This document shows positions 1 through 64,000 of a stretch of DNA of 64,000 bases, one piece after another. Origin of the DNA: Desulforapulum autotrophicum (GTDB lineage Bacteria; Desulfobacterota; Desulfobacteria; Desulfobacterales; Desulfolunaceae); NCBI GenBank assembly GCA_020723285.1, contig DYJE01000019.1, forward strand, positions 15,074 through 79,073, written 5' to 3'. A model generated the notes under the pieces. It was given only the letters and a program-made list of their open reading frames with translations, ran no database searches and was not told where the DNA came from. The translations under genes were made by a program, and so were the position numbers. Each line of letters opens with the position of its first letter. Positions within the stretch are counted from its first letter, which is position 1.

Positions 1-461
1 GGGACAAGGTGGCCCTGGTGACGTTCAGGAAAGACGGGGCCTGGGTCAACCTGCCGCCCACGTCTTCCGTGGAACTGGCCGCAAGGCTCCTTTCCGACAT
101 GCCCGTGGGCGGCAAGACGCCCCTGGCTGCCGGGCTGGTCAAGGGGTTCGAGCTGGTCAAAAACCACCTGCTTCGGGAGCCCGACGCCCGACCCATGATG
201 ATCGTCATCACCGACGGCAGGGCCAATGTGCCCTTGACGGGCGCTAAACCCTTGGGTGAAGTTCTGGGCATTGCGGAAAAAATCGCCGGGGAACCGCGCC
301 TTTGCTCCATCGTGGTGGACACGGAAAGCCAGGGCCCGGTCCGTTTCGGCCTGGCCCGGAAGCTGGCCGACGCCCTTTCCGCCGCCTGTTTTCGTATCGA
401 CGACCTCAAGGCCGAACGGCTGGTGGAGGTGGTGAAACGGAGGCGGGAGGAATACGCGTGA
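1..461 (+). CDS. VWA-domain protein, C-terminal part of a chelatase D-subunit-like protein (5' partial, runs off the window)
   Basis: The frame is open to the window edge. It has a VWA-type MIVITDGRANVP motif and lies directly upstream of a ChlI-like AAA+ gene. Confidence 0.7.
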   Translation, partial: DKVALVTFRKDGAWVNLPPTSSVELAARLLSDMPVGGKTPLAAGLVKGFELVKNHLLREPDARPMMIVITDGRANVPLTGAKPLGEVLGIAEKIAGEPRLCSIVVDTESQGPVRFGLARKLADALSAACFRIDDLKAERLVEVVKRRREEYA

Positions 462-623
462 TTTGTGATGCCGTGAGTCAAGACAAGGAAATGATAAAAG
501 ATGAACGTCCAACACCCAACGCTCAACGTCCAACATCGAATGGGTTGCAGTGCGGAGGGCGGAGTCGCAATCGGCCGTTCCGACAGTTGAAAACTTGAAT
601 GGGGAAATGTGCGGAAGCCCATC

Positions 624-665
624 GTAGGTCGGCTTCTCGGAACGAAATCCGACAAATGCCCCGAT
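624..665 (+). repeat. Solo or truncated left end of the GTAGGTCGG MITE-like family
   Basis: GTAGGTCGGCTTCTCGGAACGAAATCCGACAAATGCCCC matches the left termini at 14530 and 55837. No matching right end is nearby. Confidence 0.6.
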
Positions 666-737
666 CCATTTTTGTTCGATGTTCATGGATTCGCGCATTC
701 GGAACAGGTCAATGAAAACCTCATAATCGGAGGAACC

Positions 738-1781
738 GTGAAAAAGAAACAACGCTACCCTTTCCTGGCCATCGAAGGCCAGGACGACATGAAACTCGCC
801 CTGATCCTCAATGTGATCAACCCCGGCCTTTCCGGTGTCCTGATCCGGGGTGAAAAAGGCACGGCCAAATCCACGGCGGTCCGGGCCCTGGCCGATATCC
901 TGCCTGAGATTGTTGTGGTGAAAGACTGCCCGTTCCAGCGGAATCCGGACGGCAGTACGGCCGTTTGCGCGGACTGCGGGAAAGCGGCCTGCCGGGACCA
1001 TGTTCTCGCGGGCGGCAAACCCGAAACCCTGTCCCGGGGTGTCCGTGTGGTGGATCTTCCCGTGGGGGCCACCGAAGACCGGGTCGTGGGAACCATGGAC
1101 CTGGAAGAGGCCTTGAAGAAAGGTGAAAAGCGCATCGAACCGGGCCTTCTGGCCGCGGCCCACCGGGGGATTCTCTATGTGGACGAGGTGAACCTCCTGG
1201 ACGACCACGTGGTGGACGTGCTGCTCGATTCGGCGGCCATGGGGGTGAACACCATCGAACGGGAAGGGATCTCTTTTTCCCATCCGGCCCGGTTCACCCT
1301 GGTGGGGACCATGAACCCCGAAGAAGGGGAACTCCGGCCCCAGCTTCTGGACCGCTTCGGACTCTGCGTCACCGTCTCCGGCATCACCGATCCCGAGGCC
1401 CGGGTGAGGATTATGGAACGACGCATCGCCTTTGACGAAGACCCGGACGGATTCGCGGCAGAATGGAAAAAACCGTCGGCTGACCTGGCCGATGCGATTC
1501 GTCAGGCCATGATTCTTTATCCATCCGTGACCTGTCCCCGGCCGCTTCTCTACGACATCGCCGGATACTGCCTGGACGTGGGCGTGGACGGCCACCGTGG
1601 CGACATCATCATCCTGAAGACCGCAAGGACCCTGGCCGCCTATAACGGAAGGGCCGAGGTGACGGCGGGAGACGTCGACCGGGCCGCCGAACTGGTCCTC
1701 CCCCATCGCGTCCGCCGCCAGCCTTTGCAGGATGTTGTGGTGGACATAAAAGGTGTGCGGCAGGGTAAAAACATGGTATAG
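738..1781 (+). CDS. Mg-chelatase subunit I-like AAA+ ATPase
   Basis: Walker A GEKGTAKST, Walker B ILYVDEVNLL and MNPEEGELRPQLLDRF are typical of ChlI/BchI. A GTG start at 738 follows the RBS-like GGAGGA. The track ORF starts earlier, at 609, inside a repeat. Confidence 0.8.
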   Translation: MKKKQRYPFLAIEGQDDMKLALILNVINPGLSGVLIRGEKGTAKSTAVRALADILPEIVVVKDCPFQRNPDGSTAVCADCGKAACRDHVLAGGKPETLSRGVRVVDLPVGATEDRVVGTMDLEEALKKGEKRIEPGLLAAAHRGILYVDEVNLLDDHVVDVLLDSAAMGVNTIEREGISFSHPARFTLVGTMNPEEGELRPQLLDRFGLCVTVSGITDPEARVRIMERRIAFDEDPDGFAAEWKKPSADLADAIRQAMILYPSVTCPRPLLYDIAGYCLDVGVDGHRGDIIILKTARTLAAYNGRAEVTAGDVDRAAELVLPHRVRRQPLQDVVVDIKGVRQGKNMV

Positions 1782-1817
1782 GCGGACGGTTTGATTTTTA
1801 AGCCGGGGAATGGGATC

Positions 1818-2173
1818 TGTGGGAATGACGCAACCCCGTTGGGGTTGATGATTCGCGGCGCATTTACCCAGGGTAGCGGCGATGCCGCAACCCTGGGCTG
1901 TGATATGGAATCCCGTTGGGATTCTGCGTGGTGACGTTTGTGAAAAACACGAAACGGGAAAACGGGCGTTGGTTCAATCCCGACGTGAATGCCATTCCGC
2001 GTTGTGTGATGTTTTGTGAAAAAACATGAAACGGGGAATTGGGCGTTTATAAAATCCCACCGTGCCGGCTCGAATGCCCCAACGGGGCATCGTCGTATAG
2101 CCCAGGGTTGCGGCAACGCCTCTACCCTGGGAATCATGAATAACCATGCATCCAACCCCAACGGGGTTGTGTC
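1818..2173. repeat. REP/BIME-like hairpin cluster, copy A (356 bp)
   Basis: Several short palindromes are present: CCCAGGGTAGCGGCGATGCCGCAACCCTGGG, CAACCCCGTTGGGGTTG, AATCCCGTTGGGATT and ATGCCCCAACGGGGCAT. The block is near-identical to 2636-2991. Confidence 0.85.
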
Positions 2174-2190
2174 GATGACAGGAAAACGAT

Positions 2191-2646
2191 ATGCCCCAAT
2201 CATTATCGTCCGTTCATATCCATCTGGTGTTTTCAACGAAAAACCGCGAACCTTTTTTGCGGGATGAAATCATTCAAAAAGAAATGCACGCCTATCTTGG
2301 CGGTATTTCTAAAAAATTGGATTGCCCGCCTGTCGTTGTCGGAGGAACGGAAGACCATGCCCATCTTTTATGCCGGGTGTCCCGAACCATTTCACAGGCC
2401 GACTGGGTAAAAGAAATCAAGAGGGTGTCCAGCGCGTGGATAAAACAACGGGAACCCTTATTGTCATCGTTTTCATGGCAAGGAGGATACGGCGCGTTTT
2501 CAGTCAGCGCATCGGCCATAGACAAAACGATCCGATACATAAACGGCCAGCGCGAGCATCATAAAAAACAGACATTTCAGGATGAGTACAGGGCGTTTCT
2601 TCGTATGCACACTATGGTTTGGGACGAACGGTATGTGTGGGAATGA
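2191..2646 (+). CDS. REP-associated tyrosine transposase (RAYT, IS200/IS605 TnpA-like Y1 HUH enzyme)
   Basis: N-terminal HIHLVFSTKNREPFL, HUH motif HAHLL and catalytic-Tyr region IRYINGQREHHKK. The gene is flanked by REP blocks. Confidence 0.85.
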   Translation: MPQSLSSVHIHLVFSTKNREPFLRDEIIQKEMHAYLGGISKKLDCPPVVVGGTEDHAHLLCRVSRTISQADWVKEIKRVSSAWIKQREPLLSSFSWQGGYGAFSVSASAIDKTIRYINGQREHHKKQTFQDEYRAFLRMHTMVWDERYVWE

Positions 2647-2991
2647 CGCAACCCCGTTGGGGTTGTTGCCGTGTGCACCGTTTACCCAGGGTAGCGGCGA
2701 TGCCGCAACCCTGGGCTGTGATATTGAATCCCGTTGGGATTCTGTGTGGTGACGTTTGTGAAAAACACGAAACGGGAAAACGGGCGTTGATCCAATCCCG
2801 ACGTGAATGCCATTCCGCGTTGTGTGATGTTTTGTGAAAAAACATAAAACGGGGAATTGGGCGTTTATAAAATCCCACCGTGCCGGCTCGAATGCCCCAA
2901 CGGGGCATCGTCGTATAGCCCAGGGTTGCGGCATAGCCGCTACCCTGGGAATCATAAATAACCATGCATCCAACCCCAACGGGGTTGTGTC
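2636..2991. repeat. REP/BIME-like hairpin cluster, copy B (356 bp)
   Basis: Direct repeat of 1818-2173 with only scattered substitutions. It begins inside the last codons of the RAYT gene (TGTGGGAATGA). Confidence 0.85.
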
Positions 2992-3126
2992 ATGCCAACG
3001 GCACGGTATGAATCCGGAGAAAAACCATGTGAAGGCTTCCTAATCAATTTTAGAGGATGCATAATGTGGGTCCGATCATTAAAAAAATATGATATACGAC
3101 AGGCAGAACGAAACACAAGGACCGCC

Positions 3127-3975
3127 ATGATCAAAATAGAAAACCTGAGCAAATACTACAAATCCTTGAAAGCCGTGGACGGGCTGTCCCTCCATGTGAA
3201 GCCGGGCGAACTGTTCGCGTTCCTCGGGCCCAACGGGGCGGGGAAAACCACCACCATCCGCATCATGACCGGGCTCACCCGCAGGACCGCAGGATCGGTT
3301 TCGCTGAACGGCATCGAGGTGGGGCCGAAAAGCGTGGCGGCGCGGAAACAGTGCGGCCTTGTGCCTCAGGCCATCAACCTGGACCGGGAGCTTTCGGTGT
3401 ATGAAAACCTTACGATCCACGGACGTCTGTTCCGCATGGGCCGGATCGAAAGGAAACAGCGGATCGACGAGCTGCTGGACTACGTGGAAATGGGGGACCG
3501 GAAAGAGAGCCTCATCAAAAACCTGTCCGGCGGCATGAAACGGCGGGTGATGATCGCCCGTGCTCTTTTGCATTCTCCGGCCATTCTTTTTCTGGACGAA
3601 CCCACCGTGGGCCTTGATCCGGCCATCAGGCGGAAGATCTGGGCTTTGATCAAGAAGATCCAGCAACGGGGCACCACGGTGTTTTTAACCACCCACTACA
3701 TCGAGGAGGCCGAGTTTCTGGCAGACCGGGTGGCCTTTATCGACAAGGGCAAAATCATCACCGTGGACACGCCACGGAACCTGATGGAAAGCATCGGAAG
3801 CTGGGCCATCGACCGTTTCGTGGACGACGACATGAAACCCCAGTATTTCGCCAGCCGAAAAGAGGCCAACGATTTCATCGCCACCCAGAGCGAGAGTTTC
3901 ACCTTACGGCGCGTCAACCTGGAAGACGCCTTTCTCTCACTCACCGGAAAAAAAGTCGGAAAGGACCATTCATGA
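3127..3975 (+). CDS. ABC transporter ATP-binding protein (ABC-2/DrrA-like exporter type)
   Basis: Walker A GPNGAGKTT, signature LSGGMKRR and Walker B ILFLDEPT. The ATG at 3127 follows AAGGA. Confidence 0.85.
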   Translation: MIKIENLSKYYKSLKAVDGLSLHVKPGELFAFLGPNGAGKTTTIRIMTGLTRRTAGSVSLNGIEVGPKSVAARKQCGLVPQAINLDRELSVYENLTIHGRLFRMGRIERKQRIDELLDYVEMGDRKESLIKNLSGGMKRRVMIARALLHSPAILFLDEPTVGLDPAIRRKIWALIKKIQQRGTTVFLTTHYIEEAEFLADRVAFIDKGKIITVDTPRNLMESIGSWAIDRFVDDDMKPQYFASRKEANDFIATQSESFTLRRVNLEDAFLSLTGKKVGKDHS

Positions 3976-4709
3976 TTCACGGCATGCTCGCGGTTTATTC
4001 ACGGGAAATGATGATTTTGAGACGGCGCCTGACCCGCCAGATTCCCTCCTGGTCCGTGTCGCCCCTTCTTTACCTGGTGGCCTTCGGCTACGCCATGGGA
4101 CGCCATGTGGCGGTGGACGGCCACACGTACATGGAATTCCTGATTCCCGGTCTCGTGGCCATGGCCAGCATGGTCCAGGCCTACGGCATCTCCAGCGAAA
4201 TCAACATCGCAAGGTTCTACTGGCATATCTTCGAGGAGATCCAGGCGGCCCCGGTGAGCGATACGGCCTACGTGGCCGGCGAAGTGCTGGCCGGCATGAC
4301 ACGGGCTTTTCTCGCCGTGTGCATCATCCTGGTTTTCGGGTTTCTTTTCGGGGTGAAACAGAGTTACCCCCCGCTTTTTTTCGTGGCGATTCTCATGAAC
4401 AGCTTCGTGTTCGCGTCCCTGGCCGTGGCCATGGCCATGCTTGTGAAATCCCACGCGGACCAGAGCCTGGTGAGCAACTTTGTCATCACCCCCATGGCCT
4501 TTCTGGGCGGAACGTTCTTCCCCCTGCATTCCCTTCCGGTGTGGGCCCAGAAGACTCTGTACTTCCTGCCGCTGACCCACGCCTCCAAAGCCATACGGGC
4601 CGCGTCCTACGGCCAGACGCCGGCGGCTGTCTCTTTCGCCGTCCTGGCCGGTGTGGGCCTCACGTTTTTCTCGATGGCGGTTTTTTTCGTGAGCAAGGCC
4701 AAGGATTGA
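3972..4709 (+). CDS. ABC-2 type transporter permease
   Basis: ATGA overlap with the ATPase gene. The product is a 6-TM-like hydrophobic protein of typical ABC-2 length. Confidence 0.75.
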   Translation: MIHGMLAVYSREMMILRRRLTRQIPSWSVSPLLYLVAFGYAMGRHVAVDGHTYMEFLIPGLVAMASMVQAYGISSEINIARFYWHIFEEIQAAPVSDTAYVAGEVLAGMTRAFLAVCIILVFGFLFGVKQSYPPLFFVAILMNSFVFASLAVAMAMLVKSHADQSLVSNFVITPMAFLGGTFFPLHSLPVWAQKTLYFLPLTHASKAIRAASYGQTPAAVSFAVLAGVGLTFFSMAVFFVSKAKD

Positions 4710-4754
4710 CAATGACCCTGTGCACACATATACTGTGTAAAAAGGGGAGCATTC

Positions 4755-4979
4755 ATGAAAAATATAACATTAGCCATCGATGATGACACATTGAAAGTCG
4801 GCCGGGAATACGCAAAAAAACACAACATGTCATTTAACGCCATGGTCAGAAAACTGATCCAGCAGACGGTCAGGTCAGATTCCACCCAATGGCTCGACGA
4901 CACGTATGCTTTAATGGACAGACTGAACGTATCGTCAGCAAATGAAAAATGGACACGAGAGGACCTGCATCGTGCCTAA
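4755..4979 (+). CDS. Type II antitoxin (VapB-like, small DNA-binding protein)
   Basis: A 74-aa ORF that overlaps the downstream PIN gene by 8 nt. Confidence 0.6.
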   Translation: MKNITLAIDDDTLKVGREYAKKHNMSFNAMVRKLIQQTVRSDSTQWLDDTYALMDRLNVSSANEKWTREDLHRA

Positions 4980-5397
4980 GGTCTTCATCGATACAAACAT
5001 TCTTGTTTATACAATGGATAATAAGGACCTTGGAAAGCAGCTTTTAGCAAGACAAACCATCAATACTATCGTCAACAACCATTTCCCCGTCATTTCCACT
5101 CAGGTCATTCAGGAATTTTATGTGGCAACCACGTTGAAATTAAAAGCGAATCCCATGATAATCAAGAGCATTGTTCATAATTTCAGAAACATGGAAGTTG
5201 TGGATAACGATATTGGCTTGACTGAACAGGCAATAGACATCAGTGTCATGTCAAAAATTTCATTCTGGGATTCTCTGATCATCGCCGCTGCTGAAAAAGC
5301 CAGTTGCGAGTTCGTGCTTTCAGAATATTTAAACACCGGCCAGGTATTCCGCGGAATAAAAGTTATCAATCCTTTCGGGGATATCCCTTGGCTATGA
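4972..5397 (+). CDS. vapC: PIN-domain toxin VapC
   Basis: VFIDTNILVY start motif with a conserved acidic residue, and a later FWDSLI segment. GTG at 4972, with an alternative in-frame start at 4942. Confidence 0.75.
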   Translation: MPKVFIDTNILVYTMDNKDLGKQLLARQTINTIVNNHFPVISTQVIQEFYVATTLKLKANPMIIKSIVHNFRNMEVVDNDIGLTEQAIDISVMSKISFWDSLIIAAAEKASCEFVLSEYLNTGQVFRGIKVINPFGDIPWL

Positions 5398-5430
5398 CTG
5401 TGAATCAGCTGGCCGTATCAGGTATTCAGA

Positions 5431-6192
5431 CTAAGACAAATCCGGATTCACCATATCCGCTTTGTCAAACTTCCCGTTTTCAAGGAAATATTCGATCTGA
5501 TGCATGATGGACCGGCTTGAGGCCATGAAGGGATGGCTTTTGGGGATACAGATGAAATCGGTCATCTCGTCGAGCATGGTGCTTTCCACGGACACTTTCC
5601 CGTCGTCCGGGCCGGGGATCAGCAGGGAGCTGATGGGATCCACCGTTCGCGTTCCGGCGATGACCCCGATCTCTTCGTCCACGGGACCCAGCATGTTGAC
5701 GTAACTGTCCTCGGACGTTCCCAGACTTTGCCCGGCGTCACCCATGACCCATCTATAAAGAAAGAAATCCATCAGAAAATCGGCCACCTCACTCCCTTTG
5801 TTCGGGGGGCCCAGCATTACCACCCGGCTTCCGGCTGGAAGACTGTTGTTCTGGAGATATTGCCGGATCACGATGCCGCCCAGGGAATGGGTCACCACAT
5901 GGACTTTGACCGCCCCCTGCTTGATACAGGTTTCGATGGCCTGTTTCACATGGGTGTCGGCGATGACGGGAATGGGCTCGGCGGTGGAGGGATAGCTGAT
6001 GTTCATGGTTTTGTACCCGCGTTCTTCCAGGTATTTGGCCACTTTCCGCATGCTGAACCGGGTGCGGCCCAGGCCGTGGAGAATGAGAACGTACTCTGTC
6101 TTGCCCTGCTCAGGCCGGGCGGCGGCGTCACGACTGTCGGCCATAAAACAGGCCAGAATGAGCATTAGTGTCAGGGGGGTCATCCATTTCAT
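5431..6192 (-). CDS. Secreted alpha/beta hydrolase (lipase/esterase-like)
   Basis: N-terminal signal peptide, GXSXG nucleophile elbow HSLGG, and RBS AAGGAG. Confidence 0.7.
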   Translation of the reverse strand: MKWMTPLTLMLILACFMADSRDAAARPEQGKTEYVLILHGLGRTRFSMRKVAKYLEERGYKTMNISYPSTAEPIPVIADTHVKQAIETCIKQGAVKVHVVTHSLGGIVIRQYLQNNSLPAGSRVVMLGPPNKGSEVADFLMDFFLYRWVMGDAGQSLGTSEDSYVNMLGPVDEEIGVIAGTRTVDPISSLLIPGPDDGKVSVESTMLDEMTDFICIPKSHPFMASSRSIMHQIEYFLENGKFDKADMVNPDLS

Positions 6193-6378
6193 GATGGCTC
6201 CTTTATGTGTTTCATGTCACGCCGGTCGCGTGCCGTGATGCGGTCTTCACCGTTTTGATGGAAGGTTGACCAGGTTTTTTCATTGAAAGGCCTGGATAAT
6301 TGACGACGTCCTTCCGCTTCCTTGAAATCTGTTCAAATCAGAAACACCGTTTTTTGTCAACCCCGGATATGCCGCCCC

Positions 6379-7773
6379 TTACAGCCCATCAAGAGGAATT
6401 TCGAATTTTTTCATATACTTCCATATGGCCGTCCGACTGATCCCCCGTCGCCTCGCCGCCTCGGCCTTGTTCCAGCCCGACTGTTCCAGAAGATGAACCA
6501 GACTTTCCCTGGAAAGGGGCGAACGATCGATGCCGGTTGCACCGTCCTTGCCCGCATGGGGCTGATGGTCCGGAAGTCCATGGGGGGTTCTGAGTTCGAC
6601 GGGCAGGTCCGGCACATCGATAAGGCCTGACGAGCAAAGAACGAACGCATGTTCGACGGCGTTTTCCAGTTCACGGACATTGCCGGGAAAGGGATGGTCC
6701 ATCATCACCCGCAGAGCATGCTCTGTCAGGCCCCGGATGGTCTTTCCCGTTTTCCGGTTCAGTTTTTCGATAAAATGATCAGCCAGAAGCGGGAGATCTT
6801 CTTTCCGTTTCCGCAAGGGCGGAAGTGCGATGGGAAACACCTTGAGGCGGTAGTACAGGTCTTCCCTGAAATACCCGGCCCTGACCTGATCCATCAGATT
6901 CCGGTTGGTGGCGGCAATGACCCGGATGTCGATTTTCCGTTTCTTCGAATCCCCCACCCGTTCGACTTCACGTTCCTGAAGCACCCGCAGAAGCTTCACC
7001 TGGATATAGGGCGGGAGTTCCCCGATTTCATCGAGAAAAACAGTGCCGCCTTCCCCTTCCTCGAACCGCCCGGCACGGTCTTTCAGGGCTCCGGTGTAGG
7101 CCCCCTTCACATGACCGAACAGCTCGCTTTCAAGAAGAAATTCCGACAGTGCGCTGCAATTCACCGTCACCATGGGTCCGCTGGACCGTGAACCGGTGTG
7201 ATGGATGGCCCGGGCGATCAGCTCCTTGCCCGTGCCGCTTTCACCCTGAATCAGGACCGTGGCGTCACTGAGGGCCGCGGCCCGGACTGCGGCAAACACC
7301 AACTGCATGTCGTGGCTCTTGCCGACGATGCTGTCAAGCCGGCTCATTTCCCCCAGGCGAAGGATGGCGGATTCGGCTTTTTTCCGTTCTTCGTAAAGTT
7401 CGGAAAGATCCGTCACCGTCTCCACCACGCCCAGAATTCCGCCTTTTGCATCCCTGATCAGCCGGGCGCTTTTCAACACCGGCACGTCGTGTCCATCCTT
7501 GTGGCGGAGCATGCACTCCCTGCCGTCCACGGCCCCATGCCTGAAAATATCGCACTCGATGACACTGGACGGACACCTTCGGCCCATGCAACTGTTGAAA
7601 CCCAGCATGATGCAGGATTTTCCAAGGGCTTCTCCGGCTGAATAGCCTGAAATCCTTTCCATGGACCGGTTCCAGGAGGTAAACCGCCCGCTGTGGTCCA
7701 GGGTGAACACCCCGTCAGCCAGGGATTCCAGAAGAAGATCGGCCCAGTCGGGCCCAAGATGAATGTTTTCCAT
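6379..7773 (-). CDS. Sigma-54-dependent transcriptional activator with N-terminal PAS domain
   Basis: GESGTGKE Walker A, a GAYTGA (GAFTGA-type) loop and a C-terminal Fis-type HTH. The likely ATG at 7773 follows AAGGAACAAGGA. The track ORF extends to 7857. Confidence 0.85.
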   Translation of the reverse strand: MENIHLGPDWADLLLESLADGVFTLDHSGRFTSWNRSMERISGYSAGEALGKSCIMLGFNSCMGRRCPSSVIECDIFRHGAVDGRECMLRHKDGHDVPVLKSARLIRDAKGGILGVVETVTDLSELYEERKKAESAILRLGEMSRLDSIVGKSHDMQLVFAAVRAAALSDATVLIQGESGTGKELIARAIHHTGSRSSGPMVTVNCSALSEFLLESELFGHVKGAYTGALKDRAGRFEEGEGGTVFLDEIGELPPYIQVKLLRVLQEREVERVGDSKKRKIDIRVIAATNRNLMDQVRAGYFREDLYYRLKVFPIALPPLRKRKEDLPLLADHFIEKLNRKTGKTIRGLTEHALRVMMDHPFPGNVRELENAVEHAFVLCSSGLIDVPDLPVELRTPHGLPDHQPHAGKDGATGIDRSPLSRESLVHLLEQSGWNKAEAARRRGISRTAIWKYMKKFEIPLDGL

Positions 7774-7815
7774 GGGGTCCTTGTTCCTTCGCTGTCCGGC
7801 AATGAATGAGCTCAC

Positions 7816-7829
7816 TGGTAACGTTACCA
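7816..7829. promoter_or_regulatory. Perfect 14-bp palindrome TGGTAACGTTACCA in a divergent intergenic region
   Basis: Read directly. It lies between the activator gene and the 8040 operon. Confidence 0.3.
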
Positions 7830-7954
7830 TAACGCTACCCCATCCTATGTTGCGCAACCCGTAAAATCAAGAATTCTTTCACACGAAGGCACAACCATCA
7901 CCATATGACTGTTATCATTATCCATTTTCATCAATCCACCACCGTTTACAATTC

Positions 7955-7970
7955 TGGTACGCCTTTTGTA
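7955..7970 (+). promoter_or_regulatory. Weak sigma-54-like -24/-12 element TGGTACGCCTTTTGTA
   Basis: GG and TTG are correctly spaced against TGGCACG-N4-TTGCW, but GT replaces GC at -12. It lies about 70 nt upstream of the 8040 ORF, next to a sigma-54 activator gene. Confidence 0.35.
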
Positions 7971-8039
7971 ACATCGCTCCTGATGTTTTTTAAGACCCAT
8001 TGAAACGGAGAGAACAAGACATGACAAACAAGGGGACGT

Positions 8040-8228
8040 ATGGGCCATTGTATCAACCACCCGGACACACCGGGAACATACCGTTGCATGAAACATGAAA
8101 TCGATCTTTGTGAACACTGCCTGGCCTGTCGGGACCCCAAGATCCACTGCCGGCACCGCCCGTCCTGCATGACCTGGTTTCTGATCAGGCGTGGCGGCAG
8201 GGACATGGATGGCAAGGGGCCGGAATAA
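8040..8228 (+). CDS. Small Cys/His-rich protein (B-box-like zinc-finger pattern)
   Basis: 62 aa with C-x2-H-x7-C-x2-H-x5-C-x2-C-x2-C spacing (CINHPDTPGTYRCMKHEIDLCEHCLAC). RBS AAGGGGA. Confidence 0.5.
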   Translation: MGHCINHPDTPGTYRCMKHEIDLCEHCLACRDPKIHCRHRPSCMTWFLIRRGGRDMDGKGPE

Positions 8229-8334
8229 CCTCCCCCAGCCCGGTGGAACGAGAAAATCAAGCGTCAAAACGGGGCCGGATTCACACCCGTCGGCCCCAGA
8301 CACATAACCCGTTAAAACAAAAGAAAGAGGATCC

Positions 8335-10041
8335 ATGAAAAAAAACCGGAAAATCGTCATCATCGGCGGCGTGGCCTGTGGGCCCAAAGCCGCCGCACGC
8401 ATCAAACGGCTCAATCCTTCGGCTGACGTGACCCTCGTTGAAAAAGGAGAGCTCCTCTCCTATGCGGGCTGCGGCCTGCCCTTCTACATCTCCGGCGAAG
8501 TCCACGACCACAACGAACTCATGGCCACCCCCACCGGCGTGGTGCGGGATACCCAGTTTTTCAATATGGTCAAGGACATCAAGGTTTTGAACCACACCCT
8601 GGCCAAATCCGTGGACCGTGAAAACAAAAACGTCTGCGCCGTGAAAATAGACACCGGCGAATGCACCGAACTGCCCTACGATGTGCTTATTCTGGCCATC
8701 GGCGGCCAGACATTCAAACCCAATGTTCCGGGCCTTGACCTCAAAGGCGTCCACTTTCTCCAGACCGTGGAAGACGCCCAGAAAATCAGGAACAAAAGCG
8801 GCGATCTCACAGGAAAACACGCTGTGATCATCGGCGCTGGCCTCATCGGCATCGAAGTCACCGAATCCTTCAAAAAACAGGGCATGACCGTGACAGTGAT
8901 CGAAAAAGCGGACACCGTGCTGCCCGAACTGCTCGACACGGAAATCGCCTTCCATGTTCACCAGGAACTCAAGGCCAACGGAGTGAATCTCAAGCTGAAT
9001 GAAAGTGTTGAGGCCATACTGGGTGACGACCAGGGCAATGCCGTGATGGTGAAAACATCATCCGGCGATGTCCAGGCGGACATGGTGCTGGTGGCCGTGG
9101 GGGTCCGGCCCAACGTGGGCCTGGCCAGAGACATGGGCCTTGAAATCGGCGAAACCGGTGCCATCAAGGTAAATCACTTCATGCAGACCTCAGACCCGTC
9201 CATTTACGCCGGGGGCGACTGCGTGGAAAGCGTCAGTCTGGTTTCCGGCAAACCCGTCTACGCCCCCATGGGGTCCACGGCCAACAAGCACGGCAGGGTC
9301 ATGGCCGACCACATCTGCGGCATCGAGACGCCGTTCAGGGGTGTGGCCGGAACAGCCATCTGCAAGCTGTTCAACCTCAACATCGCCAAAACCGGCCTAT
9401 CTGAAAAACAGGCAAAAAGCCTCGGTTACGACTGCCTCACCGTGCTGAACCCCTCGCCGGACAAAGCCCATTTCCTCAAGGACGCAAAAATGATCATCAT
9501 CAAGATGGTGGTTGAAAAACTGACGGCCCGGCTCCTCGGCGTCCAGATTGTGGGCCCCGGCGATGTGGCGAAACGCATGGACGTCGCCGTCACCACAATC
9601 ACCGCCGGACGGCCTGTCACGGACATCGCCCACCTGGACCTGGCTTACGCTCCGCCCTTTTCTCCGGCCATGGACAACATCATCACAGCGGCGAATATCG
9701 CGGAAAACAAACTCAAGGGCATTGGCCTCGCGTATAACCCCCTTGAAGTCAAAGCGAAAATCGATCGTGGAGAAGATTTCGTATTTCTCGATGTCCGGTC
9801 TCCTCAGGAACTGGAAGCCATGCGGATCGACGACCCGCGAATTCTGAACATTCCTCTGGGAAAACTCCGGTCAAGCCTTGACAAGCTCCCGAAAGACAAG
9901 GAGATCGTCCCCTTCTGCAAAATTTCCCTTCGAGGCTACGAAGCCCAGAGAATCCTTCAGGGCGAAGGGTTCGAGCATGTGAAGTACATGGACGGAGGCC
10001 TTGTGTGCTGGCCCTTTGAAAAAACAGTTAACCCTGCATAA
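8335..10041 (+). CDS. CoA-disulfide reductase / NADH-dependent persulfide reductase family with C-terminal rhodanese domain
   Basis: FAD motif IIGGVACGPKAA, redox Cys in SYAGCGLPF, second dinucleotide fold IIGAGLIGIE, and a C-terminal rhodanese with FCKISLRG. Confidence 0.85.
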   Translation: MKKNRKIVIIGGVACGPKAAARIKRLNPSADVTLVEKGELLSYAGCGLPFYISGEVHDHNELMATPTGVVRDTQFFNMVKDIKVLNHTLAKSVDRENKNVCAVKIDTGECTELPYDVLILAIGGQTFKPNVPGLDLKGVHFLQTVEDAQKIRNKSGDLTGKHAVIIGAGLIGIEVTESFKKQGMTVTVIEKADTVLPELLDTEIAFHVHQELKANGVNLKLNESVEAILGDDQGNAVMVKTSSGDVQADMVLVAVGVRPNVGLARDMGLEIGETGAIKVNHFMQTSDPSIYAGGDCVESVSLVSGKPVYAPMGSTANKHGRVMADHICGIETPFRGVAGTAICKLFNLNIAKTGLSEKQAKSLGYDCLTVLNPSPDKAHFLKDAKMIIIKMVVEKLTARLLGVQIVGPGDVAKRMDVAVTTITAGRPVTDIAHLDLAYAPPFSPAMDNIITAANIAENKLKGIGLAYNPLEVKAKIDRGEDFVFLDVRSPQELEAMRIDDPRILNIPLGKLRSSLDKLPKDKEIVPFCKISLRGYEAQRILQGEGFEHVKYMDGGLVCWPFEKTVNPA

Positions 10042-10149
10042 AAATTATGTTAATGTGAACAATCAAGTCACAACGCATGTCTTGTCAGCCTCCGGAACCC
10101 TCCGGAGGCGGTTCACACCCGTCACATCATCACACATCGGAGGAAAGAT

Positions 10150-11799
10150 ATGAAACGCTCGCTGTTCATGTTCGTTCTGTTTCTCTTGTCATGGATGTTC
10201 GCCGCACATGTCACAGGGCCGCCCCTGGGATTCGCCGATGAAACCGCCCCCGGCAGAGAATCGGCCCGGAAAAAAGTGGAAGACAAGGCTCACTGGAACA
10301 CCACGGACCATTCCAAGCACAAAGTTCTTCAGCAGGCCTTCAAATCCGGGCCGGAGGTGACAAAAGCCTGCCTCACCTGCCACACCGAGGCCTCTCTCCA
10401 GTTTCACAAGACCATTCACTGGACCTGGATGGACCCCAACTCCACGGAAAAAGAAAAACGGGGCAAAGGCGGGTACGCCATCAACAACTTCTGCATCAAC
10501 ATGCTGAGCAACGAACCCCGGTGCACGTCCTGTCACGCCGGATACGGATGGAAGGACAAGACCTTCGATTTCAAGGACCAAAGCAGGGTGGACTGCCTGG
10601 TCTGTCATGAACAGACAGGGACGTACAAAAAATTCCCCGCCGGAGCCGGTTACCCGGTGGACAAACCCACCCTTTTCCCTGAAAACAACGTGACGTTCAT
10701 GCCCCCGGATTACAACAAGGTGGCCCAGAGTGTGGGCCTTCCCGGACGGAAAAACTGCGGAACCTGCCATTTCTTCGGCGGCGGAGGCGACGGCGTAAAG
10801 CACGGAGATCTGGATTCCTCGCTGTTCAAACCGACCAAATCCCTGGATGTCCATATGGGCCTCGACGGCCGGGATTTTCCCTGCGTGCGCTGCCATTCCA
10901 CAAGCCTTCACAACATCGCGGGGCGCGTCTACTCCACACCGGCGGCCCAGGACCGGGAAAGCCTGGTGGAAAACGACCTGGCGTCGAAAATCACCTGCGA
11001 ATCCTGCCACACCAGCACGCCCCACATGGACAACAAGAAGGCCAACGACCATACGGACAAAGTGGCCTGCCAGAGCTGCCATATCCCGACCTTCGCCAGG
11101 GTGAATCCCACCAAGATGCGCTGGGACTGGAGCAAGGGCGGCAAGCTGAAAGACGGAAAACCCTACGAGGAAATCGGTTCGCTGGGTAAACCGGTCTACA
11201 TCTCGAAAAAAGGGGAAATGGTCTGGGAAAAGAACGTGAAACCCCAATATTTCTGGTACAACGGATCCATCAAGCATCTGACGGTCCGAGACACCATCGA
11301 CCCCACCTCCGTGGTGAACGTCAACGAACCCCTGGGCAGCATGGATGACAAACGGTCGCGGATCTTTCCTTTCAAGGTCCACCAGGGCAAACAACCTTAT
11401 GACAAGGTCAACAAAAATCTGCTGGTGGCCCACCTGTTCCCACGGAATCCCGATGACAAAGCCGCGTACTGGAAAGGTTTCGACTGGCCCAAGGCCATTG
11501 AAACGGGCATGGCCTATGCCGGCATTCCCTATTCGGGGGAATACGATTTTGTGGAAACCACTTACGTCTACCCCACCACCCACATGGTGGCCCCCGCGTC
11601 CCAGGTGGTGTCCTGCCGGGAATGCCATACCCGGACCGACGGCCGCCTGATGCACCTTTCCGGATTCTATATGCCGGGACGGGATCACAACCGGCTGATC
11701 GACGTTTTGGGTTGGGGCATTTTGAGTCTCACCCTGGCTGGCGTGCTTCTCCACGCCCTTGGACGTATCGTGACCCGGACCGCCAAAAAGGAGGATTGA
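10150..11799 (+). CDS. Octahaem c-type cytochrome, tetrathionate-reductase (OTR) family, with C-terminal TM helix
   Basis: Signal peptide and eight CXXCH motifs (CLTCH, CTSCH, CLVCH, CGTCH, CVRCH, CESCH, CQSCH, CRECH). CGTCHFFGGGGDGVKHGD is typical of this family. Confidence 0.8.
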   Translation: MKRSLFMFVLFLLSWMFAAHVTGPPLGFADETAPGRESARKKVEDKAHWNTTDHSKHKVLQQAFKSGPEVTKACLTCHTEASLQFHKTIHWTWMDPNSTEKEKRGKGGYAINNFCINMLSNEPRCTSCHAGYGWKDKTFDFKDQSRVDCLVCHEQTGTYKKFPAGAGYPVDKPTLFPENNVTFMPPDYNKVAQSVGLPGRKNCGTCHFFGGGGDGVKHGDLDSSLFKPTKSLDVHMGLDGRDFPCVRCHSTSLHNIAGRVYSTPAAQDRESLVENDLASKITCESCHTSTPHMDNKKANDHTDKVACQSCHIPTFARVNPTKMRWDWSKGGKLKDGKPYEEIGSLGKPVYISKKGEMVWEKNVKPQYFWYNGSIKHLTVRDTIDPTSVVNVNEPLGSMDDKRSRIFPFKVHQGKQPYDKVNKNLLVAHLFPRNPDDKAAYWKGFDWPKAIETGMAYAGIPYSGEYDFVETTYVYPTTHMVAPASQVVSCRECHTRTDGRLMHLSGFYMPGRDHNRLIDVLGWGILSLTLAGVLLHALGRIVTRTAKKED

Positions 11800-11801
11800 C
11801 C

Positions 11802-12473
11802 ATGAACCATGCAGGAGATTCAATGACCACCACGTATCTCTATACCCGCTACGAACGGCTCTGGCACTGGGCCCAGATGCTGATGATCATGATCCTTCTC
11901 TTCACCGGGTTCGAAATCAAAGGCGTGTACAGCGTCCTCGGCTTTCAGACCGCCGTCAAAATCCACAACATCACGGGCCTCACCTGGCTCTGCTCATTTT
12001 TTCTTTTTATATTCTGGGTGTTTACCACCGGCGAGTGGCGGCAGTACATCCCCACCACGCGGAAAATGATTCAGGTGGCCCGGTATTACGCCATCGGAAT
12101 TTTCAAAGGTGAAAGCCATCCGGTTCCCAAGAAGAAAGACGCCAAACACAACCCCCTTCAGCGTCTGACTTACCTTCTCCTTGCAGCCATCCTTCTGCCC
12201 CTCCAGATGGCCACCGGATTTTTTTACTGGTTCTTCAATTCCTGGGACGCCTGGGGCCTGTCCTTCCTGTCTCTGGGGTTTGTAGCCACGCTCCACCTGA
12301 TTTTCGCCTTCGCCATTCTCCAGTTCGTCATCATCCATGTGTACATGACCACCACAGGCCACACGGTCTTCGCCCACATCAAAGCCATGATCACCGGCTG
12401 GGAAGACATCGAAAAAGGCGTGGACGTGGAAGACTGGGAAAAAGCCGGACGGAACAACCCTGCAAAAAACTGA
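11802..12473 (+). CDS. Membrane b-type cytochrome (Ni/Fe-hydrogenase/thiosulfate-reductase cytochrome b family)
   Basis: RYERLWHWAQ motif and 4-5 TM helices with conserved His. The ATG at 11802 lies just after the OTR stop. Confidence 0.75.
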   Translation: MNHAGDSMTTTYLYTRYERLWHWAQMLMIMILLFTGFEIKGVYSVLGFQTAVKIHNITGLTWLCSFFLFIFWVFTTGEWRQYIPTTRKMIQVARYYAIGIFKGESHPVPKKKDAKHNPLQRLTYLLLAAILLPLQMATGFFYWFFNSWDAWGLSFLSLGFVATLHLIFAFAILQFVIIHVYMTTTGHTVFAHIKAMITGWEDIEKGVDVEDWEKAGRNNPAKN

Positions 12474-12611
12474 TACCTACAAACACTGCCTCCGGCCATT
12501 CCGTTCCGCCGGGGGCTTCCCTTCCATAAAATTTTCCACTAAGCCCACATGAAGATTGATCATTGCTGGTCATGCTGATAAAAAAGCTAAAATGATCTGC
12601 GAGGAAACATC

Positions 12612-12824
12612 ATGGACTTGAACGCCCAAATCATCAAGAAGAACGGAAAGAATGAATTTGTCGTTCTGTCTTACGATGAATTCCAGAAAATACAGGAAGA
12701 ACTGGCATCATACGATGACCTTCGATGCCTCAGAGAGGCCAAAGACGCAGAACGTGACGCACCGACCATTGGTCTTGACGCATTGAAGAAAAGAATATCG
12801 GGGCGAGTCAAAACCAAGGGGTGA
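12612..12824 (+). CDS. Phd/YefM-like antitoxin-type small protein (no cognate toxin gene seen)
   Basis: 70 aa with an N-terminal beta-rich segment and an acidic C-terminus. Followed only by a truncated Fic remnant. Confidence 0.45.
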   Translation: MDLNAQIIKKNGKNEFVVLSYDEFQKIQEELASYDDLRCLREAKDAERDAPTIGLDALKKRISGRVKTKG

Positions 12825-12842
12825 TATTCCTGGACAGGGTCT

Positions 12843-13253
12843 ATGCCCGGCCGGGTCTGTCTTAGCCTGATCTACAAACATCAGGCCGAATATTACAAGG
12901 TTTTGCAAACGAGCACGGACAGTGCTGATTCATCCCCTTTCATCTCATTCATGCTGCGGATGTTCCTCGAAGCCGTCAAGGGACCGACCCCGGAAGTCAC
13001 CCCGGAGGCCACCCCGGAAGTCCGACTGCTCGCCGCATGCAGAGGCGAGATGACACGCGGCCAGCTCAAAAATGCCCTGGGCCTGAAAGACGATGAACAT
13101 TTCCGAAAAGCGTATCTGCGGCCTGCCCTTGAAGCCGGAAGGATTGAAATGACCGCCCCGGACAAGCCCACAAGCAGCCGCCAGAAATACCGGCTCACCG
13201 CCAAAGGGCGAATAATACTGGCCAAGGCCGGTTTACTTGAACGGCGGCCATGA
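12843..13253 (+). pseudogene. 3' remnant of a Fic-family protein gene (the Fic motif region is missing)
   Basis: The AEYYKVLQ...SSPFISFML segment and a C-terminal winged-helix-like tail are typical of long Fic proteins. No HPFxxGNGR core and no proper start are present. Confidence 0.55.
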
Positions 13254-13408
13254 AAGGCGCTGTCTTATTATGAATGTGTGATCTTTTCCTCCGGCGGCCC
13301 TTCCGGGGGTTAGATCCTCCTGGCTGGGACAAGCTTTAAAAATCTGGACAAATGGGTTTTGGAGGATGACCCGCCGTTCGTCCTATTCATATTCGTTGCC
13401 CCCGGCAG

Positions 13409-13703
13409 GGCCAATGCTGTTGACTTAAAAGATGGGCACGGCTTTGCCTTTGCCCATCGGGCTACGGGCTAAAGAGAATAATTGCCCCGACGGGGCTGCA
13501 TCATAAAGCCCAGGGTTGCGGCGAAAGCCGCTACCCTGGGACATTTCAGATGATAATTTTCAACCCCAAAGGGGTTGCGTAACATTCCCTTGAATTGCCC
13601 ATATCCAGACACAACCCCTCTGGGGTTGAGGTGGTTCGTCGGTGATCCCAGGGTAGCGGCGTTGCCGCAACCCTGGGCTATGATACGGAATCCCGCTGGG
13701 ATT
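13409..13703. repeat. REP-type hairpin cluster
   Basis: GATGGGCACGGCTTTGCCTTTGCCCATC, two CCCAGGGT...ACCCTGGG palindromes, CAACCCCAAAGGGGTTG and AATCCCGCTGGGATT. These are the same families as at 1818-2991. Confidence 0.8.
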
Positions 13704-13822
13704 CGATGCGGATTGTATACTATTTAAAGCTTTAACCTGACGGCTATGCCCGGCAGGCCTCCGGAGACATAAAGATCCGTTAGTTTCCGGATAACGCCAA
13801 CCCCAAAAGAAAGGATTCAAAC

Positions 13823-14410
13823 ATGGCAACCCCCCTCGAACGTAACGGCATCAAAGCCCTTCCAGTCATGTCCTATGACCAGCTGAGATCCACCCTGAAA
13901 TCCGGAGACCTGATGTTTACCTCGGGCGAACACATCATTTCCAAGGCCATTCAGAAAGTGACGAACAGCCCCTGGAGCCATGTGGGCATCGTTTTCAAAA
14001 TCGAGTCCATCGACCGTCTGTTGCTGCTGGAAAGCGTGGAGGACATGGGCGTCCGTTTCGCGCCCCTGTCCAAATACCTGAACGACTACGACAAGGGCAA
14101 ACCCTACAAGGGGCTCATCGTCCTTGCCCGGTGCAGGGACATGAGCGACGACATCGTAAAAGGGCTTTCGAAATTCGGCATCAGCGAGCTCACCCAGCCC
14201 TACGACAAGGATGAAATCGCAAAAATCCTGGCCCGTGTCACCTTAGGGATCGGCAAAAAGGAAAAAGACCGGGAATACATCTGCTCCGAACTGGTTCACG
14301 AATGCTTCGCCAGCGCGGGACGGCCTTTCACCTACAACCCCAGAGGATTCATCAGTCCCCAGGACATCTGGGCCGATGCGGGAGTGTCTCTGGTGGGGCG
14401 GATTCTGTAA
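13823..14410 (+). CDS. YiiX/permuted papain-like (NlpC/P60 superfamily) hydrolase
   Basis: WSHVGIV His region followed by EYICSELV Cys region, which is the permuted catalytic order. Confidence 0.6.
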   Translation: MATPLERNGIKALPVMSYDQLRSTLKSGDLMFTSGEHIISKAIQKVTNSPWSHVGIVFKIESIDRLLLLESVEDMGVRFAPLSKYLNDYDKGKPYKGLIVLARCRDMSDDIVKGLSKFGISELTQPYDKDEIAKILARVTLGIGKKEKDREYICSELVHECFASAGRPFTYNPRGFISPQDIWADAGVSLVGRIL

Positions 14411-14529
14411 AGGCGTGGACATGCGTTGAACAACAAACGTCGAATGTTTGAAGGATCACCGCCAAGACAAAGCTGGTGGGTGATCCTTTTTGAGGGCTTG
14501 ACGTTCCCCCGCCCCTGGTTCAGCCCATC

Positions 14530-14696
14530 GTAGGTCGGCTTCTCGGCACGAAAGCCGACAAATGACCCCATCCTTATCATGCGACGCTCGTCCATCCGTT
14601 ATTCAACGGTCATGATAACAATACCAACGTTGAAAAACGTCCGCCTGATTAATTTAAGGATCGGATCTTTTGTCGGGTTTGAAGAACCCGACCTAC
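14530..14696. mobile_element. MITE-like element (GTAGGTCGG family), copy 1
   Basis: Imperfect terminal inverted repeats of about 38 bp: GTAGGTCGGCTTCTCGGCACGAAAGCCGACAAATGA and TCTTTTGTCGGGTTTGAAGAACCCGACCTAC. Each arm contains its own hairpin, and there is no coding capacity. Confidence 0.65.
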
Positions 14697-14795
14697 GAGA
14701 GTCATGCCATGAAAAAACCGCTTCAAATATTCCGCCGATCAGAGTAGAATCGCCGGACGTATCTAAAAATATTCAATCCCGGAGGAGATTCCGTT

Positions 14796-17723
14796 ATGCG
14801 CATACTCAAACGTCTGGCCATCACTTTTGCCGTTCTTTTCGTCCTCACCGGCGTCGTGGGTTTTTTCATTTTTCCCTACGCCCTCAAAGCCATCGTCATG
14901 TCCAAGGGGTCCGAAGCCCTGAACCGGAAACTGACCGTTGAAAAAATCGACATCAACCCCTACACCCTGACGGTGAAAATCACCGGATTTTCATTGAGCG
15001 AACCGTCGGGCAAAGAGACCTTCGTGTCTTTCAAGGAGCTGTTCGTCAACATCAACGGCAGCTACTCTCTGGCCAAACGGGCCCTGATTCTCGAAGCCGT
15101 CAGCCTGGACGGCCTCTACGCGGGGATCACCATGAACCCGGACAAAACCTTCAACTTTTCAGACCTGATCAAAGAAAAGAAAGAGCCCGACCCCAACGAG
15201 GAACCGTTCCATTTTTCCGTGAGCAACATCAGCCTGACCCACGGGGCCCTGGATTTCAGAGACGAGACTGTGGGGAAAAAGCATGAAATCAAGAACATCC
15301 TCCTTTCCGTTCCCTTCGTGTCCAACATCGACCACGACGTGCAGAGCTACGTGCAGCCCGCCTTTTCCGCCACGGTGAACGGCCATGATTTCGCCCTGGA
15401 AGGCAAGACCAAACCCTTTGCCAACTCCAAAACCACGTCGCTCGCCGTCAGTTTGAAAGACGTGGACATCCCCTCGTACATGAAATACGTCCCCGTAAAG
15501 CTGAACGGCGAACTGGCGTCGGCCCGGCTGGATCTTCAGCTCAAACTGGACTTTGTCATGGAAAACGACAAATCCCCGGCGTTGACTCTTTCGGGTGATG
15601 TGGGCCTCCGTGACACGGTGATCAAGGACAGCCGGAAAAACACCGTGTTCGCCCTGCCCTCCCTCAGCGTGGCCCTGGCCGAAAGCGAACCCCTGAAATC
15701 CGATCTCCACTTTTCGAAAATCGCCCTCTCCCGCCCCGTGGTGGTGGTGGACCGCACCAAAAAAGGGGAGCTGAACCTCCTGGGTCTTCTTCCCAAACAG
15801 ACCGGAAATAAATCGCCGGAAAAGAAAGCCGACGAAAAACCGTCCGGCAAAGACAAACAGCCCCTGAACCTTAAAATCGATGAATGCATCCTCGAAGATG
15901 CGGATATCGCTTTCACCGACGCCGTGCCCAGGGAAAAAGCCAGCCTCAGGGTCTCACCCCTCACGGTGAAAGTCACCGGTTTCTCCAACCAAAAAGAGTC
16001 CAGAGCCGAGGTGGCTGTGGACATCACCCTGAACAAGAAAGGCCGGGTCAGCGTCAAAGGCCCCGTGGGTCTTGACCCGCTCAAGGCCAATCTGGACCTC
16101 GATGTGAAAGACATCGCCATCCGGGCGTTCCAGCCCTATTTCACCGACCAGATCAAAATCGACGTGACCAAGGGAGCCGTGGGGACCCAAGGATCGTTCA
16201 GCCTTGCCATGGACAAGGCCGGAAAGCCCACGGTCACCTACGACGGCCAGATCGCCGTGTCCAACCTCGCCACCATCGACAAGGCCCGGTCCAACGATTT
16301 CATCAAATGGCGGCAACTGTTCTTCGACCGCATAAGAACCGGTTTCAATCCCTTTTTCCTCGACATCAAGGGCATTTCCCTCACCGACTACTACGCCAAG
16401 CTGGTGGTGAACAACGACGGCAGCATGAACGTGTCGGATATTTTCGGCGATCCCAAAGGCAGCGGTAAAAAGAAACCCGCGCCGAAACCGGACCCCGCAC
16501 CGAAAAAGAAAGGCACCTCGCCCGACGCCCTGAAAGACATCCGCATCGGCAAGGTCAGTTTCCAGGGCGGCACGGTGGATTTCGCCGACAACAAAATCGA
16601 ACCGCACTACTCGGTGACCCTGAAAAAACTCACCGGCAGCGTCACCGGGCTTTCCTCCCAGGAAATCTCACGGGCGAAAGTGGATCTGCGGGGCAACCTG
16701 GGGTATGGATCACCGGTGCTCATCGCCGGGCGAATCAACCCCCTCACCACCGACCTGTTCCTGGATTTGATGGTGAAATTCAAGGATATCGAGCTGAGCC
16801 CGGCCACACCCTACACCAGCACCTTCATCGGCTATCCCGTTTCCAAAGGGAAGCTGGACCTCAACGTCAGCTACCTCATCGACAAGCGCAACCTCAAGGC
16901 TGAAAACAAAATCCAGTTCAACCAGCTGACCTTCGGCGACAAGGTGGAAAGCGAAAAAGCCATCAACGCCCCGGTGAAGCTGGCGGTGGCCCTTCTGACG
17001 GACCGGAACGGCCAGATCAACCTGGACGTGCCCATCACCGGAAGCCTGGACGATCCGAAATTCAAGATCTGGCCTGTGGTGTGGCAGGTTCTTAAAAACC
17101 TCATCATGAAAGCCGTGACCGCGCCCTTCGCCCTCCTCGCCTCCCTGGGGGCCGATGAGGAAACCTCGTTCGTGGAATTCGATTACGGCAGCGCCACCGC
17201 TCCCGAATCGGCCCTCAAAAAGGTCGAAGCCGTATCCAAAGCCCTGTACGACAGGCCCAACCTCAACATGGACATCGAGCCCCATGTGGATCTGGAAAAA
17301 GACAAGGAAGGCCTGAAAGACGTTGAAATGCTCAACCGGGTCAAAGCCCGGAAACTGAAAGCGACCCTCGCCAAAGGCGGTCCCGCCCTTTCCCTGGATC
17401 AGGTGTCGGTCTCCGACGAGGAATACCTGGGCTTCCTCACCCAGGCCTACAACGCCGAAAACTTCCCCAAACCCCGGACAGCCGACGGCAAAGTGAAAAT
17501 CCTGACCCGGGAAGAAATGGAAAAACTGATGCTGGCAAACATCGACGTGGGTGAAAGCGACCTCCGCCAGCTGGCCGCCCGGAGAGCCGAAGCGGTGAAG
17601 GAACTGTTCCTCAAATCCGGGCAGGTGGACGGAGGACGTCTTTTCGTGGTGGAACCCCAGACCCTGGCTCCTGAAAAAAATGAAAAACTCAAAGACAGCC
17701 GGGTGAATTTCATTCTCAAATAA
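14796..17723 (+). CDS. DUF748-domain (AsmA-like) large membrane-anchored protein
   Basis: N-terminal TM helix and a 975-aa repetitive beta-rich sequence that I recognise as typical of DUF748 proteins. Confidence 0.65.
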   Translation: MRILKRLAITFAVLFVLTGVVGFFIFPYALKAIVMSKGSEALNRKLTVEKIDINPYTLTVKITGFSLSEPSGKETFVSFKELFVNINGSYSLAKRALILEAVSLDGLYAGITMNPDKTFNFSDLIKEKKEPDPNEEPFHFSVSNISLTHGALDFRDETVGKKHEIKNILLSVPFVSNIDHDVQSYVQPAFSATVNGHDFALEGKTKPFANSKTTSLAVSLKDVDIPSYMKYVPVKLNGELASARLDLQLKLDFVMENDKSPALTLSGDVGLRDTVIKDSRKNTVFALPSLSVALAESEPLKSDLHFSKIALSRPVVVVDRTKKGELNLLGLLPKQTGNKSPEKKADEKPSGKDKQPLNLKIDECILEDADIAFTDAVPREKASLRVSPLTVKVTGFSNQKESRAEVAVDITLNKKGRVSVKGPVGLDPLKANLDLDVKDIAIRAFQPYFTDQIKIDVTKGAVGTQGSFSLAMDKAGKPTVTYDGQIAVSNLATIDKARSNDFIKWRQLFFDRIRTGFNPFFLDIKGISLTDYYAKLVVNNDGSMNVSDIFGDPKGSGKKKPAPKPDPAPKKKGTSPDALKDIRIGKVSFQGGTVDFADNKIEPHYSVTLKKLTGSVTGLSSQEISRAKVDLRGNLGYGSPVLIAGRINPLTTDLFLDLMVKFKDIELSPATPYTSTFIGYPVSKGKLDLNVSYLIDKRNLKAENKIQFNQLTFGDKVESEKAINAPVKLAVALLTDRNGQINLDVPITGSLDDPKFKIWPVVWQVLKNLIMKAVTAPFALLASLGADEETSFVEFDYGSATAPESALKKVEAVSKALYDRPNLNMDIEPHVDLEKDKEGLKDVEMLNRVKARKLKATLAKGGPALSLDQVSVSDEEYLGFLTQAYNAENFPKPRTADGKVKILTREEMEKLMLANIDVGESDLRQLAARRAEAVKELFLKSGQVDGGRLFVVEPQTLAPEKNEKLKDSRVNFILK

Positions 17724-17732
17724 GGCGATTCC

Positions 17733-19127
17733 ATGACCTGTATCCATGATGACAAGACCGTTTCGGAAAGCCTTCGCTCACCCACCCTTCCCGAAGATTT
17801 CTTCCGAAGGTGGTTTTCATCCCTGCCCAAGCCGGTGATGATTTTTGAAGAGAAAAGCATGGCCGTCATCGACGTCAATGACGCGGCCCTCAAACTCTAC
17901 GGGTACAGCCGTGAGGAAATGCTCAACTTGACGGCCCTTGACATCTCCATTGAAGGGGACGCCACTCGCCGATGCTTCCGCCAGACGGTGGCCGGTGATC
18001 TTGACGAGATTCCCTTTCGCTACCATAAAAAAAAGGATGGCACGGTTTTCCCGGTGGAAGTCATTCCCACGGCCATTCCTTATCAGAACCGGACAATCGT
18101 GTGTGGGCTGGTCAAAGACATCTCGGAACGTATGAAGATGGAGGACATTCGTTTCCGCAGTTCCATCCTGAAAACGTCTCGTTTCGGAGACATCATCGGC
18201 CAAAGTCAGGCCATGCTCGATGTTTACGCGACCCTCCTTAAAGCATCCATGTCGGATGTCAGCGTGATTCTCTACGGGGAATCGGGGACGGGAAAAGAAC
18301 TGGCGGCCCGGGCCATTCATGATTTGAGCGACCGGAAGGACAAGCCCTTCATCACCGTGAACTGCGGGGCCATTCCCCAGGATCTGATCGAGAGCGAATT
18401 TTTCGGTCACCGCAAAGGGGCGTTCACCGGAGCTTTTGCCGATAAAATGGGATATCTCGACTGCGCGGACGGAGGCACCCTGTTTCTCGACGAAATCGGC
18501 GACATTTCCCAAAACATGCAGGTCAAGCTTCTTCGCGCCCTGGATGAAGGCGGATACACTCCGATCGGCGGAAAAGACATCAAACGCCCGGACCTTCGGA
18601 TCATTTCAGCCACAAACAAGGATTTGAGGCAAAAAATCCGGCAAGGACTTTTCCGTGAGGATTTTTTTTACAGAATTCACATTCTCTCCATCCAGATGCC
18701 CCCCTTGAGAAAACGTGAGGGGGATGTAGGGCTTCTGGCCCGGCATTTTCTACACCATTTTACCCATGGAGATTCCATCGCCATTCCAGCCCATGTGCTG
18801 AAAGCCATGGAAACTCACAGCTGGCCCGGCAACGTCCGGGAGTTGAAAAATGTGGTCCAGCGGTTTGTGGCCCTTGCGAACAAGACCCCGGAAGGACAGA
18901 TGATCCCCCTTCTTGAACTGTCCGACAACACGGACTCCGGTGTGAGTGAATCCTCGCCCCTGCCACAAAAAACCCAGGCCCTGAACGGAGTCCTTGAACA
19001 ACATGAAATGGACCACATCCGGCAGGTTCTTGAAAAAGAGCACTGGCATCAGGGAAATGCGGCGGGTGTTCTGGGCATTCACCCCAAAACCCTGGCCCGG
19101 AAGATGCGGCGGTTCGGTCTGGCCTGA
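17733..19127 (+). CDS. Sigma-54-dependent transcriptional activator with PAS domain
   Basis: GESGTGKE, GAFTGA, ESELFGH-like EFFGHRKGAFTGA and a C-terminal Fis HTH. Confidence 0.85.
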   Translation: MTCIHDDKTVSESLRSPTLPEDFFRRWFSSLPKPVMIFEEKSMAVIDVNDAALKLYGYSREEMLNLTALDISIEGDATRRCFRQTVAGDLDEIPFRYHKKKDGTVFPVEVIPTAIPYQNRTIVCGLVKDISERMKMEDIRFRSSILKTSRFGDIIGQSQAMLDVYATLLKASMSDVSVILYGESGTGKELAARAIHDLSDRKDKPFITVNCGAIPQDLIESEFFGHRKGAFTGAFADKMGYLDCADGGTLFLDEIGDISQNMQVKLLRALDEGGYTPIGGKDIKRPDLRIISATNKDLRQKIRQGLFREDFFYRIHILSIQMPPLRKREGDVGLLARHFLHHFTHGDSIAIPAHVLKAMETHSWPGNVRELKNVVQRFVALANKTPEGQMIPLLELSDNTDSGVSESSPLPQKTQALNGVLEQHEMDHIRQVLEKEHWHQGNAAGVLGIHPKTLARKMRRFGLA

Positions 19128-19192
19128 GCCCCAATGTTGTTGGTTTAAGGGTGTTTGTTTCTGATGGGTACGTTGATTGATGGGCGCTGATT

Positions 19193-19267
19193 GATGGGCA
19201 CGCTGACGCTTTGCCCATCCTACAGGGCTGTTGCCGTAGGATGGGCAAAGGCAAAGCCGTGCCCATC
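19193..19267. repeat. Nested REP-type hairpin (GATGGGCA family), possible terminator of the activator gene
   Basis: Outer stem GATGGGCACG/CGTGCCCATC and inner 15-bp perfect stem CTTTGCCCATCCTAC/GTAGGATGGGCAAAG. The flank is an inverted copy of 13409-13458. Confidence 0.7.
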
Positions 19268-19485
19268 GCTTAAGCCGACAGCATTGGGCCTGCGCCCCTG
19301 AGCCCTTCTTGCCGAGGGAATCCGAACGCTCCCAAAAAGGACATTTGGATTCCGGGCATTATTTGATATTATTTCAGAATATTATAAAAAATCATCGCTG
19401 CTTTTTATGGTATCATGGGACAAAACGGTTCCGCCTGATCCAGGCCGTCCCGCCACGAGCCCTGATCAGCGTCAAACACCGTGAC

Positions 19486-19501
19486 TGGCTCACAACTTGC
19501 A
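19486..19501 (+). promoter_or_regulatory. Sigma-54 promoter TGGCTCACAACTTGCA
   Basis: Matches TGGCAC-N5-TTGCA at 10 of the 11 fixed positions. It lies 62 nt upstream of the 19563 start and directly downstream of a sigma-54 activator gene. Confidence 0.7.
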
Positions 19502-19562
19502 CTCATCATGACCGGACAGCTCACTGACCCATACCTTACACATCACCACAACAGGCGCAACC

Positions 19563-19928
19563 GTGAACATCCTTATGGTACAAAACGACATCGTCGAGGC
19601 GGAAGGCGTAGCGGACATGATCCGTCTGTGGGGGCATGACGTTGATGTGGTTCAGCCCGGCAGCCAGATGCACGGCCTGATGCAGAAAACCGATTACGCC
19701 GTGGTTCTGATGGACATTGAATTTCCGGTTTTTCTGTCGTGCCATACGGTCTCCGAACTGAAGCACCTCAGGCCGGAGGTCAAAATCATCACCCTCACGG
19801 CCCTTACTTCCCCCGAATCCGAAACCCTGATACGAAGTTTAGGCATCATCTACTATCTGTCGAAACCGTTTGAGCCGGACGAGCTGAAAACCGTCCTGAG
19901 TCATATCGCCGATCCGGACAAACCTTAG
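19563..19928 (+). CDS. Single-domain response-regulator receiver (partly degenerate acidic pocket)
   Basis: LMDIEFP Asp, TLTA Thr and SKPF Lys are conserved. The N-terminal DD pair is replaced by ND. GTG start. Confidence 0.6.
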   Translation: MNILMVQNDIVEAEGVADMIRLWGHDVDVVQPGSQMHGLMQKTDYAVVLMDIEFPVFLSCHTVSELKHLRPEVKIITLTALTSPESETLIRSLGIIYYLSKPFEPDELKTVLSHIADPDKP

Positions 19929-20030
19929 TCCGGAACCCTGTTGCAGCGCAAACATAAACCGGGCGTCATCGCATAAACCCGGTCTGATTCACCGTTTATT
20001 CGATATCATCATTCACCTGGAGGACAATTT

Positions 20031-22172
20031 ATGGCATGGAAGGATCTTTCATTCAGAGTCAAACTGATGGCGGGTTTCGGTTTGCTTGTTGTTTTAATGG
20101 TCATCAGCTCCCTGGTGACCGTAACCGGGCTTTCAAACCTCAACAGCACCAGAAAAGCCCTGGCGCGTTCGGTCAGCGTGGAAAAGGAACTGACCCAAAA
20201 AATTGCCGATCACCACATCTGGGTCAACGCGGTGTATTCAGCCCTGATGGATACCACGAAAACACAGCTGGATGTTGAAACCGACGACCACCGCTGCAGG
20301 CTGGGGCAATGGTTGTACGGCAAAGAGCATGAGAAACTGGAGGCCGAGTTGCCAAACGAGGCGGAAGCCTTGAAATCCCTTGAAACCTCCCACCTCGCGC
20401 TCCATGAATCGGCGATAAAAATCAACGCCCTGATCGGCGGAAGAACACCGGAAACAAACGCCGACATCATGACCCAGGTCAACCCGGTCATCACGTCCGA
20501 AACGGTCCCGGCCCTCCGTCAGGTCGAGAGCACCATGGACGCCCTCCTTGCAAAAATCGAGGGCAGGCAGAAGCTGGCCAACGAAACCATCGACCGAATC
20601 CTTCAAAGCACACGAAGAACCGTGATCGCCGTATCATGTGCCGTGTTGTTCGCCGTGATCCTCATCAGCATTTTCATGTCCCGTTATATCCTTTCCCGGA
20701 TCATCTTGCTGAAGGACTACGCAAAAAAAATGTCCGGCGGGGATTTCACCCACACCCTCACATGGGGCCAAAAGGATGAATTCGGTGAACTGGCAGATTC
20801 ACTGAACGTCACGTCGGACAAACTGGGCCGGATGTTTTCCGTCATCACGTCCGAAGTCATCAGCCTTTCTTCATCGTCCAACACCATGTTCACCATTTCC
20901 GGCCAGCTTGAAAAAGGGGTGGTCGAGATGACCGACCGGTCTTTCACCGTGGCCGCCGCCGCCGAGGAAATGAGCAGCAACATGAACACCGTGGCCGCCG
21001 CCAGCGAGGAATCCTCCACCAGCATCACCCTGGTGGCAGCGGCCACGGAGGAAATGTCCTCGTCGGTCACCGACATCGCGGAACACCTGGCCAGGGCACG
21101 GTCCGTGGCCCTGAAAGCGGTGTCCAAATCGGGAACAGCCTCGGAAAAAGTCAACGATCTCGGCGGAGCCGCCGCCGAGATCAGCAAGGTCACGGAAGTC
21201 ATCACGGAAATTTCCGAACAGACCAACCTTCTGGCCCTGAACGCCACCATCGAGGCGGCCAGGGCCGGTGAGGCCGGAAAAGGTTTCGCGGTGGTGGCCA
21301 ATGAAATCAAGGAACTGGCCCGGCAGACCTCCCTGGCCACCCAGGACATCAAGGACAAGGTCAAGGGCATCCAGGACAACACGGCCCAGACCTCCGATGA
21401 AATCAAGGAAATCACCCAGGTCATCCACGATGTGAACGATATCGTGGCCACCATCGCCACCTCGGTGGATGAACAGGCCAAAGCCACCCGTGAAATCGCG
21501 GGCAACGTGTCCCAGGCCGCCACGGGCATTCAGGAAGTCAATGAAAACGTAAGCCAGTGCTCCCTGGTGGCTTCTGAAATCGCGAGGGATATCGCCCATG
21601 TCAACGGCATCGCCAACACCATCAAATCCGGAAGCCGGAATGTCAAGGAAAACGCAGGGGAACTGTCCGACTTTGCACGGAAAGTCAAGGACATGGTGGG
21701 TATCATCAAGCTTCCTGATCCTGGGACCGCCGTGTCCGGCGGCGACCAGGACCTGAAGGACGTCCCGCCGCTGATCGTTTTTGACAGCAGCATCCGGCTG
21801 GGCCTTGGCGACATCGACAAACAGCATGAAAAACTTGTGAACCTCATCAACCAGCTTCACCGGATCATGAAACTGAAGATGGGACACACACGGGCCGCCG
21901 CCATCCTGGAAGAACTGGCCAATTACACCACCACCCATTTCGCCTTCGAAGAAAAAATCATGCAGGAACACCAGTACGAGGGCCTTGCGGACCACCGTCA
22001 CAAACACAAGGACCTGCTTGAAAAGGTCGTGGATTTCAAGACCCGTTTCGACAGCGGCAATGCCATGCTGACCATGGATCTCATGGATTTTCTCAAAGAC
22101 TGGCTTGTGAACCACATCCAGGGAACGGACCGGAAATACGCCCCTTTTTTTAAAAGTAAAGGGATATCCTAA
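20031..22172 (+). CDS. Methyl-accepting chemotaxis protein with N-terminal CZB-like zinc-binding domain and C-terminal hemerythrin domain
   Basis: Two TM helices, HAMP, and the MCP signalling hairpin ([28 protein letters not shown]). CZB signature DHHIW...[11 protein letters not shown]...SHLALHES lies between the TMs. C-terminal hemerythrin motifs HFAFEE...HRHKHKDLL...[14 protein letters not shown]. Confidence 0.85.
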
Positions 22173-22238
22173 ACTCTGACGACGCGGGATCGACATCGTT
22201 CCCGATGGGCGAAAACGAAAATGATCGAGGAAAAAAAC

Positions 22239-22655
22239 ATGAGAATTCTTGTCGTTGACGATGACGTGACCAGCCAGACCGTCATGATGAAAACACTGTG
22301 TGAATTTGGCGAGTGCGTGGCCGCCAGCTCCGGCGAAGAAGCCATGGCGGAATTCAACCATGCCTACGATATCGGTTCACCCTTTGATCTGATCTCCCTG
22401 GATATCAGTCTGCCCGACGCATCCGGCATCGACGTGCTCAAAACCATCCGGGCCGTTGAAAAAGCCAGGACGGTCAGCCGGGATCGCGGTTCCAGGGTCA
22501 TCATGGTCAGCTCGTTTTCGGACCACAACCGCGTCATCGGAAGTGTTCAGGCGGGATGCGATCATTTTATCGTCAAGCCGTTTGACCGGGCTTCGCTGCT
22601 TGAAAAAATCAGCCAGATCTGCGGGTTGCCCCTTAAAATAAAAAAAACGATATAG
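22239..22655 (+). CDS. CheY-like single-domain response regulator
   Basis: ILVVDDD, SLDISLPD and KPF. RBS GAGGA precedes the ATG at 22239. The track ORF starts at 22221. Confidence 0.8.
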   Translation: MRILVVDDDVTSQTVMMKTLCEFGECVAASSGEEAMAEFNHAYDIGSPFDLISLDISLPDASGIDVLKTIRAVEKARTVSRDRGSRVIMVSSFSDHNRVIGSVQAGCDHFIVKPFDRASLLEKISQICGLPLKIKKTI

Positions 22656-22681
22656 TACGTTCGTGAAGCCCCAAAGGAGTT

Positions 22682-23077
22682 ATGTTACCGATGTTCATCC
22701 TGATTGTTGACGATTCATTACCTATGCGGAAAGTCATTAAAAAAACAACCGTGGCCGCAGGATTTTCAAGTGCAACCTTTGCTGAGGCTGCCAACGGTTC
22801 AGAAGCTATGAACATCCTCAAGACCCAAAAGATTGACATGCTGATAACCGGTCACAACATGCCCAGGATGAAGGGCCTTGAACTGGTGACCTGGATGAAA
22901 GCTGATTCATCGTTAAATGCCATTCCCGTTATCGTTGTCACGGCCGAAGGAAGCCGCGAAAGACTAAAGGAATTCATGAACCTGGCTATAGAGGGTTATC
23001 TACTTAAACCGTTCACCCCGGAAAAACTCTGCCAGGCCATCATTCCATGTTGCAATCAAAAGGTAAATTTATCATGA
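22682..23077 (+). CDS. CheY-like receiver with Gly at the phospho-acceptor position
   Basis: IVDDS, VVTAEG and LLKPF are conserved, but the DWNMP-type motif reads TGHNMP (residue 57 is Gly, codon 22850-22852). Confidence 0.75.
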   Translation: MLPMFILIVDDSLPMRKVIKKTTVAAGFSSATFAEAANGSEAMNILKTQKIDMLITGHNMPRMKGLELVTWMKADSSLNAIPVIVVTAEGSRERLKEFMNLAIEGYLLKPFTPEKLCQAIIPCCNQKVNLS

Positions 23078-24444
23078 ACATGGATTATAAACTGCTATCC
23101 GATCAATTTGAATCCATCCTGGATCATCTGCCTGCCCTTGTTTTCTACAAAGACAGGGAAAACCGGTTTATCCATGTCAACCAATATGTTGCCGATGCAT
23201 ACAATCGGCCGAAGCATGATCTCAAAGGCGTCAGCCTCTTTGATCTCACATCCCGGGAAGAAGCGGAAAAATACCATAGGGATGATCTGGAGGTCATGGA
23301 AAAGGGTATTGCAAAACTGAACATCGAAGAACCCTGGAATACCCGGAACGGATTGCGCTGGGTTTGCACCAGTAAAATCCCTTTTGTTGATGATCACGGA
23401 AAAATTATTGGTGTGATAGGCATTTCCACGGACATTACCGAGCGGAAAAGGGCCGATGAGCGGATCAAGGAATTGATCCACAAGCTTGCCGTGGATAAGG
23501 ATTTCGCCGAAAAAAATTCCTTAACAGACAGCCTGACCCGCATTCCGAACCGCCGACATTTCGACGAGCGGCTGGCCCGGGAATTTTTCAGGATCAAGCG
23601 AACCGGCGGTTTGCTGTCGCTGATCATCATCGACATCGACCATTTTAAAAAATACAACGATTTTTACGGACACCTTGCGGGAGACGAGTGCCTGTTCCGT
23701 GTGGCCACAGCCATCAAATCCGCCGTGTTCAGGCCCTCGGATTTTTCCGCCCGATACGGCGGAGAAGAATTTGTGGCGCTCCTGCCGGATACGGACGGTG
23801 AAGGCGCCCAAGTCATCGCAGACCGTATCCTCAAGGATGTCGTGGCTCTGAACATTCCCCATGAACATTCGGATCACGCGGCATGCGTCACGGTGAGCCT
23901 TGGAATCGCCACTGCCCGTCCGGATCACTTATCGACTCCGGAAAGCCTGGTCCTCCGCGCGGACAAGGCCCTGTACGAAGCGAAAAAAAACGGGCGAAAC
24001 CGCTACGCCGTGGGGGGTTATGAAACTAACGCGTCCTCTGAAGACCAGGGCTTCATGAACCTTGTGTGGCACAACAGCAACAAGTGCGGAAACCCCATCA
24101 TCGACAGCCAGCATGAAAACCTCTATAAACTGTCCAACAGACTGATCTATTTCATCAGCAACGGAAAAGAAAAAACCCAGTGCTCCACGCTGTTGAAAAA
24201 CCTGCTGCACGATATCCAGCGTCATTTCCAGGACGAAGAAACCCTTCTCGACAGCGTCCGCTATCCCCTTACGGAAGAGCACCGGCATATTCATGGAAAA
24301 CTTCTGACCGGAGCTCATCGCCTGATTGACGCATTCAACAGCGATGAACTGAAAATCGAAGACCTGATCAAATACATCGCAGTGGACGTGATTCTCGAAC
24401 ATCTGATCATCGAGGATAAAAAATATTTTCACTTTCTGGAATGA
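23074..24444 (+). CDS. PAS-GGDEF diguanylate cyclase with C-terminal hemerythrin-like domain
   Basis: GGEEF active site with the RPSD I-site 5 residues upstream. The C-terminus has QHENL...HFQDEE...EHRHIHGKL...EHLIIEDKKY. ATGA overlap with the preceding gene. Confidence 0.85.
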   Translation: MNMDYKLLSDQFESILDHLPALVFYKDRENRFIHVNQYVADAYNRPKHDLKGVSLFDLTSREEAEKYHRDDLEVMEKGIAKLNIEEPWNTRNGLRWVCTSKIPFVDDHGKIIGVIGISTDITERKRADERIKELIHKLAVDKDFAEKNSLTDSLTRIPNRRHFDERLAREFFRIKRTGGLLSLIIIDIDHFKKYNDFYGHLAGDECLFRVATAIKSAVFRPSDFSARYGGEEFVALLPDTDGEGAQVIADRILKDVVALNIPHEHSDHAACVTVSLGIATARPDHLSTPESLVLRADKALYEAKKNGRNRYAVGGYETNASSEDQGFMNLVWHNSNKCGNPIIDSQHENLYKLSNRLIYFISNGKEKTQCSTLLKNLLHDIQRHFQDEETLLDSVRYPLTEEHRHIHGKLLTGAHRLIDAFNSDELKIEDLIKYIAVDVILEHLIIEDKKYFHFLE

Positions 24445-24456
24445 GGTGAAACCGCC

Positions 24457-25497
24457 ATGAAAAAAGGAACCTTGACCTTATCCGATTTCAGACCTTTTTT
24501 GATGCTCGTTGCCGGATGGGCGGGTTTGTGTGTTGCCGGGTGTTCAGGAAACGTGGAACAGCGGGCTCCCGCAGACCGGGTCGTTCTCCAGCTCAAATGG
24601 AGCCATCAGGCCCAGTTCGCCGGTTTTTACACAGCCAGCGCCAAAGGGTTTTACCGCGAGGAGGGCATCGACCCTGTTTTCCTGGAAGGCGGGGCCGGTG
24701 TGGACAGCACAGCAGCGCTTCAGTCCGGCAAGGCTCAGTTCGCGGTGCTTGCCCCCGAGCAGATCCTGATCGGACACACGGAAAACATCTCACTTACCGC
24801 CATTTCGGTGATCTTCCGGAAAAGCGCGGTGGTGTACGTGGCCCATGCCGGTTCAGGCATCGTCCGGCCTTCGGATTTCCTTGGGAAAACCGTGGCGTGC
24901 CGGGATGTGGCGGGATCGGTGAAAGATTTCGAATTCCAGTTTTTTGCCATGATGAACATCCTTAAACTGCCCCTCAACACAGTGCGCATGGTTCCTTTTG
25001 AATACGATCACCAGGGATTTATCGACACGTCTGTCGACGTGACCCCAACGTATTCCATCAACGGTGCCATCAAACTGAAACGCAAGGGACTGAAGCTTCA
25101 GATGATCTGGCCCGACGACTACGGGGTTCACTGTTTTTCCGACACTCTGGCCGCCATGCCGGACGTTCTTGAAAAAAACCCCGACCTGGTCTACCGCTTC
25201 CTGAAAGCGTCGTTAAGGGGCTGGCGATACGCCCTGGGCAACCCCGATGAAGCGGTGGATATCACCATGGCCTATGTCAGAAACAAGGACCGGTCGTTCC
25301 AGGCCGAGATGATGGAGGCCTTAGCCCCCCTGGTGCACACCGGAGAAGACCACATCGGCTGGATGCGTGAAAAAGACTGGACCGACTTTATCCGCTTGCT
25401 TGAAAAACAGAAGGTTCTTAAAAAAGCCATCGCCGATCCGAAACAGGTGTACACCCTGCGTTTCCTGGAACAGATATACAAAGGAACAAAACCATGA
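24457..25497 (+). CDS. Periplasmic substrate-binding lipoprotein (NMT1/THI5-like, NitT/TauT-type SBP)
   Basis: Lipobox LCVAGCSG and SBP-like sequence. ATGA overlap with the downstream kinase gene. Confidence 0.65.
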   Translation: MKKGTLTLSDFRPFLMLVAGWAGLCVAGCSGNVEQRAPADRVVLQLKWSHQAQFAGFYTASAKGFYREEGIDPVFLEGGAGVDSTAALQSGKAQFAVLAPEQILIGHTENISLTAISVIFRKSAVVYVAHAGSGIVRPSDFLGKTVACRDVAGSVKDFEFQFFAMMNILKLPLNTVRMVPFEYDHQGFIDTSVDVTPTYSINGAIKLKRKGLKLQMIWPDDYGVHCFSDTLAAMPDVLEKNPDLVYRFLKASLRGWRYALGNPDEAVDITMAYVRNKDRSFQAEMMEALAPLVHTGEDHIGWMREKDWTDFIRLLEKQKVLKKAIADPKQVYTLRFLEQIYKGTKP

Positions 25498-27377
25498 GCC
25501 TCATGAGCAAATTCCTGACCGTTCTCATGGCCGTGTCCCTTGTCCCGGTCCTGGCCTTGGCTTATCTGGCGTACCGCAACAGCCGGGCCGCCATGGAATT
25601 TTCCAGCATCAGCCATCTCACTGCCGTGAACCAGATGAAAAAAACAGCCATCGAAACCTGGATCGACGAAAACAGAAACACCCTTGAAATTCTGGCGAAC
25701 AACCCCTACTTCAAAACACATTTCACACACATGATGGACCATCATAGCTGCGGCGGTTCAATCCATGCCCGACAGCACGCCTGCATCTGCACCGGGTATT
25801 TCAACCCTGTGCTTCAAAACAAGATCTTCACGGAACTGTTCGTCATCCGTGTCCCTGACGGCCTGGTCCTCGTGGCCAGCGACCCGTCGCAGCTGGGGAA
25901 GTATTTTGAGAACAGGCCGTTTTTCATCGAAGGCATGAAAGGAACATTCATCCAGAATATCCACTACTCCCTAACTCTGCAACAGTCCACCATGGTGGTC
26001 AGCACACCCCTCAAAGATCAGCAGGAAAAACCTGCGGCCGTTCTTGCAGGCCGGGTCAACCTGGACCGCTTGTGCACCATCATGGAAAAAACCACAGGCC
26101 TCATCCGCAGCGAGGACACCTATCTCGTCAATTCCTTCAATTACTTCGTCACCGAGCCCCGGTTCAAAAAAGGATACGCCCTTCGTAAATCCACCTACAC
26201 ACTGGGTGTAACCCGCGCCCTTTCCGGACAGTCGGGCACCGCTTTCTATCCGAATTACAGAGGGGTTCCGGTCATCGGGGTGTACACATGGCTCCCTGAA
26301 CGGCAGCTGGCCCTGATCACGGAAATGGACCAGCATGAAGCGTTCGAACCCATCAGAGCCCTTCAGGCAAGCATGGCTTCGGTCTGCCTTGCGGTGATGG
26401 CGGCGGTCATCGGCATCAGCTGGCTGGCCTCCAGATCCCTCACACGGCCCCTTGAACGTCTCAGCCGGTCCATCCAGCGCATGGGCCAGGGTCACCTTGA
26501 CATCCCTGTGGAACAAACCACGAAAGACGAAATCGGAAAACTGGCACGGGCTTTTGCCCGGATGGCCTTTGACCTGAAAACCATCATGGTGTCCAAAGAA
26601 TCCCTTGAGCAGGAAATCGTTGAACGGAAAAAAACAGAACAAAAACTGAACGCCGTGCGAACCGACCTGGAACGTTCCAACAGGGACCTGGAACAATTCG
26701 CCCATGTGGCGTCCCACGATCTCAAGGAGCCGTTACGCATGGTGAAAAGCTATCTGGAACTCCTCCGGGAAACCCTTTCACCGCCCCTTGACGAACCCCT
26801 TGAAACCTGTATCCGTTTTGCCATGGACGGAGCGGTGCGCATGGAACAAATGATCGGAGATCTGTTAAGCTTTTCAAAAGTGGGGTCACACGGCGTGGAC
26901 CTGCCATGGGTTTCCGCTGAAGAAGCCCTTGAAACGGCAAAAATGAACCTTCAGATCGCCATCCTGGAATCTTCGGCCCGGATCACCAGCGATCCCATGC
27001 CCAAGGTCTATGCGGACAGCATACAGCTTGTCCAGATTTTCCAGAATCTTCTGGCCAACGCCATCACGTTTTCAGAAGGTCCGCCCCGCATTCACGTCTC
27101 CGCCGTAACACAAGAAAACCTGTGCCGGTTTTCCGTGAAAGACAACGGCATCGGCATCGATCCCAGACACAGGGACCGCATCTTCAATATTTTCCACCGG
27201 CTCCACAGCCGGGATAAATACCCTGGAACGGGCATCGGCCTGGCCCTGTGCCGCCGTATCGTCGAGCGGCATGGGGGACACATCTGGTTCGAATCCAAAC
27301 CGGGTGAAGGGACCGAGTTTTTTTTCACGCTTAGAATCTGCGCAAAGGGATTTGAAGGACAAGGAGGCCCGAAATGA
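25494..27377 (+). CDS. Sensor histidine kinase (periplasmic Cache-like domain, HAMP, HisKA, HATPase)
   Basis: Two TMs, HAMP, H-box FAHVASHDLKEPLR, and N/G boxes (QNLLANAITF, GTGIGLALC). Confidence 0.85.
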   Translation: MSLMSKFLTVLMAVSLVPVLALAYLAYRNSRAAMEFSSISHLTAVNQMKKTAIETWIDENRNTLEILANNPYFKTHFTHMMDHHSCGGSIHARQHACICTGYFNPVLQNKIFTELFVIRVPDGLVLVASDPSQLGKYFENRPFFIEGMKGTFIQNIHYSLTLQQSTMVVSTPLKDQQEKPAAVLAGRVNLDRLCTIMEKTTGLIRSEDTYLVNSFNYFVTEPRFKKGYALRKSTYTLGVTRALSGQSGTAFYPNYRGVPVIGVYTWLPERQLALITEMDQHEAFEPIRALQASMASVCLAVMAAVIGISWLASRSLTRPLERLSRSIQRMGQGHLDIPVEQTTKDEIGKLARAFARMAFDLKTIMVSKESLEQEIVERKKTEQKLNAVRTDLERSNRDLEQFAHVASHDLKEPLRMVKSYLELLRETLSPPLDEPLETCIRFAMDGAVRMEQMIGDLLSFSKVGSHGVDLPWVSAEEALETAKMNLQIAILESSARITSDPMPKVYADSIQLVQIFQNLLANAITFSEGPPRIHVSAVTQENLCRFSVKDNGIGIDPRHRDRIFNIFHRLHSRDKYPGTGIGLALCRRIVERHGGHIWFESKPGEGTEFFFTLRICAKGFEGQGGPK

Positions 27378-29689
27378 GCGACAATATAAAAACCATCCTG
27401 ATGGTGGAGGACAACCCGGGGGATGTCTACCTGTTCAAGGAAATCATCCATCGATACAGGCCCGGTAGCTTTCGGCTTGTGTCGTCGGAACGTCTCGACG
27501 ACGGCCTTTTCCTTCTTGAAAAAGAAATGGTGGACCTGATCATCCTGGACATGAACCTGCCGGACAGCCAGGGCATGGAAACCGTTCACGCCGTCAAGGA
27601 AAAAGCGCCGGATGTCGCCCTGGTGGTGGTTACAGGGGACGAGGACGAGCAGCTGGGTATCGATGCCGTCAAACACGGGGCTCAGGATTTTCTGGTGAAA
27701 GGCAGGGTCCCCGGTTTTGTCCTGATCCGAGTCATCGATTACGCCATGGAGCGGCAGGCCTCCGAGCGGCGTTTGAAGGAATCGGAGATGTTCCTCCGTT
27801 CCACCCTGGACGCTCTGACCTCCCATATCGCCATCATCGACGACCGGGGAACCATTCTGGCCGTGAACAAAGCCTGGGAAAACTTCGCACGGGACAACCA
27901 GGCGGACCTGTCCAAAGTCTGTGCGGGAGCCAACTATTTCGCCGCCTGTTCCGAAATCCATGGCGATGAATCCATGCGGGTCGCCGAATTCCTTGAAGGG
28001 ATGCGGTCGGTGCTGGCAGGAGAGACCGAGAGTTTTTCCCTTGAATACCCCTGCCACAGCCCTTTCGAAAAACGCTGGTTTTTCTGCCGCATCACCCCGT
28101 TTCCCAAACCGGGTCCGCCCTGTGTGGTGGTGTCCCATGCCAACATCACCGAACGGAAACTGGCGGAAGAAGCGCTCAAGAATTCGGAACTCAAACTGCG
28201 GACCATACTGGACGCCCTGACCCTTCAGATCGTGTTCATCGGCCTTGACCACCGGATCATCTGGGCCAATCAGGCCTTTTGCGATTTCACCCGCCATACC
28301 CGCGACGTCCTCACAGAGCGGAACTGTTTCGATTTCTGGGAGGGTCAGAGCGAACGCTGCGACGAATGCGCCGTGAACCAGGCCCTTGCCGAGGGACGGG
28401 CGGTGATGAAAACCAAAAAAACCGACGACGGTCGGATCTGGAACGTCATCGGATGCCCGGTGCGTGACCAGGACGGTCGCATCACCAGCATGGTGGAAGT
28501 CCGTGAAGACATCACGGAAAAAATCTCCATCGAGGAACAGCTCCACCATTCCCAGAAAATGGATGCCGTGGGACGTCTGGCCGGTGGCGTGGCCCACGAT
28601 TTCAACAACATGCTCAGCATCATCATCGGTTTCGCCGAACTGTCCCGGGGCTGCATGGATACCGGAAATCCCCTGACGGAAAACATCAACGAAATCCTTT
28701 ACGCTGCCCGGCGTTCCGCGGATCTCACCCGTCATCTCCTGGCCTTCGCGCGCAAGCAGCCTGTGGCACCCAAAATTCTCGACCTGAACCTGGTCATCGA
28801 GAACAGCCGGAAAATGCTTCAGCGTCTGGTGGGGGAGGATATCGACATCCGTTTCGTTCCCTCCGACACCGTGTGGACCGTTTTCATGGACCCCTCCCAG
28901 GTGGACCAGATTCTCACCAACCTGGCTGTAAACGCCCGGGATGCCATCACCGGCCCAGGAACGATCGTCATCGAAACCCGGAATATCCTCATCGATGGAG
29001 CTTACTGCAAAACCCATGTCTATGCCAAACCCGGACTGTATGTGATGATCCGGTTCAGCGACAACGGAAAGGGCATGGATGAAGAAACACGGTCCCGTGT
29101 TTTCGAGCCTTTTTTCACCACCAAACCCCTGGGCGAAGGCACAGGACTGGGCCTGTCCACCGTTTTCGGGATCATCAAGCAGAACCACGGCATGATCAAC
29201 GTGTACAGCGAACCGGGCCATGGAACCACCTTCCGTCTGTACCTTCCGCAGCACAGGGATTCCCTGAAGGACGACACGGAAGATGAAATCACCAGCCTTT
29301 ATCCCCGGGGGCATGAGACGCTCCTGGTGGTGGAGGATGAAAAAAAGATCCTGAAGCTCTGCAAACACCTTCTCCGTGATCTGGGCTACCGTGTCTTCTG
29401 TTTTTCATCCCCCGGCAAAGCGGTGCGTTACCTTGAAAACCACCCCGTACCTTTTGCCCTTCTCCTCAGCGACGTGGTGATGCCCGGCATGAACGGCGAT
29501 GAACTCCGAATCCATGTGGAACGGAAACGGCCCGGCATCCGGACCGTGTTCATGTCCGGTTACACCCACAACGTCATCGCTCAGCGCGGGGTGCTCCCCC
29601 ATGAAGCCGATTTCATTGAAAAACCGTTCACGACATTTGAACTTGCAACAAAAATCAGGACAGTTCTCGACACGGACGAATCCCCCTGA
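27374..29689 (+). CDS. Hybrid sensor kinase: receiver - 2x PAS - HisKA - HATPase - receiver
   Basis: N-terminal LMVEDNPGD...ILDMNLPD, H-box GGVAHDFNNML, GTGLGLS, and C-terminal LLSDVVMPGMNG receiver. Confidence 0.85.
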   Translation: MSDNIKTILMVEDNPGDVYLFKEIIHRYRPGSFRLVSSERLDDGLFLLEKEMVDLIILDMNLPDSQGMETVHAVKEKAPDVALVVVTGDEDEQLGIDAVKHGAQDFLVKGRVPGFVLIRVIDYAMERQASERRLKESEMFLRSTLDALTSHIAIIDDRGTILAVNKAWENFARDNQADLSKVCAGANYFAACSEIHGDESMRVAEFLEGMRSVLAGETESFSLEYPCHSPFEKRWFFCRITPFPKPGPPCVVVSHANITERKLAEEALKNSELKLRTILDALTLQIVFIGLDHRIIWANQAFCDFTRHTRDVLTERNCFDFWEGQSERCDECAVNQALAEGRAVMKTKKTDDGRIWNVIGCPVRDQDGRITSMVEVREDITEKISIEEQLHHSQKMDAVGRLAGGVAHDFNNMLSIIIGFAELSRGCMDTGNPLTENINEILYAARRSADLTRHLLAFARKQPVAPKILDLNLVIENSRKMLQRLVGEDIDIRFVPSDTVWTVFMDPSQVDQILTNLAVNARDAITGPGTIVIETRNILIDGAYCKTHVYAKPGLYVMIRFSDNGKGMDEETRSRVFEPFFTTKPLGEGTGLGLSTVFGIIKQNHGMINVYSEPGHGTTFRLYLPQHRDSLKDDTEDEITSLYPRGHETLLVVEDEKKILKLCKHLLRDLGYRVFCFSSPGKAVRYLENHPVPFALLLSDVVMPGMNGDELRIHVERKRPGIRTVFMSGYTHNVIAQRGVLPHEADFIEKPFTTFELATKIRTVLDTDESP

Positions 29690-29763
29690 AATCAGGGGAA
29701 AAAACAGGCCCGAAATCCTCGGGGTTGACGACGAAAAAACCATAACCTCAGCGGTAAAAAGCC

Positions 29764-31005
29764 ATGAATACGATAAAAATCGTTTTTGCAGATGACGACA
29801 GCAGCGCACGAAAACTGGTTTTGAAATTATTATCCGATCTGGATTTCAATGTTCTCATCGCTGAAAACGGTGTTGAAGCATGGAAGCTCCTCAAGGCCTC
29901 GGGTGCCCGGATTCTGGTGACCGACTGGGAAATGCCCGGCCTTTCAGGCCTGGATCTGTGCCGGAAAATCCGATCGGAATCTGTGGATTCCTATGTTTAC
30001 ATCATTCTCGTGGCTGCCAAAGCCAAGACAGAGGCCAGTATCGAAGGGCTGAAAGCCGGGGCCGACGACTTTCTCGTCAAGCCTCTGGATGTGGGAGAGC
30101 TGAAGGCCCGGTTGCGGACGGGAATGCGAATCATCAAACTGGAAGACCAGTACAAGAAGGCCAGCGTCCAGCTTCTCCATGCTGAAAAAATGGCGTCCGT
30201 GGGGCAGCTTGCTGCGGGCGTTGCCCATGAAATCAACAACCCCGCCGGATTTGTGAGCAGCAATCTGAAAACCCTTTCCGGATATCAGAAAGACTTCATG
30301 GCTTTGATCCGTATATACAAACAATTTTCTGAACAGGTCAAGCCCAGGCTTCAAATGGAAAAAAACGACCCGGCGTGGGACGCTTATCTGGAGATCACCA
30401 CGTTTGAAAAAGACATCGACCTGGACTACCTGATAACCGATACCGAAGATCTGATGAAGGAATCCAGCGAGGGGCTTGAACGGATCAAAAAGATCGTCTC
30501 GGACCTGAAAGACTTCGCCCATCCCGGTGAAGACACCATGCAGGAGGCGGATGTCAACGCCTGTATCGAATCCACGCTGAATGTGATCAAAAATGAAATC
30601 AAGTACAAGGCTGTCGTCATCAAAAACTTTGGAGAACTCCCCCCCCTGGTCTGTTATCCCCAGCAGCTTAACCAGGTGTTCCTGAACATGGTCATCAATT
30701 CGGTCCATGCTATGACGGTTCCTATGGGTGAAATCGTCATCACCACGGATGTCGTCCCCCAAGGCATCCGCATCCGCATCAAAGACAACGGAAGCGGTAT
30801 TGAAAAAAAGAACCAGTCAAGAATTTTCGATCCGTTTTTTACAACCAAGCCCGTGGGTAAGGGAACCGGGCTTGGAATGAATGTGGTTTACAACATCATT
30901 AAAAAACATCATGGAAGCATTGATCTCTGGAGTGAAGCGGGCTTAGGAACCGAATTCACCATCATCCTTCCCGTTTCCCGAGACAACGGAAAAGCGGATT
31001 TTTAA
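29764..31005 (+). CDS. Response-regulator receiver fused to histidine kinase
   Basis: VTDWEMPGLSG receiver, H-box GVAHEINNP, and GTGLGMNVV G-box. Confidence 0.85.
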   Translation: MNTIKIVFADDDSSARKLVLKLLSDLDFNVLIAENGVEAWKLLKASGARILVTDWEMPGLSGLDLCRKIRSESVDSYVYIILVAAKAKTEASIEGLKAGADDFLVKPLDVGELKARLRTGMRIIKLEDQYKKASVQLLHAEKMASVGQLAAGVAHEINNPAGFVSSNLKTLSGYQKDFMALIRIYKQFSEQVKPRLQMEKNDPAWDAYLEITTFEKDIDLDYLITDTEDLMKESSEGLERIKKIVSDLKDFAHPGEDTMQEADVNACIESTLNVIKNEIKYKAVVIKNFGELPPLVCYPQQLNQVFLNMVINSVHAMTVPMGEIVITTDVVPQGIRIRIKDNGSGIEKKNQSRIFDPFFTTKPVGKGTGLGMNVVYNIIKKHHGSIDLWSEAGLGTEFTIILPVSRDNGKADF

Positions 31006-31047
31006 TGCCAGGTGGCTACCCTGAATCAAGCGCAAAGAGAGGTTTCT

Positions 31048-31935
31048 ATGTACGACATGGACGCAGATAACATGATGCACACCCTTACATCGTTCAAGGA
31101 TCTTCCCACCCTTCCGGTCATCGCCCTCGAAATCAACAGACTGCTGGCCAGCGACACGACAAGCGTAAACAACCTGAGCCGGATCATCGCAAAAGATCAG
31201 GCCATTGTATCGAAACTTCTCAAACTGGTGAACTCGTCGTTTTTCGGAGTGAGGTCCAAGGTTTCATCGGTAGAGGAAGCGGTGGTCCGGCTTGGATTCA
31301 ACTCCGTGAGGAACGTGGTGGTGTCCGTCAGCATTTTCGAATCCCTGACCCTTGCCCACCCCGAAGACCTGGGTTTCAGCCTGGTGGAATTCTGGGAGCA
31401 TTCCATCGCTGTGGCCGTCACCAGCCGGTATCTTTCAGAAAAAACAGGTTTACAAGACCCCGACGACTGTTTCGTGGCAGGCCTTCTCCATGATATCGGC
31501 CTCATCGTCATTGCCCGGTGTTTTCCTGAAAGCCTGGTGAATATCCTGCGAAAAATCAAAGAGCGGAACGTTTCCCTGTATGACATTGAAAAAGAAGTTC
31601 TCCCCATCCGCCACAACAAAATCGGCGAAATTCTTGCCAAAAAATGGCAGCTGCCTTCTTCGGTCTGCGACGCCCTGAAATATCACCACGCGCCCAACCG
31701 AAGTGCTGCAAACCCCGAGCTGCTCACGCTGATCCATCTTGGCGATGTGATCACCCGGCGCTTTTTCATCACAACCATCAATCCTGAAACGAACAGCGCA
31801 TCCCCTGTTCTATCAAGCATCGGCGCATCCGCGGAAAAAAAACTGGATCTGATGTATCAAAATGTGAATCTCTGGTTTCCCGGTGTGCGGGAAACCATCC
31901 GGGAGGCCTGCGAATTCTTCATCAGACACGAATGA
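31048..31935 (+). CDS. HDOD-domain signalling protein
   Basis: LPTLPVIALEI...DQAIVSKLLKLVNSSFFG...AGLLHDIG is typical of HDOD. The ATG at 31048 follows AGAGAGG. Confidence 0.8.
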   Translation: MYDMDADNMMHTLTSFKDLPTLPVIALEINRLLASDTTSVNNLSRIIAKDQAIVSKLLKLVNSSFFGVRSKVSSVEEAVVRLGFNSVRNVVVSVSIFESLTLAHPEDLGFSLVEFWEHSIAVAVTSRYLSEKTGLQDPDDCFVAGLLHDIGLIVIARCFPESLVNILRKIKERNVSLYDIEKEVLPIRHNKIGEILAKKWQLPSSVCDALKYHHAPNRSAANPELLTLIHLGDVITRRFFITTINPETNSASPVLSSIGASAEKKLDLMYQNVNLWFPGVRETIREACEFFIRHE

Positions 31936-32003
31936 CGAAATACTTGAAAAGAATGGTGAATGCCCACGAAAACAGCGTCCGTCATCGCAGGCATGACCGT
32001 CCT

Positions 32004-32102
32004 TTACGGGGTCAGTTTTTCAATCCTCACCGCACAGGCCTTGAATTCCGGGGTCATGGTGTAGGGGTCCACCGCCGGATGGGTCAGCCAGTTGGCGTTA
32101 CC
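32004..32102 (-). pseudogene. fdhA: Displaced 3' end (last 32 codons) of the fdhA gene at 48240-50864
   Basis: The minus strand reads GNANWLTHPAVDPYTMTPEFKACAVRIEKLTP-stop, the canonical C-terminus of molybdopterin oxidoreductases. An in-frame TAG and AT-rich DNA lie immediately upstream. It joins onto ...MAFHFREGN of the truncated fdhA. Confidence 0.8.
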
Positions 32103-32426
32103 TATATTTTACACTTCCAAACACTTAATGTGGCCCATTACATCAAGGAGCGTATCAATGGAATTATTTCAATGTACCTGTTAATGAAGAAGGAGAAAAA
32201 TTTTTAAAGTCAATAACCAACATTGGCTGATGAGTTCAAAATCAATAATTATAAGTTATTTATCACCCCTGATTGTAATTTATACTTTATATTATACTGA
32301 AACTACAATATAATTGTATGGTTGCTAATGGTTATAGCAACGACAAACTTCTTCTGCGTTTCGCTTGATAGGTTCAGCAAAAAAAATAACCGCATTTGTG
32401 ATATTTTTAATTAATTTTTACGTTTT

Positions 32427-32440
32427 TTGATTTACGTCAA
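32427..32440 (+). promoter_or_regulatory. CRP/FNR-family (HcpR-like) box TTGATTTACGTCAA upstream of hcp
   Basis: TTGAT-N4-GTCAA palindrome, followed after exactly 22 nt by TATGTA (32463-32468), which is class-II geometry. Confidence 0.6.
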
Positions 32441-32580
32441 AGTATTTATTTGACCGGGTTTATATGTATAAAATTAAAATTTTTGATAAACTCGTTTCCG
32501 ATTTAGATATTGATGTAAATTTATCCAACACCAAAGCAGAAGATAACGGCATTCAACCCTATTAAACAAGGAGGCACGAC

Positions 32581-34242
32581 ATGTTTTGTTTTCAATGTCA
32601 GGAAACCATGAAAAACACCGGTTGCACATCTAAAGGTATGTGTGGAAAACCGGAAGAAACCGCCAATCTTCAGGATCTGCTGATTTTTGTCATGAAAGGC
32701 ATCGCGGTTTATTCCGAGAAATTGAACGAACTGGGGGCAGCAGATCGCAGCAACGACTTGTTCGTTGCCCAGGGCCTGTTTGCCACCATCACCAACGCCA
32801 ACTGGGCTGACGCACGGTTCGTCGAACTGATCGAAGAGGGTTTGAATCGCCGGGACAAGGCCAGAGCCGATTTTTTCGCGGCGCATAAAGCCAAAAACGG
32901 CAAGGATTTTGACGGGGCGCTTCCGGAAGCGGCCGTCTGGACCGGGGATGCGGCGGCGTTCGCGGAAAAGGCGAAACAGGTGGGAATCCTGGCCACGGAA
33001 AACGACGATGTGCGTTCATTACGTGAACTTTTAACCATCGGACTCAAAGGCGTTGCCGCTTATGCGGAACATGCCGCTGTTCTGGGTTATCAGAAACCGG
33101 AAATCAATGATTTCATCATGCAGGCACTGGCATCCACCACCAAAGACCTCTCCGTGGATGACATGATTTCCCTGGTGATGAAATGCGGCGAAACAGCCGT
33201 AACCACCATGGCTCTGCTGGATGAGGCAAACACCAGCACCTACGGCCATCCCGAAATCACCGAGGTCAACATCGGGGTGAGAAAAAACCCGGGCATCCTG
33301 ATCTCCGGCCATGATCTCAAGGATATGGACGAGCTGCTCCGGCAGACCCAAGGGACGGGTGTGGACGTGTACACCCACGGAGAAATGCTTCCGGCCAACT
33401 ATTATCCGGCGTTCAAAGCATACGATCATTTTGTGGGCAATTACGGAGGGTCTTGGTGGCATCAGAACGAGGAATTTGAATCGTTCAACGGGCCGATTCT
33501 CCTGACCACCAACTGTCTTATTCCCTTGAAAAAAACAAACACCTATCTGGACCGTCTGTATACCACCGGTATTGTGGGTTACGACGGAGCCGCCCATGTG
33601 GCTGACCGCCCGGCCGGAGGGACCAAAGATTTTTCAGCTCTGATCAGCAAAGCCAAAAGCTGTGCAGCTCCCACAGAGCTTGAAACAGGAAGCATCACCG
33701 GCGGTTTTGCCCACAACCAGGTGCTGGCCCTGGCCGACAAGGTGGTTGACGCGGTCAAATCCGGTGCCATCAAACGATTCGTGGTTATGGCCGGATGTGA
33801 CGGACGACACAAAACCCGGAGTTATTTTACGGAAGTCGCGGAAAACCTTCCCAAAGACACAGTGATCCTCACCGCAGGCTGCGCCAAATACCGTTACAAC
33901 AAACTGGCCCTGGGTGACATTGGCGGAATTCCCCGTGTTCTGGATGCCGGGCAGTGCAACGACAGCTATTCCCTGGCCGTGATCGCCCTGAAACTCAAGG
34001 AAGTGTTCGGTCTCGCCGACATCAACGAACTGCCGATTTCCTTTGATATTGCCTGGTACGAACAGAAAGCCGTGGCGGTCCTTCTGGCCCTTCTGTTTCT
34101 CGGGGTGAAAGGCATCCGGCTGGGTCCCACACTTCCGGCTTTCCTGTCTCCCACGGTGGCTGGTGTTCTTGTGGAAAAGTTCAACATCAAACCCATCGGA
34201 ACCGTGGAAGAAGATATCGCGGCCATGATGGCGGGAAAATAA
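32581..34242 (+). CDS. hcp: Hybrid-cluster protein (hydroxylamine reductase)
   Basis: N-terminal MFCFQCQET...GCT..GMCGK cluster motif, 553 aa, strong RBS AAGGAGG. Confidence 0.95.
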
Positions 34243-34266
34243 CCCAAACATATTGAAATAAAATAG

Positions 34267-34306
34267 TCCGCAGGTGAAACCAGGATTATGACCCTTCACC
34301 TGCGGA
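34267..34306 (+). terminator. 12-bp-stem hairpin after hcp
   Basis: TCCGCAGGTGAA ... TTCACCTGCGGA. No clear T-tract follows. Confidence 0.4.
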
Positions 34307-34456
34307 TCACACAGTGAAAAAAGTTTGTTTAGCCAACACGTGGCGAAAACATCACCCTCCGGATCAACCGACCCGCTCTTCCTGAGTTTTTTTACGGTCA
34401 TCGATGACCCTTAAAACGATCTATAAAAACGCCACATTTTCAAGGAGGTATTTGCC

Positions 34457-36697
34457 ATGGCAAATCCACGTTTCAGGGCTTTTTTTCTTTTTGTCCTCGT
34501 TCTGACCTTCGGGGTCTTGATTTTCGGAGGTTATCTGATCAACAAGGAAAAACCCCCCATTCCCCAAACGGTGGTATCGTCTGACGGCACGGTGCTGTTT
34601 ACAGGCGAAGACATCATCAACGGACAGAACTATTATTTCAGCCGGGGCGGTCAGCATATCGGGACCATCTGGGGCCACGGTTCCTATCTGGCTCCTGACT
34701 GGTCCGCGGACTTTCTCCACCGGATGGGAATTTTTCTGGCGGGTCGTTATCACGGTCTATCACCTGAACAGGCCGGAACATTTTCCCAGTCTGATTTTGA
34801 AGCCCTTGATCCGGTTGAACAGGCGCGGCTCAAGGCTCAGGTGATATCCGAAATCAAGACCAATCGTTATGACGGGCAAAAAGAGGTCCTGACCTTCACG
34901 CCGTTTCAGGCGGAAGCCATGAATGCGCTGACAGCTTACTACACAGCGCTGTTCCGTGAAGGAAACGAGCGAATGGGCCTGCAACCGGGCATCGTCCGCA
35001 GCGATGAAGAGGGACGGCGCGTGTCTTCTTTCTTTGCCTGGCTGGCCTGGGCCGCCGGAACCCTCAGACAAGGGACGGACCATACCTATACCACCAACTG
35101 GCCCTATGATCCCCTGGTGGGCAACGAACCCCTTCCGGACTTCGTAATCTGGTCCATCGTGAGCGTTGTCCTTTTGATTCTAGGCATTGCGGCTTCGCTT
35201 TTCGTCTATGTCCGTTACATCGGAAGGGACGATGAAAAAACCGTCCTGGTCAGGGATTTTCCTGAACCCACACCCACACCCAGCCAGAAAGCCACCCTTT
35301 TCTACTTTATCACCGCCATCGCCCTTTTCCTTCTTCAGATCGGACTGGGTGCCGCAACTGCCCATTACACAGTGGAAGGCACCCATTTTTACGGGATTCC
35401 CCTTGGCGGTATTCTGCCCTATGCGGCGGTAAGGACCTGGCATCTGCAACTGGGGCTTTTCTTCATCGCCACCTGTTTTCTGGCCGCAGGCCTTTTTATC
35501 GGGCCGTTTGTAGGCAAAGAGCCCAAGGGGCAGGGAACCTGGGTGGTGATCCTTTTTGCCGCCGTTGTCGTGGTGGTTTTGGGGACTCTGGGCGGGACCT
35601 GGTTGTCGGTTACCGGATCATTCGGAGACCAGGGATTTTATCTTGGTCATCAAGGTTATGAATTCATCGAATTGGGGAGGGTCTGGCAGTTGCTCCTCAT
35701 CGTGGGCATGATCATCTGGCTGATTCTGGTGTTCAGGGCCATCCGACCGGCCATTGCCGGGGAAGCGGACAGCGGCGGGCTCACACACATGCTGCTTTAC
35801 AGTTCCGTCACTATCCCGCTTTTCTACATGGCCGGATTATTGTACGGCAAAGGGAGTCACCTGTCAGATGCGGAATACTGGCGCTGGTGGGTGGTTCATC
35901 TGTGGGTGGAAGGTTTTTTTGAAGTGTTCGCCACCGTAATCATGGCGTTCCTCCTGTCCCACATCGGAGCGGTCAGTAAAAAATTCGCACTGACCACCAT
36001 TTATTTTACTGTGTTCCTTTATCTTGGAAGCGGCGTTCTCGGCACGTTCCATCATCTTTACTGGACCGGCGCACCCACAGCCATCATCGCCCTGGGCGCG
36101 GTGTTTTCCGCTCTCGAAGTGGTCCCGCTTTCCCTTCTGGGGTTCGAGGCTGCCCACAACCTTCGGGTGATCCAAGAGGGTGGGAAAGGCTACGCTTATA
36201 AATGGCCCATCTACTTTTTTGTGTCCGTGTCGTTCTGGAACCTTTTGGGGGCCGGGGTTTTCGGTTTTCTCATCAACCCGCCCGTGGTTCTGTACTATGC
36301 CCAGGGCATCAACACCACGCCCATCCATTCCCATGCCGCCCTGTTCGGAGTATACGGTCTTTTGGCCATTTCCCTGCTTCTTTTTTCCGTCCGCCATATC
36401 GTAACCAGGGCCTCCTGGTCGGACACACTTCTCAAATGGAGTTTCTGGGGCTTGAACGGCGGACTGGCCTGTATGCTGGTTTTCAGTCTGATTCCATCAG
36501 GATTCTATCAGCTTTATTACGCCGTCAAATACGGCCTGTGGTTTGCTCGCAGTCCTGAAATCGCTTCAGGCCCGGTGATCCGGACCTTAAGCTGGTGCCG
36601 CATGGTTCCGGACATGATTTTTGCTGCGGGGGCATTTTTGCTTTTCGCGTTTCTTGCCCGGGCTGTCTGGTTTAGTTTTTTCAGAAAACAGATATGA
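34457..36697 (+). CDS. norZ: Quinol-dependent nitric-oxide reductase large subunit (qNOR, NorZ/NorB-type)
   Basis: 746 aa with an N-terminal TM plus periplasmic extension, then a 12-TM haem-copper-oxidase core containing HLWVEGFFEVF and HHLYW motifs. Confidence 0.85.
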   Translation: MANPRFRAFFLFVLVLTFGVLIFGGYLINKEKPPIPQTVVSSDGTVLFTGEDIINGQNYYFSRGGQHIGTIWGHGSYLAPDWSADFLHRMGIFLAGRYHGLSPEQAGTFSQSDFEALDPVEQARLKAQVISEIKTNRYDGQKEVLTFTPFQAEAMNALTAYYTALFREGNERMGLQPGIVRSDEEGRRVSSFFAWLAWAAGTLRQGTDHTYTTNWPYDPLVGNEPLPDFVIWSIVSVVLLILGIAASLFVYVRYIGRDDEKTVLVRDFPEPTPTPSQKATLFYFITAIALFLLQIGLGAATAHYTVEGTHFYGIPLGGILPYAAVRTWHLQLGLFFIATCFLAAGLFIGPFVGKEPKGQGTWVVILFAAVVVVVLGTLGGTWLSVTGSFGDQGFYLGHQGYEFIELGRVWQLLLIVGMIIWLILVFRAIRPAIAGEADSGGLTHMLLYSSVTIPLFYMAGLLYGKGSHLSDAEYWRWWVVHLWVEGFFEVFATVIMAFLLSHIGAVSKKFALTTIYFTVFLYLGSGVLGTFHHLYWTGAPTAIIALGAVFSALEVVPLSLLGFEAAHNLRVIQEGGKGYAYKWPIYFFVSVSFWNLLGAGVFGFLINPPVVLYYAQGINTTPIHSHAALFGVYGLLAISLLLFSVRHIVTRASWSDTLLKWSFWGLNGGLACMLVFSLIPSGFYQLYYAVKYGLWFARSPEIASGPVIRTLSWCRMVPDMIFAAGAFLLFAFLARAVWFSFFRKQI

Positions 36698-36736
36698 TCG
36701 AAGAGTTCTAAAGGGTTGGAAGATTGTAATACAAAG

Positions 36737-36769
36737 CCATGGGAGGCCACTTTACAGGACCTTCCATGG
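36737..36769. terminator. Hairpin between convergent norZ and nrfA
   Basis: CCATGGGAGG ... CCTTCCATGG, a 10-bp stem with one G-U pair. Confidence 0.35.
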
Positions 36770-36779
36770 CATGCCGCAA

Positions 36780-38402
36780 CTAATGAGTCTGCGTGTTTAT
36801 GGGTGTTGCGGATTTGGACGCTGTTTCATGACCGTCCGGCACTGATTTGACAGAGGCCTTTCCGATCTTCTTGTTCAGATCCCACATCAAAGGTGTCTTG
36901 GGCGATAGCGGAATATACTTGAACCAGGGATGTGTCGTCATGTGTTTCGGATCCATCTGGAGTTCCCGGCTGTGTTTCAGAATCGGGGGCACCCGGGTTT
37001 TGATATCTTCACTGATGGACTTGGCTATGGTGAACGATGTGGCTTTAACCGCCGTGTCCACGGCATTCTGGCTGAAACGCTGCGATGAGGCCAGGGTATC
37101 AAGTGCTTTTGAGGGATTGTGGAACCCCACACTGTTTTCAGCGGATACAAGATCCCAGAAAAATTGGCCTTTACGGCACCATTTTCTCGCATTTGTCATC
37201 AACTCGTTGTAATTATCAGGCCTTGGTCCTTTGTATTCTGATGCCATGCGAATGGCTTCATGGGCTTTGACAGAAATCTCCTGGGCCGCCAGAAGTTGAT
37301 TCCATACCTTGTTCTGGGTATAGAGTACACGTTGTTTCAAAAATTCAGGGGTTTTGTCCGTATGACACTGACGGCATGCGTTCATTTCAGGATCTTTCAA
37401 TGGAGACGTCCAGTGGTGATTGGATATTTTCTTTTTTCCGTCAAGGCGTGTGTAGCTCATATGACAATCGGCGCAGGTTACACCTGCTGAGCCATGAACA
37501 CCGTTAGACCACGTTTCGTATTCCGGGTGCTGGGCTTTCAGCATGGGAGTCTGTGACACCGGATGTACCCAATCGACGAAGTACCCTTCAAATCCCGGTG
37601 TTTTATTGTCTCCCTTATCAGAATAGTAGTTATACATGTCTTCAGGGTCCATTCCGTCTTTCCACGGGAACACAACCTTTTTGTACGGTCCGAAACTCTT
37701 GTCCTGAAAATAGTATTCCACATGGCACTGACCACAAACCAAGGCCCGTTGTTCATTTCTTGGGAGTTTTTCAAATTCCTTGTTCTGGCTTTTCAAATAA
37801 TCCTTCAACGGCACACTGTACAGATTAAGGGCCATGGTCTTTGGATCATGACAGTTGGCGCAACCGATGGTGTCGTCGTCCAGATCGACTTTTTCCCGGA
37901 ACTGATTGAAATCTTTCGCCCAGAAATCATCGCCCTCTTCTTTGAGAAAAGTGTTCATTTTGGCGGTCTTGCAGTTCATGCACGTAGCCGGAAGGCCCGC
38001 TTTTTCGCTATATCTATTGACCCGGTCAATGCTTAAAATATCTTTCATGGCATGGGTGTGGCCTCGCGCTTCACGGTATTCATAACTGAACGGATACCCA
38101 AGCCAGAGGTTTTTTAAATAAGGCTGAGCGTGTTTATACCCTTCGGGGAGAGGATTGACATTGTCATGTTTGTTGTATGGAACCGAACCCTTATACTCGG
38201 TCATGATCTCTGATTCGTTATTCCTTAGATACGTTTCATACTGAAAAGGGAAAAGGGCCTGAAAGGCTGAATTTCTGATTTCATCTGTATTCAAATTGGT
38301 GCTGTAGGTTGGGGGAATGGGTTCATTGGCTTTTGAACAACCTCCCAGGGTCGCCATCAGCAAAACACATAAGAACAAAACGATCATTCGAAGATTACAC
38401 AT
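36780..38402 (-). CDS. nrfA: Pentahaem cytochrome c nitrite reductase NrfA
   Basis: CMNCK (the Lys-ligated catalytic haem signature) plus CANCH, CGQCH, CADCH and CRQCH. Lipobox-like LGGCS. The start at 38402 or 38387 is ambiguous, and the track ORF extends to 38450. Confidence 0.9.
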   Translation of the reverse strand: MCNLRMIVLFLCVLLMATLGGCSKANEPIPPTYSTNLNTDEIRNSAFQALFPFQYETYLRNNESEIMTEYKGSVPYNKHDNVNPLPEGYKHAQPYLKNLWLGYPFSYEYREARGHTHAMKDILSIDRVNRYSEKAGLPATCMNCKTAKMNTFLKEEGDDFWAKDFNQFREKVDLDDDTIGCANCHDPKTMALNLYSVPLKDYLKSQNKEFEKLPRNEQRALVCGQCHVEYYFQDKSFGPYKKVVFPWKDGMDPEDMYNYYSDKGDNKTPGFEGYFVDWVHPVSQTPMLKAQHPEYETWSNGVHGSAGVTCADCHMSYTRLDGKKKISNHHWTSPLKDPEMNACRQCHTDKTPEFLKQRVLYTQNKVWNQLLAAQEISVKAHEAIRMASEYKGPRPDNYNELMTNARKWCRKGQFFWDLVSAENSVGFHNPSKALDTLASSQRFSQNAVDTAVKATSFTIAKSISEDIKTRVPPILKHSRELQMDPKHMTTHPWFKYIPLSPKTPLMWDLNKKIGKASVKSVPDGHETASKSATPINTQTH

Positions 38403-38874
38403 CAGCAGCGCTCCTTTTCGCAATGGGGATTTTAGGACTGTGTGGAACATGACGGTGGCAATCCGTACAATGTGCTTTAGACTGCATATTCACTTCTTTG
38501 ACCACGGTGGAATGGCACCGGAGGCAGTTTTCCTGAACAACCTCCATCGTGTTTTTTCCGGGATGAATGTAATCGGGAACCTGTTTTGTGGCTGTCACAA
38601 ACATGTCCCTTGCACCTTCTTTGGTTTTAAAAGGGATTTTCCGGATTATATCATGTGGCGCATGACATTCGTTGCAGGCCTGTTTACTGTGAACAGATTT
38701 GCTGTGGGACAATGCGGCTTCCGCCATGGAGTGGCATCCGCCGCAGAATGCCGCCTGGTCCGTTGCTGTCATGGCGCGGGCTGAACACAAGGTGATCACA
38801 GCACCTGCCGCAAACGGCAACAGAATCAAAAGCCAGGCCTTTTCTCCCTTCATTTTCTTCCATGATAATGCCAT
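38395..38874 (-). CDS. nrfH: NapC/NirT-family tetrahaem quinol dehydrogenase NrfH
   Basis: One TM helix and four CXXCH motifs (CGGCH, CNECH, CLRCH, CTDCH). The ATG at 38874 is preceded by AGGAGG. Confidence 0.9.
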   Translation of the reverse strand: MALSWKKMKGEKAWLLILLPFAAGAVITLCSARAMTATDQAAFCGGCHSMAEAALSHSKSVHSKQACNECHAPHDIIRKIPFKTKEGARDMFVTATKQVPDYIHPGKNTMEVVQENCLRCHSTVVKEVNMQSKAHCTDCHRHVPHSPKIPIAKRSAADV

Positions 38875-38959
38875 GGAGCCTCCTTTGTTTTGTTTGAAAC
38901 AATCAGGATTCCTACGAAATACAACCAAACAACCACCAACTGCTATAACACCTTGAATC

Positions 38960-39655
38960 TTAGTGCGGGAGCATAAGCCCGCAAAGAACATCGTGCATCA
39001 CCCGGTTGATACGTTCAAACCGTTCAGGCTCTGAAAGTATTTCATGTTCAGCCTGGACAAAATAACTCCCATCCAGATCGGACCCGCAATGGTTTATCAA
39101 AGCCCTTGCCGATTCCATGGTCGTTTCCAGATGAAACTGTAACCCCACAATTCGGTTATCTTTGATAAACCCCTGATGGTCACAGGCCATGCTCGACGCA
39201 AGCGGCGTGGCTCCTTGGGGGATTTCAAACCGGTCTCCATGCCAGTGAAACACATTGAGCTTTTCAGGAAAGCATCCCGCCAGTACCGTATTGGAGATCC
39301 TGGGATCGATGGATAGTGGAAACCATCCAATTTCCCGGTGTTTGTTTTTAGTGACGGATGCGCCCATCACCTCTGCGATCAACTGGGCTCCAAGACAGAT
39401 GCCCAGAATCATTTTCCCGCGAGCAATGGCGTGTTTGATGAAGATTTTTTCATCATGCAAAAAGGGGTATTCTTTTTCGTCGTATACCCCCATGGGGCCA
39501 CCCATGATGATGAGAAAATCAAACGCATCCATATCCGGCAGGCGGTCGCCTCGGTACATATGGCTCGATGTCATCTCATGGTGGCCTGATAAAAAAAATG
39601 GTTCCATACTCCCAAGGTCTTCAAAGGGAACGTGTTGCAGATGATGGACACGCAT
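38960..39655 (-). CDS. Class I glutamine amidotransferase-like protein
   Basis: Nucleophile elbow GICLGAQL and a later FHLE His/Glu region. Confidence 0.7.
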   Translation of the reverse strand: MRVHHLQHVPFEDLGSMEPFFLSGHHEMTSSHMYRGDRLPDMDAFDFLIIMGGPMGVYDEKEYPFLHDEKIFIKHAIARGKMILGICLGAQLIAEVMGASVTKNKHREIGWFPLSIDPRISNTVLAGCFPEKLNVFHWHGDRFEIPQGATPLASSMACDHQGFIKDNRIVGLQFHLETTMESARALINHCGSDLDGSYFVQAEHEILSEPERFERINRVMHDVLCGLMLPH

Positions 39656-39739
39656 ATCGAATTCCTTTCATATGTTTTAATGGTTTGGCTGAATATGTTC
39701 ATGAGTCCACCGAAGCTTTCGTGCCCATGTATATCATAT

Positions 39740-40303
39740 TTACACTTTTTTTCGGTATAAATCAGGGTAAAGTTTCATCGCACACTCGCGACAAAGCCCA
39801 TGGCTAAAATCGGCTTCGGAGTGTTTTTTAATATACCCTTCCATTCGGCTCCAATGCCCCTCTTCATCCTTTATGCGTTTGCATGATGAGCAAATCGATA
39901 ATAGCCCGCTCAAAATTTTGATATCTTCCAGGGCCTTTTCCCTCTGAAGAACTTCTATCTCCCTTTTTTGTTCAATCGTTTTTCTATGAAGTCCTATGGA
40001 GGCCGTTACCCATATTGCCAATAAAGAAATGGCCCTGTTGAAAATGACTTTCCACATGTCTGAGACCTGGGGTTTGTAAAAACACATGCCAATGGTAAAA
40101 AGGGATGAAATTACAGTAACAAAAATTGTAAACTCTTTTCGGGGTGCCCACAGAGAAAACAAGACAGCCACAATATAGAGTACTCCAACAGCAACACCAA
40201 GAGGAATGATGGCATCAAGAGACATAATAAAAATGATATAAAAAAAGCATATAAAATAAATTGAATAGTCGTTAAGGATTTTTTTGAGTCTCTGGACTGG
40301 CAT
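39740..40303 (-). CDS. 4-TM membrane protein with coiled coil and C-terminal CxxC...H...CxxC module
   Basis: Four hydrophobic helices, then ICSSCKRIKDEEGHWSRMEGYIKKHSEADFSHGLCRECAMKLY. Confidence 0.6.
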   Translation of the reverse strand: MPVQRLKKILNDYSIYFICFFYIIFIMSLDAIIPLGVAVGVLYIVAVLFSLWAPRKEFTIFVTVISSLFTIGMCFYKPQVSDMWKVIFNRAISLLAIWVTASIGLHRKTIEQKREIEVLQREKALEDIKILSGLLSICSSCKRIKDEEGHWSRMEGYIKKHSEADFSHGLCRECAMKLYPDLYRKKV

Positions 40304-40370
40304 GGATACCCCACCCTGTTTGAAATTTGATGTTCTTCACACTTTTTCAGATTAAGCACGCGCCACTTTT

Positions 40371-41423
40371 TTAACGGTTCTTTCCCATATGGGCAATAAA
40401 CATCCGGTATTGCTGGTCGGGAACGCTGCTTTTCCAATGCCCGGTAATGATGGCGGTATAGACCAGGATCAGGTATAAAGCGATAATCATAAGCCCCAGT
40501 TTTTTTTCCGTCCACCTCATTTTCAACCCGGTTGTTTTCAACATTAACGTTCCGTCAACCGGGCAACTGTCCACACAATCCATACAGCCGGTGCATTCCG
40601 GTGTTCTAACTTTTGGGATTTGCCCCACAAGGATATGATTCGGGCAGATGGCCGTACATTTACCGCATGCGATACATGATCCGTTATCCCTTGAAATATG
40701 TGTCGGGCCGGCATATGAAACAATCCCGGCCAGTGCCCCATAGGGGCAAAGATATCGGCACCAGAAATTCCGAACAAACAGGGAGAAACAGACGAGAAGG
40801 CTAAGGCAGATGAGAGTTGTTCCCGACATGTGGGTAAAAAACAACAGCATTCGCACATCGGACGTTTTATAGTAAAAACTATTGAGAAACGCATTGGTTT
40901 CAACAGTATTCATTTGTACAATAATCCATAGAAAAAACCCCAGAAAAATATATTTGACGCTTCTTAACGGCAGATCTACCCACCGTGGAAAAATGAAAGA
41001 GGGCATACCCCAATGATGGCCAAGCCTGAATATCCATTCCGACAAGGTGCCTACAGGGCAGAACCATCCGCAAAACGATTTGCTGAGCAGAAAAGAAGCC
41101 ACCAATGCGAATCCGAATATTACCATTGCCGCCGGATGAATACTGTCCCACTGAGCGGTGGTGATAAAATATTTCCAGCCCAGCAACGCACCAATGGGCA
41201 GGAAACCCTCAACGCCATGGGGTTTTGGAATGGTGATGGGCACTGCTTGCGCGGCTTGATGGACATACAAGGCGAATTGAACGCCTGTTGCAAGAGTCGC
41301 GATAAAAACACCCGTCTGGACCCATGACCGGACGCGGTGTCGATGAAACAATAGACTTAAGGTCTTTATCCGGCCACGATTCAAAGGTTGATTTTTTTTA
41401 TCGGAGATACCCATGACGTCCAT
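40371..41423 (-). CDS. NapH/MauN-type membrane polyferredoxin (quinol dehydrogenase-like)
   Basis: Two CX3CP motifs (CGWFCPVG, CRYLCPYG) in the membrane part, and two 4Fe-4S motifs (CIACGKCTAICP, CTGCMDCVDSCP). Confidence 0.75.
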   Translation of the reverse strand: MDVMGISDKKNQPLNRGRIKTLSLLFHRHRVRSWVQTGVFIATLATGVQFALYVHQAAQAVPITIPKPHGVEGFLPIGALLGWKYFITTAQWDSIHPAAMVIFGFALVASFLLSKSFCGWFCPVGTLSEWIFRLGHHWGMPSFIFPRWVDLPLRSVKYIFLGFFLWIIVQMNTVETNAFLNSFYYKTSDVRMLLFFTHMSGTTLICLSLLVCFSLFVRNFWCRYLCPYGALAGIVSYAGPTHISRDNGSCIACGKCTAICPNHILVGQIPKVRTPECTGCMDCVDSCPVDGTLMLKTTGLKMRWTEKKLGLMIIALYLILVYTAIITGHWKSSVPDQQYRMFIAHMGKNR

Positions 41424-41472
41424 GTCAATATCCTTTTGACCGTTATTTCATTCGTTCCATAGATTTTAACCG

Positions 41473-42009
41473 TTAAAGCCAGAACTCCGGATACCGCCTG
41501 CTTTTCGGCAGATTGTTCACCAGAAGGGCCACGAGAACCATAATGACCGCACCCATCCCCACGGGAACCACGGCGTAGAGATACCCCAGTGCGTGAATTT
41601 TTGAACTTCCGGTGACGGCGATCAGCGCTGTTGCACCACCCGGCGGATGGAGGGTTTTTGTGGCATGCATAAACGCGATGGCCGTTGCCACGGCAAGGGG
41701 AGAGGCAAACCACAGGTGGTTATGAAACAATTTGAATGCGGTGACTCCGACTATCGCGGAAATAATATGGCCGCCGATAACGTTTCTCGGCTGGGCCAGG
41801 GGGCTTCGAATCGCACCATAGACAAGCACGGCACTTGCCCCGAACGATCCGATGATCATAACAAGGTCACTTGTGTAGAACAGTTTGTCATCCAGATACG
41901 CCATGGGGATGATTCCCAAAAAAGCGCCGATCCATGACCAGAATATTTCAGAGACTTTAACACCCGGCGGGCTTTGGGTCGTTCCCTTCATTTTCGAGAA
42001 GTACTGCAT
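41473..42009 (-). CDS. HPP-family membrane protein (candidate nitrite channel/transporter)
   Basis: HPPGGATAL signature and 4-5 TM helices. Confidence 0.75.
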   Translation of the reverse strand: MQYFSKMKGTTQSPPGVKVSEIFWSWIGAFLGIIPMAYLDDKLFYTSDLVMIIGSFGASAVLVYGAIRSPLAQPRNVIGGHIISAIVGVTAFKLFHNHLWFASPLAVATAIAFMHATKTLHPPGGATALIAVTGSSKIHALGYLYAVVPVGMGAVIMVLVALLVNNLPKSRRYPEFWL

Positions 42010-42021
42010 GGCTGATTCCTT

Positions 42022-42630
42022 TCAAACATTATCTAGGCCGAAGGATTGCACGATATCCGAACGGGTTACGATGCCGCAGAGGTCTGAATTTTTATCAAGG
42101 ACCGGAACACGGTTGATTTTCTGGCAGTTAAAAATGGCCGCTATTTCGGAAAGCGGGGTGTTTTCATTTACCGTGATGGCTGGAGTTGTCATGATATCGC
42201 CGACCTTGCGGGTGTTTAACGAAGAGATCATGCAGCCGCTGTGATTCATGCACCGGGATAAGATGGCCATGAACGACTGGTTAACAGAGATACCGGCTTC
42301 GCGTAAAATATCTTTCTCAGAAAGAACCCCCACCACCTTGGAAAAAACATCCATCACCGGCAGACCGGTGATATTGTTTTCAGCCATGGTTCCCGCCGCG
42401 TCGCCAAGAAGGGCATCGATCCGGGTGTAAATCACCGGCCGACTCATGACATCTTTGGCTGTGCGTTTATTTGCCAAACGATTCAGCGCATGATGATAGG
42501 ATACTTTGTATATTTCGATGAAGTCTGCTGGTGTAATATCAATATATCCGTCAATCGCGGACATGGCTTCAAGAATATCCGCCTCTGAAATATCAATAGA
42601 GGATTGTTTGAACGTTTTTTCTGAATCCAT
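42022..42630 (-). CDS. CBS-pair domain protein
   Basis: Two CBS repeats (VMSRPVIY...ITGLPVMD and IMTTPAITV...INRVPVLD). The ATG at 42630 follows AAGGA. The track start at 42717 lies inside the predicted -10 hexamer. Confidence 0.75.
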   Translation of the reverse strand: MDSEKTFKQSSIDISEADILEAMSAIDGYIDITPADFIEIYKVSYHHALNRLANKRTAKDVMSRPVIYTRIDALLGDAAGTMAENNITGLPVMDVFSKVVGVLSEKDILREAGISVNQSFMAILSRCMNHSGCMISSLNTRKVGDIMTTPAITVNENTPLSEIAAIFNCQKINRVPVLDKNSDLCGIVTRSDIVQSFGLDNV

Positions 42631-42740
42631 GTTTATCCTTTTTAAGTTTTTTCCAATTTGGAGTTTGGTTTTTTTAGTAGAAGCGTCATAATTCAACAAT
42701 AATGCACGGTAGATCATAGTCGCATTAGCTTGTATTGTAT

Positions 42741-42754
42741 TTGACTTAAATCAA
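42741..42754 (-). promoter_or_regulatory. CRP/FNR-family box (minus-strand reading TTGATTTAAGTCAA), promoter-proximal copy
   Basis: Differs from the hcp box at one central base. It is followed after exactly 22 nt by TATGAT (42718-42713). Confidence 0.6.
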
Positions 42755-42793
42755 TTTGGGGAAGAATCAGTGTCGCATTAGCTTGTATTGTAT

Positions 42794-42807
42794 TTGACTT
42801 AAATCAA
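42794..42807 (-). promoter_or_regulatory. Second, duplicated copy of the CRP/FNR-family box
   Basis: An identical 14-mer in the second 53-bp unit. The downstream hexamer there is ACTGAT. Confidence 0.5.
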
Positions 42808-42905
42808 TTTGGGGAAGAATCAGTCAGGGAACACTCTGAAGCTGAATACAGTTATTGCAAATAGAATGCGAGTTTAAATAGGTCTTGGTTCATAATGGCT
42901 AAAAA

Positions 42906-43598
42906 CTAATGATGGTTGAATATTATTTTCAATACCTTTGGAATAAAAAAAGAACCGATAAAAAGAAATACCGATAAGAAGACGTTCCAGTTCAAAAGGC
43001 CGCTCAGGTCACCGCTGGCTAAAACGTTTTTAACCGTCCCCACGAAAAAAGTGAACACAAAAGTCCCCACGATAATCCCCAGAGCCGTTCCCGCAGTGTA
43101 ATCCCTGAAACGGACTTTTGTGAGGCCCATGCCGAAGTTCATGGGCGTGAAAGGGAAATACACCAGACGAAGGTAAAGAACCGTGGCAAAACCGTTGCGT
43201 TCAATGGCGTCGTCGTACTGTTTCAGTTTTCCGCCGATGAGGCTTTCCGCGAAATCCCGGCCCAGGTAACGCCCGATGAAAAAGGCGAGGCTTGCGCCGA
43301 TCATGGCCCCGGTCCAGACCCAGAGGAACCCCCAATAAGGGCCGAACACGGCAGCCCCGATGGCGGCGAGCAGGGTGCCCGGAAGAAAAAGGCAGACCCC
43401 CGCCGCATAAATCAGGACATAAACAAGGGGAGCCCACAACCCGGCAGAGTCAAGAAGAAGGGCGAGCCGTTCTGCCGTCACATGGTTTTTAAGGGGTGAA
43501 AAACGGAGCAGCGTCACCGCCGCGATCATAAAGCAAACGAGAAGCGCCGCTTTGATCCATGGCCGTTTGGCCCTTTGTTTCACATTGAGATCAGGCAT
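42906..43598 (-). CDS. TVP38/TMEM64 (DedA-related) family membrane protein
   Basis: Multi-TM protein whose sequence (FLPGTLL, GRYLGRDF) I recognise as typical of the family. Confidence 0.7.
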   Translation of the reverse strand: MPDLNVKQRAKRPWIKAALLVCFMIAAVTLLRFSPLKNHVTAERLALLLDSAGLWAPLVYVLIYAAGVCLFLPGTLLAAIGAAVFGPYWGFLWVWTGAMIGASLAFFIGRYLGRDFAESLIGGKLKQYDDAIERNGFATVLYLRLVYFPFTPMNFGMGLTKVRFRDYTAGTALGIIVGTFVFTFFVGTVKNVLASGDLSGLLNWNVFLSVFLFIGSFFIPKVLKIIFNHH

Positions 43599-43610
43599 TA
43601 TGGGCCGCCT

Positions 43611-43928
43611 TTATTTTCCAAGAATTCGGTTCAAAAGCCCTTTTTTTTCGAGATGGGGTTCGGGAAGCCCGAGATGTCGGCAGATGCAGACTTCGACCTC
43701 GTGTTCGGAGATGTCGGCCCCTTCGACAACGACTTCGTCCCCCACCATGACCGCCGGGGCTACCGGAAGATCCAGATCGAAGTATTCGTCAGTCTGGTAC
43801 TCATCCTTGGGTTTGGATGTCACGGTGATGTCAACGTCATACTTTCCGCCCAGCCTGGGCATCATCTTTTTGAAGTTCTTTCAAGGTCTTCCGTTGGGTT
43901 CATTCAGAAAAAAACGGATATTCAGCAT
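43611..43928 (-). CDS. Candidate small thioredoxin-fold selenoprotein (in-frame TGA at 43881-43883)
   Basis: Strong RBS AAGGAGAACACC-ATG at 43928. Reads MLNIRFFLNEPNGRP-U-KNFKKMMPRL... in frame with the track ORF 43611-43865, which itself has no RBS. The C-terminal LPVAPAVMVGDEVVVEG resembles the cis-Pro/beta3-beta4 region of small thioredoxin-like proteins. Confidence 0.6.
43848..43860 (-). other. SECIS-like hairpin GCCCA-GGC-UGGGC, 20 nt after the UGA
   Basis: Read directly from the minus strand. Confidence 0.4.
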
Positions 43929-43940
43929 GGTGTTCTCCTT

Positions 43941-45704
43941 TTATGGTTTTGTGCTTTCTTTCGAAATGCGGTTCATGTGGACCAGGAATTTTTCAGGGGG
44001 TAAATAATCCACCAGCCTCAGATCATTTCGTTCCTCACCGGCAGAATCGAGGAACACCAGGGTGGGGACGCCCTTGATGCCGTACTGTTTAAGCAACTGT
44101 TCGTGATTCGGATCGCCACCCTGGGTTACATCAACTTTGACCATGGTGAACGTGTCTTTTGTTTTTCTGACCACGTCGGGGTGGTGGAACGTCACCGTGT
44201 CAAGTTCGCGGCACGGGGTGCACCAGTCGGCGTAAAAATCAATGATGACAGGGCGTTTTTCTGCTGCGGCTTTTTGAAGAACAGCCTCGGAGTATGGCTG
44301 CCAGGCTACACCTGGTCCTTTCATCATCCATGCGGTGATCCACATCGAAGCGGTGATAAGACACACACAACCAGTGGCGGCTTTGACAATTGAGAACACC
44401 TTCGACCCTGTTTCTGTTTTTTCCAGCCAGCCCAGGTGAATGCCAGCGGATAATGCGAGGGCCGCAGGCAGAAGAACTTTCAGCCCTTCGGGGAGGACTG
44501 GTCGGATGAAATGGGCCGCCATGCCCACAAGAACCCAGCCCATGAGTTTTCGGACCCAGATCATCCAGCCGCCTGCGCGGGGAAGTCGTTGAAGCTGACC
44601 GGAGAAGAGGGCAAGGATGAAAAGGGGAAGCCCTAGTCCAAGGCTCAATGTGAAAAATACAAGAAAACCCATGAAGGCGCTGCCCATACCTGCCACCCAG
44701 GTCAGAAGTCCCAGCACAAAGGGACCGATGCAGGGGGCGGCAACAACGCCGATGGTCAGCCCCATGAACAGGCTTCCGAAATAGCCGCTGTACGAGCGAC
44801 CGGCCATCCGGGTCATGGCTCCGGGCAGGCGAAGTTCCCAGAATCCGAAAAGACTGGTGGAGAACAGGATGAGAAAACCAGCGACAAAAGAAAGCACCAG
44901 GGGATTCTGGAGCATTGACCCCATCAGGCCGCCGGTCAGGGCCGCAGCCACCCCAAGGATGGAATTGGTGAGGGCGAGGCCCAAAAGGTAGCAGAGGCCG
45001 TGGAGAACAAGGACAAACTGACCTGGCCTGCTGTCGGCTGTTTTGCCTCCAAAAAACGACACAGTGATGGGGATCATGGGATAGACACACGGGGTTAAAT
45101 TCAGGGCGAGACCGCCGAAAAAGATGCCCAGAAGCGTGAGAAAAAGGCCCCAGCCTTTGACAGACCTTCCGGAATACGATCCCGATGCATCTTTCGGTGA
45201 CAGGGCAAGATCCACGGGGGTTGTTCCATAGGGCATGCCACGCTGCTGCCATTCTGGGAAACCATAGGGATCGCGGTAAACGTGACGGTAACCGAGTTTA
45301 ACGGCCACACGGGCCGCCGAGTCGCTGCGGACTCATGTAAGGCCCGCTCAGTAGAACACAATGCCCCGGTTTTTGTCCGGACCCAGAAATTTCCCGAGGG
45401 ATTCAGACTTACGCCACCTGGCCCACCCGGTGGGTTCCATGGGGAAATTCACCGCGCCCTTCATGTGGCCGGTCCGGAATTCCCATTCCTGGCGAGTGTC
45501 CACCAGAAGCAAACCGGACGGATTCTCCCGGTATTTTTGAATGAGTTCGTCGGTTTTAAGGATCGTGTAGCCGCCCCTTGCCGCCTCGGCGAGCACATCG
45601 TCCCATGTGGCCTGTTTCGGTGTGGCCGGGCGCTGGATAGACCAGACGGAAGCCACCGCAACGGCCACTGCGAGTAACGTCAGTAAAAAGGATGTTTTTT
45701 TCAT
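43941..45704 (-). CDS. Candidate selenoprotein: signal peptide - rhodanese (Y-U-AGLT-U-VRS) - DsbD/CcdA membrane domain - thioredoxin fusion, with two in-frame TGA codons (45348-45350 and 45333-45335)
   Basis: Track ORFs 45348-45704 and 43941-45308 are in the same frame, separated only by TGA-GCG-GGC-CTT-ACA-TGA. The rhodanese fold continues across both TGAs (IVFY|U|AGLT|U|VRSDSAARVAVKLGYRHVYRDPYGFPEWQQRGMPY). The DsbD-beta motifs TPCVYPMIP and AAPCIGPF and the C-terminal WCTPC thioredoxin motif are present. Confidence 0.65.
45302..45316 (-). other. SECIS-like hairpin after the second rhodanese UGA
   Basis: CGGCC-CGUGU-GGCCG starting 16 nt after the UGA. It overlaps the lower stem of the previous structure, so the two are alternative folds. 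Confidence 0.35.
45311..45345 (-). other. SECIS-like stem-loop after the first rhodanese UGA
   Basis: GGGCC-UUACAU-GAGUC-CGCAGC-GACUC-GGC-GGCCC. The upper stem starts 13 nt after the UGA. Confidence 0.4.
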
Positions 45705-45730
45705 TTCATTCGGCCTCCGGATTGTTTTTT

Positions 45731-46060
45731 TTAGTGAGTCCAGTCCATGATCTTGAAATCTTCACCCAGTTTTTTTTGAACAGCATCCCGGATCATTGAA
45801 AAATGTGGGCAAGGCATACCGATTGGGTTTCCCTTTGAAATGCATGATGCAAAAACAATAGCTTCGGCCCCACGATCAACCATGAGTTTTGCCCTTTGAA
45901 TGGATCGTTTGCCTGGACATCCGCCACAACTGACAAAACCTATGATTTCAACCGGTCCGGTGGCTTCAAACGCCATTTTCCCAGTGGAAGCGACTTTAAA
46001 ATCCGTCGTACCGGGGCACATATCCTCGGTCTGTTGACACCTGATAATTCCAACTTTCAT
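45731..46060 (-). CDS. CGGC-domain protein
   Basis: VSCGGCPGKR signature plus additional conserved Cys residues. RBS AGGAGA. Confidence 0.7.
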   Translation of the reverse strand: MKVGIIRCQQTEDMCPGTTDFKVASTGKMAFEATGPVEIIGFVSCGGCPGKRSIQRAKLMVDRGAEAIVFASCISKGNPIGMPCPHFSMIRDAVQKKLGEDFKIMDWTH

Positions 46061-46063
46061 CGA

Positions 46064-46726
46064 TCATCTCCTAAGTGTATTTTCAAACAAAAGAGTCACA
46101 AAACCTTCGTCCAGCGATTCTTTTCCAAGTTCATTCATGCCTTCTGGGGGCGGTAGAATGCTGGATTGTTCCTTTCTGAACAAGAAACCGGCTTCCTCTG
46201 CCATGGCTTTGACCTCATCCCTTTGATAGAATCTGGCGTGTCTGTAAATAACATGCCCTTTCTTGCCTCTTGCGGAATGGTACAGCCCCCAGGCGCTGTT
46301 TGACGGAACAAAGCCGATGATAAGGCGTCCCCGCCTTTTGAGCACACGGCTGCATTCACGAAGCACCCGTAAAGGATCATGGAGAAAGCAGAGGGTGCAC
46401 ACCATCAGCAGTCCGTCAAAAGAAGTATCTTTGAACGGCAGGTGTTCTCCCATGGCCTGGCAGGTCATAATGCCCCTACTGGACGCGATCATTGCCATGG
46501 ATCGCGAAGGCTCCACACTATGGCCGATGCCGAATGCCTGAGCGAAACGTCCTGAACCCGAACCCACCTCCAGCCATTTTCCCGTCGGGACCCCGAGGAT
46601 CTGATTCAGGGCTTCACGTTCCTGTGAAAAAATGAAAGACCCTTTTTCAGAGTCAAACCAGTGGTCGTATTCTTCCGCAAAATCGTCAAAAGGGTTGTTC
46701 CAAATCGACATGCCGCACGATTCCAC
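46064..46726 (-). CDS. Class I SAM-dependent methyltransferase
   Basis: Motif I LEVGSGSGRF and a Methyltransf_11-like layout. The start may instead be the ATG at 46711. Confidence 0.75.
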   Translation of the reverse strand: MESCGMSIWNNPFDDFAEEYDHWFDSEKGSFIFSQEREALNQILGVPTGKWLEVGSGSGRFAQAFGIGHSVEPSRSMAMIASSRGIMTCQAMGEHLPFKDTSFDGLLMVCTLCFLHDPLRVLRECSRVLKRRGRLIIGFVPSNSAWGLYHSARGKKGHVIYRHARFYQRDEVKAMAEEAGFLFRKEQSSILPPPEGMNELGKESLDEGFVTLLFENTLRR

Positions 46727-46728
46727 GA

Positions 46729-47037
46729 TTACCCCCGTCCCCAGAGCGGATCGTCACCGAACCGTTCTTGCCAAAGTTCTTCGGGAGTCAGGTTTTCACC
46801 CACGGACACTTCGGAAAAAGAAAAACGATAATTGGCGCAGTACTCCGTGATGGTCTTGTACGCGGCCACGATCTTTCTGGTCATGTCCGCACAAGTTTCC
46901 GGGTTGTCCCGACATCGGTCCGGATGCCATTTCGCCAGCATGGCCCGGTACGCCGATTTGACGGTTTTCAGGCTGGCTGTTTCAGGAAGACCAAGGATCG
47001 TCCGCGCTTCCGTGATCTCCTGGTATTTTTTCAGCAT
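46729..47037 (-). CDS. J-domain (DnaJ-like) protein
   Basis: LGLPETASLKTVKSAYRAMLAKWHPDR, including the HPD tripeptide. Confidence 0.75.
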   Translation of the reverse strand: MLKKYQEITEARTILGLPETASLKTVKSAYRAMLAKWHPDRCRDNPETCADMTRKIVAAYKTITEYCANYRFSFSEVSVGENLTPEELWQERFGDDPLWGRG

Positions 47038-47492
47038 GATTCGTCCCGTCGTCCTTCCCGCTCAAGCTTCGATATCATAAACGTCGCGCCTCTTTGGGAC
47101 AGCCCCAGGGTTTCGGCCAGGGTTTTCACATCCAGCGAACCCTTCTCTCGCCTGAGCGAAAGGACTTCGTCCTCAAGTTCCTCGAACCAGTCCTCGAACA
47201 GGACAAGCAGGTCCGGGTCGGTTATGGCCGACAACTGCCTGGATTGGGCCACTTTGTCCACCAGACTCTGGCACATCTTTGTTGGGTCGATACCTTCGCC
47301 CATGCATTCAGCGATTCAGAGGTGGACCATTCCGGACATCTTGTCATCGCCAGAATCGTCCAGAAGATTCATGAAAAACCGAGTTGCCGCGTCTTTGTCC
47401 ATCACTGAGAAAAGCTTTTTCAGCGTACTTCCGATGTCCTTCAGCGCCTGTTCCGGGTCCATGTTTTCGACGATGTTCAGAATATTTTTCAT
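47031..47492 (-). CDS. Candidate selenoprotein with a U-x3-C motif (in-frame TGA at 47316-47318) and a winged-helix-like C-terminus
   Basis: RBS AAGGAAG precedes the ATG at 47492. 58 codons are followed by TGA and then IAEC-MGEG..., in frame with track ORF 47031-47303, which has no RBS. The gene starts 19 nt after the arsR stop. Confidence 0.6.
47284..47301 (-). other. SECIS-like hairpin GGGCGA-AGGUA-UCG(A)CCC, 14 nt after the UGA
   Basis: Read directly. It has a GGU-containing apical loop and a single bulged A. Confidence 0.4.
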
Positions 47493-47511
47493 TTTTGTTT
47501 GACTTCCTTGT

Positions 47512-47847
47512 TTAAAACGTCTTCCGTGCTTTCAACAGATCTTCCGCCACGGTGTTCAGCGACCGGATCACGTCCAGTATTTTTTTGTCTGCCAGCTCGT
47601 AAAAAACAAAAGGGCCGCTTCGTTCTACATTTAATAGAATCGACCGTTTCAATTCCTTGAGATGATGCGACACAAGAGGCTGTGAAATACCAATTTCTTC
47701 CACGATCTGACCCACGGATTTCTTGCCTTGGCCAACGTAAAGCAAAATACGTAGTCGGTTTGGATCGGAAAGGGATTTAGCCAACAGAGAAACGCATTGA
47801 AGATAATCGTCATTTAGCATTTTTGCTTTCTTGATCAAAAAAATCAT
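47512..47847 (-). CDS. ArsR/SmtB-family transcriptional regulator
   Basis: DPNRLRILLYV...VGQIVEEIGISQPLVSHHLKELK winged-HTH signature. The canonical ELCVCDL metal-binding site is absent. Confidence 0.85.
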   Translation of the reverse strand: MIFLIKKAKMLNDDYLQCVSLLAKSLSDPNRLRILLYVGQGKKSVGQIVEEIGISQPLVSHHLKELKRSILLNVERSGPFVFYELADKKILDVIRSLNTVAEDLLKARKTF

Positions 47848-47873
47848 AAGGTTGATATCAGCTTGATATAAAC

Positions 47874-47893
47874 ATATAAATATTCATTTATAT
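47874..47893. promoter_or_regulatory. Operator-like palindrome ATATAAAT-ATTC-ATTTATAT upstream of arsR
   Basis: 8-bp perfect arms, 27 nt upstream of the arsR ORF start. An adjacent TTGATAT direct repeat lies at 47852-47869. Confidence 0.35.
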
Positions 47894-48074
47894 TATTAAA
47901 CAAGCCAAGTCAATATCCTGTGGAGTTCTTCACTCCATAGAGTGATTTTGCCCTAAATTTTTAATGGAACCCAATTGAAAGATGTAAATATGCGCCGTAT
48001 AAGCAAATACTCAGGGGTTTCTCGTGAAGAGGAGTTGGTTCTGGTTCGCTAAATTTATTGTATTTCAAATGAAC

Positions 48075-48249
48075 TTTTCACACAAAGCGTGATTCGGGAT
48101 AGGAGTTTTCACGATTCCGGTGGTAAATTTCACACAAAGCGTGATTCGAAAATTAAGCTTTTACGATCACAGATTTTTTTGATAATCGGATTTGCACGAT
48201 CCGGGAAAGAGCAGTTTGCACGGCTACAACGAAAAGTTTTCACGATTCC
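48075..48249 (+). repeat. Array of seven same-orientation TTT(T/G)CAC(G/A)-type repeats at the right edge of the insert
   Basis: Copies start at 48075, 48106, 48128, 48159, 48191, 48215 and 48237, spaced 22-32 bp apart. 48075-48127 and 48128-48180 form an imperfect 53-bp tandem. The last copy supplies the new fdhA stop codon. Confidence 0.7.
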
Positions 48250-50864
48250 CAGCAGTTACCTTCCCTGAAATGAAACGCCATCCACACCATGCCGGCCGGA
48301 ACTTCGTCGGTGATCCGGGCTTTGACCGAAACAGCGCCGCGCCGTGAGGAAACCCTGATGACCTCCCCGTCGGCGATGCCCATGCGACGGGCATCATCGG
48401 CCGAGATGTCGGCGGTCTCCTCACCGAGAAGCTCGTTCAGCCCTTGGGTTCTGCCGGTCTGGGTCCGGGTGTGGTAATGGTACAGGCGTCGGCCTGTGGA
48501 GAGAACCAAGGGGTATTCCGTGTCCGGCACTTCCGCAGGCGGGGTCCACACTGCCGGGGTGATGTTGCCTTTGCCGCAGGTGAAATTCCCGTTCAGGTGG
48601 AGAATGGCCGTACCGGGGTGTTCTTTGGTCGGACAGGGCCACTGGAGGCCGTCTCCCTCGATCCGCCCAAACGTGATTCCGGCGAAAATCGGGCAGAGCG
48701 CGGCGATCTCCCTGTCCCAGATGTCCTTGGAACTGGCGGAGGTCCAGGTGTGGCCCATGCGTCTTGCAATCTCCCGGAATATCCACCAGTTGGGCCGAGC
48801 CTGGCCCGGCGCGGGACAGGCTGCCCTAACGCGGCTCACCCTGCGCTCGCAGTTGGTGAACGTGCCGTCATCCTCGCTCCAGGCCGCAGACGGAAACACC
48901 ACATGGGCGAACCGTGTGGTTTCCGTTTCGAAGATATCCTGGCAAACCAGGAATTCCGCGCTGGAGAGTTCATGTTCCACCTTGGCGATATGGGGTTCCG
49001 CGCTGGCCAGGTTTTCGCCGAAAATGTACAGCGCCCGGATCTTCTTCGTCACCAGCCCTTCGAGCATCTGGGGGATCATCAGGCCGTTTTTATCCGGAAG
49101 GTCCTGAACGTTCCATGCGTCTTCGAATTTTTTCCGGGCTGCTGCGTCGGTCACGCTCTGGTATCCGGGAAACACGTTGGGCAGCGCCCCCATGTCACAG
49201 GCTCCCTGCACGTTGTTCTGCCCGCGTAAGGGATTCACCCCGCCGCATTCCACGCCCAGGTTCCCCAGAAGCATCTGGAGATTGGCCACCGACGCCACGT
49301 TGTCGCGGCCGCAGGTGTGTTCGGTGAGGCCCAGGGTGTACATCAGCATCATGGGTTTCACCGATGCGGCCATACGGGCTGTCCTGACAATCAGATCGCT
49401 GGGAATGCCACAGATTTCAGCCGCTTTTTCCGGCGTGTAATCCATGACGGTTTCCCTGAGTTTTTCAAAGTTCACCGTGTGGTTTTCGATGAATGCCTTG
49501 TCGTACAGGTTTTCCGTGATGAGGACGCGCATCACGCCGTTCAGAAACGCGATGTCCGTGCCCACTTTGATCTGGACGAACAGGTCGGCAAACCGGGCCA
49601 GGGTGTGTTTTCTCGGATCGACCACAATCAGTTTCGCACCCTGACGCACAGCGTTCTTGACAAACGTCGACGCCACGGGATGGGCCTCGGTCATGTTGGC
49701 TCCGATGACAAAGAACATCTTGGCGTTTTTCACTTCCTTCAGGCTGTTGGTCATGGCCCCGGATCCGAAGGTGGTGGCGAGCCCGGCCACGGTGGGCGCG
49801 TGGCAGACCCTGGCGCAGTGGTCGATGTTGTTGGTCTTGAACACGGCCCTGAACAGCTTCTGCATCTGGTAGGAATCTTCGTTGATGCTCCGGGCGCAGC
49901 TGACCCCGGCCACGGCATCCGGCCCATGCTCGGCAATGATCCGTGAGAAGGTGGACGCCACAAGATCAAGGGCCTCGTCCCAGGACGCGGGTTCAAGCAC
50001 GCCGTTTGTCCGGATCAGCGGGGTTTTCAGGCGGTCTGGGGAACTGATGAAATCATAGCCGAAACGCCCTTTGACACACAGGCGGCCCTGGTTGGGTTCG
50101 GCATTTTCCACGGCTGAAATATGAACGATTTTTCCATTCTTCACATGAAGCATCTGCTGGCAGCCCACCCCGCAGTACGGGCAGGTGGTTCTGACGCTTT
50201 GGGTCTCGCACAGCCGGGGCTTCTGAAAAGCGTCTTTCGGGACCAGAGCGCCGACGGGACAGGCCTGGATGCACTGGCCGCAGAACACACAGTCCGAATC
50301 CTTGAGGGCCATGTCGCCCTTGGCGATGATTTTCGTTTTCGCCCCACGGTATCCGAAGTCGATGGCGTCGTTCACCTGGATTCCCCGGCAGGCCTGGACA
50401 CACCGGCCGCAGAGAATGCATTTGGCGAAATTGCGAACGATCAGGGGGTTTACCGCTTCCATGGGGTAGGACGTGCGGGTGTCCGGGTATCTTCCGCCCT
50501 TGACCTGATAGCGGTAAGCCAGCTCCTGAAGCCGGCAGCCTCCGGACGCCGGGCAGACGAGACAGTCGTCGTGTCTGCCTGATGAAAGCATCAGTTCGAC
50601 GATGGTCTTTCGGGACTGGATGACCACCGGGGAGTCGGTACGGACCACCATACCTTTGGCCGCCGGAACAGTGCAGGCCGTCATCAGACTTCGCGCGCCC
50701 TCGACCTCCACCACGCAGATCCGGCAGGCCCCCGTGGGTGTGGTGTCTTTCAGGTGGCAAACCGTAGGGATGTCTATACCCGCGTTGCGGGCGGCTTCAA
50801 GTATGGTCTGACCCGGACTGAACACCACGTCCCGGCCGTTGATCACCAACAGGTTTTCGCTCAT
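48240..50864 (-). CDS. fdhA: Formate dehydrogenase alpha subunit (NuoG-like Fe-S N-terminus plus molybdopterin domains), Cys-type, 3'-truncated by insertion
   Basis: 2Fe-2S and 4Fe-4S motifs at the N-terminus. The active-site region HCARVCHAPTVAGL has Cys where Sec-type enzymes have U. The protein ends ...MAFHFREGN-CWES-stop and lacks the conserved NxLT...PEFK.CAV..EK tail, which is found at 32004-32102. Confidence 0.85.
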   Translation of the reverse strand: MSENLLVINGRDVVFSPGQTILEAARNAGIDIPTVCHLKDTTPTGACRICVVEVEGARSLMTACTVPAAKGMVVRTDSPVVIQSRKTIVELMLSSGRHDDCLVCPASGGCRLQELAYRYQVKGGRYPDTRTSYPMEAVNPLIVRNFAKCILCGRCVQACRGIQVNDAIDFGYRGAKTKIIAKGDMALKDSDCVFCGQCIQACPVGALVPKDAFQKPRLCETQSVRTTCPYCGVGCQQMLHVKNGKIVHISAVENAEPNQGRLCVKGRFGYDFISSPDRLKTPLIRTNGVLEPASWDEALDLVASTFSRIIAEHGPDAVAGVSCARSINEDSYQMQKLFRAVFKTNNIDHCARVCHAPTVAGLATTFGSGAMTNSLKEVKNAKMFFVIGANMTEAHPVASTFVKNAVRQGAKLIVVDPRKHTLARFADLFVQIKVGTDIAFLNGVMRVLITENLYDKAFIENHTVNFEKLRETVMDYTPEKAAEICGIPSDLIVRTARMAASVKPMMLMYTLGLTEHTCGRDNVASVANLQMLLGNLGVECGGVNPLRGQNNVQGACDMGALPNVFPGYQSVTDAAARKKFEDAWNVQDLPDKNGLMIPQMLEGLVTKKIRALYIFGENLASAEPHIAKVEHELSSAEFLVCQDIFETETTRFAHVVFPSAAWSEDDGTFTNCERRVSRVRAACPAPGQARPNWWIFREIARRMGHTWTSASSKDIWDREIAALCPIFAGITFGRIEGDGLQWPCPTKEHPGTAILHLNGNFTCGKGNITPAVWTPPAEVPDTEYPLVLSTGRRLYHYHTRTQTGRTQGLNELLGEETADISADDARRMGIADGEVIRVSSRRGAVSVKARITDEVPAGMVWMAFHFREGNCWES

Positions 50865-50897
50865 GGATCGGTTCTCCTGCTCAACGAATATTGGGGT

Positions 50898-52832
50898 TTA
50901 TGTGTGACAAACCTCCGCAAGAATCCGTAAATCCCCGTTCCGTACCGTGAATCCCACAGAATCCAGGTATTCGAAAACAGGGACGGACGTGCTGCGGCTG
51001 TTTCCCGTAATCTCTTGACAATCGGCCAGGCAGACACTCCCGTGATTCAGGATGTGGCCTTTAACCCGTGTTTTGATGCGTTCCATCGTCCTTACGCTGA
51101 TGAACCGGTTGTTGTTCAGCTTGACCAGCAGATTCAGGCTGTGGAGAAAATAGCTCATCCGCCTGACCTTGTCTTCGTTCCAGGGTCCCTCGGTCTCCCG
51201 GCAGAACCGGCTGACACTGAACGGAACGGAACCCGACTGTTCCGCATAACCCAGAAGCCGCGCCTTCAGGCGTTCTTCGTCATCGGTGAGGGTGATGGAA
51301 AACCCCGGAACAGTATACCCGCCCTGGCTGCGGATCAGGCGGCCTTTTCCGCAGAGCGCCCGGACCGCCTCCTGAATCAGGTCCATGGAAACGGGGCGGT
51401 CCAGCGCGTCGCGGATCTCGTTTGAATTCACCTGACTTTTCAGGGATCCCTGCTCCACTGTCCGCCGTGCGGCGTGATACACCCGCTCCACGAGCTCCGG
51501 GACATAATCGGACAGGTACACGCCACCATCGCCGGTTTTCATGACCGTTCTGTCCGCCTGTTTTCTGTTGAACGCTTCGCGGATCCGTTCAAGGGAAAAA
51601 CCGGACCGCGCCGCAAGGTCCTGTGCGAAAACCGGTGCGTTCACCGACTGAACAAGAACGGCGTCGACAAAACCTTCGGCATCATCGGACTGAAGTGCAT
51701 CGAGAACGGGGAGTATCCGCCCGGCGCGGTTTTCCGTGTATTTTTCCACCGGAATTTCAAGAATGACACCGCCTCCGATGATCCGGTTCCGGTTCATCAG
51801 GGCCACGACAAAGCGGTCTCGGGGATCAATGCTCACAGGCTCGGAAAACCGGAACTGAACAAACGCGCGGTTTCCGGGGTGTATCCCCTGCTGTTTCATC
51901 ACCACAGCCACAGCGTTCACACACAGGGTTCCGATGTACAGTTTGACCCGCATCCGGTTGTTCAGCGGGGTTCCGGCCGAAGCAAGAACACGCACATCGG
52001 CGTTGGCCAGCGAGGATACGACCCCGGTGCCGGGTTGCCTGAGACTCATGCCCCGGCATACATCCGTGAGGGTGGTTTTGTTGAGATTGATCCCTATGCG
52101 CTGCCCCGCTGCGGCATGATCCACCCGGACGCCATGGGATTCAAGAAACCGCGCCCGTGTTTTCAGGCCCGAAGGCATGATCTCCACCTGCTCGTCCCGG
52201 TTCAGCGTTCCTGACAGCACCGTTCCGCTGACCACCGTTCCAAATCCACTGATTCCGGTGATCCGGTCGATCCACAGACGGAACGGCCGGAGATGGCTCC
52301 GGCATGCCATGCGGCAGGCCTCTTTCATGATGCTGTCCCGGATCTGAGCGGACCCTGAAAGGTCCATGGCGGAAAAGGCCACGACCTCCTTTCCCTCAAG
52401 AAAACTACCATGGATCAGCTCACGGATTTCCAGTTCAGCCAGCTCCAGCGTTTCATCGTCCACAAGATCGGATTTGGTCAGGACCACCAGTCCGCCTTTG
52501 GCGCTGAAAAATTTCAGTATTTCAAGATGTTCCACGGTCTGAGGCATCACCCCGTCGTCCGCGGCCACGATCAGCAGGGCCAGATCCACGCCGCTCAGTC
52601 CGCGCACCGTATTCCGAAGAAAATCCGTATGGCCGGGGACATCCACCAGGGCCAGACTGATCCCGTTTTCGGAAAGCCAGGATGCGATGCCCGACTCCAT
52701 GGACATGCCGCGCCGCTGTTCTTCTTTCATCCGGTCTGTGTCAACGCCGGTAAGGCACCGGACCAGGGTGGTTTTCCCATGATCCACATGCCCGGCGACA
52801 CCGATGGTGATATATTGCGTCATATCGTTCAA
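50898..52832 (-). CDS. selB: Selenocysteine-specific translation elongation factor SelB
   Basis: GTPase motifs AGHVDHGKTTL and DVPGH, the TKSD box, and a long C-terminal winged-helix extension. It is adjacent to tRNA-Sec. Confidence 0.9.
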   Translation of the reverse strand: MNDMTQYITIGVAGHVDHGKTTLVRCLTGVDTDRMKEEQRRGMSMESGIASWLSENGISLALVDVPGHTDFLRNTVRGLSGVDLALLIVAADDGVMPQTVEHLEILKFFSAKGGLVVLTKSDLVDDETLELAELEIRELIHGSFLEGKEVVAFSAMDLSGSAQIRDSIMKEACRMACRSHLRPFRLWIDRITGISGFGTVVSGTVLSGTLNRDEQVEIMPSGLKTRARFLESHGVRVDHAAAGQRIGINLNKTTLTDVCRGMSLRQPGTGVVSSLANADVRVLASAGTPLNNRMRVKLYIGTLCVNAVAVVMKQQGIHPGNRAFVQFRFSEPVSIDPRDRFVVALMNRNRIIGGGVILEIPVEKYTENRAGRILPVLDALQSDDAEGFVDAVLVQSVNAPVFAQDLAARSGFSLERIREAFNRKQADRTVMKTGDGGVYLSDYVPELVERVYHAARRTVEQGSLKSQVNSNEIRDALDRPVSMDLIQEAVRALCGKGRLIRSQGGYTVPGFSITLTDDEERLKARLLGYAEQSGSVPFSVSRFCRETEGPWNEDKVRRMSYFLHSLNLLVKLNNNRFISVRTMERIKTRVKGHILNHGSVCLADCQEITGNSRSTSVPVFEYLDSVGFTVRNGDLRILAEVCHT

Positions 52833-52857
52833 TAACCATCCGTTATAGTGGCATCAA

Positions 52858-52949
52858 TGGAAGGGGCAAGGGGAATCGAACCTCCTCTTTGCGTTTCAGG
52901 CAAAGCCGACGGTTTTGAAGACCGCGGGGCGCCCAGCACCATTGCCCCT
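52858..52949 (-). tRNA. selC: tRNA-Sec (anticodon UCA)
   Basis: 92 nt with anticodon loop CUUCAAA, a long variable arm (CGGCUUUGCCUGAAACGCAAAGAGG), T-loop GGTTCGATTCC, an 8-bp acceptor stem AGGGGCAA/TTGCCCCT and an encoded CCA. Folded by eye only. Confidence 0.8.
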
Positions 52950-53301
52950 GAGAAAAATATGATTTTACTTTTGAGTGATCAGGGCGTGAGACATGAAAAA
53001 ACAGCCTGATCCCTCCGGGCAGATTCCTTCTCCGTCAAGCCTGACGGATGACAGGAATTTGCTCAGTGTCTTCGTGAGAAGATCGTCATGCTGCTTTCCT
53101 TTTGTGAGGGTTGATGGGTTGATATTGCAACGTTGATGTAAAATCACCTATTAAAATAACTTGGCATTGTCAATAGAATTTATCTATCGCACAATCATCC
53201 ACACCGTCATCCATAAAGGGATACCGCTTGACCGGCTGTTGCCCGATGACGTACCATTTGCAATGACGTGACCATCGAAAACAATGCACATAAGGATCGG
53301 A

Positions 53302-54525
53302 ATGAACATACTGTACCTTCTGAGCCAGCTCCCGGAACGCACGGGAAGCGGGATTTACACACGGGAAATTATCGCAAGGGCCGCCAAGGCGGGTCACCGC
53401 TGCGCTCTGGTGGCGGCGTGTTCGGCGAAAAACCCGCCGGACATCCAGGGCATCCGGGCGCACCCTGTGCGGCTGGTGAATTTTGATGCGGCCCCCCTTT
53501 CGTATCCCATCCCCGGCATGAGCGATGAGATGCCTTATCCCAGCAGCCGGTTCATGGACCTTGACCCGCAGCAGCTTGCAGCTTATGAAAAAGCCTTCGA
53601 AACGGCGGTGACGGATACGGTATCCGCCGTGAAACCCGATATCATCCACAGCAACCATCTGTGGATCATGAGCGCCCTGATCCGGAAACATTTTCCGAAG
53701 ATCCCCATGGCCGTGAGCTGCCACGGCACGGACCTCCGGCAGTTCAAAAACTGCCCCCATTTACGGAAAAACCTCCTCGAACACCTGCCGCATGTGGACA
53801 GGGTTTTCGCCCTGAGCCAGAGCCAGAAGGCAGAAATACAGGCGATCTACGGCGTGGATGCCGAAAAGATCCACACCGTTTCCAACGGCTTTGATCCGGA
53901 GCATTTTCATCCCGGCGTTGAACGGTCTCAAAAGCCCCCTGTAAACATCCTTTATGCCGGAAAACTGTCCCGGTCCAAGGGCGTTCACCTCCTTCTCGAA
54001 ACCCTGTCCGATGAACGCCTGAAGCGCCTGCCCATCCATCTTTACCTGGCCGGGTCCGGCGTGGGCAAAGATGCCGAAATCTGCCGGGATCTTGCCAGAC
54101 ATCACGACGGCAGGGTCACATTCTGCGGCAGCCTGACACCGGGAGATCTGGGAACCATGATGAGAAAAGCCCATGTGTTCGTGCTGCCGTCCTATTTCGA
54201 AGGGGTCCCCCTGGTGCTCATCGAAGCCCTGGCCTCGGGCTGCCGTATCGTGGCCTCGGACCTTCCGGGAATCCGGGAACTGGTCGCAGGCCTCACCGGC
54301 CACTTTGGGCGGCTTTTCCATCTGCCCGACCTTGAAACCGTGGATGCCCCTTACCCCGAAGATCTCCCCCGGATTCGCGCGAACCTGGCCGAAGCCCTTG
54401 AAGGCGAGATTGTGAATGTTCTTGAAAACAGACAGGTTACACCTATTTCCTATGGGTCTCTCTCGGAACATTTCAGCTGGGACTCCGTTTTCCGCAACGT
54501 GGAAGCGGTTTATTCCGAATTATAA
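53302..54525 (+). CDS. Glycosyltransferase family 4 (GT-B, group 1)
   Basis: N-terminal MNILYLLSQLPERTGSGIY and the C-terminal EGVPLVLIEALASG motif. RBS AAGGA precedes the ATG at 53302. The track ORF starts at 53284. Confidence 0.8.
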   Translation: MNILYLLSQLPERTGSGIYTREIIARAAKAGHRCALVAACSAKNPPDIQGIRAHPVRLVNFDAAPLSYPIPGMSDEMPYPSSRFMDLDPQQLAAYEKAFETAVTDTVSAVKPDIIHSNHLWIMSALIRKHFPKIPMAVSCHGTDLRQFKNCPHLRKNLLEHLPHVDRVFALSQSQKAEIQAIYGVDAEKIHTVSNGFDPEHFHPGVERSQKPPVNILYAGKLSRSKGVHLLLETLSDERLKRLPIHLYLAGSGVGKDAEICRDLARHHDGRVTFCGSLTPGDLGTMMRKAHVFVLPSYFEGVPLVLIEALASGCRIVASDLPGIRELVAGLTGHFGRLFHLPDLETVDAPYPEDLPRIRANLAEALEGEIVNVLENRQVTPISYGSLSEHFSWDSVFRNVEAVYSEL

Positions 54526-54593
54526 GCCGGATGATGCCAAAACCCTGCAAACAGCCATCGTGAAAAAGAACTGGAATACATCGTCCCGTTTTT

Positions 54594-54766
54594 GTCATTC
54601 CGGGCGGCGGGTGTTGGTGAGACGATGTTTGCGTCGTGAATGGCTCAATCGTACTTTTCAGGTCGAGAAGCAAGCCGACCCGGAATCCATGGTGTTATGA
54701 AGACAGAGGTTGCACAAAAAACAGACATGGATTCCGGGTCGGGAAAAAGCCCCCGCCCGGAATGAC
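54594..54766. repeat. Nested inverted repeats built on an ATTCCGGG(C/T)(C)GG motif
   Basis: Outer arms GTCATTCCGGGCGG (54594-54607) / CCGCCCGGAATGAC (54753-54766). Inner arms CCGACCCGGAATCCATG (54675-54691) / CATGGATTCCGGGTCGG (54726-54742). Confidence 0.7.
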
Positions 54767-54904
54767 AAGCTGACGGGTGAAACAGGGAAAGGAGGGGGAA
54801 GAAGGGCGAGTAAACGCGCCATGGATTTTTTCGATGAACCCCATTCCATCTATCTGAACAAACAATTTGACCGCCCTTACGACCACGATTAAATTCAAGG
54901 CCTT

Positions 54905-55744
54905 ATGATGAACGATTCAGGGGCGGTTTTAGGTATGAAAACAGACGTGATCCATGAAAAAGGGTCGGGCCGGATCAACGAAGACGCGGTTTCACTGAAC
55001 GGAACCCTTTTCGGCGTTTTCGACGGTGCCACGAGCCTGACCCGGGCTGTCTACGAGGACGGCAAAACGGGAGGGTACCTGGCCTCAAGACTCGCCCGTG
55101 ACACTTTCCTGAAAAACGACGCCCCCCTTGCCGGTCTCGCCCGGATGGCGAACAATGCGATTTTCGACAAGATGCTGGAGCACGGGGTCAACGTGACGGA
55201 CAAGGCCTCGTTGTGGAGCACCAGCTGCGCCGTGGTCCGGATCGGTGAAGACCATATCGAATGGGTCCAGACCGGCGACTCTCTCCTGCTTCTGATCTAT
55301 GACGACGGAACCTACCACATCCCCGTCACCGATTACGACCATGACCGGGAAACCCTATCCATGTGGAAAAACCTGGCGCAATCGGCCGGAGAGAAAAAAA
55401 TCTACGAAATTCTGAAAGACAAGATCCTTGAAACCAGGGTCGGAATGAATGTAAACTACGGTGTTTTAAACGGCGAAGACGCATTCGAGCGGTTTCTGAA
55501 CACCGGGAAAACCGAAAAAAGAGGGATCAAACACATCCTTCTTTTCACCGACGGCCTTTTTCTGCCCTCCGACGATCCCGAAAGGGAGCCGGATTTCGAC
55601 ACCTTTGTGGACCTTTTCCTTGAAGGCGGCCTTAAATCCTTGAGGGACCATGTCCGGGGCATGGAACTGAGCGATCCGGACTGCAAAACCTTCCCCCGCT
55701 TCAAACCCCACGATGATATCGCCGCCGTGGCCATTTCATTTTAG
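54905..55744 (+). CDS. PP2C-family (PPM) protein phosphatase-like protein
   Basis: INEDAV...GVFDGATS metal-binding motif, a later LFTDGL motif and DDIAAV at the C-terminus. Confidence 0.65.
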   Translation: MMNDSGAVLGMKTDVIHEKGSGRINEDAVSLNGTLFGVFDGATSLTRAVYEDGKTGGYLASRLARDTFLKNDAPLAGLARMANNAIFDKMLEHGVNVTDKASLWSTSCAVVRIGEDHIEWVQTGDSLLLLIYDDGTYHIPVTDYDHDRETLSMWKNLAQSAGEKKIYEILKDKILETRVGMNVNYGVLNGEDAFERFLNTGKTEKRGIKHILLFTDGLFLPSDDPEREPDFDTFVDLFLEGGLKSLRDHVRGMELSDPDCKTFPRFKPHDDIAAVAISF

Positions 55745-55836
55745 AATGATCAGTACGATTTTATCGTCATCCAATCAGAGGTTTTGGACAGCTTCGCACC
55801 TGTTTTCAATTTTCTTGATTGTGTCAGAACGTTCCC

Positions 55837-56009
55837 GTAGGTCGGCTTGAGGCACGAAAGCCGACACATGGCCCCATCCTTGTGATGGGGAGCTCTCACA
55901 TATGAGCCAGGCAGACCAACCGCCATCTCATGGTGAGCATCTCCGTAAAACGGCAGTTCGAATATTCTGATGATCGGGTCATTTGTCGGGTTTGAAGAAC
56001 CCGACCTAC
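55837..56009. mobile_element. MITE-like element (GTAGGTCGG family), copy 2, bracketed by an 18-bp direct repeat
   Basis: Termini GTAGGTCGGCTTGAGGCACGAAAGCCGACACATGGCCCC and GGGTCATTTGTCGGGTTTGAAGAACCCGACCTAC. The direct repeat CTTGATTGTGTCAGAACG lies at 55814-55831 and 56013-56030. Confidence 0.7.
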
Positions 56010-56056
56010 TGACTTGATTGTGTCAGAACGATATTTAACAACCTTCACAGAGGCCT

Positions 56057-57220
56057 ATGACGATCATGATGAACTCTGAAAACACCGGCTCTTACAAAGG
56101 GATAGTGATCCCCCCGCCGCTGCTGGTGGTGGTCGAGGACGTGGGCTGGTGGAGCGGTTTTAACGGAGCAGCATCAGGAGAGCCGTTCCGGACAGGAATG
56201 GCAAGAAATCATGGGCCGGAAGACTACGAAGCCCTGGTGCGACTTGCCCGAAAACTCGGAACCCAGATCGTGACGGGCCTGGTACTTTGCGAATGGGACC
56301 GGCAGGGCTTTCTGGCCGGAATTCCGTCATCCACCTGGATGGGCAAGAATTGGAAAGGCTGCCGCACGGGCATGGAATACCAGGAAAGGGTCGTGGCCAT
56401 TCTCAATGAGAACATAGAATTCATATGCCCGGCCGTTCACGGGGTGGGTCATGAATACTGGCTGAACGGAAAAGCGGACCGGACCGAGTTTCACACGGCC
56501 GAAGGCATGATGCGCTGCAAAACCGAGGCGGTAAGCCATCTTCAGGCTTTTTTCAGTATTTACGAATCCACGGGCCTTTGCCTGGAACCCATCCGGATTT
56601 TCATCCCGCCGGCCCTGAAGCACAGCTACGGAAACGGGGAGCAAGGATTTCAGAAGATTCTCGGTCAATTCGACATCCGGTTCGTTATCACCGTATTCGA
56701 AAAAGCCAGGGCATACAGAGCCCCGATGTTCCCCACCGTGACCGAAGACAGCGGCGTGGTTCTGGTCGAACGGGGCGTCGCCCCTGTTTCATGGGACACC
56801 GTCGCCGCAGATCCGGTGTTCCCTTTCGATCACCCGGTGCTTCCCCTTCACTGGGCCAACATCCTTTCAAGGGACCCTCTGCAAAACATCGGCGTGGTCG
56901 ACCGATGGGCCGATTTCCTGATAAAAGGCGCGGAGGCGGGTGGTTTTGTGTTTCTGCCGGACGCCCTGAGATCGCTCCGCCAGATCGTCGTCAGTCAATT
57001 AGCCGTTATCCGAAAGGACAATGAAGGAACGACCCTCGATCTTTGCCAGGTGAACCAGGTGATGCCGAACGTTCTTACGGAAACCGGGTTTTACACTTCG
57101 CTGCCCCAGGGGTTGGCGCTGAATGAAAACGACGGACGGATTGAACCGGCAGATCATATCCGCTGCGATCTTGTCCGGATTCTGCCCTTTAAAGGTGTCG
57201 AAACCCTTCGATTCTCCTGA
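56057..57220 (+). CDS. Hypothetical protein (no motif I can name)
   Basis: 387-aa ORF with RBS AGAGG and coding-like composition. Confidence 0.5.
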   Translation: MTIMMNSENTGSYKGIVIPPPLLVVVEDVGWWSGFNGAASGEPFRTGMARNHGPEDYEALVRLARKLGTQIVTGLVLCEWDRQGFLAGIPSSTWMGKNWKGCRTGMEYQERVVAILNENIEFICPAVHGVGHEYWLNGKADRTEFHTAEGMMRCKTEAVSHLQAFFSIYESTGLCLEPIRIFIPPALKHSYGNGEQGFQKILGQFDIRFVITVFEKARAYRAPMFPTVTEDSGVVLVERGVAPVSWDTVAADPVFPFDHPVLPLHWANILSRDPLQNIGVVDRWADFLIKGAEAGGFVFLPDALRSLRQIVVSQLAVIRKDNEGTTLDLCQVNQVMPNVLTETGFYTSLPQGLALNENDGRIEPADHIRCDLVRILPFKGVETLRFS

Positions 57221-57283
57221 TTCACTTTCACGAGGCCAATTCTTCCGTCACTGCTTCATCGGAATGACCAGGGCCTCTCCAGC

Positions 57284-59374
57284 TTAAAAGCACCATTTTT
57301 CAAGCATCTCAAACACTTTTTCCCGTCTGATTGGCTTTGAGATGTAATCGTTCATCCCCGCTTCCAGGCATTTTTCCCGGTCGCCTTTCACGGCATTGGC
57401 GGTCATGGCGATGATGGGTAGCCCGGCAAACCCTCTGTCACGAATCATCCGGGACGCCTTGAGGCCGTCCATGACCGGCATCTGCACATCCATAAAGACC
57501 ACATCGTACATCGTAGGATCGGCGCTGATCATGTCCACAGCCTCCTGGCCTGTTCCGGCGACATCCACGTGATATCCGGCCTTGCCAAGAAGGATCACCG
57601 TCATTTTCTGGTTGACCGGGTTGTCTTCGGCCAGAAGAATGCGGATGGAGCGTTTAAGGTCTTCACGGATGGAATACTGGGTGACGATTTTGTTCTTGTC
57701 TGAAGACTCCTCCCTGTGGTGATCGGAACATTCTCCCAGAAGGCCTTCGATCATCCTGCAAAGTTTCCGCCGATTGACCGGCTTGTTGAGGAACCCGTCA
57801 AAACCCGCTTTCCGGCAGGCGGCCGCATCACGTTCCAACAGCGATGAAAAGGCCAGAAGGGGAAGAGGCGCTCCACCCTCTTCCGCTGCACGGATGCTCT
57901 CGGCCACCTGATAGCCGCTCATTCCCGGCATCTGGATGTCGATAACGGCAAGATCATATGGGTTTCCCTGGTTCCGGGCGTCAAGAACGGCGGCCATGAC
58001 CGAGGCTCCGTCGTTCAGACTGGTCACGGCCATGCCTTCCCGTTCAAGGATATACCGCACGATGACCAGGTTTGTTTCGTTGTCGTCCACCACAAGCACA
58101 CGTTTGTTCCGGATGGACACAAAACGCGGCTTCCTGATGGTCGTGTCTTTCGCATGTGTGAGGGGCAGGGTCAGATGGAACACGGTGCCCACGCCCAATG
58201 CGCTTTCCACCCGGATGTCCCCGCCCATGAGAGTGGCCAGTTTCCGGCAAATGGAGAGCCCGAGCCCCGTTCCCCCGTATTTCCGCGTGGTGGAACCGTC
58301 CGCCTGCCGGAACGGTTCGAAGATGATGGGGAGCTGTTCCGCGCTCATGCCGATCCCGGTGTCCCGGACACGGAAATGCACGGCAAGGGCACGCTCATCC
58401 ATGGATGTTATGTCCACCGACACCTCGATCTCCCCCTGAAACGTGAACTTGGAGGCGTTGCCCACCAGATTGGTCAGAATCTGCCGCAGCCGGCCGGGGT
58501 CGCCGTTGACCCGCGCCGGAAGATCGTCGTCGATGCGGCAAAGCAGCTCGATGGGCTTGCTGCCGATCCTGGGCCGAACCGCGTCGAACACATCGTAGAC
58601 CACCAGTTCGGGATCGAAATCGATATGCTCGAATTCCAGTTCACCGGACTCGATTTTTGAAAAATCGAGGATGTCGTTGATCAGAACCAGAAGGGCATCG
58701 CCGTTTTTACGGATGGCATCGGCGTAATCCGCCTGTTCCTCGGTGAGCGAAGTGTCTAAAAGGATGTCGCAGAAACCGATCACCGCGTTCATGGGAGTTC
58801 GGATCTCGTGGCTCATGTTGGCCAGAAATTCGCTTTTGGCCACGCTGGCCGCTTCGGCCTTGATCTTGGCCTGGGTCAGTTCCTCTTCGGCCAGTTTTCT
58901 CTGGGTGATGTCCCGCATGATGCCCCGGAACCCGCAACGTTTTCCGTCCCGGTTCCGCATGAGCGACACGCTGATTTCAACATAACAGAGTTTCCCGTCT
59001 TTCCGCCTGAGGGGCCAGTCCATGGCCGTGGTGGAAATGCCGGTATTGAACACATGATGGAAGATGTCGTGAAGGCGCTTTGCCGTGTCCTCACTCACGT
59101 AATTCCGGTAATGCATCCCCATCAGCTCCTCTTCGGAATAACCCACGAGGCGTGAGTAGGATTTGTTGAAAAACGTGGCGTTGCCCTTGAAATCCACTTC
59201 GTAGTAACCGTCCTCGATGCCTTCGAGAATGGCTTTGTAACGTTCTTCCCGTTCTTTATGAAAATCCCGCTCGCATTCCAGCGCACGAATCTTTTCAAGC
59301 AGGTCCTTGACTGAACGTTCGTTGGATTGCGTCGGGCCGTTATCCGTCATAAAGCATCCTTGCCTTCCAGGCAT
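57284..59374 (-). CDS. Hybrid sensor kinase: PAS - HisKA - HATPase - two receiver domains
   Basis: H-box [22 protein letters not shown], and receivers [11 protein letters not shown] and [11 protein letters not shown]. The start may instead be the ATG at 59350. Confidence 0.85.
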
Positions 59375-59416
59375 TAAAAAAAGAAAGATACCCGCCGAAC
59401 GTGAAACACGGCGGTA
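59375..59416 (-). terminator. Intrinsic-terminator-like hairpin plus T-tract after the 59547 gene
   Basis: The minus strand reads ACCGCCG-loop-CGGCGGGT followed by ATCTTTCTTTTTTT. It lies only about 25 nt before the next gene start, so it may act as an attenuator. Confidence 0.45.
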
Positions 59417-59546
59417 TGATCGATTGTTGCGGTGGTTTGTCGTTTTTTAGTGAAGGCGTCCGGTATTGTTAACTGATGAATGCCAGTATAATTTTCAGGA
59501 TGGAAAATGTCAAACAACCGGTTAAGATCGCTGAAAAATATCCCGT

Positions 59547-60854
59547 CTACACGTCATCCGCCATTTCTGTTTCTACGTTGGCGATACGCACGACGATTTC
59601 CGTGCCATGATCGGGCGTGGACGTCAGCTCGAACGCCCCGTTGATCAGGTTGACCCGTTCCTCGATGCCCTTGAGGCCCATGCGCCTTTCCTGGATGGCG
59701 TTTTGGAGCCTGCTGGCGGCGTTGAACCCCACCCCGTCGTCACGAATGGACAGGGTGGTGTGGTCTTCCGTGGCCACCAGGCTCACCATTACGTTTTTGG
59801 GCGCGGCGTGATTCCTTATGTTGTTCATGGCTTCCTGAAAAATCCGGTAAAGGTTGATTTCCGTGGTGTAGTCGAACCGTTTGTTCTTCATGCCCGAGGA
59901 AAAAAAGGACACATGAATGCCGTCGTCCATGAAAAAATTCTCGCAAAGGCGGCTCATGGCGTGGACCATGCCGAATTCGTTCAGACTGGGCGGTCTCAGG
60001 TTGTAGGATATGTTCCTGATGTTCTGGATGGTGGACCGGAGAATGCGGATGGACGTTTCCACCTCGTCCGCCGCCTCGGTGACGGAGCCTGCCGCAAGGT
60101 GTTCGAGGACCAGTTCCTGTTTGATGAGAAGGGCCGCCAGATCCTGGGCCACGCTGTCGTGGAGATCGCAGGCGATCCTCTGCCGTTCTTTTTCCTGGAT
60201 GCGGATGTTTTCCTGGGTGAGAATCTTGATGCTGTCCTCAGCCCGCCTTCGTTCAGCGATTTCCTGTTCCAGGGCCTTGTTCACCTGGGTCAGGGTTTCG
60301 GTCCGTTTTTCGATGAGGCGGTTCAGTTCTTCCTTTCTCCGCCTGCTTTGCCGGGCAAGAATCCATTTTTCCGACAGGGTGCTGGCCAGCTGCTCCACCT
60401 CGCAGGTGTCGAAAGGTTTTTTGAGAATCAGAAAATTGGACGTGACGCCGATGGATTTCTGGATTTCGGAAAACGAATAATCGGAATAGGCCGTGCACAG
60501 CACGATCTGGATGTACGGGTCTCTTTGGATGATCTCCTTGATGGTTTCGATGCCGTTCATGCCCGGCGGAATGCGCATATCCACAAAGACAACCATGTAC
60601 GGGTCTTGTTCAGCCAGGGCGGTTTCCACCTTGATCACCCCCTCGCGTCCCTGCACGGCGAAATCGATCCGGTACGGATGACGCACCGAAGCTGCCGGCC
60701 CGGAAGGCGTGTTGTCGAAATAGTCGCTGGCCAGCCGATCCACCGCCCGGTATGCGTTGGGGTCATGTTTCAGTATCCGTCTGAAATCCTCGTGGATATT
60801 GGGGTTGTCGTCGATGACGAGGATTCGCCGTGGTCCTGGTTTTTTTCGTGTCAT
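59547..60854 (-). CDS. Receiver domain fused to a HisKA_3-type histidine kinase
   Basis: VIDDNPNIHED...VFVDMRIPPGMNG receiver, H-box CDLHDSVAQDL and a C-terminal HATPase (DDGVGF). Confidence 0.8.
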   Translation of the reverse strand: MTRKKPGPRRILVIDDNPNIHEDFRRILKHDPNAYRAVDRLASDYFDNTPSGPAASVRHPYRIDFAVQGREGVIKVETALAEQDPYMVVFVDMRIPPGMNGIETIKEIIQRDPYIQIVLCTAYSDYSFSEIQKSIGVTSNFLILKKPFDTCEVEQLASTLSEKWILARQSRRRKEELNRLIEKRTETLTQVNKALEQEIAERRRAEDSIKILTQENIRIQEKERQRIACDLHDSVAQDLAALLIKQELVLEHLAAGSVTEAADEVETSIRILRSTIQNIRNISYNLRPPSLNEFGMVHAMSRLCENFFMDDGIHVSFFSSGMKNKRFDYTTEINLYRIFQEAMNNIRNHAAPKNVMVSLVATEDHTTLSIRDDGVGFNAASRLQNAIQERRMGLKGIEERVNLINGAFELTSTPDHGTEIVVRIANVETEMADDV

Positions 60855-62464
60855 GTGTGCTCTATCCTGGTTTCAACCGGCAGAATCAGCTCGAACAAAG
60901 CACCCTGATTCATGCCTGAACTGTAAACATTCAAACGGCCTTTCATTTCCTGGGCGAAAAGGGCGCAACTGTGAAGCCCGAACCCGTGCCCCCCTTTTTT
61001 TGTGGTAAACCCATGGTGGAAAATCCGGACAAGGTTTTCCTCCGGAATGCCGTTCCCGTTGTCTCTGACCCGAACCACAAGCCCCCCGTCCGAGCATCGC
61101 CCCGCCGAGATGTCGATGGTCCGTTCATCCTCTTCTACCGTGAGCACGGCGTCGATGGCGTTGGTGATAAGGTTGTTGAGAATCTGGATGATTTTATGAC
61201 GGTTCAGCACCATGGCGGGGAATTCCGAATCTTCGAACTCAAGCCGGATGCCGTATTTTAAAAGGGTGCTTCCTGAGATCTGGATGGCCATGCGGATCAG
61301 TTCGTCGATGCACACCGGTTCCATGACACCGCCGGATTTGCTGTACAGCTGCTGGCATTTCACGATGTTCGTGATGTAGCTGACATGACGGTCCATGTCT
61401 TCCATATCCCTTGTCATGGCACTGTTTTCGTTTTCGAGATGATGAGCGAGTCCCGATAAAAAGGGAATCATCTTGTCCGCCCGCCCATGCTCCCCGATAT
61501 AATCGGCCAGACGATGTCTGTTCGCTTCAAGATCATCCGCCAGACGGCCGACGTTGTAAACCCGGGATTCCTTCAGCCGCCTGCTGATGTCCGATGAAAT
61601 CACATGGATGCTGTTCAGACCATTGCCCACGTTGTGAAGCACATCGATGGCCACTTCGGCCATGCCCGCCCGATGGGCGATATCGAGGAGCGTCTCATGT
61701 TTCCTTTTCACCTCATCTCTGGAATTCTGGAGGGCGGTGACCATCTGATCGATGGCCATGCTCAGGACTTCGATTTCATCGCCGGTGCGGATCTCGGACC
61801 GTACCGAAAGATCGCCAGCGCCGATGCGGCTGGTGGTTGCCGCCAGCTGCTTGATGGGCAGGGTCAACCGTTTGGCCAGAAAAAAGGAGGCGATGAGACT
61901 CACCAGCACCGAAAAGAAAGCGGTCATGAATGTCCTGGAATACAAGGTTCGAAGTTCCCTGTGGTATTCGTCGGTGGAAAGGCCGATGTAGATATGGCCC
62001 CAGTCGATTCCTGCGTAGTTGACCGGGAAAGCGGCGTTGAAGACCTCCTCTGCTACCAGCCCGCTTTGAATGATCCGGTGGTTTTGAAAACTCAGCCGGG
62101 GAATGGCCGCATCCACAGCCTGATACCATTTCTTCCGCAGATTGACGATGGAAAGCCCGTCATTTCTTCCCAGCACCACATACCTTACCATGGGGTTGTC
62201 GCCAATGACCGCCAGACTGTTTTCGATGGCCTCTCCGTAATCTTCGAGAAACACCGAAGAGGAAACCACGGGATAAAGGCCCGAATAGATCACCTTGGCA
62301 TAGCTTTTAAGCCCGGAGATGATTTTCCTTTCCTGATCAGGGATGATGGAAAAACCGAACAGGGTCACCGTCGCAATGGAGATCAGGCAGTTCAGCATGA
62401 AAAAACGGAAAAAAATCGTTTTCCCGGCCTGGGGAAACAGGGAGCCGCCACATTTTTTGCCCAT
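60851..62464 (-). CDS. Membrane sensor histidine kinase (TM - HAMP - kinase core)
   Basis: Two TMs, HAMP, H-region VLHNVGNGLNS, HATPase NLITNAIDA and GHGFGLH. It overlaps the next gene by 4 nt. Confidence 0.8.
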   Translation of the reverse strand: MGKKCGGSLFPQAGKTIFFRFFMLNCLISIATVTLFGFSIIPDQERKIISGLKSYAKVIYSGLYPVVSSSVFLEDYGEAIENSLAVIGDNPMVRYVVLGRNDGLSIVNLRKKWYQAVDAAIPRLSFQNHRIIQSGLVAEEVFNAAFPVNYAGIDWGHIYIGLSTDEYHRELRTLYSRTFMTAFFSVLVSLIASFFLAKRLTLPIKQLAATTSRIGAGDLSVRSEIRTGDEIEVLSMAIDQMVTALQNSRDEVKRKHETLLDIAHRAGMAEVAIDVLHNVGNGLNSIHVISSDISRRLKESRVYNVGRLADDLEANRHRLADYIGEHGRADKMIPFLSGLAHHLENENSAMTRDMEDMDRHVSYITNIVKCQQLYSKSGGVMEPVCIDELIRMAIQISGSTLLKYGIRLEFEDSEFPAMVLNRHKIIQILNNLITNAIDAVLTVEEDERTIDISAGRCSDGGLVVRVRDNGNGIPEENLVRIFHHGFTTKKGGHGFGLHSCALFAQEMKGRLNVYSSGMNQGALFELILPVETRIEHT

Positions 62465-62470
62465 GGCGTC

Positions 62471-63427
62471 CTATCTCCCTCCATGTTTCAGCCTGAGATA
62501 CGTTCTGTAAAGATTCTCAAGGGATTCGATGCTCTCCGGGCTGTACTCCGAAATGCCGTTGGCCCTGAACATGGAAAGGATTCTGTCGCCCTCCCGGTCC
62601 TGAGAAAGACCGTCGGCATAATCCAGAAGGACCCTTTTCGTATCTTCGTCAATATCCTTCACCACGGCGAAAAGGCCCATCATGTAGTCCGGGGACTCAA
62701 ACAGGACCTGAAGCTTTTCTCCGATCTGGGGGTTCAGCTCGTTCATGACGAGATAGGTGCTTTTCTGGATCACACAGACGTCGGCTTTCCTGAAAAACAC
62801 TTTCATGGCAGCCTGGGATTCTTTATCCATGGTTTCAACGGTTTTGAAAAACTTTCGGCTTTCCGGCAGCTTTCGCTCAAAAAGCAGGGTGTCCAGCCAC
62901 ATGGACGCCACATGCCCCTGGCCCGAGGCTTCAATCAAAAGAGTCGTGTTTCGCAGGGCGGGAAGACCTCCGGCCGGGTCTTTTCTGGTCAAAACAACAA
63001 ACCGGGTTCGCGCGCTGTTTCCCCTGGTTGCTTTCCGAACCGGAACCAGGTTGTTCACATCCCGTGTTTTCAGATAATCCAGAGTGGAAAGCCCCAGGCC
63101 GTTGATCTGTTTCTTCCGTATGGCGTCAACGGCGCTGCGCATGTCGGGGAAAAGGGTCACTTCTCCCCGGTGTTGGGGATACCGGTGCTTAAACCGGGCT
63201 CCGTAAAGCAAGCGGACGGCGATCCGGGCGTCTTCCAGGGAAACGCCGGAAAAGGAATCGAGAACGTACCCCACCCGGAGCGTGACCGGGGCGCTGGAGG
63301 GCGGGGTCTCAACAGCATCGCACACGGCGGACCCTGCCAGACACAAAACGGCAAAGCACAAGACCGGAATAAACCGGAGGCCGGAGGGTTTCTGACCGTT
63401 TGTTCGCCTGGGAGCTGACAGCGTCAT
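62471..63427 (-). CDS. Periplasmic substrate-binding protein (PhnD/transferrin-like SBP)
   Basis: Signal peptide and SBP-like sequence, immediately upstream of the sensor kinase gene. Confidence 0.6.
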   Translation of the reverse strand: MTLSAPRRTNGQKPSGLRFIPVLCFAVLCLAGSAVCDAVETPPSSAPVTLRVGYVLDSFSGVSLEDARIAVRLLYGARFKHRYPQHRGEVTLFPDMRSAVDAIRKKQINGLGLSTLDYLKTRDVNNLVPVRKATRGNSARTRFVVLTRKDPAGGLPALRNTTLLIEASGQGHVASMWLDTLLFERKLPESRKFFKTVETMDKESQAAMKVFFRKADVCVIQKSTYLVMNELNPQIGEKLQVLFESPDYMMGLFAVVKDIDEDTKRVLLDYADGLSQDREGDRILSMFRANGISEYSPESIESLENLYRTYLRLKHGGR

Positions 63428-63443
63428 GCGTTCATCCTTTCCG

Positions 63444-64000
63444 TCACGGTTCGAGGATCTGGTGGAGTTCCCTGCCCACTATCCACTCCAGCCGGGCCAG
63501 GGTTTCAAGGTGACGATATCGTGCCGTCTCATAGTGCATTTTAAAAAAGGTCTCCAGAATCAGGGCTTCGGTGACGTTCTTCAATTCGGTGAGGCCGTGG
63601 TCGTAGGCTTTGACGTTGAGCTGCCTGTTCTCTTCAGCGGTGTCCGCAGCCTTCTTGCCGGAATCCACCTCTCGGCCGTAACGGGAAAGCTCGATAAAGG
63701 CATGTTTGACCTGGATGGCCAGCCCGTCTTTGAGAAGGATTTTTTGTTCTTCCCCCGCCTTGAGCCGGGTCCGCGCCTCCTTGATCCTGTTCTTGGTGAG
63801 AAAGCCGCTGAACACAGGAAGCTGCATGTAAAGGCCCAGGGTATATCCGTTCTGGTTGGTGTCGGTCATCAGCCCGCTGTCCTCGGACGAGCCCATGGCG
63901 TACAGTTTGCCGGCGAAGGTCAATGTCGGCAGGTAACCGCTTTTCCGGTCCTCGATGGACAGCTCCAGGGCTTCGAGTGCCGCGTCGGCTTTCCGGTAAT
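63444..64000 (-). CDS. TolC-family outer-membrane efflux protein (5' part lies beyond the window)
   Basis: The frame stays open to the window edge. The sequence is a coiled-coil-rich C-terminal repeat typical of outer-membrane factor (OMF) proteins. Confidence 0.65.
   Translation of the reverse strand, partial: YRKADAALEALELSIEDRKSGYLPTLTFAGKLYAMGSSEDSGLMTDTNQNGYTLGLYMQLPVFSGFLTKNRIKEARTRLKAGEEQKILLKDGLAIQVKHAFIELSRYGREVDSGKKAADTAEENRQLNVKAYDHGLTELKNVTEALILETFFKMHYETARYRHLETLARLEWIVGRELHQILEP

What the first reader, a model, noticed from the sequence alone, without database searches (positions are those of the whole stretch)
42906..47893. ArsR-headed eight-gene operon carrying three predicted selenoproteins (four UGA codons)
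Seen: eight minus-strand genes are packed with overlaps or gaps of 20 nt or less. In order they are arsR, a U-x3-C protein, a J-domain protein, a SAM methyltransferase, a CGGC protein, a rhodanese-DsbD-thioredoxin fusion, a small thioredoxin-like protein, and a TVP38/DedA-like protein. Three of them are coherent only if TGA is decoded (47316-18, 45348-50, 45333-35, 43881-83). The interrupting codon is TGA every time, never TAA or TAG. Each interruption falls where a redox-active Cys would be expected or next to a Cys. Each is followed 13-20 nt later by a GC-rich hairpin. In two cases only the longer reading has a Shine-Dalgarno sequence. selB and tRNA-Sec lie 3-5 kb away. Inference: this is a thiol/selenol redox relay spanning the membrane. 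It is combined with a metalloid-type regulator, a methyltransferase and a DedA-like membrane protein. From memory only (unverified), DedA-family proteins have been linked to selenite uptake or resistance. This suggests chalcogen or metalloid (Se/Te/As/S) handling. I do not know of a described system with this composition.
Basis: partly seen in the sequence, partly recalled or inferred. Interest (0 to 1): 0.92.

Follow-up and report, generated by a model that had tools for sequence, protein, structure and literature searches.

The report
Known Tso three-selenoprotein operon
This gene cluster really does encode three selenocysteine-containing proteins behind an ArsR-type regulator, but it is an instance of the "Tso" three-selenoprotein operon that was described in 2025 and whose biochemical job is still unknown.

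Summary
Eight co-oriented minus-strand genes (42906-47847) include three that need four in-frame UGA codons read as selenocysteine. SelB and tRNA-Sec lie 3-5 kb away.

In 80 related Desulfobacterota loci, the same positions are TGA in 79/80 (TsoA), 56/56 (both TsoB sites) and 50/50 (TsoC). Each UGA is followed by a conserved hairpin where synonymous codon variation is strongly suppressed (p = 1e-4 to 5e-6).

The system is not undescribed. NCBIfam equivalog models name the parts TsoR, TsoA, TsoB and TsoC, all above their curated cut-offs. A 2026 review attributes the Tso (three selenoprotein operon) system to Haft & Tolstoy 2025.

By homology and topology, TsoB is a DsbD-type transmembrane electron conduit. 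Its periplasmic N-terminal domain is a rhodanese with a U-x4-U loop. TsoC is a cytoplasmic thioredoxin-fold protein.

TsoR lacks conserved sensor residues and is almost always paired with TsoA. More distant Met-rich, non-Sec relatives of TsoA also sit behind TsoR-like regulators, in one case upstream of a bona fide arsM.

My best guess is a metalloid- or chalcogen-responsive selenol relay directed at the periplasm. Its function is untested. The J-domain/methyltransferase/CGGC insertion is specific to this locus.

The parts
47874..47893 (-). Candidate TsoR operator, the palindrome ATATAAAT-GAAT-ATTTATAT (core TATAA-N8-TTATA), upstream of tsoR
   Evidence: The exact core TATAA-N8-TTATA occurs within 350 nt upstream of tsoR in 26/78 related loci, against 18/5120 (0.4%) control windows. 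Binding has not been tested.
47512..47847 (-). tsoR, an ArsR/SmtB-type regulator
   Evidence: NF045707 TsoR scores 151 bits against a cut-off of 115. Pfam HTH_5 matches. There are no conserved Cys or His sensor residues across 84 orthologues.
47031..47492 (-). tsoA, a selenoprotein of 153 aa with motif H-L-U-I-A-E-C plus a conserved Cys74 and a C-terminal FeoC-like helix-turn-helix region
   Evidence: NF045695 scores 218 bits against a cut-off of 170. The Sec position is TGA in 79/80 orthologues. Relatives hit FeoC and HTH_24. It has no TM segment or signal sequence.
47316..47318 (-). Sec (UGA) codon of tsoA
47283..47302 (-). SECIS-like hairpin of tsoA (GGGCGA-AGGUA-UCG.CCC)
   Evidence: The hairpin is conserved in 76 sequences. 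Codons 65-69 are almost invariant at synonymous sites.
46729..47037 (-). J-domain protein (HPD motif); its start overlaps the tsoA stop
   Evidence: Pfam DnaJ scores 42.8 bits. The same small family follows tsoA in a subset of related loci.
46064..46726 (-). Class I SAM-dependent methyltransferase (not ArsM)
   Evidence: Methyltransf_11 scores 60 bits. The ArsM model scores only 21.5 bits against a cut-off of 263, and the DVU_1556 family 54 against 155. The same type occurs near 9/80 Tso loci.
45731..46060 (-). CGGC-domain protein, an insertion specific to this locus
   Evidence: PF08821 scores 101 bits. No tblastn hit in any of the 80 related loci.
43941..45704 (-). tsoB, encoding a signal/anchor, a periplasmic rhodanese with a U119-x4-U124 loop, a DsbD-type 8-TM domain (Cys206, Cys325) and a periplasmic thioredoxin domain (WC495TPC498)
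   Evidence: NF045694 scores 951 bits against a cut-off of 805. The DsbD profile NF001419 scores 247 bits over residues 188-580. Pfam Rhodanese, DsbD_TM and Thioredoxin all match.
45348..45350 (-). First Sec codon of tsoB, at the rhodanese catalytic position
45333..45335 (-). Second Sec codon of tsoB, in a 2-residue loop insertion
45301..45335 (-). Two adjacent conserved hairpins after the tsoB UGAs (45318-45335, which contains the second UGA, and 45301-45317)
   Evidence: Conserved in 58 sequences. Synonymous variation is suppressed, p = 4.6e-6.
43611..43928 (-). tsoC, a selenoprotein of 105 aa with motif NEPNGRPU and a thioredoxin fold
   Evidence: NF045708 scores 149 bits against a cut-off of 45. 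The Sec position is TGA in 50/50 loci. Cys-form homologues exist. The AF2 model of a homologue has pLDDT 78 and a thioredoxin fold, and Foldseek returns thioredoxins and ArsD.
43881..43883 (-). Sec codon of tsoC
43847..43861 (-). SECIS-like hairpin of tsoC (UGCCC-AGGCU-GGGCG)
42906..43598 (-). VTT/DedA-superfamily (TVP38-like) membrane protein
   Evidence: PF09335 scores 89 bits against a cut-off of 33.9. Found downstream of tsoC in 19 of 66 loci with enough sequence.
50898..52832 (-). selB (context: Sec decoding machinery)
   Evidence: TIGR00475 scores 277.6 bits against a cut-off of 242.25.
52858..52949 (-). tRNA-Sec (context)
   Evidence: ARAGORN. Rfam RF01852 scores 51.1 bits against a gathering threshold of 47.

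Best explanation
This is a member of the Tso (three selenoprotein operon) system of Desulfobacterota: tsoR-tsoA-[J-domain, methyltransferase, CGGC]-tsoB-tsoC-VTT.

Shown here:
- All four UGAs are decoded as Sec.
- TsoB has the domain order and topology of DsbD, except that the periplasmic N-terminal acceptor domain is a rhodanese. Its catalytic Cys is Sec, and a second Sec sits five residues later.
- TsoC is a cytoplasmic thioredoxin-fold protein with a single Sec at the CxxC position.
- TsoR lacks conserved ligand residues and is almost always adjacent to TsoA.

Inferred mechanism, by analogy with DsbD:
- Cytoplasmic reductant (thioredoxin/TrxB, possibly via TsoC) reduces the two transmembrane cysteines of TsoB.
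- These reduce the periplasmic WCTPC thioredoxin domain, which keeps the U-x4-U loop of the rhodanese domain in the diselenol state.
- That loop then acts on a periplasmic soft electrophile, either by reduction or by transfer of S, Se or As.
- TsoA (U59, C63 and C74, plus a FeoC-like helix-turn-helix) most likely binds the inducer. It would work with TsoR at a TATAA-N8-TTATA operator, or act as a chaperone.
- The most likely inducer or substrate class is an arsenic-type metalloid or thio-metalloid. Reactive sulfur or selenium species are the next best candidates.
- The methyltransferase, VTT membrane protein, J-domain protein and CGGC protein are variable accessories.
For: Identity: all four NCBIfam Tso models score above their curated cut-offs. 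The literature names the system.

Sec decoding: TGA is conserved in 79/80, 56/56 and 50/50 loci. Hairpins are conserved. Synonymous variation is suppressed. TsoC has Cys homologues. SelB and tRNA-Sec are present.

Relay: the DsbD profile scores 247 bits over the TM and thioredoxin domains. TsoB has a signal/anchor, 8 TM segments and conserved PC motifs at C206 and C325. The first Sec aligns with the rhodanese catalytic Cys. A thioredoxin reductase gene (TIGR01292, 357 bits against 343) lies next to Tso in about 14/80 loci.

Regulatory pair: TsoR lies directly upstream of TsoA in 79/80 loci. TsoB is present in only 50 of 66 loci with enough downstream sequence. TsoR has no conserved Cys or His. 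Five of six distant Met-rich TsoA relatives lie behind TsoR-like ArsR genes. The operator motif is about 95-fold enriched upstream of tsoR.

Metalloid hint: a bona fide arsM (NF008823, 361 bits against 263) follows a distant pair. ArsM-like Sec methyltransferases occur in 8/80 Tso loci, and in four of them directly after tsoA. ArsD appears among the structural matches of TsoC.
Against: - No experiment bears on function, and no substrate has been identified.
- The window's own methyltransferase is not ArsM (21.5 bits against a cut-off of 263).
- No arsB/acr3 or arsC lies in the cluster.
- TusB/C-like sulfur-relay genes occur in 6 loci and the rhodanese fold points equally to sulfur chemistry.
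- The TsoA structure model is unreliable around the Sec (pLDDT below 50 for residues 46-91), so the three-ligand site is only a sequence inference.
- Whether TsoC donates electrons to TsoB is a guess.
- Hairpin covariation is minimal because the stems are almost invariant.
- I could not read the primary paper, so its authors may have evidence or proposals that differ.
Confidence: 0.6

Rival explanations
1. The system handles reactive sulfur species (polysulfide, persulfide, sulfane sulfur) in the periplasm of a sulfate reducer. The rhodanese diselenol loop would act as a sulfurtransferase or polysulfide reductase, kept reduced by the DsbD-type conduit. TsoR would act like the sulfur-sensing ArsR relatives BigR and SqrR.
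For: The rhodanese domain carries Sec at the catalytic position. TusB/TusC(DsrE/F/H)-like genes follow tsoA in 6 loci, alongside thioredoxin reductase and Lpd-like reductases. Among named regulators TsoR also resembles BigR, at 46 bits. All hosts are Desulfobacterota.
Against: TsoR has no conserved cysteine pair, which BigR and SqrR need. The BigR model is far below its cut-off (46 against 155). ArsM-type methyltransferases recur with TsoR-TsoA. Ordinary Cys rhodaneses suffice for sulfur transfer, so obligate Sec is unexplained.
Confidence: 0.2
2. The system handles selenium or tellurium oxyanions, by uptake, reduction and methylation. The VTT/DedA protein would import or export selenite, the rhodanese would carry a perselenide, and the methyltransferase would volatilise Se or Te.
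For: A DedA protein has been linked to selenite uptake and resistance (Ledgham 2005, via PMC8679861). A methyltransferase and a VTT gene lie in the window. The operon sits 3 kb from selB and tRNA-Sec.
Against: VTT is present in only 19/66 loci and the window-type methyltransferase in 9/80, so neither is core. No selD, yedE/yedF or other selenium-trafficking gene is in the cluster. Proximity to selB is not conserved evidence.
Confidence: 0.12
3. TsoB is simply a housekeeping DsbD/CcdA-type reductant supplier for periplasmic protein disulfide isomerisation or cytochrome c maturation. This would fit the nearby nrfHA genes. The other genes would be unrelated neighbours.
For: There is strong DsbD homology. 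nrfH and nrfA lie about 4-6 kb downstream in the window and near Tso in several relatives.
Against: The DsbD alpha domain that contacts DsbC, DsbG and CcmG is replaced by a double-Sec rhodanese. The gene order R-A-B-C is conserved across dozens of genomes under an ArsR-type regulator. The genes are tightly packed or overlapping.
Confidence: 0.05
4. The TGAs are real stops, from split genes, pseudogenes or sequencing errors, and no selenoprotein is made.
For: Single-sequence hairpin energies are not significant (z = -0.5 to -1.1). Public gene callers split these genes at the UGA.
Against: TGA is conserved at all four positions in 50-79 independent genomes, with conserved peptide on both sides. 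Synonymous variation is suppressed over the hairpins. Cys-form TsoC homologues exist. Curated selenoprotein models match. SelB and tRNA-Sec are adjacent.
Confidence: 0.01

Closest known systems
Tso (three selenoprotein operon) system: TsoR, TsoA, TsoB, TsoC, sometimes with TsoX/TsoY. Haft & Tolstoy 2025, mSystems 10:e0141724, as listed in review PMC13188914; NCBIfam NF045707/NF045695/NF045694/NF045708.
   Same: All four core proteins score above the curated equivalog cut-offs. The gene order R-A-B-C matches. The motifs UxxxC, UxxxxU and NEPxGxxU match. The host lineage is the same.
   Different: Here a J-domain gene, a small methyltransferase and a CGGC gene are inserted between tsoA and tsoB. 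The CGGC gene was found in none of 80 related loci. The TsoA motif reads L-U-I-A-E-C rather than L-U-L-A-x-C. No TsoX or TsoY lies in the cluster.
DsbD (E. coli), and DsbD-superfamily variants with alternative N-terminal domains such as ScsB (recalled from memory)
   Same: TsoB has an 8-TM core with two essential-type cysteines and a C-terminal periplasmic thioredoxin CxxC domain. The presumed electron flow runs from the cytoplasm through the TM domain and thioredoxin domain to the N-terminal domain.
   Different: The immunoglobulin-like DsbD alpha domain is replaced by a rhodanese domain with two selenocysteines. The operon is under an ArsR-type regulator. The substrates are unknown.
Single-domain rhodanese sulfurtransferases and Cdc25/Acr2-type rhodanese-fold arsenate reductases
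   Same: The fold matches, and the position of the catalytic nucleophile matches.
   Different: The nucleophile is Sec. The active-site loop is two residues longer and carries a second Sec (FYUAGLTUVRS against FYCGG--FRS). The domain is fused to DsbD and exported.
ars operons (ArsR, ArsD, ArsM) and the SmtB-SmtA pair
   Same: An ArsR/SmtB-family regulator heads the operon. TsoC is a thioredoxin-fold small protein with ArsD among its structural matches. ArsM-type methyltransferases accompany TsoR-TsoA in some genomes. The regulator plus a small soft-ligand-rich protein forms a two-gene unit, as in smtB-smtA.
   Different: There is no ArsB/Acr3, ArsA or ArsC. TsoR lacks the ArsR CVC site and the SmtB alpha5 site. 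The window's methyltransferase is not ArsM.
SAO (Sec-assisted organometallic) system. Haft & Gwadz 2023, as cited in PMC13188914.
   Same: It is another multi-selenoprotein operon, proposed from comparative genomics to act on soft-metal or organometallic chemistry.
   Different: The protein families differ (for example the MerB-like SaoL), and so do the host lineages. No shared component was found here.

Membership tests
Tso three-selenoprotein operon (NCBIfam equivalogs) | TsoR model NF045707 at or above the 115-bit cut-off | tested here: met
   151 bits.
Tso three-selenoprotein operon (NCBIfam equivalogs) | TsoA model NF045695 at or above 170 bits, with the LULAxC Sec motif | tested here: met
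   218 bits. The motif is L-U-I-A-E-C, with Ile where all 79 compared orthologues have Leu.
Tso three-selenoprotein operon (NCBIfam equivalogs) | TsoB model NF045694 at or above 805 bits, a rhodanese/DsbD fusion with UxxxxU | tested here: met
   950.8 bits. The motif is U119-AGLT-U124.
Tso three-selenoprotein operon (NCBIfam equivalogs) | TsoC model NF045708 at or above 45 bits, with the NEPxGxxU motif | tested here: met
   148.8 bits. The motif is NEPNGRPU.
Tso three-selenoprotein operon (NCBIfam equivalogs) | Co-oriented gene order tsoR-tsoA-tsoB-tsoC | tested here: met
   The order is kept, with three extra genes between tsoA and tsoB.
Bacterial selenoprotein gene (general criteria) | In-frame UGA conserved in orthologues, with homology on both sides | tested here: met
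   79/80, 56/56, 56/56 and 50/50.
Bacterial selenoprotein gene (general criteria) | Stem-loop (bSECIS) whose apical loop lies about 16-37 nt after the UGA (range recalled from the literature) | tested here: met
   Conserved hairpins. Loops begin 20 nt (TsoA), 18 or 36 and 21 nt (TsoB) and 25 nt (TsoC) after the UGA. Synonymous variation is suppressed. No dedicated bSECIS predictor was available.
Bacterial selenoprotein gene (general criteria) | Cys-containing homologues aligned at the Sec position | tested here: inconclusive
   Met for TsoC (P0279, P0281, P0288, P0274, P0295, P0297). No Cys form was seen for TsoA or TsoB among the sequences examined. The W residues in public proteins are code-4 translations of UGA.
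Bacterial selenoprotein gene (general criteria) | Sec machinery in the genome (SelB, tRNA-Sec, SelA, SelD) | tested here: met
   SelB and tRNA-Sec are in the window. SelA and SelD were not looked for.
DsbD family | TM domain with two conserved cysteines, plus a C-terminal thioredoxin CxxC domain | tested here: met
   NF001419 scores 247 bits over residues 188-580, below the full-length cut-off of 330. C206, C325 and WC495TPC498 are present.
DsbD family | N-terminal immunoglobulin-like DsbD-alpha domain | tested here: not met
   Residues 1-187 do not match the DsbD profile and are instead a rhodanese domain.
Rhodanese sulfurtransferase | Catalytic Cys in a six-residue active-site loop | tested here: not met
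   The nucleophile position is Sec, and the loop has a 2-residue insertion with a second Sec.
ArsR/SmtB metal(loid) sensors | Winged-helix HTH_5 domain | tested here: met
   PF01022 scores 52 bits and NF033788 scores 72.5 against a cut-off of 55.
ArsR/SmtB metal(loid) sensors | A known ligand site (alpha3 CxC, alpha5 His/Asp/Glu, or a BigR-type Cys pair) | tested here: not met
   No conserved Cys column, and 24/84 orthologues have no Cys at all. The only conserved His residues are in the DNA-recognition SHHL motif.
ars operon | ArsM, ArsB/Acr3 or ArsC present | tested here: not met
   The window's methyltransferase scores 21.5 bits against the ArsM cut-off of 263. No transporter or ArsC hit was found among the eight genes.
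Thioredoxin-fold proteins (TsoC) | beta-alpha-beta-alpha-beta-beta-alpha fold with the active residue at the N-terminus of helix 1 | tested here: met
   AF2 model of Cys-form homologue P0279 (66% identical), pLDDT 78. Foldseek top hits are thioredoxins, at E = 9e-4 and TM 0.5-0.59. The motif is GxxU rather than CxxC.
DedA/VTT superfamily | VTT domain PF09335 above the gathering score | tested here: met
   89 bits against 33.9.

The most novel reading that the evidence does not exclude
TsoR and TsoA form a two-protein sensor in which the ArsR-type repressor has lost its own ligand site, and a separate small protein supplies it.

In Tso systems that site would be a selenocysteine-containing U-x3-C-x10-C cluster, making TsoA a selenoprotein dedicated to sensing. 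The ancestral Met-rich, non-Sec versions of the pair control arsM or stand alone.

On this reading, Tso is a selenium-dependent branch of metalloid (arsenic or thioarsenic type) sensing and detoxification. Its variable cargo includes the TsoB/TsoC relay, Sec-ArsM-like methyltransferases, TsoY and TusBC-like proteins.
Probability: 0.25. Interest if true: 0.65.

Novelty: already known. Interest (0 to 1): 0.35.

Why it matters
Tso is one of very few operons that encode several obligate selenoproteins. Among the sequences compared, TsoA and TsoB have no cysteine-only counterparts, which implies chemistry that sulfur cannot do. Its function is unknown.

Knowing what a periplasmic double-selenocysteine rhodanese fed by a DsbD-type conduit acts on would bear on metalloid and sulfur cycling by sulfate-reducing Desulfobacterota in anoxic sediments and soils. 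It would also bear on why bacteria keep costly Sec decoding.

For the genome scan, the main lesson is that the first-stage reader correctly recognised a genuine multi-selenoprotein operon from raw sequence. The system, however, is already curated and published.

Tried and rejected
1. Single-sequence folding of the 60 nt after each UGA gave hairpins, but with insignificant z-scores of -0.5 to -1.1. I therefore used comparative evidence instead.

2. Covariation in the hairpins is almost absent, because the stems are nearly invariant. I replaced this test with a synonymous-codon entropy test.

3. I considered a possible fourth selenoprotein. The methyltransferase stop is TGA (46064-66) and lies in frame with the CGGC ORF. 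I rejected the idea because there is no hairpin (z = +1.2), an AGGAG Shine-Dalgarno sequence precedes the CGGC ATG, and no CGGC partner exists in related loci.

4. The TsoA structure prediction was unreliable (pLDDT 63.8, and below 50 around the Sec). I did not use it for fold search.

I used homologues instead.

6. The primary paper (Haft & Tolstoy 2025) is not held. Only the review's statements could be used.

7. The promoter and terminator consensus scan was uninformative, with 4 promoter-like sites against 4.3 expected.

8. The source contig could not be retrieved beyond a 2.5-kb Logan contig.

9. Rfam gathering-threshold search found only tRNA-Sec.

10. I did not search for Cys forms of the TsoB rhodanese domain, and left the last large protein search unused.

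Full report
**Observation.**
The window carries eight co-oriented minus-strand genes between 42906 and 47847. Three of them translate coherently only if TGA is read through:
- a 153-aa protein, with TGA at 47316-18;
- a 587-aa rhodanese-DsbD-thioredoxin fusion, with TGA at 45348-50 and 45333-35;
- a 105-aa protein, with TGA at 43881-83.

Gene junctions are an overlap of 7 nt and gaps of 2, 3, 12, 12, 19 and 26 nt. One junction is therefore slightly above the stated 20 nt. tRNA-Sec (52858-52949) and SelB (50898-52832) are real.

**It is a named system.**
NCBIfam release 20 matches four of the proteins above the curated equivalog cut-offs:
- 'ArsR/SmtB-type metalloregulator TsoR', 151 bits against 115;
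- 'LULAXC motif selenoprotein TsoA', 218 against 170;
- 'NEPxGxxU motif selenoprotein TsoC', 149 against 45.

A 2026 review (PMC13188914) lists these families. [quoted passage not shown] The primary paper is not in the library. I therefore cannot say what function it proposes. The review gives none.

**Independent evidence that the UGAs encode Sec.**
A scan of one genome per species found TsoA relatives in 298 genomes. The 80 best are all Desulfobacterota (Desulfobacterales, Desulfobulbales, Syntrophobacterales), and the closest is 76% identical.

At the aligned positions the codon is TGA in 79/80 TsoA, 56/56 TsoB (both sites) and 50/50 TsoC, with conserved peptide on both sides. Each UGA is followed by a hairpin conserved across 51-76 sequences.

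The stems are nearly invariant, so covariation says little. Synonymous codon entropy is more informative. In the 14 codons after the Sec it is 0.60, 0.67 and 0.57 for TsoA, TsoB and TsoC. In the rest of each gene it is 1.39, 1.45 and 1.35 (p = 1.2e-4, 4.6e-6, 6e-4). This is the signature of an RNA element overlapping the coding sequence.

TsoC has genuine Cys-form homologues at the Sec position. 'Full-length' public TsoA and TsoC proteins that carry Trp at that position are code-4 gene-calling artefacts. For one of them the locus does not translate to the protein under table 11.

**Anatomy and likely mechanism.**
TsoB has the following layout:
- an N-terminal signal/anchor (residues 5-23);
- a rhodanese domain;
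- eight hydrophobic segments with the DsbD-type PC motifs at C206 and C325;
- a C-terminal thioredoxin domain (WC495TPC498) that aligns with the DsbD profile to its end.

As in DsbD, both soluble domains should therefore be periplasmic. In a PDB sequence search the first Sec aligns with the rhodanese catalytic Cys. The loop carries a two-residue insertion bearing the second Sec: FYUAGLTUVRS against FYCGG--FRS.

TsoA and TsoC have no hydrophobic segments. A model of a Cys-form TsoC homologue (pLDDT 78) is a thioredoxin fold with the Sec position at the N-terminus of helix 1. Foldseek returns thioredoxins, and also the ArsD arsenic metallochaperone.

The best-supported mechanism is therefore a DsbD-like relay. 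Electrons would pass from cytoplasmic reductant to the TM cysteines, then to the periplasmic thioredoxin domain, then to the periplasmic diselenol rhodanese loop. This is inferred by homology and has not been shown.

**Neighbourhood analysis.**
TsoR sits directly upstream of TsoA in 79/80 loci. Of 66 loci with at least 3 kb downstream, only 50 have TsoB, 48 have TsoC and 19 have a VTT gene. Other neighbours vary:
- thioredoxin reductase, about 14 loci;
- an OlsE-like membrane hydroxylase, 18 loci;
- ArsM-like Sec methyltransferases, 8 loci, in four of them directly after tsoA;
- the window-type small methyltransferase, 9 loci;
- the J-domain protein, about 14 loci;
- TusB/C-like proteins, 6 loci;
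- the membrane selenoprotein TsoY.

TsoR has no conserved Cys or His ligand positions, and 24/84 orthologues have no Cys at all. A palindrome with the core TATAA-N8-TTATA lies upstream of tsoR in the window (47874-47893). It also lies upstream of tsoR in 26/78 related loci, against 0.4% of control windows.

**TsoA relatives.**
A profile search of 1.8 billion representative proteins found distant, non-Sec relatives. In these the U-x3-C region is replaced by Met-rich sequence. The downstream 'PxxMC' motif and a FeoC-like helix-turn-helix region are kept.

Five of six such relatives that I could place on contigs are immediately preceded by an ArsR gene. Where tested, that gene's best NCBIfam match is the TsoR model, at 83-94 bits and below the cut-off. 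In one case the next gene is a bona fide arsenite methyltransferase (NF008823, 361 bits against 263). In two cases the pair stands alone.

So the TsoR-like/TsoA-like pair is an older two-gene module. TsoA is plausibly the ligand-binding partner or a chaperone, with U59, C63 and C74 as soft ligands. The neighbourhoods give a modest pointer to arsenic-type metalloids. This is inference. The TsoA model is unreliable around the Sec.

**What is particular to this window.**
Three genes are inserted between tsoA and tsoB: a J-domain protein, a small methyltransferase and a CGGC protein. The CGGC gene has no counterpart in any of the 80 loci. TsoA reads L-U-I-A-E-C where all the others have L-U-L-A-E-C.

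The methyltransferase's TGA stop is in frame with the CGGC ORF. There is no hairpin after it, and there is a good Shine-Dalgarno sequence before the CGGC start, so I treat it as a normal stop.

**Comparison and verdict.**
The locus meets every membership test I could apply for the Tso system. It works like DsbD but is not a canonical DsbD, because it lacks the alpha domain. It contains a rhodanese fold but not a canonical rhodanese loop. Its regulator belongs to the ArsR family but has none of the known sensory sites. It is not an ars operon.

The claim that no such system has been described does not hold.

Novelty: already known, as a new instance with a local accessory-gene variant. Function remains untested. 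Interest is therefore moderate-low for the finding as stated. There is some upside if the TsoR-TsoA two-protein sensor idea and the metalloid link prove true and are not already in the primary paper.

Noticed in passing
window 48240-50864 (-): A formate dehydrogenase alpha subunit (TIGR01591, 791 bits) lies directly between the Tso operon and selB/tRNA-Sec. It is the Cys type (ARVCHAP), not the Sec type. It matches only profile positions 1-648 of 672 and ends at a TGA with no recognisable continuation in any frame.
   Followed up: partly
window 46061-46066 (-): The methyltransferase stop codon is TGA and lies in frame with the downstream CGGC ORF (TGA-TCG-ATG). There is no SECIS-like hairpin (z = +1.2), and an AGGAG Shine-Dalgarno sequence serves the CGGC start. 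It is probably an ordinary stop.
   Followed up: yes
window 47851-47873 (-): A second imperfect palindrome, GTTTATATCA-AGC-TGATATCAAC, lies between the candidate operator and the tsoR start codon.
   Followed up: no
L021:2446-2892: In this Desulfocapsaceae MAG the TsoA Sec position is AGA (Arg) instead of TGA, while TsoB and TsoC keep their TGAs. This could be a sequencing error or an inactivated TsoA.
   Followed up: no
L045:9283-9789, L046:9467-9967, L065:8034-8463: Some Tso loci carry two tandem genes with the N-x-P-x-G-x-P-U motif, that is, TsoC paralogues.
   Followed up: no
public protein collections (P0001-P0012, P0271-P0308, P0146): Many metagenome-derived 'full-length' TsoA and TsoC proteins have Trp at the Sec position, because short contigs were called with genetic code 4. 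Most other entries are truncated at the UGA. Database proteins for these families are therefore systematically wrong.
   Followed up: partly
window 36780-41423 (-); L022, L027, L034, L042, L059: nrfH-nrfA (cytochrome c nitrite reductase) and a NapH-like ferredoxin lie a few kb downstream of the Tso operon in the window. NrfH/NrfA-like genes recur at a similar distance in several related loci.
   Followed up: no
L031:5810-6778, L006:11175-12143: In loci without TsoB/TsoC, tsoA is followed (directly in L031) by a polytopic membrane protein that matches selenoprotein TsoY (NF047643, 438 bits against a cut-off of 250). In L006 and L017 it is followed by TusB/C-like genes and an Lpd/MerA-like flavoprotein.
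   Followed up: partly
L086:4552-5519, L093:3602-4516: Met-rich, non-Sec TsoA-like proteins paired with TsoR-like ArsR regulators occur as stand-alone two-gene units in unrelated metagenomic contigs. The arrangement is reminiscent of smtB-smtA, a regulator plus a metal-binding protein.
   Followed up: partly

What the first reader, a model, noticed from the sequence alone, without database searches (positions are those of the whole stretch)
43611..43928. Small thioredoxin-fold-like ORF that acquires an RBS and N-terminus only if a UGA is read through
Seen: AAGGAGAACACC-ATG at 43928 opens MLNIRFFLNEPNGRP, then TGA, then KNFKKMMPRLGG... in frame with the annotated 84-aa ORF. That annotated ORF's own ATG has no Shine-Dalgarno sequence. 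The UGA sits at the beta1-to-helix1 junction, where CxxC or single-Cys motifs sit in thioredoxin-fold proteins. A later LPVAPAVMVGDEVVVEG segment looks like the cis-Pro/beta3-beta4 region. No partner Cys is adjacent (GRPU). Inference: this is a single-Sec thioredoxin-like protein, possibly the cytoplasmic partner of the neighbouring DsbD-type fusion.
Basis: partly seen in the sequence, partly recalled or inferred. Interest (0 to 1): 0.7.

Follow-up and report, generated by a model that had tools for sequence, protein, structure and literature searches.

The report
Mis-annotated selenoprotein TsoC, known family
The small gene really is a selenocysteine-containing thioredoxin-fold protein whose start was missed because its UGA was read as a stop, but it belongs to a family (TsoC, part of the "three selenoprotein operon") that is already described and curated.

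Summary
On the minus strand, AAGGAG-N6-ATG (43928) opens MLNIRFFLNEPNGRP, followed by TGA (43883..43881) in frame with the 84-aa ORF. The UGA is a selenocysteine codon. It is TGA in 82/82 copies from 80 reference genomes plus the window, and in 78/81 metagenomic copies; the other 3 are TGC/TGT. The 15 upstream codons show coding periodicity and are preceded by a conserved SD and ATG. A hairpin UGCCCA-GGY-UGGGCG lies 19 nt downstream, is fixed at synonymous sites, and is lost in all four Cys forms examined. selB and tRNA-Sec lie 7-9 kb away. An AlphaFold model of a 66%-identical Cys homologue has a thioredoxin fold with residue 16 capping helix 1.

It is not new. NCBIfam NF045708, "NEPxGxxU motif selenoprotein TsoC", matches at 148.8 bits (cut-off 45). 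The window carries the whole published Tso operon: tsoR, tsoA (1 Sec), tsoB (rhodanese/DsbD fusion, 2 Sec, UxxxxU) and tsoC. Whether TsoC feeds electrons to TsoB is untested. TsoB lies directly upstream in 75/80 genomes, but TsoC lacks a CxxC pair. Interest is low: a correct call on a known family.

The parts
43611..43928 (-). tsoC coding sequence, 105 codons including Sec16 (MLNIRFFLNEPNGRPUKNFKK...ILGK), stop TAA
   Evidence: Searches give the reading frame. NCBIfam NF045708 'NEPxGxxU motif selenoprotein TsoC' scores 148.8 bits against a cut-off of 45, E = 3.3e-44.
43935..43940 (-). Shine-Dalgarno AAGGAG, 6 nt before the ATG and immediately after the tsoB stop codon
   Evidence: Read. An SD-like motif lies upstream of the N-terminal ATG in 80/82 family copies, against 2/82 for the internal ATG. 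It is the only conserved block in the otherwise unconstrained upstream sequence.
43881..43883 (-). UGA codon 16, decoded as selenocysteine
   Evidence: TGA in 82/82 copies from 80 GTDB loci plus the window. TGA in 78/81 metagenomic copies, with TGC x2 and TGT x1. The Cys homologue P0010 has TGT. 'W' homologues are TGA in the DNA.
43847..43861 (-). SECIS-like hairpin U-GCCCA-GGC-UGGGC-G: 6 bp, apical loop GGY; the stem starts 19 nt after the UGA and the loop 25 nt after it
   Evidence: RNAalifold consensus. Synonymous-site fixation: Pro CCC 79/80, Arg AGG 74/74, Leu TTG/CTG only, Gly GGC 75/81, while a control Pro 16 codons later uses all four codons. Third-position entropy is 0.39 bits here against 1.13-1.19 in flanking codons. 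The 3' arm is lost in all four Cys forms.
43680..43682 (-). Codon for Cys83, the only other near-invariant Cys, in the C-terminal helix
   Evidence: Cys in 81/82 Sec-form copies. Replaced by Arg in the TsoB-less 'GDSC' Cys forms.
43941..45704 (-). tsoB: signal peptide, rhodanese domain with FY-U-AGLT-U-VRS, DsbD transmembrane domain and C-terminal thioredoxin domain (WCTPC). It has two in-frame UGAs at 45350..45348 and 45335..45333. A mechanical ORF list breaks it into a 118-aa and a 455-aa ORF.
   Evidence: With both UGAs read through, NF045694 TsoB scores 950.8 bits (cut-off 805); the 455-aa ORF alone scores 741. TGA/TGA in 64/64 copies.
47031..47492 (-). tsoA: LULAxC-motif selenoprotein (here HL-U-IAEC), UGA at 47318..47316. 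A mechanical ORF list breaks it into 58-aa and 90-aa ORFs.
   Evidence: The two halves match NF045695 at positions 1-55 and 61-144. TGA in 56/56 copies.
47512..47847 (-). tsoR, ArsR/SmtB-type regulator
   Evidence: NF045707 scores 151 bits against a cut-off of 115.
42906..43598 (-). DedA/VTT-domain membrane protein, start 12 nt after the tsoC stop
   Evidence: Pfam VTT_dom E = 4.4e-25. A homologue is found in 37/80 loci, in most of them downstream of tsoC on the same strand.
50898..52949 (-). selB (50898..52832) and the tRNA-Sec gene (52858..52949): the decoding machinery
   Evidence: TIGR00475 selB scores 277.6 bits against a cut-off of 242. ARAGORN calls tRNA-SeC, anticodon tca. Rfam RF01852 scores 51.1 bits.

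Best explanation
Identity (shown): 43928..43611 (minus strand) is tsoC, a 105-residue cytoplasmic selenoprotein with a thioredoxin fold. It is the last of the three selenoprotein genes of the Tso operon (tsoR-tsoA-...-tsoB-tsoC).

Decoding (inferred from established bacterial Sec decoding): translation starts at the ATG behind AAGGAG. At codon 16, SelB carrying Sec-tRNA(Sec), both encoded 7-9 kb away, is recruited by a compact hairpin (UGCCCA-GGY-UGGGCG) 19 nt downstream and inserts selenocysteine. The hairpin lies inside the coding sequence, which is why 'M-P-R-L-G' and its codons are frozen in Sec forms.

Placement of the Sec (model): Sec16 caps the N-terminus of helix alpha1. This is the position of the redox-active residues in thioredoxin-fold proteins, most likely that of the second Cys of CxxC (G-x-x-U).

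Function (inferred, not shown): TsoC acts as a selenol-based redox or chalcogen-transfer protein on the cytoplasmic side. It would work with TsoB, a DsbD-like membrane conduit ending in a periplasmic Sec-x4-Sec rhodanese domain, and with TsoA, under control of the ArsR-type regulator TsoR. The biochemical substrate is unknown.
For: Family assignment:
- NF045708 TsoC scores 148.8 bits against a cut-off of 45.
- TsoB, TsoA and TsoR models are all met in the window.
- The operon order is conserved, with TsoB directly upstream in 75/80 genomes.
- The family and operon are listed in a 2026 review citing Haft & Tolstoy 2025 (PMC13188914).

Sec decoding:
- TGA in 82/82 and 78/81 copies, with real Cys codons in the rest.
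- Entropy by codon position in the 15 N-terminal codons is 0.26/0.11/1.19 bits, against a flat 1.7 upstream of the ATG.
- ATG at codon -15 in 81/82 copies and an SD in 80/82.
- The hairpin is fixed at synonymous sites and lost in Cys forms, where residues 25-27 also vary (KLD, VLG, KFD, QLA, LLQ, GLE, WLK).
- selB and tRNA-Sec are in the window.
- TGA is the commonest ordinary stop among the window's long ORFs, 22/41.

Fold:
- AlphaFold model of the Cys homologue P0010 (66% identical): pLDDT 77, topology b-a-b-a-b-b-a, residue 16 directly before helix 17-29.
- The Foldseek top 50 PDB hits are almost all thioredoxins, glutaredoxin or ArsD.
- Weak Thioredoxin_3 and TIGR00412 hits cover residues 42-80.

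Location: there is no signal peptide, and strand beta1 starts at residue 2.
Against: - No experimental evidence for selenium incorporation is available here.
- In this window alone the hairpin region does not fold better than shuffles (z = 0.17).
- The hairpin is invariant, so there is no compensatory covariation, only synonymous-site conservation.
- No conserved lower SECIS stem was found.
- Thioredoxin-family sequence models are below threshold (13.1 vs 24.8 bits; 14.1 vs 62), and Foldseek scores are modest (E about 5e-3, TM about 0.5).
- For the functional part, TsoC has one Sec and no CxxC, so it cannot by itself carry out the two-electron dithiol chemistry by which thioredoxin reduces DsbD.
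- Two genomes (L066, L077) have tsoA-tsoC with no tsoB between them.
- The 'GDSC' Cys forms have no TsoB nearby at all.
Confidence: 0.9

Rival explanations
1. TsoC is not an electron donor to TsoB. Instead it is a carrier or chaperone that binds a chalcogen or metalloid atom (persulfide/perselenide sulfur or selenium, or As/Te/Hg) on Sec16 and hands it on, as ArsD does for As(III) or TusA/DsrE do for sulfur. This is a rival only for the functional half of the best explanation; the identity as a selenoprotein is unchanged.
For: - TsoC has a single Sec and no CxxC.
- The operon is controlled by an ArsR/SmtB-type regulator, a family that senses metal(loid)s or persulfides.
- TsoB carries a rhodanese (sulfur/selenium transferase) domain.
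- The 'GDSC' Cys forms of the family sit between a TauE/SafE permease (PF01925, E = 1.8e-29) and a DsrE-like sulfur-relay protein (PF02635, E = 2.6e-16), with no TsoB.
- ArsD, a thioredoxin-fold metallochaperone without CxxC, is among the structural hits (ranks 17 and 20).
- A DedA/VTT membrane protein follows tsoC.
Against: - The neighbourhood evidence for the Cys forms rests on two nearly identical contigs.
- ArsD ranks no better than ordinary thioredoxins in the fold search.
- No metal-binding or sulfur-relay sequence model matches TsoC itself.
- The TsoB C-terminal half is a bona fide DsbD-type electron conduit, NF001419 E = 4e-73, which needs some cytoplasmic reductant.
Confidence: 0.35
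2. The UGA is an ordinary stop. A 15-residue upstream peptide is made (or nothing is), and the real protein is the annotated 84-aa product starting at the internal Met.
For: This is how public gene callers annotate it (P0001 and about 80 of the best 120 homologues are 82-85 aa). TGA is a common stop in this window.
Against: - The internal ATG has an SD in only 2/82 copies.
- The 15 upstream codons are conserved with third-position-only variation.
- Cys-codon homologues are continuous across the site.
- The 84-aa product would lack strand beta1 and the active-site loop of the fold.
- A curated selenoprotein model matches residues 2-87 across the UGA.
Confidence: 0.02
3. The UGA is read as Trp or another standard amino acid, either because the organism uses genetic code 4/25 or by near-cognate read-through. 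This is what the 'W' in many database homologues would suggest.
For: About 20 full-length database homologues carry W at this position.
Against: - The one W call checked at the DNA level (P0006) is TGA under the standard code, and its locus is flagged as not translating to the stored protein. The W calls are therefore taken as gene-caller artefacts on short contigs.
- No TGG codon was seen at this site in 163 copies.
- TGA terminates 22 of 41 long ORFs in the window.
- selB, tRNA-Sec and a SECIS-like hairpin are present.
Confidence: 0.01

Closest known systems
NCBIfam NF045708, 'NEPxGxxU motif selenoprotein TsoC' (Tso = three selenoprotein operon; Haft & Tolstoy 2025, mSystems, as cited in PMC13188914)
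   Same: It is the same family. The equivalog model matches at 148.8 bits (cut-off 45), the NEPNGRPU motif is present, there is one Sec, and the gene lies directly downstream of tsoB in an operon with tsoA and tsoR.
   Different: Nothing essential differs. In this window three extra genes (DnaJ-domain protein, DVU_1556-like methyltransferase, CGGC-domain protein) sit between tsoA and tsoB, whereas in most genomes tsoA directly precedes tsoB. The primary paper could not be read here.
Rdx-type selenoproteins (SelW, SelT, SelH and bacterial SelW-like proteins; established knowledge)
   Same: They are small thioredoxin-like-fold selenoproteins with Sec at the second position of a CxxC-type motif between beta1 and alpha1.
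   Different: Rdx proteins keep the first Cys (CxxU), whereas TsoC has Gly there (GxxU). No sequence similarity was detected by Pfam or NCBIfam.
MTH895/ArsE / Thioredoxin_3 (PF13192, TIGR00412) minimal thioredoxin-like proteins
   Same: They have the same size and b-a-b-a-b-b-a topology, with weak similarity over the cis-Pro/beta3-beta4/alpha3 half (residues 42-80; E = 0.1 and 0.045).
   Different: The matches are below both curated thresholds. Those families have CxxC, whereas TsoC has a longer beta1-alpha1 loop (NEPNGxxU) and a single Sec.
E. coli thioredoxin to DsbD electron relay (established knowledge)
   Same: A cytoplasmic thioredoxin-fold protein is encoded with, or acts on, a DsbD-type membrane conduit. 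TsoB matches DsbD (NF001419) over its beta and gamma domains, E = 4e-73.
   Different: TrxA uses a CxxC dithiol and TsoC has none. In TsoB the DsbD alpha domain is replaced by a rhodanese domain with two Sec residues. No interaction has been tested.
ArsD arsenic metallochaperone (PDB 3kgk, 3mwh)
   Same: It has a thioredoxin fold without a CxxC redox pair, its ligand-binding residues lie near the beta1-alpha1 loop, and its operon is controlled by an ArsR-type repressor. It is a structural hit with target-normalised TM 0.54-0.55.
   Different: There is no sequence similarity. ArsD uses three Cys residues, whereas TsoC has one Sec plus a distant Cys83. No arsenic genes lie in the operon.

Membership tests
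NCBIfam NF045708 selenoprotein TsoC | Score at or above the curated cut-off of the equivalog model | tested here: met
   148.8 bits against a cut-off of 45, E = 3.3e-44, residues 2-87 on profile positions 1-86/87.
NCBIfam NF045708 selenoprotein TsoC | NEPxGxxU motif with U encoded by UGA | tested here: met
   NEPNGRP followed by TGA at 43883..43881. The same motif and codon occur in 82/82 reference copies.
NCBIfam NF045708 selenoprotein TsoC | Lies in the tso operon with TsoA, TsoB and TsoR | tested here: met
   NF045695 matches in two halves, NF045694 scores 950.8 bits after read-through, and NF045707 scores 151 bits, all on the same strand upstream. The gene order is conserved in the loci.
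Bacterial selenoprotein gene (general criteria) | In-frame UGA conserved in orthologues, with Cys in some homologues at the same column | tested here: met
   TGA in 82/82 and 78/81 copies. Cys codons occur in P0010 (TGT), L083 (TGC), L086 (TGT) and L091 (TGC).
Bacterial selenoprotein gene (general criteria) | Sequence upstream of the UGA is translated and conserved, with its own start signals | tested here: met
   Codon-position entropy is 0.26/0.11/1.19 bits against a flat 1.7 upstream of the ATG. ATG in 81/82 copies and an SD in 80/82.
Bacterial selenoprotein gene (general criteria) | SECIS stem-loop shortly downstream of the UGA with G in the apical loop (loop 16-37 nt after the UGA in published bacterial search models; established knowledge) | tested here: met
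   A 6-bp hairpin with loop GGY sits 25 nt after the UGA. Its synonymous sites are fixed and it is lost in Cys forms. Binding by SelB itself cannot be tested with these tools.
Bacterial selenoprotein gene (general criteria) | Sec machinery in the genome (selA, selB, selC, selD) | tested here: inconclusive
   selB and tRNA-Sec (selC) are in the window. selA and selD were not looked for across the window, and the rest of the genome is not available.
Bacterial selenoprotein gene (general criteria) | Selenium demonstrated in the protein | not testable with these tools
   This needs 75Se labelling or mass spectrometry.
Thioredoxin-fold superfamily | b-a-b-a-b-b-a topology with the reactive residue at the N-terminus of helix 1 | tested here: met
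   AlphaFold model of the 66%-identical Cys homologue: E2-8, H17-29, E32-38, H46-51, E59-62, E65-69, H75-86, with residue 16 before H17. The Foldseek top hits are thioredoxins.
Thioredoxin-fold superfamily | Conserved (cis-)Pro before beta3 | tested here: inconclusive
   Pro58 is nearly invariant and directly precedes beta3.
Thioredoxin / Thioredoxin_3 / MTH895 sequence families | CxxC active site and a score above the Pfam or TIGRFAM threshold | tested here: not met
   The motif is GxxU with no first Cys. PF13192 scores 13.1 against 24.8 bits, and TIGR00412 scores 14.1 against 62 bits. hhalign against E. coli Trx gives probability 0.3%.
Cytoplasmic electron donor of a DsbD-type conduit (TrxA-like role) | Dithiol able to reduce the membrane-domain disulfide; demonstrated interaction | not testable with these tools
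   Only gene linkage is available, with TsoB directly upstream in 75/80 loci. The single-Sec chemistry differs from TrxA.

The most novel reading that the evidence does not exclude
TsoC would be the dedicated cytoplasmic entry point of an all-selenium transmembrane relay. Sec16 attacks the membrane-domain disulfide of TsoB, resolved by Cys83, by TsoA's U-x3-C, or by a cellular thiol. Electrons then pass through the DsbD-like core and its thioredoxin domain to a periplasmic rhodanese carrying a Sec-x4-Sec diselenide, which reduces or captures an extracytoplasmic chalcogen or metalloid species sensed by TsoR. No such selenol-driven DsbD-type pathway has been characterised biochemically, to my knowledge.
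Probability: 0.25. Interest if true: 0.6.

Novelty: already known. Interest (0 to 1): 0.22.

Why it matters
The practical value is for annotation. In this window three genes carrying four Sec codons appear as truncated or split ORFs in a mechanical ORF list, and the public gene call for tsoC is the truncated product. Most of the best database hits of the family are stored either as 82-85-aa truncations or with a spurious Trp at the Sec position. The case also shows clearly how a SECIS inside a coding region freezes both codons and amino acids: M-P-R-L-G is fixed in Sec forms and free in Cys forms. The biological question is still open, namely what the Tso system does and why it invests in four selenocysteines. 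The neighbourhood data here (rhodanese, DsbD core, ArsR-type regulator, DedA; TauE and DsrE next to Cys forms) point to chalcogen or metalloid handling across the membrane.

Tried and rejected
- **Primary paper:** Haft & Tolstoy 2025 (PMC12013261 / 10.1128/msystems.01417-24) is not held, so what is 'known' rests on NCBIfam and a 2026 review.
- **Sec16-Cys83 distance:** model coordinates are not exposed, so neither this distance nor the cis-Pro could be measured.
- **PDB sequence search with the family profile:** it gave only chance matches, such as ribosomal protein L9/uL6 at E = 0.012.
- **hhalign against E. coli thioredoxin:** not significant.
- **Pfam scan of 23 family members:** no family above threshold.
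- **Single-sequence fold of the 64 nt after the UGA:** not better than shuffles.
- **RNAalifold:** no conserved lower SECIS stem.
- **Second in-frame stop in L068 at codon 81:** it is TAA, not TGA, so it is a nonsense mutation or sequencing error rather than a second Sec.
- **Short C-terminus of the formate dehydrogenase ORF:** checked for a hidden UGA extension and none is plausible.
- **TsoX (HSGNPxU):** the motif is not found in the window.
- **Rfam:** no family other than tRNA-Sec reaches threshold in the window.
- **Sec/Cys coupling between TsoC and TsoB/TsoA:** it could not be assessed because the Cys-form contigs are too short or lack TsoB.

Full report
**1. The observation**

The minus strand of 43400..44200 reads TAA (stop of the upstream gene, 43943..43941), AAGGAG (43940..43935), AACACC, then ATG at 43928. 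After that come 14 codons (LNIRFFLNEPNGRP), TGA at 43883..43881, and KNFKKMMPRLGG..., in frame with the 84-aa ORF 43611..43865. The public gene call for this exact sequence is the 84-aa truncation (P0001, 100% identical, from NCBI and Logan). The description is accurate at the stated coordinates.

**2. Is the UGA decoded?**

A search with U replaced by C found 1,690 relatives. They fall into two length classes:
- **About 84 aa:** these cover only the part after the UGA.
- **About 104-106 aa:** these cover the whole read-through product. They share the N-terminus MLKVRFFLNEPNGK and have either C or W at the UGA column.

The one W form checked at the DNA level (P0006) is a TGA translated as Trp by a gene caller on a short contig. 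The C form checked (P0010) has a real TGT.

- **Reference genomes:** 80 species-representative genomes were fetched, nearly all Desulfobacterota. The codon is TGA in every copy, 82/82 including a second copy in L019 and the window.
- **Metagenomes:** of 81 copies, 78 are TGA, 2 TGC and 1 TGT.
- **Start signals:** the codon 15 positions upstream of the TGA is ATG in 81/82 copies. An SD-like motif precedes it in 80/82, against 2/82 for the internal ATG.
- **Coding periodicity:** the 15 N-terminal codons vary almost only at third positions, with entropy 0.26/0.11/1.19 bits. The 45 nt before the ATG are unconstrained at about 1.7 bits at all three positions, apart from the SD.

**3. SECIS**

Nineteen nucleotides after the UGA lies the hairpin U-GCCCA-GGY-UGGGC-G (window 43861..43847), with six pairs and apical loop GGC or GGU. 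In the window alone the region folds no better than shuffles (z = 0.17), and the stem is invariant, so there is no covariation. The evidence comes from synonymous sites:

| Codon (relative to UGA) | Residue | Codon usage |
|---|---|---|
| +8 | Pro | CCC in 79/80 |
| +9 | Arg | AGG in 74/74 (one of six synonyms) |
| +10 | Leu | only TTG or CTG |
| +11 | Gly | GGC in 75/81 |
| +24 (control) | Pro | CCC 35, CCT 15, CCA 12, CCG 7 |

Third-position entropy in the hairpin codons is 0.39 bits, against 1.13-1.19 in the flanking codons. In all four Cys forms examined at the DNA level the 3' arm is lost (AUCCCCGUGUUGGGA, CCCAAACUGGAC, CCCGGGUUGGAG, CCCUGGUUGAAG). The 'RLG' residues that are fixed in Sec forms also vary in Cys forms. 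This is what a SECIS embedded in coding sequence predicts.

The decoding factors are close by. selB is at 50898..52832 (TIGR00475, 277.6 bits) and tRNA-Sec at 52858..52949. TGA is otherwise the commonest stop of long ORFs in the window, 22/41, so the genetic code is standard.

**4. Fold**

Mean pLDDT is 77. The topology is beta1 2-8, alpha1 17-29, beta2 32-38, alpha2 46-51, beta3 59-62, beta4 65-69, alpha3 75-86. This is the minimal thioredoxin/glutaredoxin fold.

The Foldseek top 50 against the PDB are almost all thioredoxins, plus glutaredoxin and ArsD. The scores are modest (E = 5e-3 to 3e-2, TM about 0.5) but uniform.

Sequence models of thioredoxin families are below threshold. No solved structure is related by sequence. 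A non-significant hhalign alignment pairs P15-C16-K17 with P34-C35-K36 of E. coli thioredoxin. That fits GxxU corresponding to CxxC with the first Cys replaced by Gly, but it is only a hint. A second Cys, Cys83 in the last helix, is conserved in 81/82 Sec forms. Its distance to residue 16 could not be measured.

**5. What it is called**

NCBIfam holds an equivalog model for exactly this protein: NF045708, 'NEPxGxxU motif selenoprotein TsoC', matched at 148.8 bits against a cut-off of 45. The remaining genes of the operon are these:
[quoted passage not shown] The 455-aa ORF alone matches only from profile position 130 and stays below the cut-off (741 vs 805 bits). Reading through two UGAs at 45350..45348 and 45335..45333 (IVFY-U-AGLT-U-VRS) joins it to the 118-aa ORF that carries a signal peptide and a rhodanese domain. 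The score then rises to 950.8 bits.
- **tsoA:** it lies further upstream (NF045695, 47492..47031). A UGA at 47318..47316 (HL-U-IAEC) splits it into two ORFs.
- **tsoR:** this is an ArsR/SmtB-type regulator (NF045707, 47847..47512).
- **Conservation:** these Sec codons are TGA/TGA in 64/64 tsoB copies and TGA in 56/56 tsoA copies.

A 2026 review lists TsoA, TsoB (UxxxxU, 2 Sec) and TsoC (GxxU, 1 Sec), and explains Tso as 'three selenoprotein operon', citing Haft & Tolstoy 2025 (PMC13188914). The primary paper is not held. The finding is therefore a correct rediscovery of a known, curated family.

**6. Neighbourhood and mechanism**

The order tsoR-tsoA-tsoB-tsoC is conserved. TsoB lies directly upstream of tsoC in 75/80 genomes. 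Most exceptions are loci in which tsoC lies within a few hundred bases of the locus start, but L066 and L077 have tsoA-tsoC without tsoB. A DedA/VTT homologue is found in 37/80 loci, in most of them downstream of tsoC on the same strand. In the window tsoC starts 12 nt after the tsoB stop, and the DedA gene starts 12 nt after the tsoC stop.

TsoB's C-terminal two-thirds match DsbD (NF001419, E = 4e-73) over its membrane and thioredoxin domains. By analogy with DsbD (established knowledge), the signal-peptide-led rhodanese domain and the C-terminal thioredoxin domain should both be periplasmic, and the membrane core should be reduced from the cytoplasm. TsoC has no signal peptide and is the only thioredoxin-fold protein encoded beside it. 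It also faces a chemical difficulty: TsoC has one Sec, no CxxC, and only a probably distant Cys83.

An alternative is that TsoC carries a chalcogen or metalloid atom on Sec16. Four points favour this:
- The regulator is of the ArsR type.
- TsoB has a rhodanese domain.
- The 'GDSC' Cys forms (L086, L091; Cys83 replaced by Arg) lie between a TauE/SafE permease and a DsrE-like protein with no TsoB.
- ArsD is among the fold matches.

One other Cys form (L082, 'GKPC') does follow a TsoB-like gene and is followed by a GcvH-like protein and an ArsR-type regulator. I rate the redox-relay reading and the carrier reading as comparably likely. Neither is shown.

**7. Verdict**

- **Observation:** confirmed.
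- **Interpretation:** supported (selenoprotein, thioredoxin fold, single Sec). The partner role is plausible but untested.
- **Novelty:** already known.
- **Interest:** low, apart from the annotation correction (four missed Sec codons in three genes of this window) and the still unknown biochemistry of the Tso system.

Noticed in passing
window 43941..45704 (-), UGAs at 45350..45348 and 45335..45333: The neighbouring 'DsbD-type fusion' is itself a double selenoprotein (TsoB). Its signal peptide and rhodanese domain form a separate 118-aa ORF that ends at the first of two UGAs 15 nt apart (FY-U-AGLT-U-VRS). Both are TGA in 64/64 other copies. Conserved GC-rich hairpins follow, and one overlaps the second UGA.
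   Followed up: partly
window 47031..47492 (-), UGA at 47318..47316: TsoA (LULAxC-motif selenoprotein, here HL-U-IAEC) is split into 58-aa and 90-aa ORFs. A hairpin with an AGGUG loop starts about 16 nt after the UGA. Its C-terminal half gives weak winged-helix (MarR/HTH_24-like) Pfam hits.
   Followed up: partly
window 50898..52949 (-): selB and the tRNA-Sec gene are adjacent and lie next to a formate dehydrogenase alpha gene (48240..50864). That gene has Cys (ARVCHAP), not Sec, at the catalytic position.
   Followed up: partly
window 45731..47037 (-): Three genes are inserted between tsoA and tsoB: a DnaJ-domain protein, a DVU_1556-like methyltransferase and a CGGC-domain protein. Most genomes have tsoA directly before tsoB. 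A DnaJ-domain gene lies between tsoA and tsoB in five other loci (L001, L009, L020, L021, L054).
   Followed up: partly
L081 (P0006) and about 20 other ENA proteins: Many database homologues carry 'W' at the Sec position. The one checked at the DNA level (P0006/L081) is a TGA that the gene caller translated as Trp on a short contig. Such entries can mislead Sec/Cys alignments.
   Followed up: yes
L086 2197..2475 and L091 3086..3364: A Cys-form subgroup (NEPNGDSC, 92 aa, Cys83 replaced by Arg, hairpin lost) lies between a 565-aa TauE/SafE-family membrane protein and a DsrE-like protein, with no TsoA, TsoB or TsoR nearby.
   Followed up: partly
L019 166..465 and about 1580..1880: This locus has two tsoC copies about 1.4 kb apart, both with TGA. 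The second is more divergent (FFLKKPNGNS-U) and its hairpin is GCCCAGUCUGGGC.
   Followed up: no
L068 903..1217: A tsoC copy has an extra in-frame TAA at codon 81, a position that is often Cys. It is probably a pseudogene or an assembly error in a long-read MAG.
   Followed up: yes
L066 and L077: In two Syntrophobacteraceae/Desulforhabdus genomes tsoA is followed directly by tsoC, with no tsoB between them.
   Followed up: no
window 40371..42717 (-): Downstream of the DedA gene lie a CBS-pair protein, an HPP-family membrane protein and a NapH-like ferredoxin-type membrane protein. These are found only sporadically in other tso loci (NapH-like in 6/80, CBS in 2/80, HPP in 1/80).
   Followed up: partly

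What the first reader, a model, noticed from the sequence alone, without database searches (positions are those of the whole stretch)
43941..45704. Rhodanese-DsbD(CcdA)-thioredoxin fusion with a putative U-x4-U active-site loop
Seen: a signal peptide and the first two-thirds of a rhodanese domain end in IVFY-TGA. Then AGLT-TGA follows in the same frame. The same frame continues directly into VRSDSAARVAVKLGYRHVYRDPYGFPEWQQRGMPY, which is the expected C-terminal third of a rhodanese fold. After that come a DsbD-beta/CcdA membrane core (TPCVYPMIP, AAPCIGPF) and a WCTPC thioredoxin. The first TGA occupies the catalytic-Cys position after the beta-strand. Established: DsbD moves electrons from the cytoplasm through its beta domain to a periplasmic thioredoxin-like gamma domain and then to its alpha domain. 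Inference: here a Sec-containing rhodanese takes the place of the alpha domain. That would give a periplasmic (per)selenide/persulfide-handling module reduced across the membrane. Two Sec residues four positions apart in a bacterial protein would be very unusual.
Basis: partly seen in the sequence, partly recalled or inferred. Interest (0 to 1): 0.9.

Follow-up and report, generated by a model that had tools for sequence, protein, structure and literature searches.

The report
TsoB: known double-selenocysteine rhodanese–DsbD fusion
This gene really does encode a membrane protein with two selenocysteines four residues apart in a rhodanese loop fused to a DsbD-type electron conveyor, but it belongs to the TsoB family already published in 2025 and curated by NCBI, so it is a correct rediscovery and not a new finding.

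Summary
One minus-strand reading frame (45704 to 43941) carries two in-frame TGA codons, at codons 119 and 124. It encodes a signal anchor, a rhodanese domain, a DsbD-type membrane core and a DsbD-gamma-like thioredoxin domain.

Both TGAs are present in 80 of 80 related loci from different Desulfobacterota species. The four codons between them vary freely at synonymous sites. Rare Sec-free full-length homologues carry C-x4-C at the same positions. The window also holds tRNA-Sec and SelB.

Synonymous variation is suppressed just after the second TGA. Two adjacent hairpins lie there, and the second has compensatory base changes.

[quoted passage not shown] A 2026 review lists TsoB with motif UxxxxU and two Sec, citing Haft & Tolstoy 2025. 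TsoR, TsoA and TsoC are also in the window.

Function is untested. The best inference is a DsbD-like electron relay ending on a U-x4-U redox pair in the periplasm. Novelty: already known. Interest: low to moderate.

The parts
43941..45704 (-). tsoB coding sequence: 587 aa plus stop, with two in-frame TGA (Sec) codons
   Evidence: Translation. NCBIfam NF045694 seleno_TsoB scores 950.8 bits against a cutoff of 805 and covers residues 6-580.
45636..45692 (-). N-terminal hydrophobic signal peptide or signal anchor (residues 5-23)
   Evidence: Hydropathy peak of 2.24. Modelled as an N-terminal helix in the homologue.
45243..45542 (-). Rhodanese domain (residues 55-154), spanning both TGAs
   Evidence: Pfam PF00581, E 9.6e-12. 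Alignments to PDB rhodaneses. Foldseek hits to 6mxv, 2hhg and 1qxn.
45348..45350 (-). UGA-1, Sec119, at the canonical rhodanese catalytic-Cys position
   Evidence: TGA in 80/80 loci. Aligns with the catalytic Cys of 6mxv, 2hhg and 3d1p. Cys in homologues P0274-P0276 and P0278.
45333..45335 (-). UGA-2, Sec124, in a two-residue insertion of the active-site loop, just before Arg126-Ser127
   Evidence: TGA in 80/80 loci. Cys in P0177, P0274-P0276 and P0278. TGA also in a relative with the C-x4-U form, L081.
45318..45335 (-). Hairpin 1 (alignment columns 16-33): a 6-bp stem whose 5' arm contains UGA-2, with loop CGNAGY. Candidate SECIS for UGA-1.
   Evidence: 97.5% of cells paired, with one double change (A19-U30 in L002). 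The Val codon's third base at column 21 is restricted to C or U. RNAalifold did not predict it.
45301..45317 (-). Hairpin 2 (alignment columns 34-50): a 6-bp stem with loop C-G-K-G-U. SECIS for UGA-2, and possibly for both UGAs.
   Evidence: 99.4% of cells paired. Pair 36:48 occurs as GC 62, AU 11, GU 4, CG 1, UA 1. The four-fold sites at columns 39 and 45 are invariant.
44493..45137 (-). DsbD-beta-type membrane core (residues 190-404) with Cys206 (TPCVYP, codon 45087-45089) and Cys325 (AAPCIGP, codon 44730-44732)
   Evidence: Pfam PF02683, E 6.9e-40. NF001419 DsbD aligns residues 188-580. Cysteine positions.
44046..44306 (-). DsbD-gamma-like thioredoxin domain (residues 467-553) with W-C495-T-P-C498 (codons 44220-44222 and 44211-44213)
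   Evidence: Pfam Thioredoxin_7, Thioredoxin_2 and Thioredoxin. In the homologue model the best structural matches are DsbD-gamma entries 1uc7, 2fwg and 1vrs, with target TM-scores near 0.8.
43611..43928 (-). tsoC, a NEPxGxxU-motif selenoprotein (Sec TGA at 43881-43883), immediately downstream of tsoB
   Evidence: Motif scan. NF045708 scores 148.8 bits against a cutoff of 45. Found downstream of tsoB in 68/80 loci.
47031..47492 (-). tsoA, a LULAxC-motif selenoprotein (here L-U-I-A-E-C; Sec TGA at 47316-47318)
   Evidence: Translation. NF045695 scores 218 bits against a cutoff of 170. Found upstream of tsoB in 61/80 loci.
47512..47847 (-). tsoR, an ArsR/SmtB-type regulator
   Evidence: NF045707 scores 151 bits against a cutoff of 115. 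Found upstream of tsoB in 64/80 loci.
52858..52949 (-). tRNA-Sec (anticodon UCA)
   Evidence: ARAGORN. Rfam RF01852 scores 51.1 bits.
50898..52832 (-). selB-like gene (644 aa, Sec-specific elongation factor), adjacent to tRNA-Sec
   Evidence: ORF listing. Identified from the GTPase N-terminus and its position next to tRNA-Sec. No family search was run on it.

Best explanation
The gene is tsoB, the rhodanese/DsbD fusion-like selenoprotein of the 'three selenoprotein operon' (tsoR-tsoA-...-tsoB-tsoC) of Desulfobacterota. Both in-frame UGAs are read as selenocysteine, giving an active-site loop F-Y-U119-A-G-L-T-U124-V-R-S.

Shown here:
- U119 is at the canonical rhodanese catalytic position. U124 lies in a two-residue loop insertion.
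- Cys-type homologues have C-x4-C at these positions.
- RNA-level constraint starts directly after UGA-2 and covers two adjacent hairpins, each 12-15 nt downstream of one UGA.

Inferred from homology with E. coli DsbD (established pathway: cytoplasmic thioredoxin, then the beta-domain Cys pair, then the gamma-domain CxxC, then the alpha-domain Cys pair):
- Electrons pass from the cytoplasm through Cys206/Cys325 in the membrane core to W-C495-T-P-C498 in the periplasmic thioredoxin domain.
- They then reach a U119-U124 diselenide (or a selenenyl adduct) in the periplasmic rhodanese domain, which stands where the DsbD alpha domain normally is.

More speculative:
- U119 captures a small chalcogen or metalloid substrate, such as sulfane sulfur, polysulfide, or a Se or As species.
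- U124 resolves the adduct and releases the reduced product.
- The relay then re-reduces the Se-Se bond.
For: Identity: NF045694 TsoB scores 950.8 bits against a cutoff of 805. TsoA, TsoC and TsoR all score above their cutoffs in the same window. The same neighbours occur in 61-68 of 80 loci. A review table lists TsoB with motif UxxxxU and 2 Sec.

Sec decoding: both TGAs are present in 80/80 species, with synonymous variation between them. The window holds tRNA-Sec and a SelB-like ORF. Cys/Sec pairs exist at both positions.

SECIS: entropy at four-fold sites is 0-1.0 bit at columns 21-48, against 1.1-2.0 bits in the flanks. Hairpin 2 shows covariation with four Watson-Crick pair types. Hairpin 1 is 97.5% paired. 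A distant C-x4-U relative keeps a hairpin at the hairpin-2 position with a different sequence.

Relay: DsbD_TM and thioredoxin domains are present. DsbD-gamma entries are the best structural matches. The hydropathy profile is compatible with the eight-helix DsbD beta topology: six segments pass the threshold and two more are read by eye. The rhodanese domain follows an N-terminal signal anchor.
Against: There is no experimental evidence here or in the papers I could read that either UGA is decoded, or for any substrate. Hairpin 1 lacks the loop GU typical of SelB-binding SECIS elements in most sequences, and RNAalifold did not predict it, so one SECIS may serve both UGAs. A diselenide is much harder to reduce than a disulfide (general chemistry), so a dithiol thioredoxin domain may not be its natural reductant. 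Some Sec-free homologues have lost the first position (P0177, G-x4-C) or both (P0277, P0272, P0273), so a two-residue redox pair is not universally required. The regulator is annotated as a metalloregulator, which fits metal or metalloid binding as well as it fits sulfur chemistry.
Confidence: 0.85

Rival explanations
1. A single SECIS (hairpin 2, 45317-45301) directs Sec insertion at both UGAs. Hairpin 1 is not a SelB-binding element; it is conserved for another reason, such as ribosome pausing or codon context.
For: Hairpin 2 is the only element that RNAalifold predicted independently and that has clear compensatory changes. Its loop carries invariant G41 and G43-U44. The loop lies 36 nt after UGA-1 and 21 nt after UGA-2. 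Both distances fall within the 16-37 nt range used by bacterial SECIS search models (recalled, not tested). The hairpin-1 loop (CGCAGC) has no GU in most sequences.
Against: Synonymous sites inside hairpin 1 are also constrained: column 21 is C or U only, and column 33 is 74/81 pairing-competent. L002 shows a compensatory A19-U30 change. In E. coli the UGA-to-SECIS spacing is strict (recalled). The C-x4-U relative L081, which has no first UGA, lacks hairpin 1, though that is a single case.
Confidence: 0.35
2. The U-x4-U loop is mainly a binding or transfer site for a soft metal or metalloid (Hg, As, Sb, Te, Cd) and not a catalytic redox pair. The DsbD part only keeps it reduced, and the operon is a metal or metalloid handling system.
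For: TsoR belongs to the ArsR/SmtB metalloregulators, with secondary hits to CmtR (Cd/Pb) and BigR. A SAM methyltransferase with weak arsenite-methyltransferase-like hits lies between tsoA and tsoB here, and methyltransferase homologues are found within the flanks retrieved for 8/80 loci and methyltransferase genes lie next to the Cys-type homologue L083. The review groups Tso with other newly described selenoprotein systems from the same authors.
Against: No metal-transport or classic resistance gene is conserved in the neighbourhood. Rhodanese domains are typically sulfur or selenium transferases or arsenate reductases, not chelators (general knowledge). ArsR-family members also sense persulfides.
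Confidence: 0.25
3. The gene is a decaying pseudogene or two separate genes: a 118-aa rhodanese fragment and a 455-aa DsbD-like protein starting at the GTG at 45308.
For: This is how gene callers split it. Databases hold hundreds of fragments of about 121 aa and about 445-450 aa.
Against: Both TGAs and the frame are conserved in 80/80 species. The four codons between them and the roughly 10 codons before the putative internal start show amino-acid-level purifying selection. The Pfam rhodanese match spans the TGAs. Cys-type homologues are uninterrupted 578-591 aa proteins.
Confidence: 0.02

Closest known systems
TsoB, rhodanese/DsbD fusion-like selenoprotein (NCBIfam NF045694; Haft & Tolstoy 2025, mSystems 10:e0141724, as cited in PMC13188914)
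   Same: Full-length HMM match above the curated cutoff, UxxxxU motif with two Sec, the same domain order, and the same operon partners TsoA, TsoC and TsoR.
   Different: Nothing essential. In this window three extra genes (J-domain, SAM methyltransferase, CGGC-domain) sit between tsoA and tsoB, which is rare among the 80 loci. TsoA here reads LUIAEC where the family motif is LULAxC.
E. coli DsbD (alpha-beta-gamma thiol:disulfide interchange protein)
   Same: Membrane core with two conserved Cys, and a C-terminal periplasmic thioredoxin domain with CxxC. NF001419 aligns residues 188-580. The gamma domain is the best structural match.
   Different: The immunoglobulin-like alpha domain with its Cys103/Cys109 pair is replaced by a rhodanese domain with U-x4-U. 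The DsbD model score of 246.8 bits is below its cutoff of 330.
Single-domain rhodaneses and the periplasmic polysulfide-sulfur transferase Sud of Wolinella (PDB 1qxn), plus 6mxv and 2hhg
   Same: Rhodanese fold, with the catalytic residue directly after the beta-strand ...VFY. Sud is also periplasmic.
   Different: Sec replaces Cys. The loop is two residues longer (U-X6-R-S against C-X4-R-S) and holds a second Sec. The domain is covalently tethered to a reductant conveyor.
Cys-type and mixed relatives: C-x4-C fusions (P0274-P0276, P0278), C-x4-C stand-alone rhodaneses (P0270, P0252), C-x4-U stand-alone periplasmic rhodaneses (P0246/L081)
   Same: Same extended loop, [C/U]-x4-[C/U]-x-R-S.
   Different: One or both positions are Cys. 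The fusions are rare: about 10 non-Sec full-length proteins among the 120 best hits, against more than 100 Sec-type C-terminal fragments.
Eukaryotic SelL (UxxU, forms a diselenide) and other multi-Sec bacterial proteins listed in PMC13188914 (MbdU, ArsM fusions)
   Same: Two closely spaced Sec residues that could form a diselenide. This is recalled for SelL; the multi-Sec bacterial proteins are in the review table.
   Different: Different fold, spacing and decoding system. In bacteria each UGA needs a SECIS in the coding sequence immediately downstream.

Membership tests
TsoB (NF045694) | Full-length HMM score above NCBI's curated cutoff | tested here: met
   950.8 bits against a cutoff of 805, E 1.8e-286, residues 6-580 aligned to profile positions 3-571 of 572.
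TsoB (NF045694) | UxxxxU motif: two in-frame UGA codons in the rhodanese loop | tested here: met
   TGA at 45350-45348 and 45335-45333. The same pattern occurs in 80/80 loci. The motif is listed in the review table.
TsoB (NF045694) | Domain order rhodanese, DsbD membrane core, thioredoxin | tested here: met
   Pfam domains. About 66 of 80 loci encode the same fusion of about 580 aa.
TsoB (NF045694) | Operon context with TsoA and TsoC (three selenoprotein operon) | tested here: met
   TsoA scores 218 bits, TsoC 148.8 bits and TsoR 151 bits, all above their cutoffs. Conserved synteny.
TsoB (NF045694) | Actual incorporation of selenium at both positions | not testable with these tools
   Requires mass spectrometry or 75Se labelling. 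The host has tRNA-Sec and a SelB-like gene in the window.
DsbD (protein-disulfide reductase) | Beta membrane domain with two essential Cys, and a gamma thioredoxin domain with CxxC | tested here: met
   PF02683, E 6.9e-40. Cys206, Cys325 and C495-x-x-C498. DsbD-gamma is the top structural match.
DsbD (protein-disulfide reductase) | N-terminal immunoglobulin-like alpha domain with a Cys pair, and a score above the DsbD model cutoff | tested here: not met
   The N-terminal domain is a rhodanese. NF001419 scores 246.8 bits, below its cutoff of 330, and aligns only from profile position 169.
Rhodanese sulfurtransferase (PF00581) | Rhodanese fold with a nucleophile at the start of the active-site loop | tested here: met
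   PF00581 scores 45.7 bits against a cutoff of 22.2. U119 aligns with the catalytic Cys of 6mxv, 2hhg and 3d1p.
Rhodanese sulfurtransferase (PF00581) | Canonical loop length (Cys, four residues, then Arg/Thr-Ser) | tested here: not met
   HMMER alignments place a two-residue gap in 6mxv, 2hhg and 3d1p opposite TsoB residues in A-G-L-T-U-V.
Bacterial SECIS | Stem-loop in the coding sequence shortly downstream of each UGA, conserved beyond the coding constraint | tested here: met
   Hairpin 1 starts 12 nt after UGA-1 and hairpin 2 starts 15 nt after UGA-2. Synonymous-site entropy collapses over columns 21-48. Pair 36:48 covaries.
Bacterial SECIS | Loop G/GU recognised by SelB, and SelB binding itself | tested here: inconclusive
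   The hairpin-2 loop has invariant G41 and G43-U44. The hairpin-1 loop has invariant G23 but a GU only where column 27 is U (about 20 of 81 sequences). Binding cannot be tested here.

The most novel reading that the evidence does not exclude
The two UGAs may be served by a tandem, hand-over SECIS arrangement. Hairpin 1 carries UGA-2 inside its own 5' stem arm and recodes UGA-1. The ribosome then melts it, which brings UGA-2 into the A site just as hairpin 2 reaches the SECIS position. I could not read the primary paper, so I do not know whether this RNA architecture has been described. Separately, TsoB may be the first DsbD-type conveyor whose terminal acceptor is a diselenide that reduces a small-molecule chalcogen or metalloid in the periplasm, not a protein disulfide.
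Probability: 0.35. Interest if true: 0.55.

Novelty: already known. Interest (0 to 1): 0.3.

Why it matters
As a discovery it adds little. The family, its two-Sec motif and its operon are already in NCBIfam and in the 2025-2026 literature.

The case still has some value. It is a clean positive control for the scan, because a reader working from raw sequence recovered a real double-Sec gene and predicted the C-x4-C Cys homologues correctly. The biology is also experimentally untouched. Two Sec codons 15 nt apart test how bacterial SelB and SECIS handle consecutive recoding events. A DsbD relay feeding a selenium-based rhodanese site in sulfate-reducing and sulfur-disproportionating bacteria could be a new route of periplasmic sulfur, selenium or metalloid reduction. 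The comparative RNA data assembled here (81-sequence alignment, covariation, synonymous-site entropy) give concrete mutations to test.

Tried and rejected
(1) Pseudogene or split gene: rejected on conservation.

Its 5' arm varies freely at synonymous sites without compensation, and single-sequence folding z-scores were only -0.9 to -1.3.

(3) Testing whether Cys-type homologues have lost the hairpins: inconclusive. L083 (C-x4-C) still forms both hairpins and L084 has one mismatch in each, so these look like recent Sec-to-Cys conversions with fossil SECIS elements.

I instead searched with the N-terminal profile and modelled the natural C-x4-C homologue P0278.

(5) The primary paper (Haft & Tolstoy 2025, PMC12013261) is not in the held library. 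Its content is known only through the review PMC13188914. The BSepDB paper cites it but does not mention TsoB.

(6) A crude scan of the window for further TGA read-through genes produced only noise and missed the known ones because of overlapping spurious ORFs. It was abandoned. The TsoX motif HSGNPxU is absent from the window.
Full report
**What is in the sequence.** The feature lies on the minus strand. Translating 45704 down to 43941 gives one continuous frame of 589 codons. It is interrupted only by two TGA codons, at codon 119 (45350-45348) and codon 124 (45335-45333), and ends at a TAA. The local peptide is ...NRGIVFY-U-AGLT-U-VRSDSAARVAVKLGYRHVYRDPYGFPEWQQRGMPY....

With U written as C, Pfam finds three regions:
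- a rhodanese domain at residues 55-154 that runs across both TGAs;
- a DsbD/CcdA membrane domain at residues 190-404;
- thioredoxin-like domains at residues 467-574.

Hydropathy shows an N-terminal signal anchor at residues 5-23 and a polytopic core. The conserved cysteines are C206 (TPCVYP), C325 (AAPCIGP) and C495/C498 (WCTPC).

**Is it more than chance?** Yes, decisively.

A protein search with the N-terminal 220 residues returned 426 homologues. The 120 listed are nearly all about 121-125 aa. Of the 13 I retrieved, 11 end in (V/I)FY, which means gene callers stopped at the same TGA; P0003 (frameshifted) and P0008 (chimeric) are the exceptions.

A scan of one genome per GTDB species found 332 loci. 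I retrieved the best 80, which come from Desulfobacteraceae, Desulfobulbaceae, Syntrophobacteraceae, Desulfarculus and related groups. All 80 read TGA-NNN-GGN-YTN-NCN-TGA and then continue in frame as VRSDSAARVAV.LGY..YRDP.G.P.W. Between the two TGAs, Gly uses all four of its codons and Leu all six, while the amino acids stay fixed. That pattern is the signature of a translated peptide.

About 66 of the 80 loci run on to the same fusion of about 580 aa. The others are contig ends or frameshifted MAG assemblies.

The window itself carries tRNA-Sec at 52949-52858 (ARAGORN and Rfam). Next to it is a 644-aa ORF that I read as SelB.

**Cys/Sec pairs.** Rare uninterrupted full-length homologues exist:
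- P0274, P0275, P0276 and P0278 have FY-C-x4-C-xRS.
- P0177 has G-x4-C.
- P0277, P0272, P0273 and P0196 have lost both residues.

Stand-alone relatives show C-x4-C (P0270, P0252). One shows C-x4-TGA followed in frame by LRSSIAARRAARLGY (P0246 in L081).

Alignments to solved rhodaneses (6mxv, 2hhg, 3d1p) place U119 on the canonical catalytic Cys. They also show that the TsoB loop is two residues longer, with U124 in the insertion just before the conserved Arg-Ser.

**RNA signals.** I aligned 81 nt from UGA-1 in the window and the 80 loci. All sequences were distinct and the alignment has no gaps.

Third-base entropy at four-fold degenerate sites is 1.1-2.0 bits in the flanks and between the two UGAs. 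It drops to 0-1.0 bit at columns 21-48, and to zero at columns 39 (GCC) and 45 (GUG). There is therefore a constraint beyond the coding one, and it begins right after UGA-2.

Two adjacent hairpins fit this region:
- **Hairpin 2** (columns 34-39 pairing with 45-50, window 45317-45301, loop C-G-K-G-U) was predicted independently by RNAalifold. It is 99.4% paired. Pair 36:48 occurs as GC 62, AU 11, GU 4, CG 1 and UA 1.
- **Hairpin 1** (columns 16-21 pairing with 28-33, window 45335-45318) contains UGA-2 in its 5' arm. It is 97.5% paired, with one double compensatory change and several wobble transitions. RNAalifold did not pick it, and its loop lacks a GU in most sequences.

The stems begin 12 nt after UGA-1 and 15 nt after UGA-2, close to the 11-nt spacing I recall for the minimal E. 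coli SECIS. A distant C-x4-U relative keeps a hairpin at the hairpin-2 position with a different sequence and lacks hairpin 1 (a single case).

I favour tandem SECIS elements. A single shared SECIS (hairpin 2) is a serious rival.

**What it is.** NCBIfam gives the answer directly. [quoted passage not shown] The neighbours fit the same system:
- The gene just downstream (43928-43611, TGA at 43883-43881) is NF045708, NEPxGxxU-motif selenoprotein TsoC.
- 47492-47031 (TGA at 47318-47316, motif L-U-I-A-E-C) is NF045695, TsoA.
- 47847-47512 is NF045707, the ArsR/SmtB regulator TsoR.

[quoted passage not shown] It describes the Tso "three selenoprotein operon" and cites Haft & Tolstoy 2025. I could not obtain the primary paper.

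Synteny across the 80 loci confirms the core tsoR-tsoA-tsoB-tsoC, present in 61-68 loci and limited mainly by contig ends. A VTT/DedA-like membrane protein lies downstream in 28 loci. The J-domain, methyltransferase and CGGC genes found between tsoA and tsoB in this window are rare insertions.

**How it most likely works.**

Shown:
- The C-terminal two-thirds are homologous to the DsbD beta and gamma domains. NF001419 aligns residues 188-580 to profile positions 169-572.
- An AlphaFold model of the C-x4-C homologue P0278 has mean pLDDT 80, with most 10-residue blocks of the rhodanese and thioredoxin domains above 90. Its thioredoxin domain matches DsbD-gamma structures best, and its N-terminal domain matches rhodaneses including the periplasmic polysulfide-sulfur transferase Sud.

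Inferred from the established DsbD pathway:
- Reducing equivalents from cytoplasmic thioredoxin cross the membrane via C206/C325.
- They reach C495/C498 in the periplasm.
- They are delivered to the N-terminal domain, where U119/U124 take the place of the DsbD-alpha cysteine pair.

Speculative:
- U119 captures sulfane sulfur or a Se, Te or As species.
- U124 resolves the adduct to a diselenide.
- The relay regenerates the selenols.

A binding role for metals or metalloids is a reasonable rival, given the ArsR/SmtB regulator and the occasional neighbouring methyltransferases.

**Verdict.** The feature is an ordinary member of a family that is already published and curated, so novelty is "already known" and interest is low to moderate. 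What remains open is experimental: proof of double Sec insertion, the mechanism for two UGAs 15 nt apart, and the substrate.

Noticed in passing
window 43611-43928 (-): A second selenoprotein gene lies directly downstream of tsoB: MLNIRFFLNEPNGRP-TGA-KNFKKMMPRLGGKYDV.... It matches NCBIfam TsoC (NEPxGxxU). Gene callers would report only the 84-aa C-terminal ORF. Many related loci carry two TsoC-like copies in tandem.
   Followed up: partly
window 47031-47492 (-): A third selenoprotein gene, tsoA. Here the motif is L-U-I-A-E-C where the family name gives LULAxC. Its C-terminal part gives weak winged-helix (MarR / Fe-dependent repressor) hits, hinting at a DNA-binding or sensor role.
   Followed up: partly
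window 45731-47037 (-): Three genes are inserted between tsoA and tsoB: a J-domain protein, a SAM methyltransferase (weak DVU_1556-family and arsenite-methyltransferase-like hits) and a CGGC-domain protein. In most species tsoA lies about 320 nt upstream of tsoB. Homologues of these inserts are near tsoB in only 4, 8 and 1 of the 80 loci.
   Followed up: partly
window 48240-52949 (-): tRNA-Sec, a SelB-like gene and an 874-aa formate-dehydrogenase-alpha-like gene lie just upstream of the Tso cluster. The FDH-like protein reads ...IDHCARVCHAPTVAGL..., i.e. Cys where, from memory, Sec-type FDHs carry U. No family search was run on SelB or the FDH-like protein.
   Followed up: no
L081:1282-1800 (+): A stand-alone periplasmic rhodanese with IIYCRSFR-TGA-LRSSIAAR (C-x4-U). 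It lies after another rhodanese gene and near a TorD-like chaperone (Nitrate_red_del) and an FmdE/MoCF-biosynthesis gene. Many fragments of about 123 aa ending in YCRSFR (P0197, P0238, P0244-P0267) suggest a sizeable related selenoprotein family. Whether it matches one of the listed 'rhodanese forms 1-4' was not checked.
   Followed up: partly
L083:4001-5737 and L084:606-2342: Cys-type (C-x4-C) full-length TsoB homologues still carry nearly the same nucleotide sequence and hairpins downstream of the former UGA positions. They look like fossil SECIS elements from recent Sec-to-Cys conversion. L083 has no TsoA or TsoC neighbours called, but it does have methyltransferases and a flavin reductase nearby.
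   Followed up: partly
L057/L062, L030/L069, L013/L052: Some MAGs carry two tsoB paralogues on different contigs. L062 has substitutions that break hairpin 2 (A36, A37) and changes in the conserved SAAR motif, so it may be a diverging or decaying copy.
   Followed up: no
window 41473-43598 (-): Downstream of tsoC lie a VTT/DedA-like membrane protein (conserved next to the operon in 28/80 loci), then a CBS-domain protein and an HPP-family membrane protein (neither conserved with the operon).
   Followed up: partly
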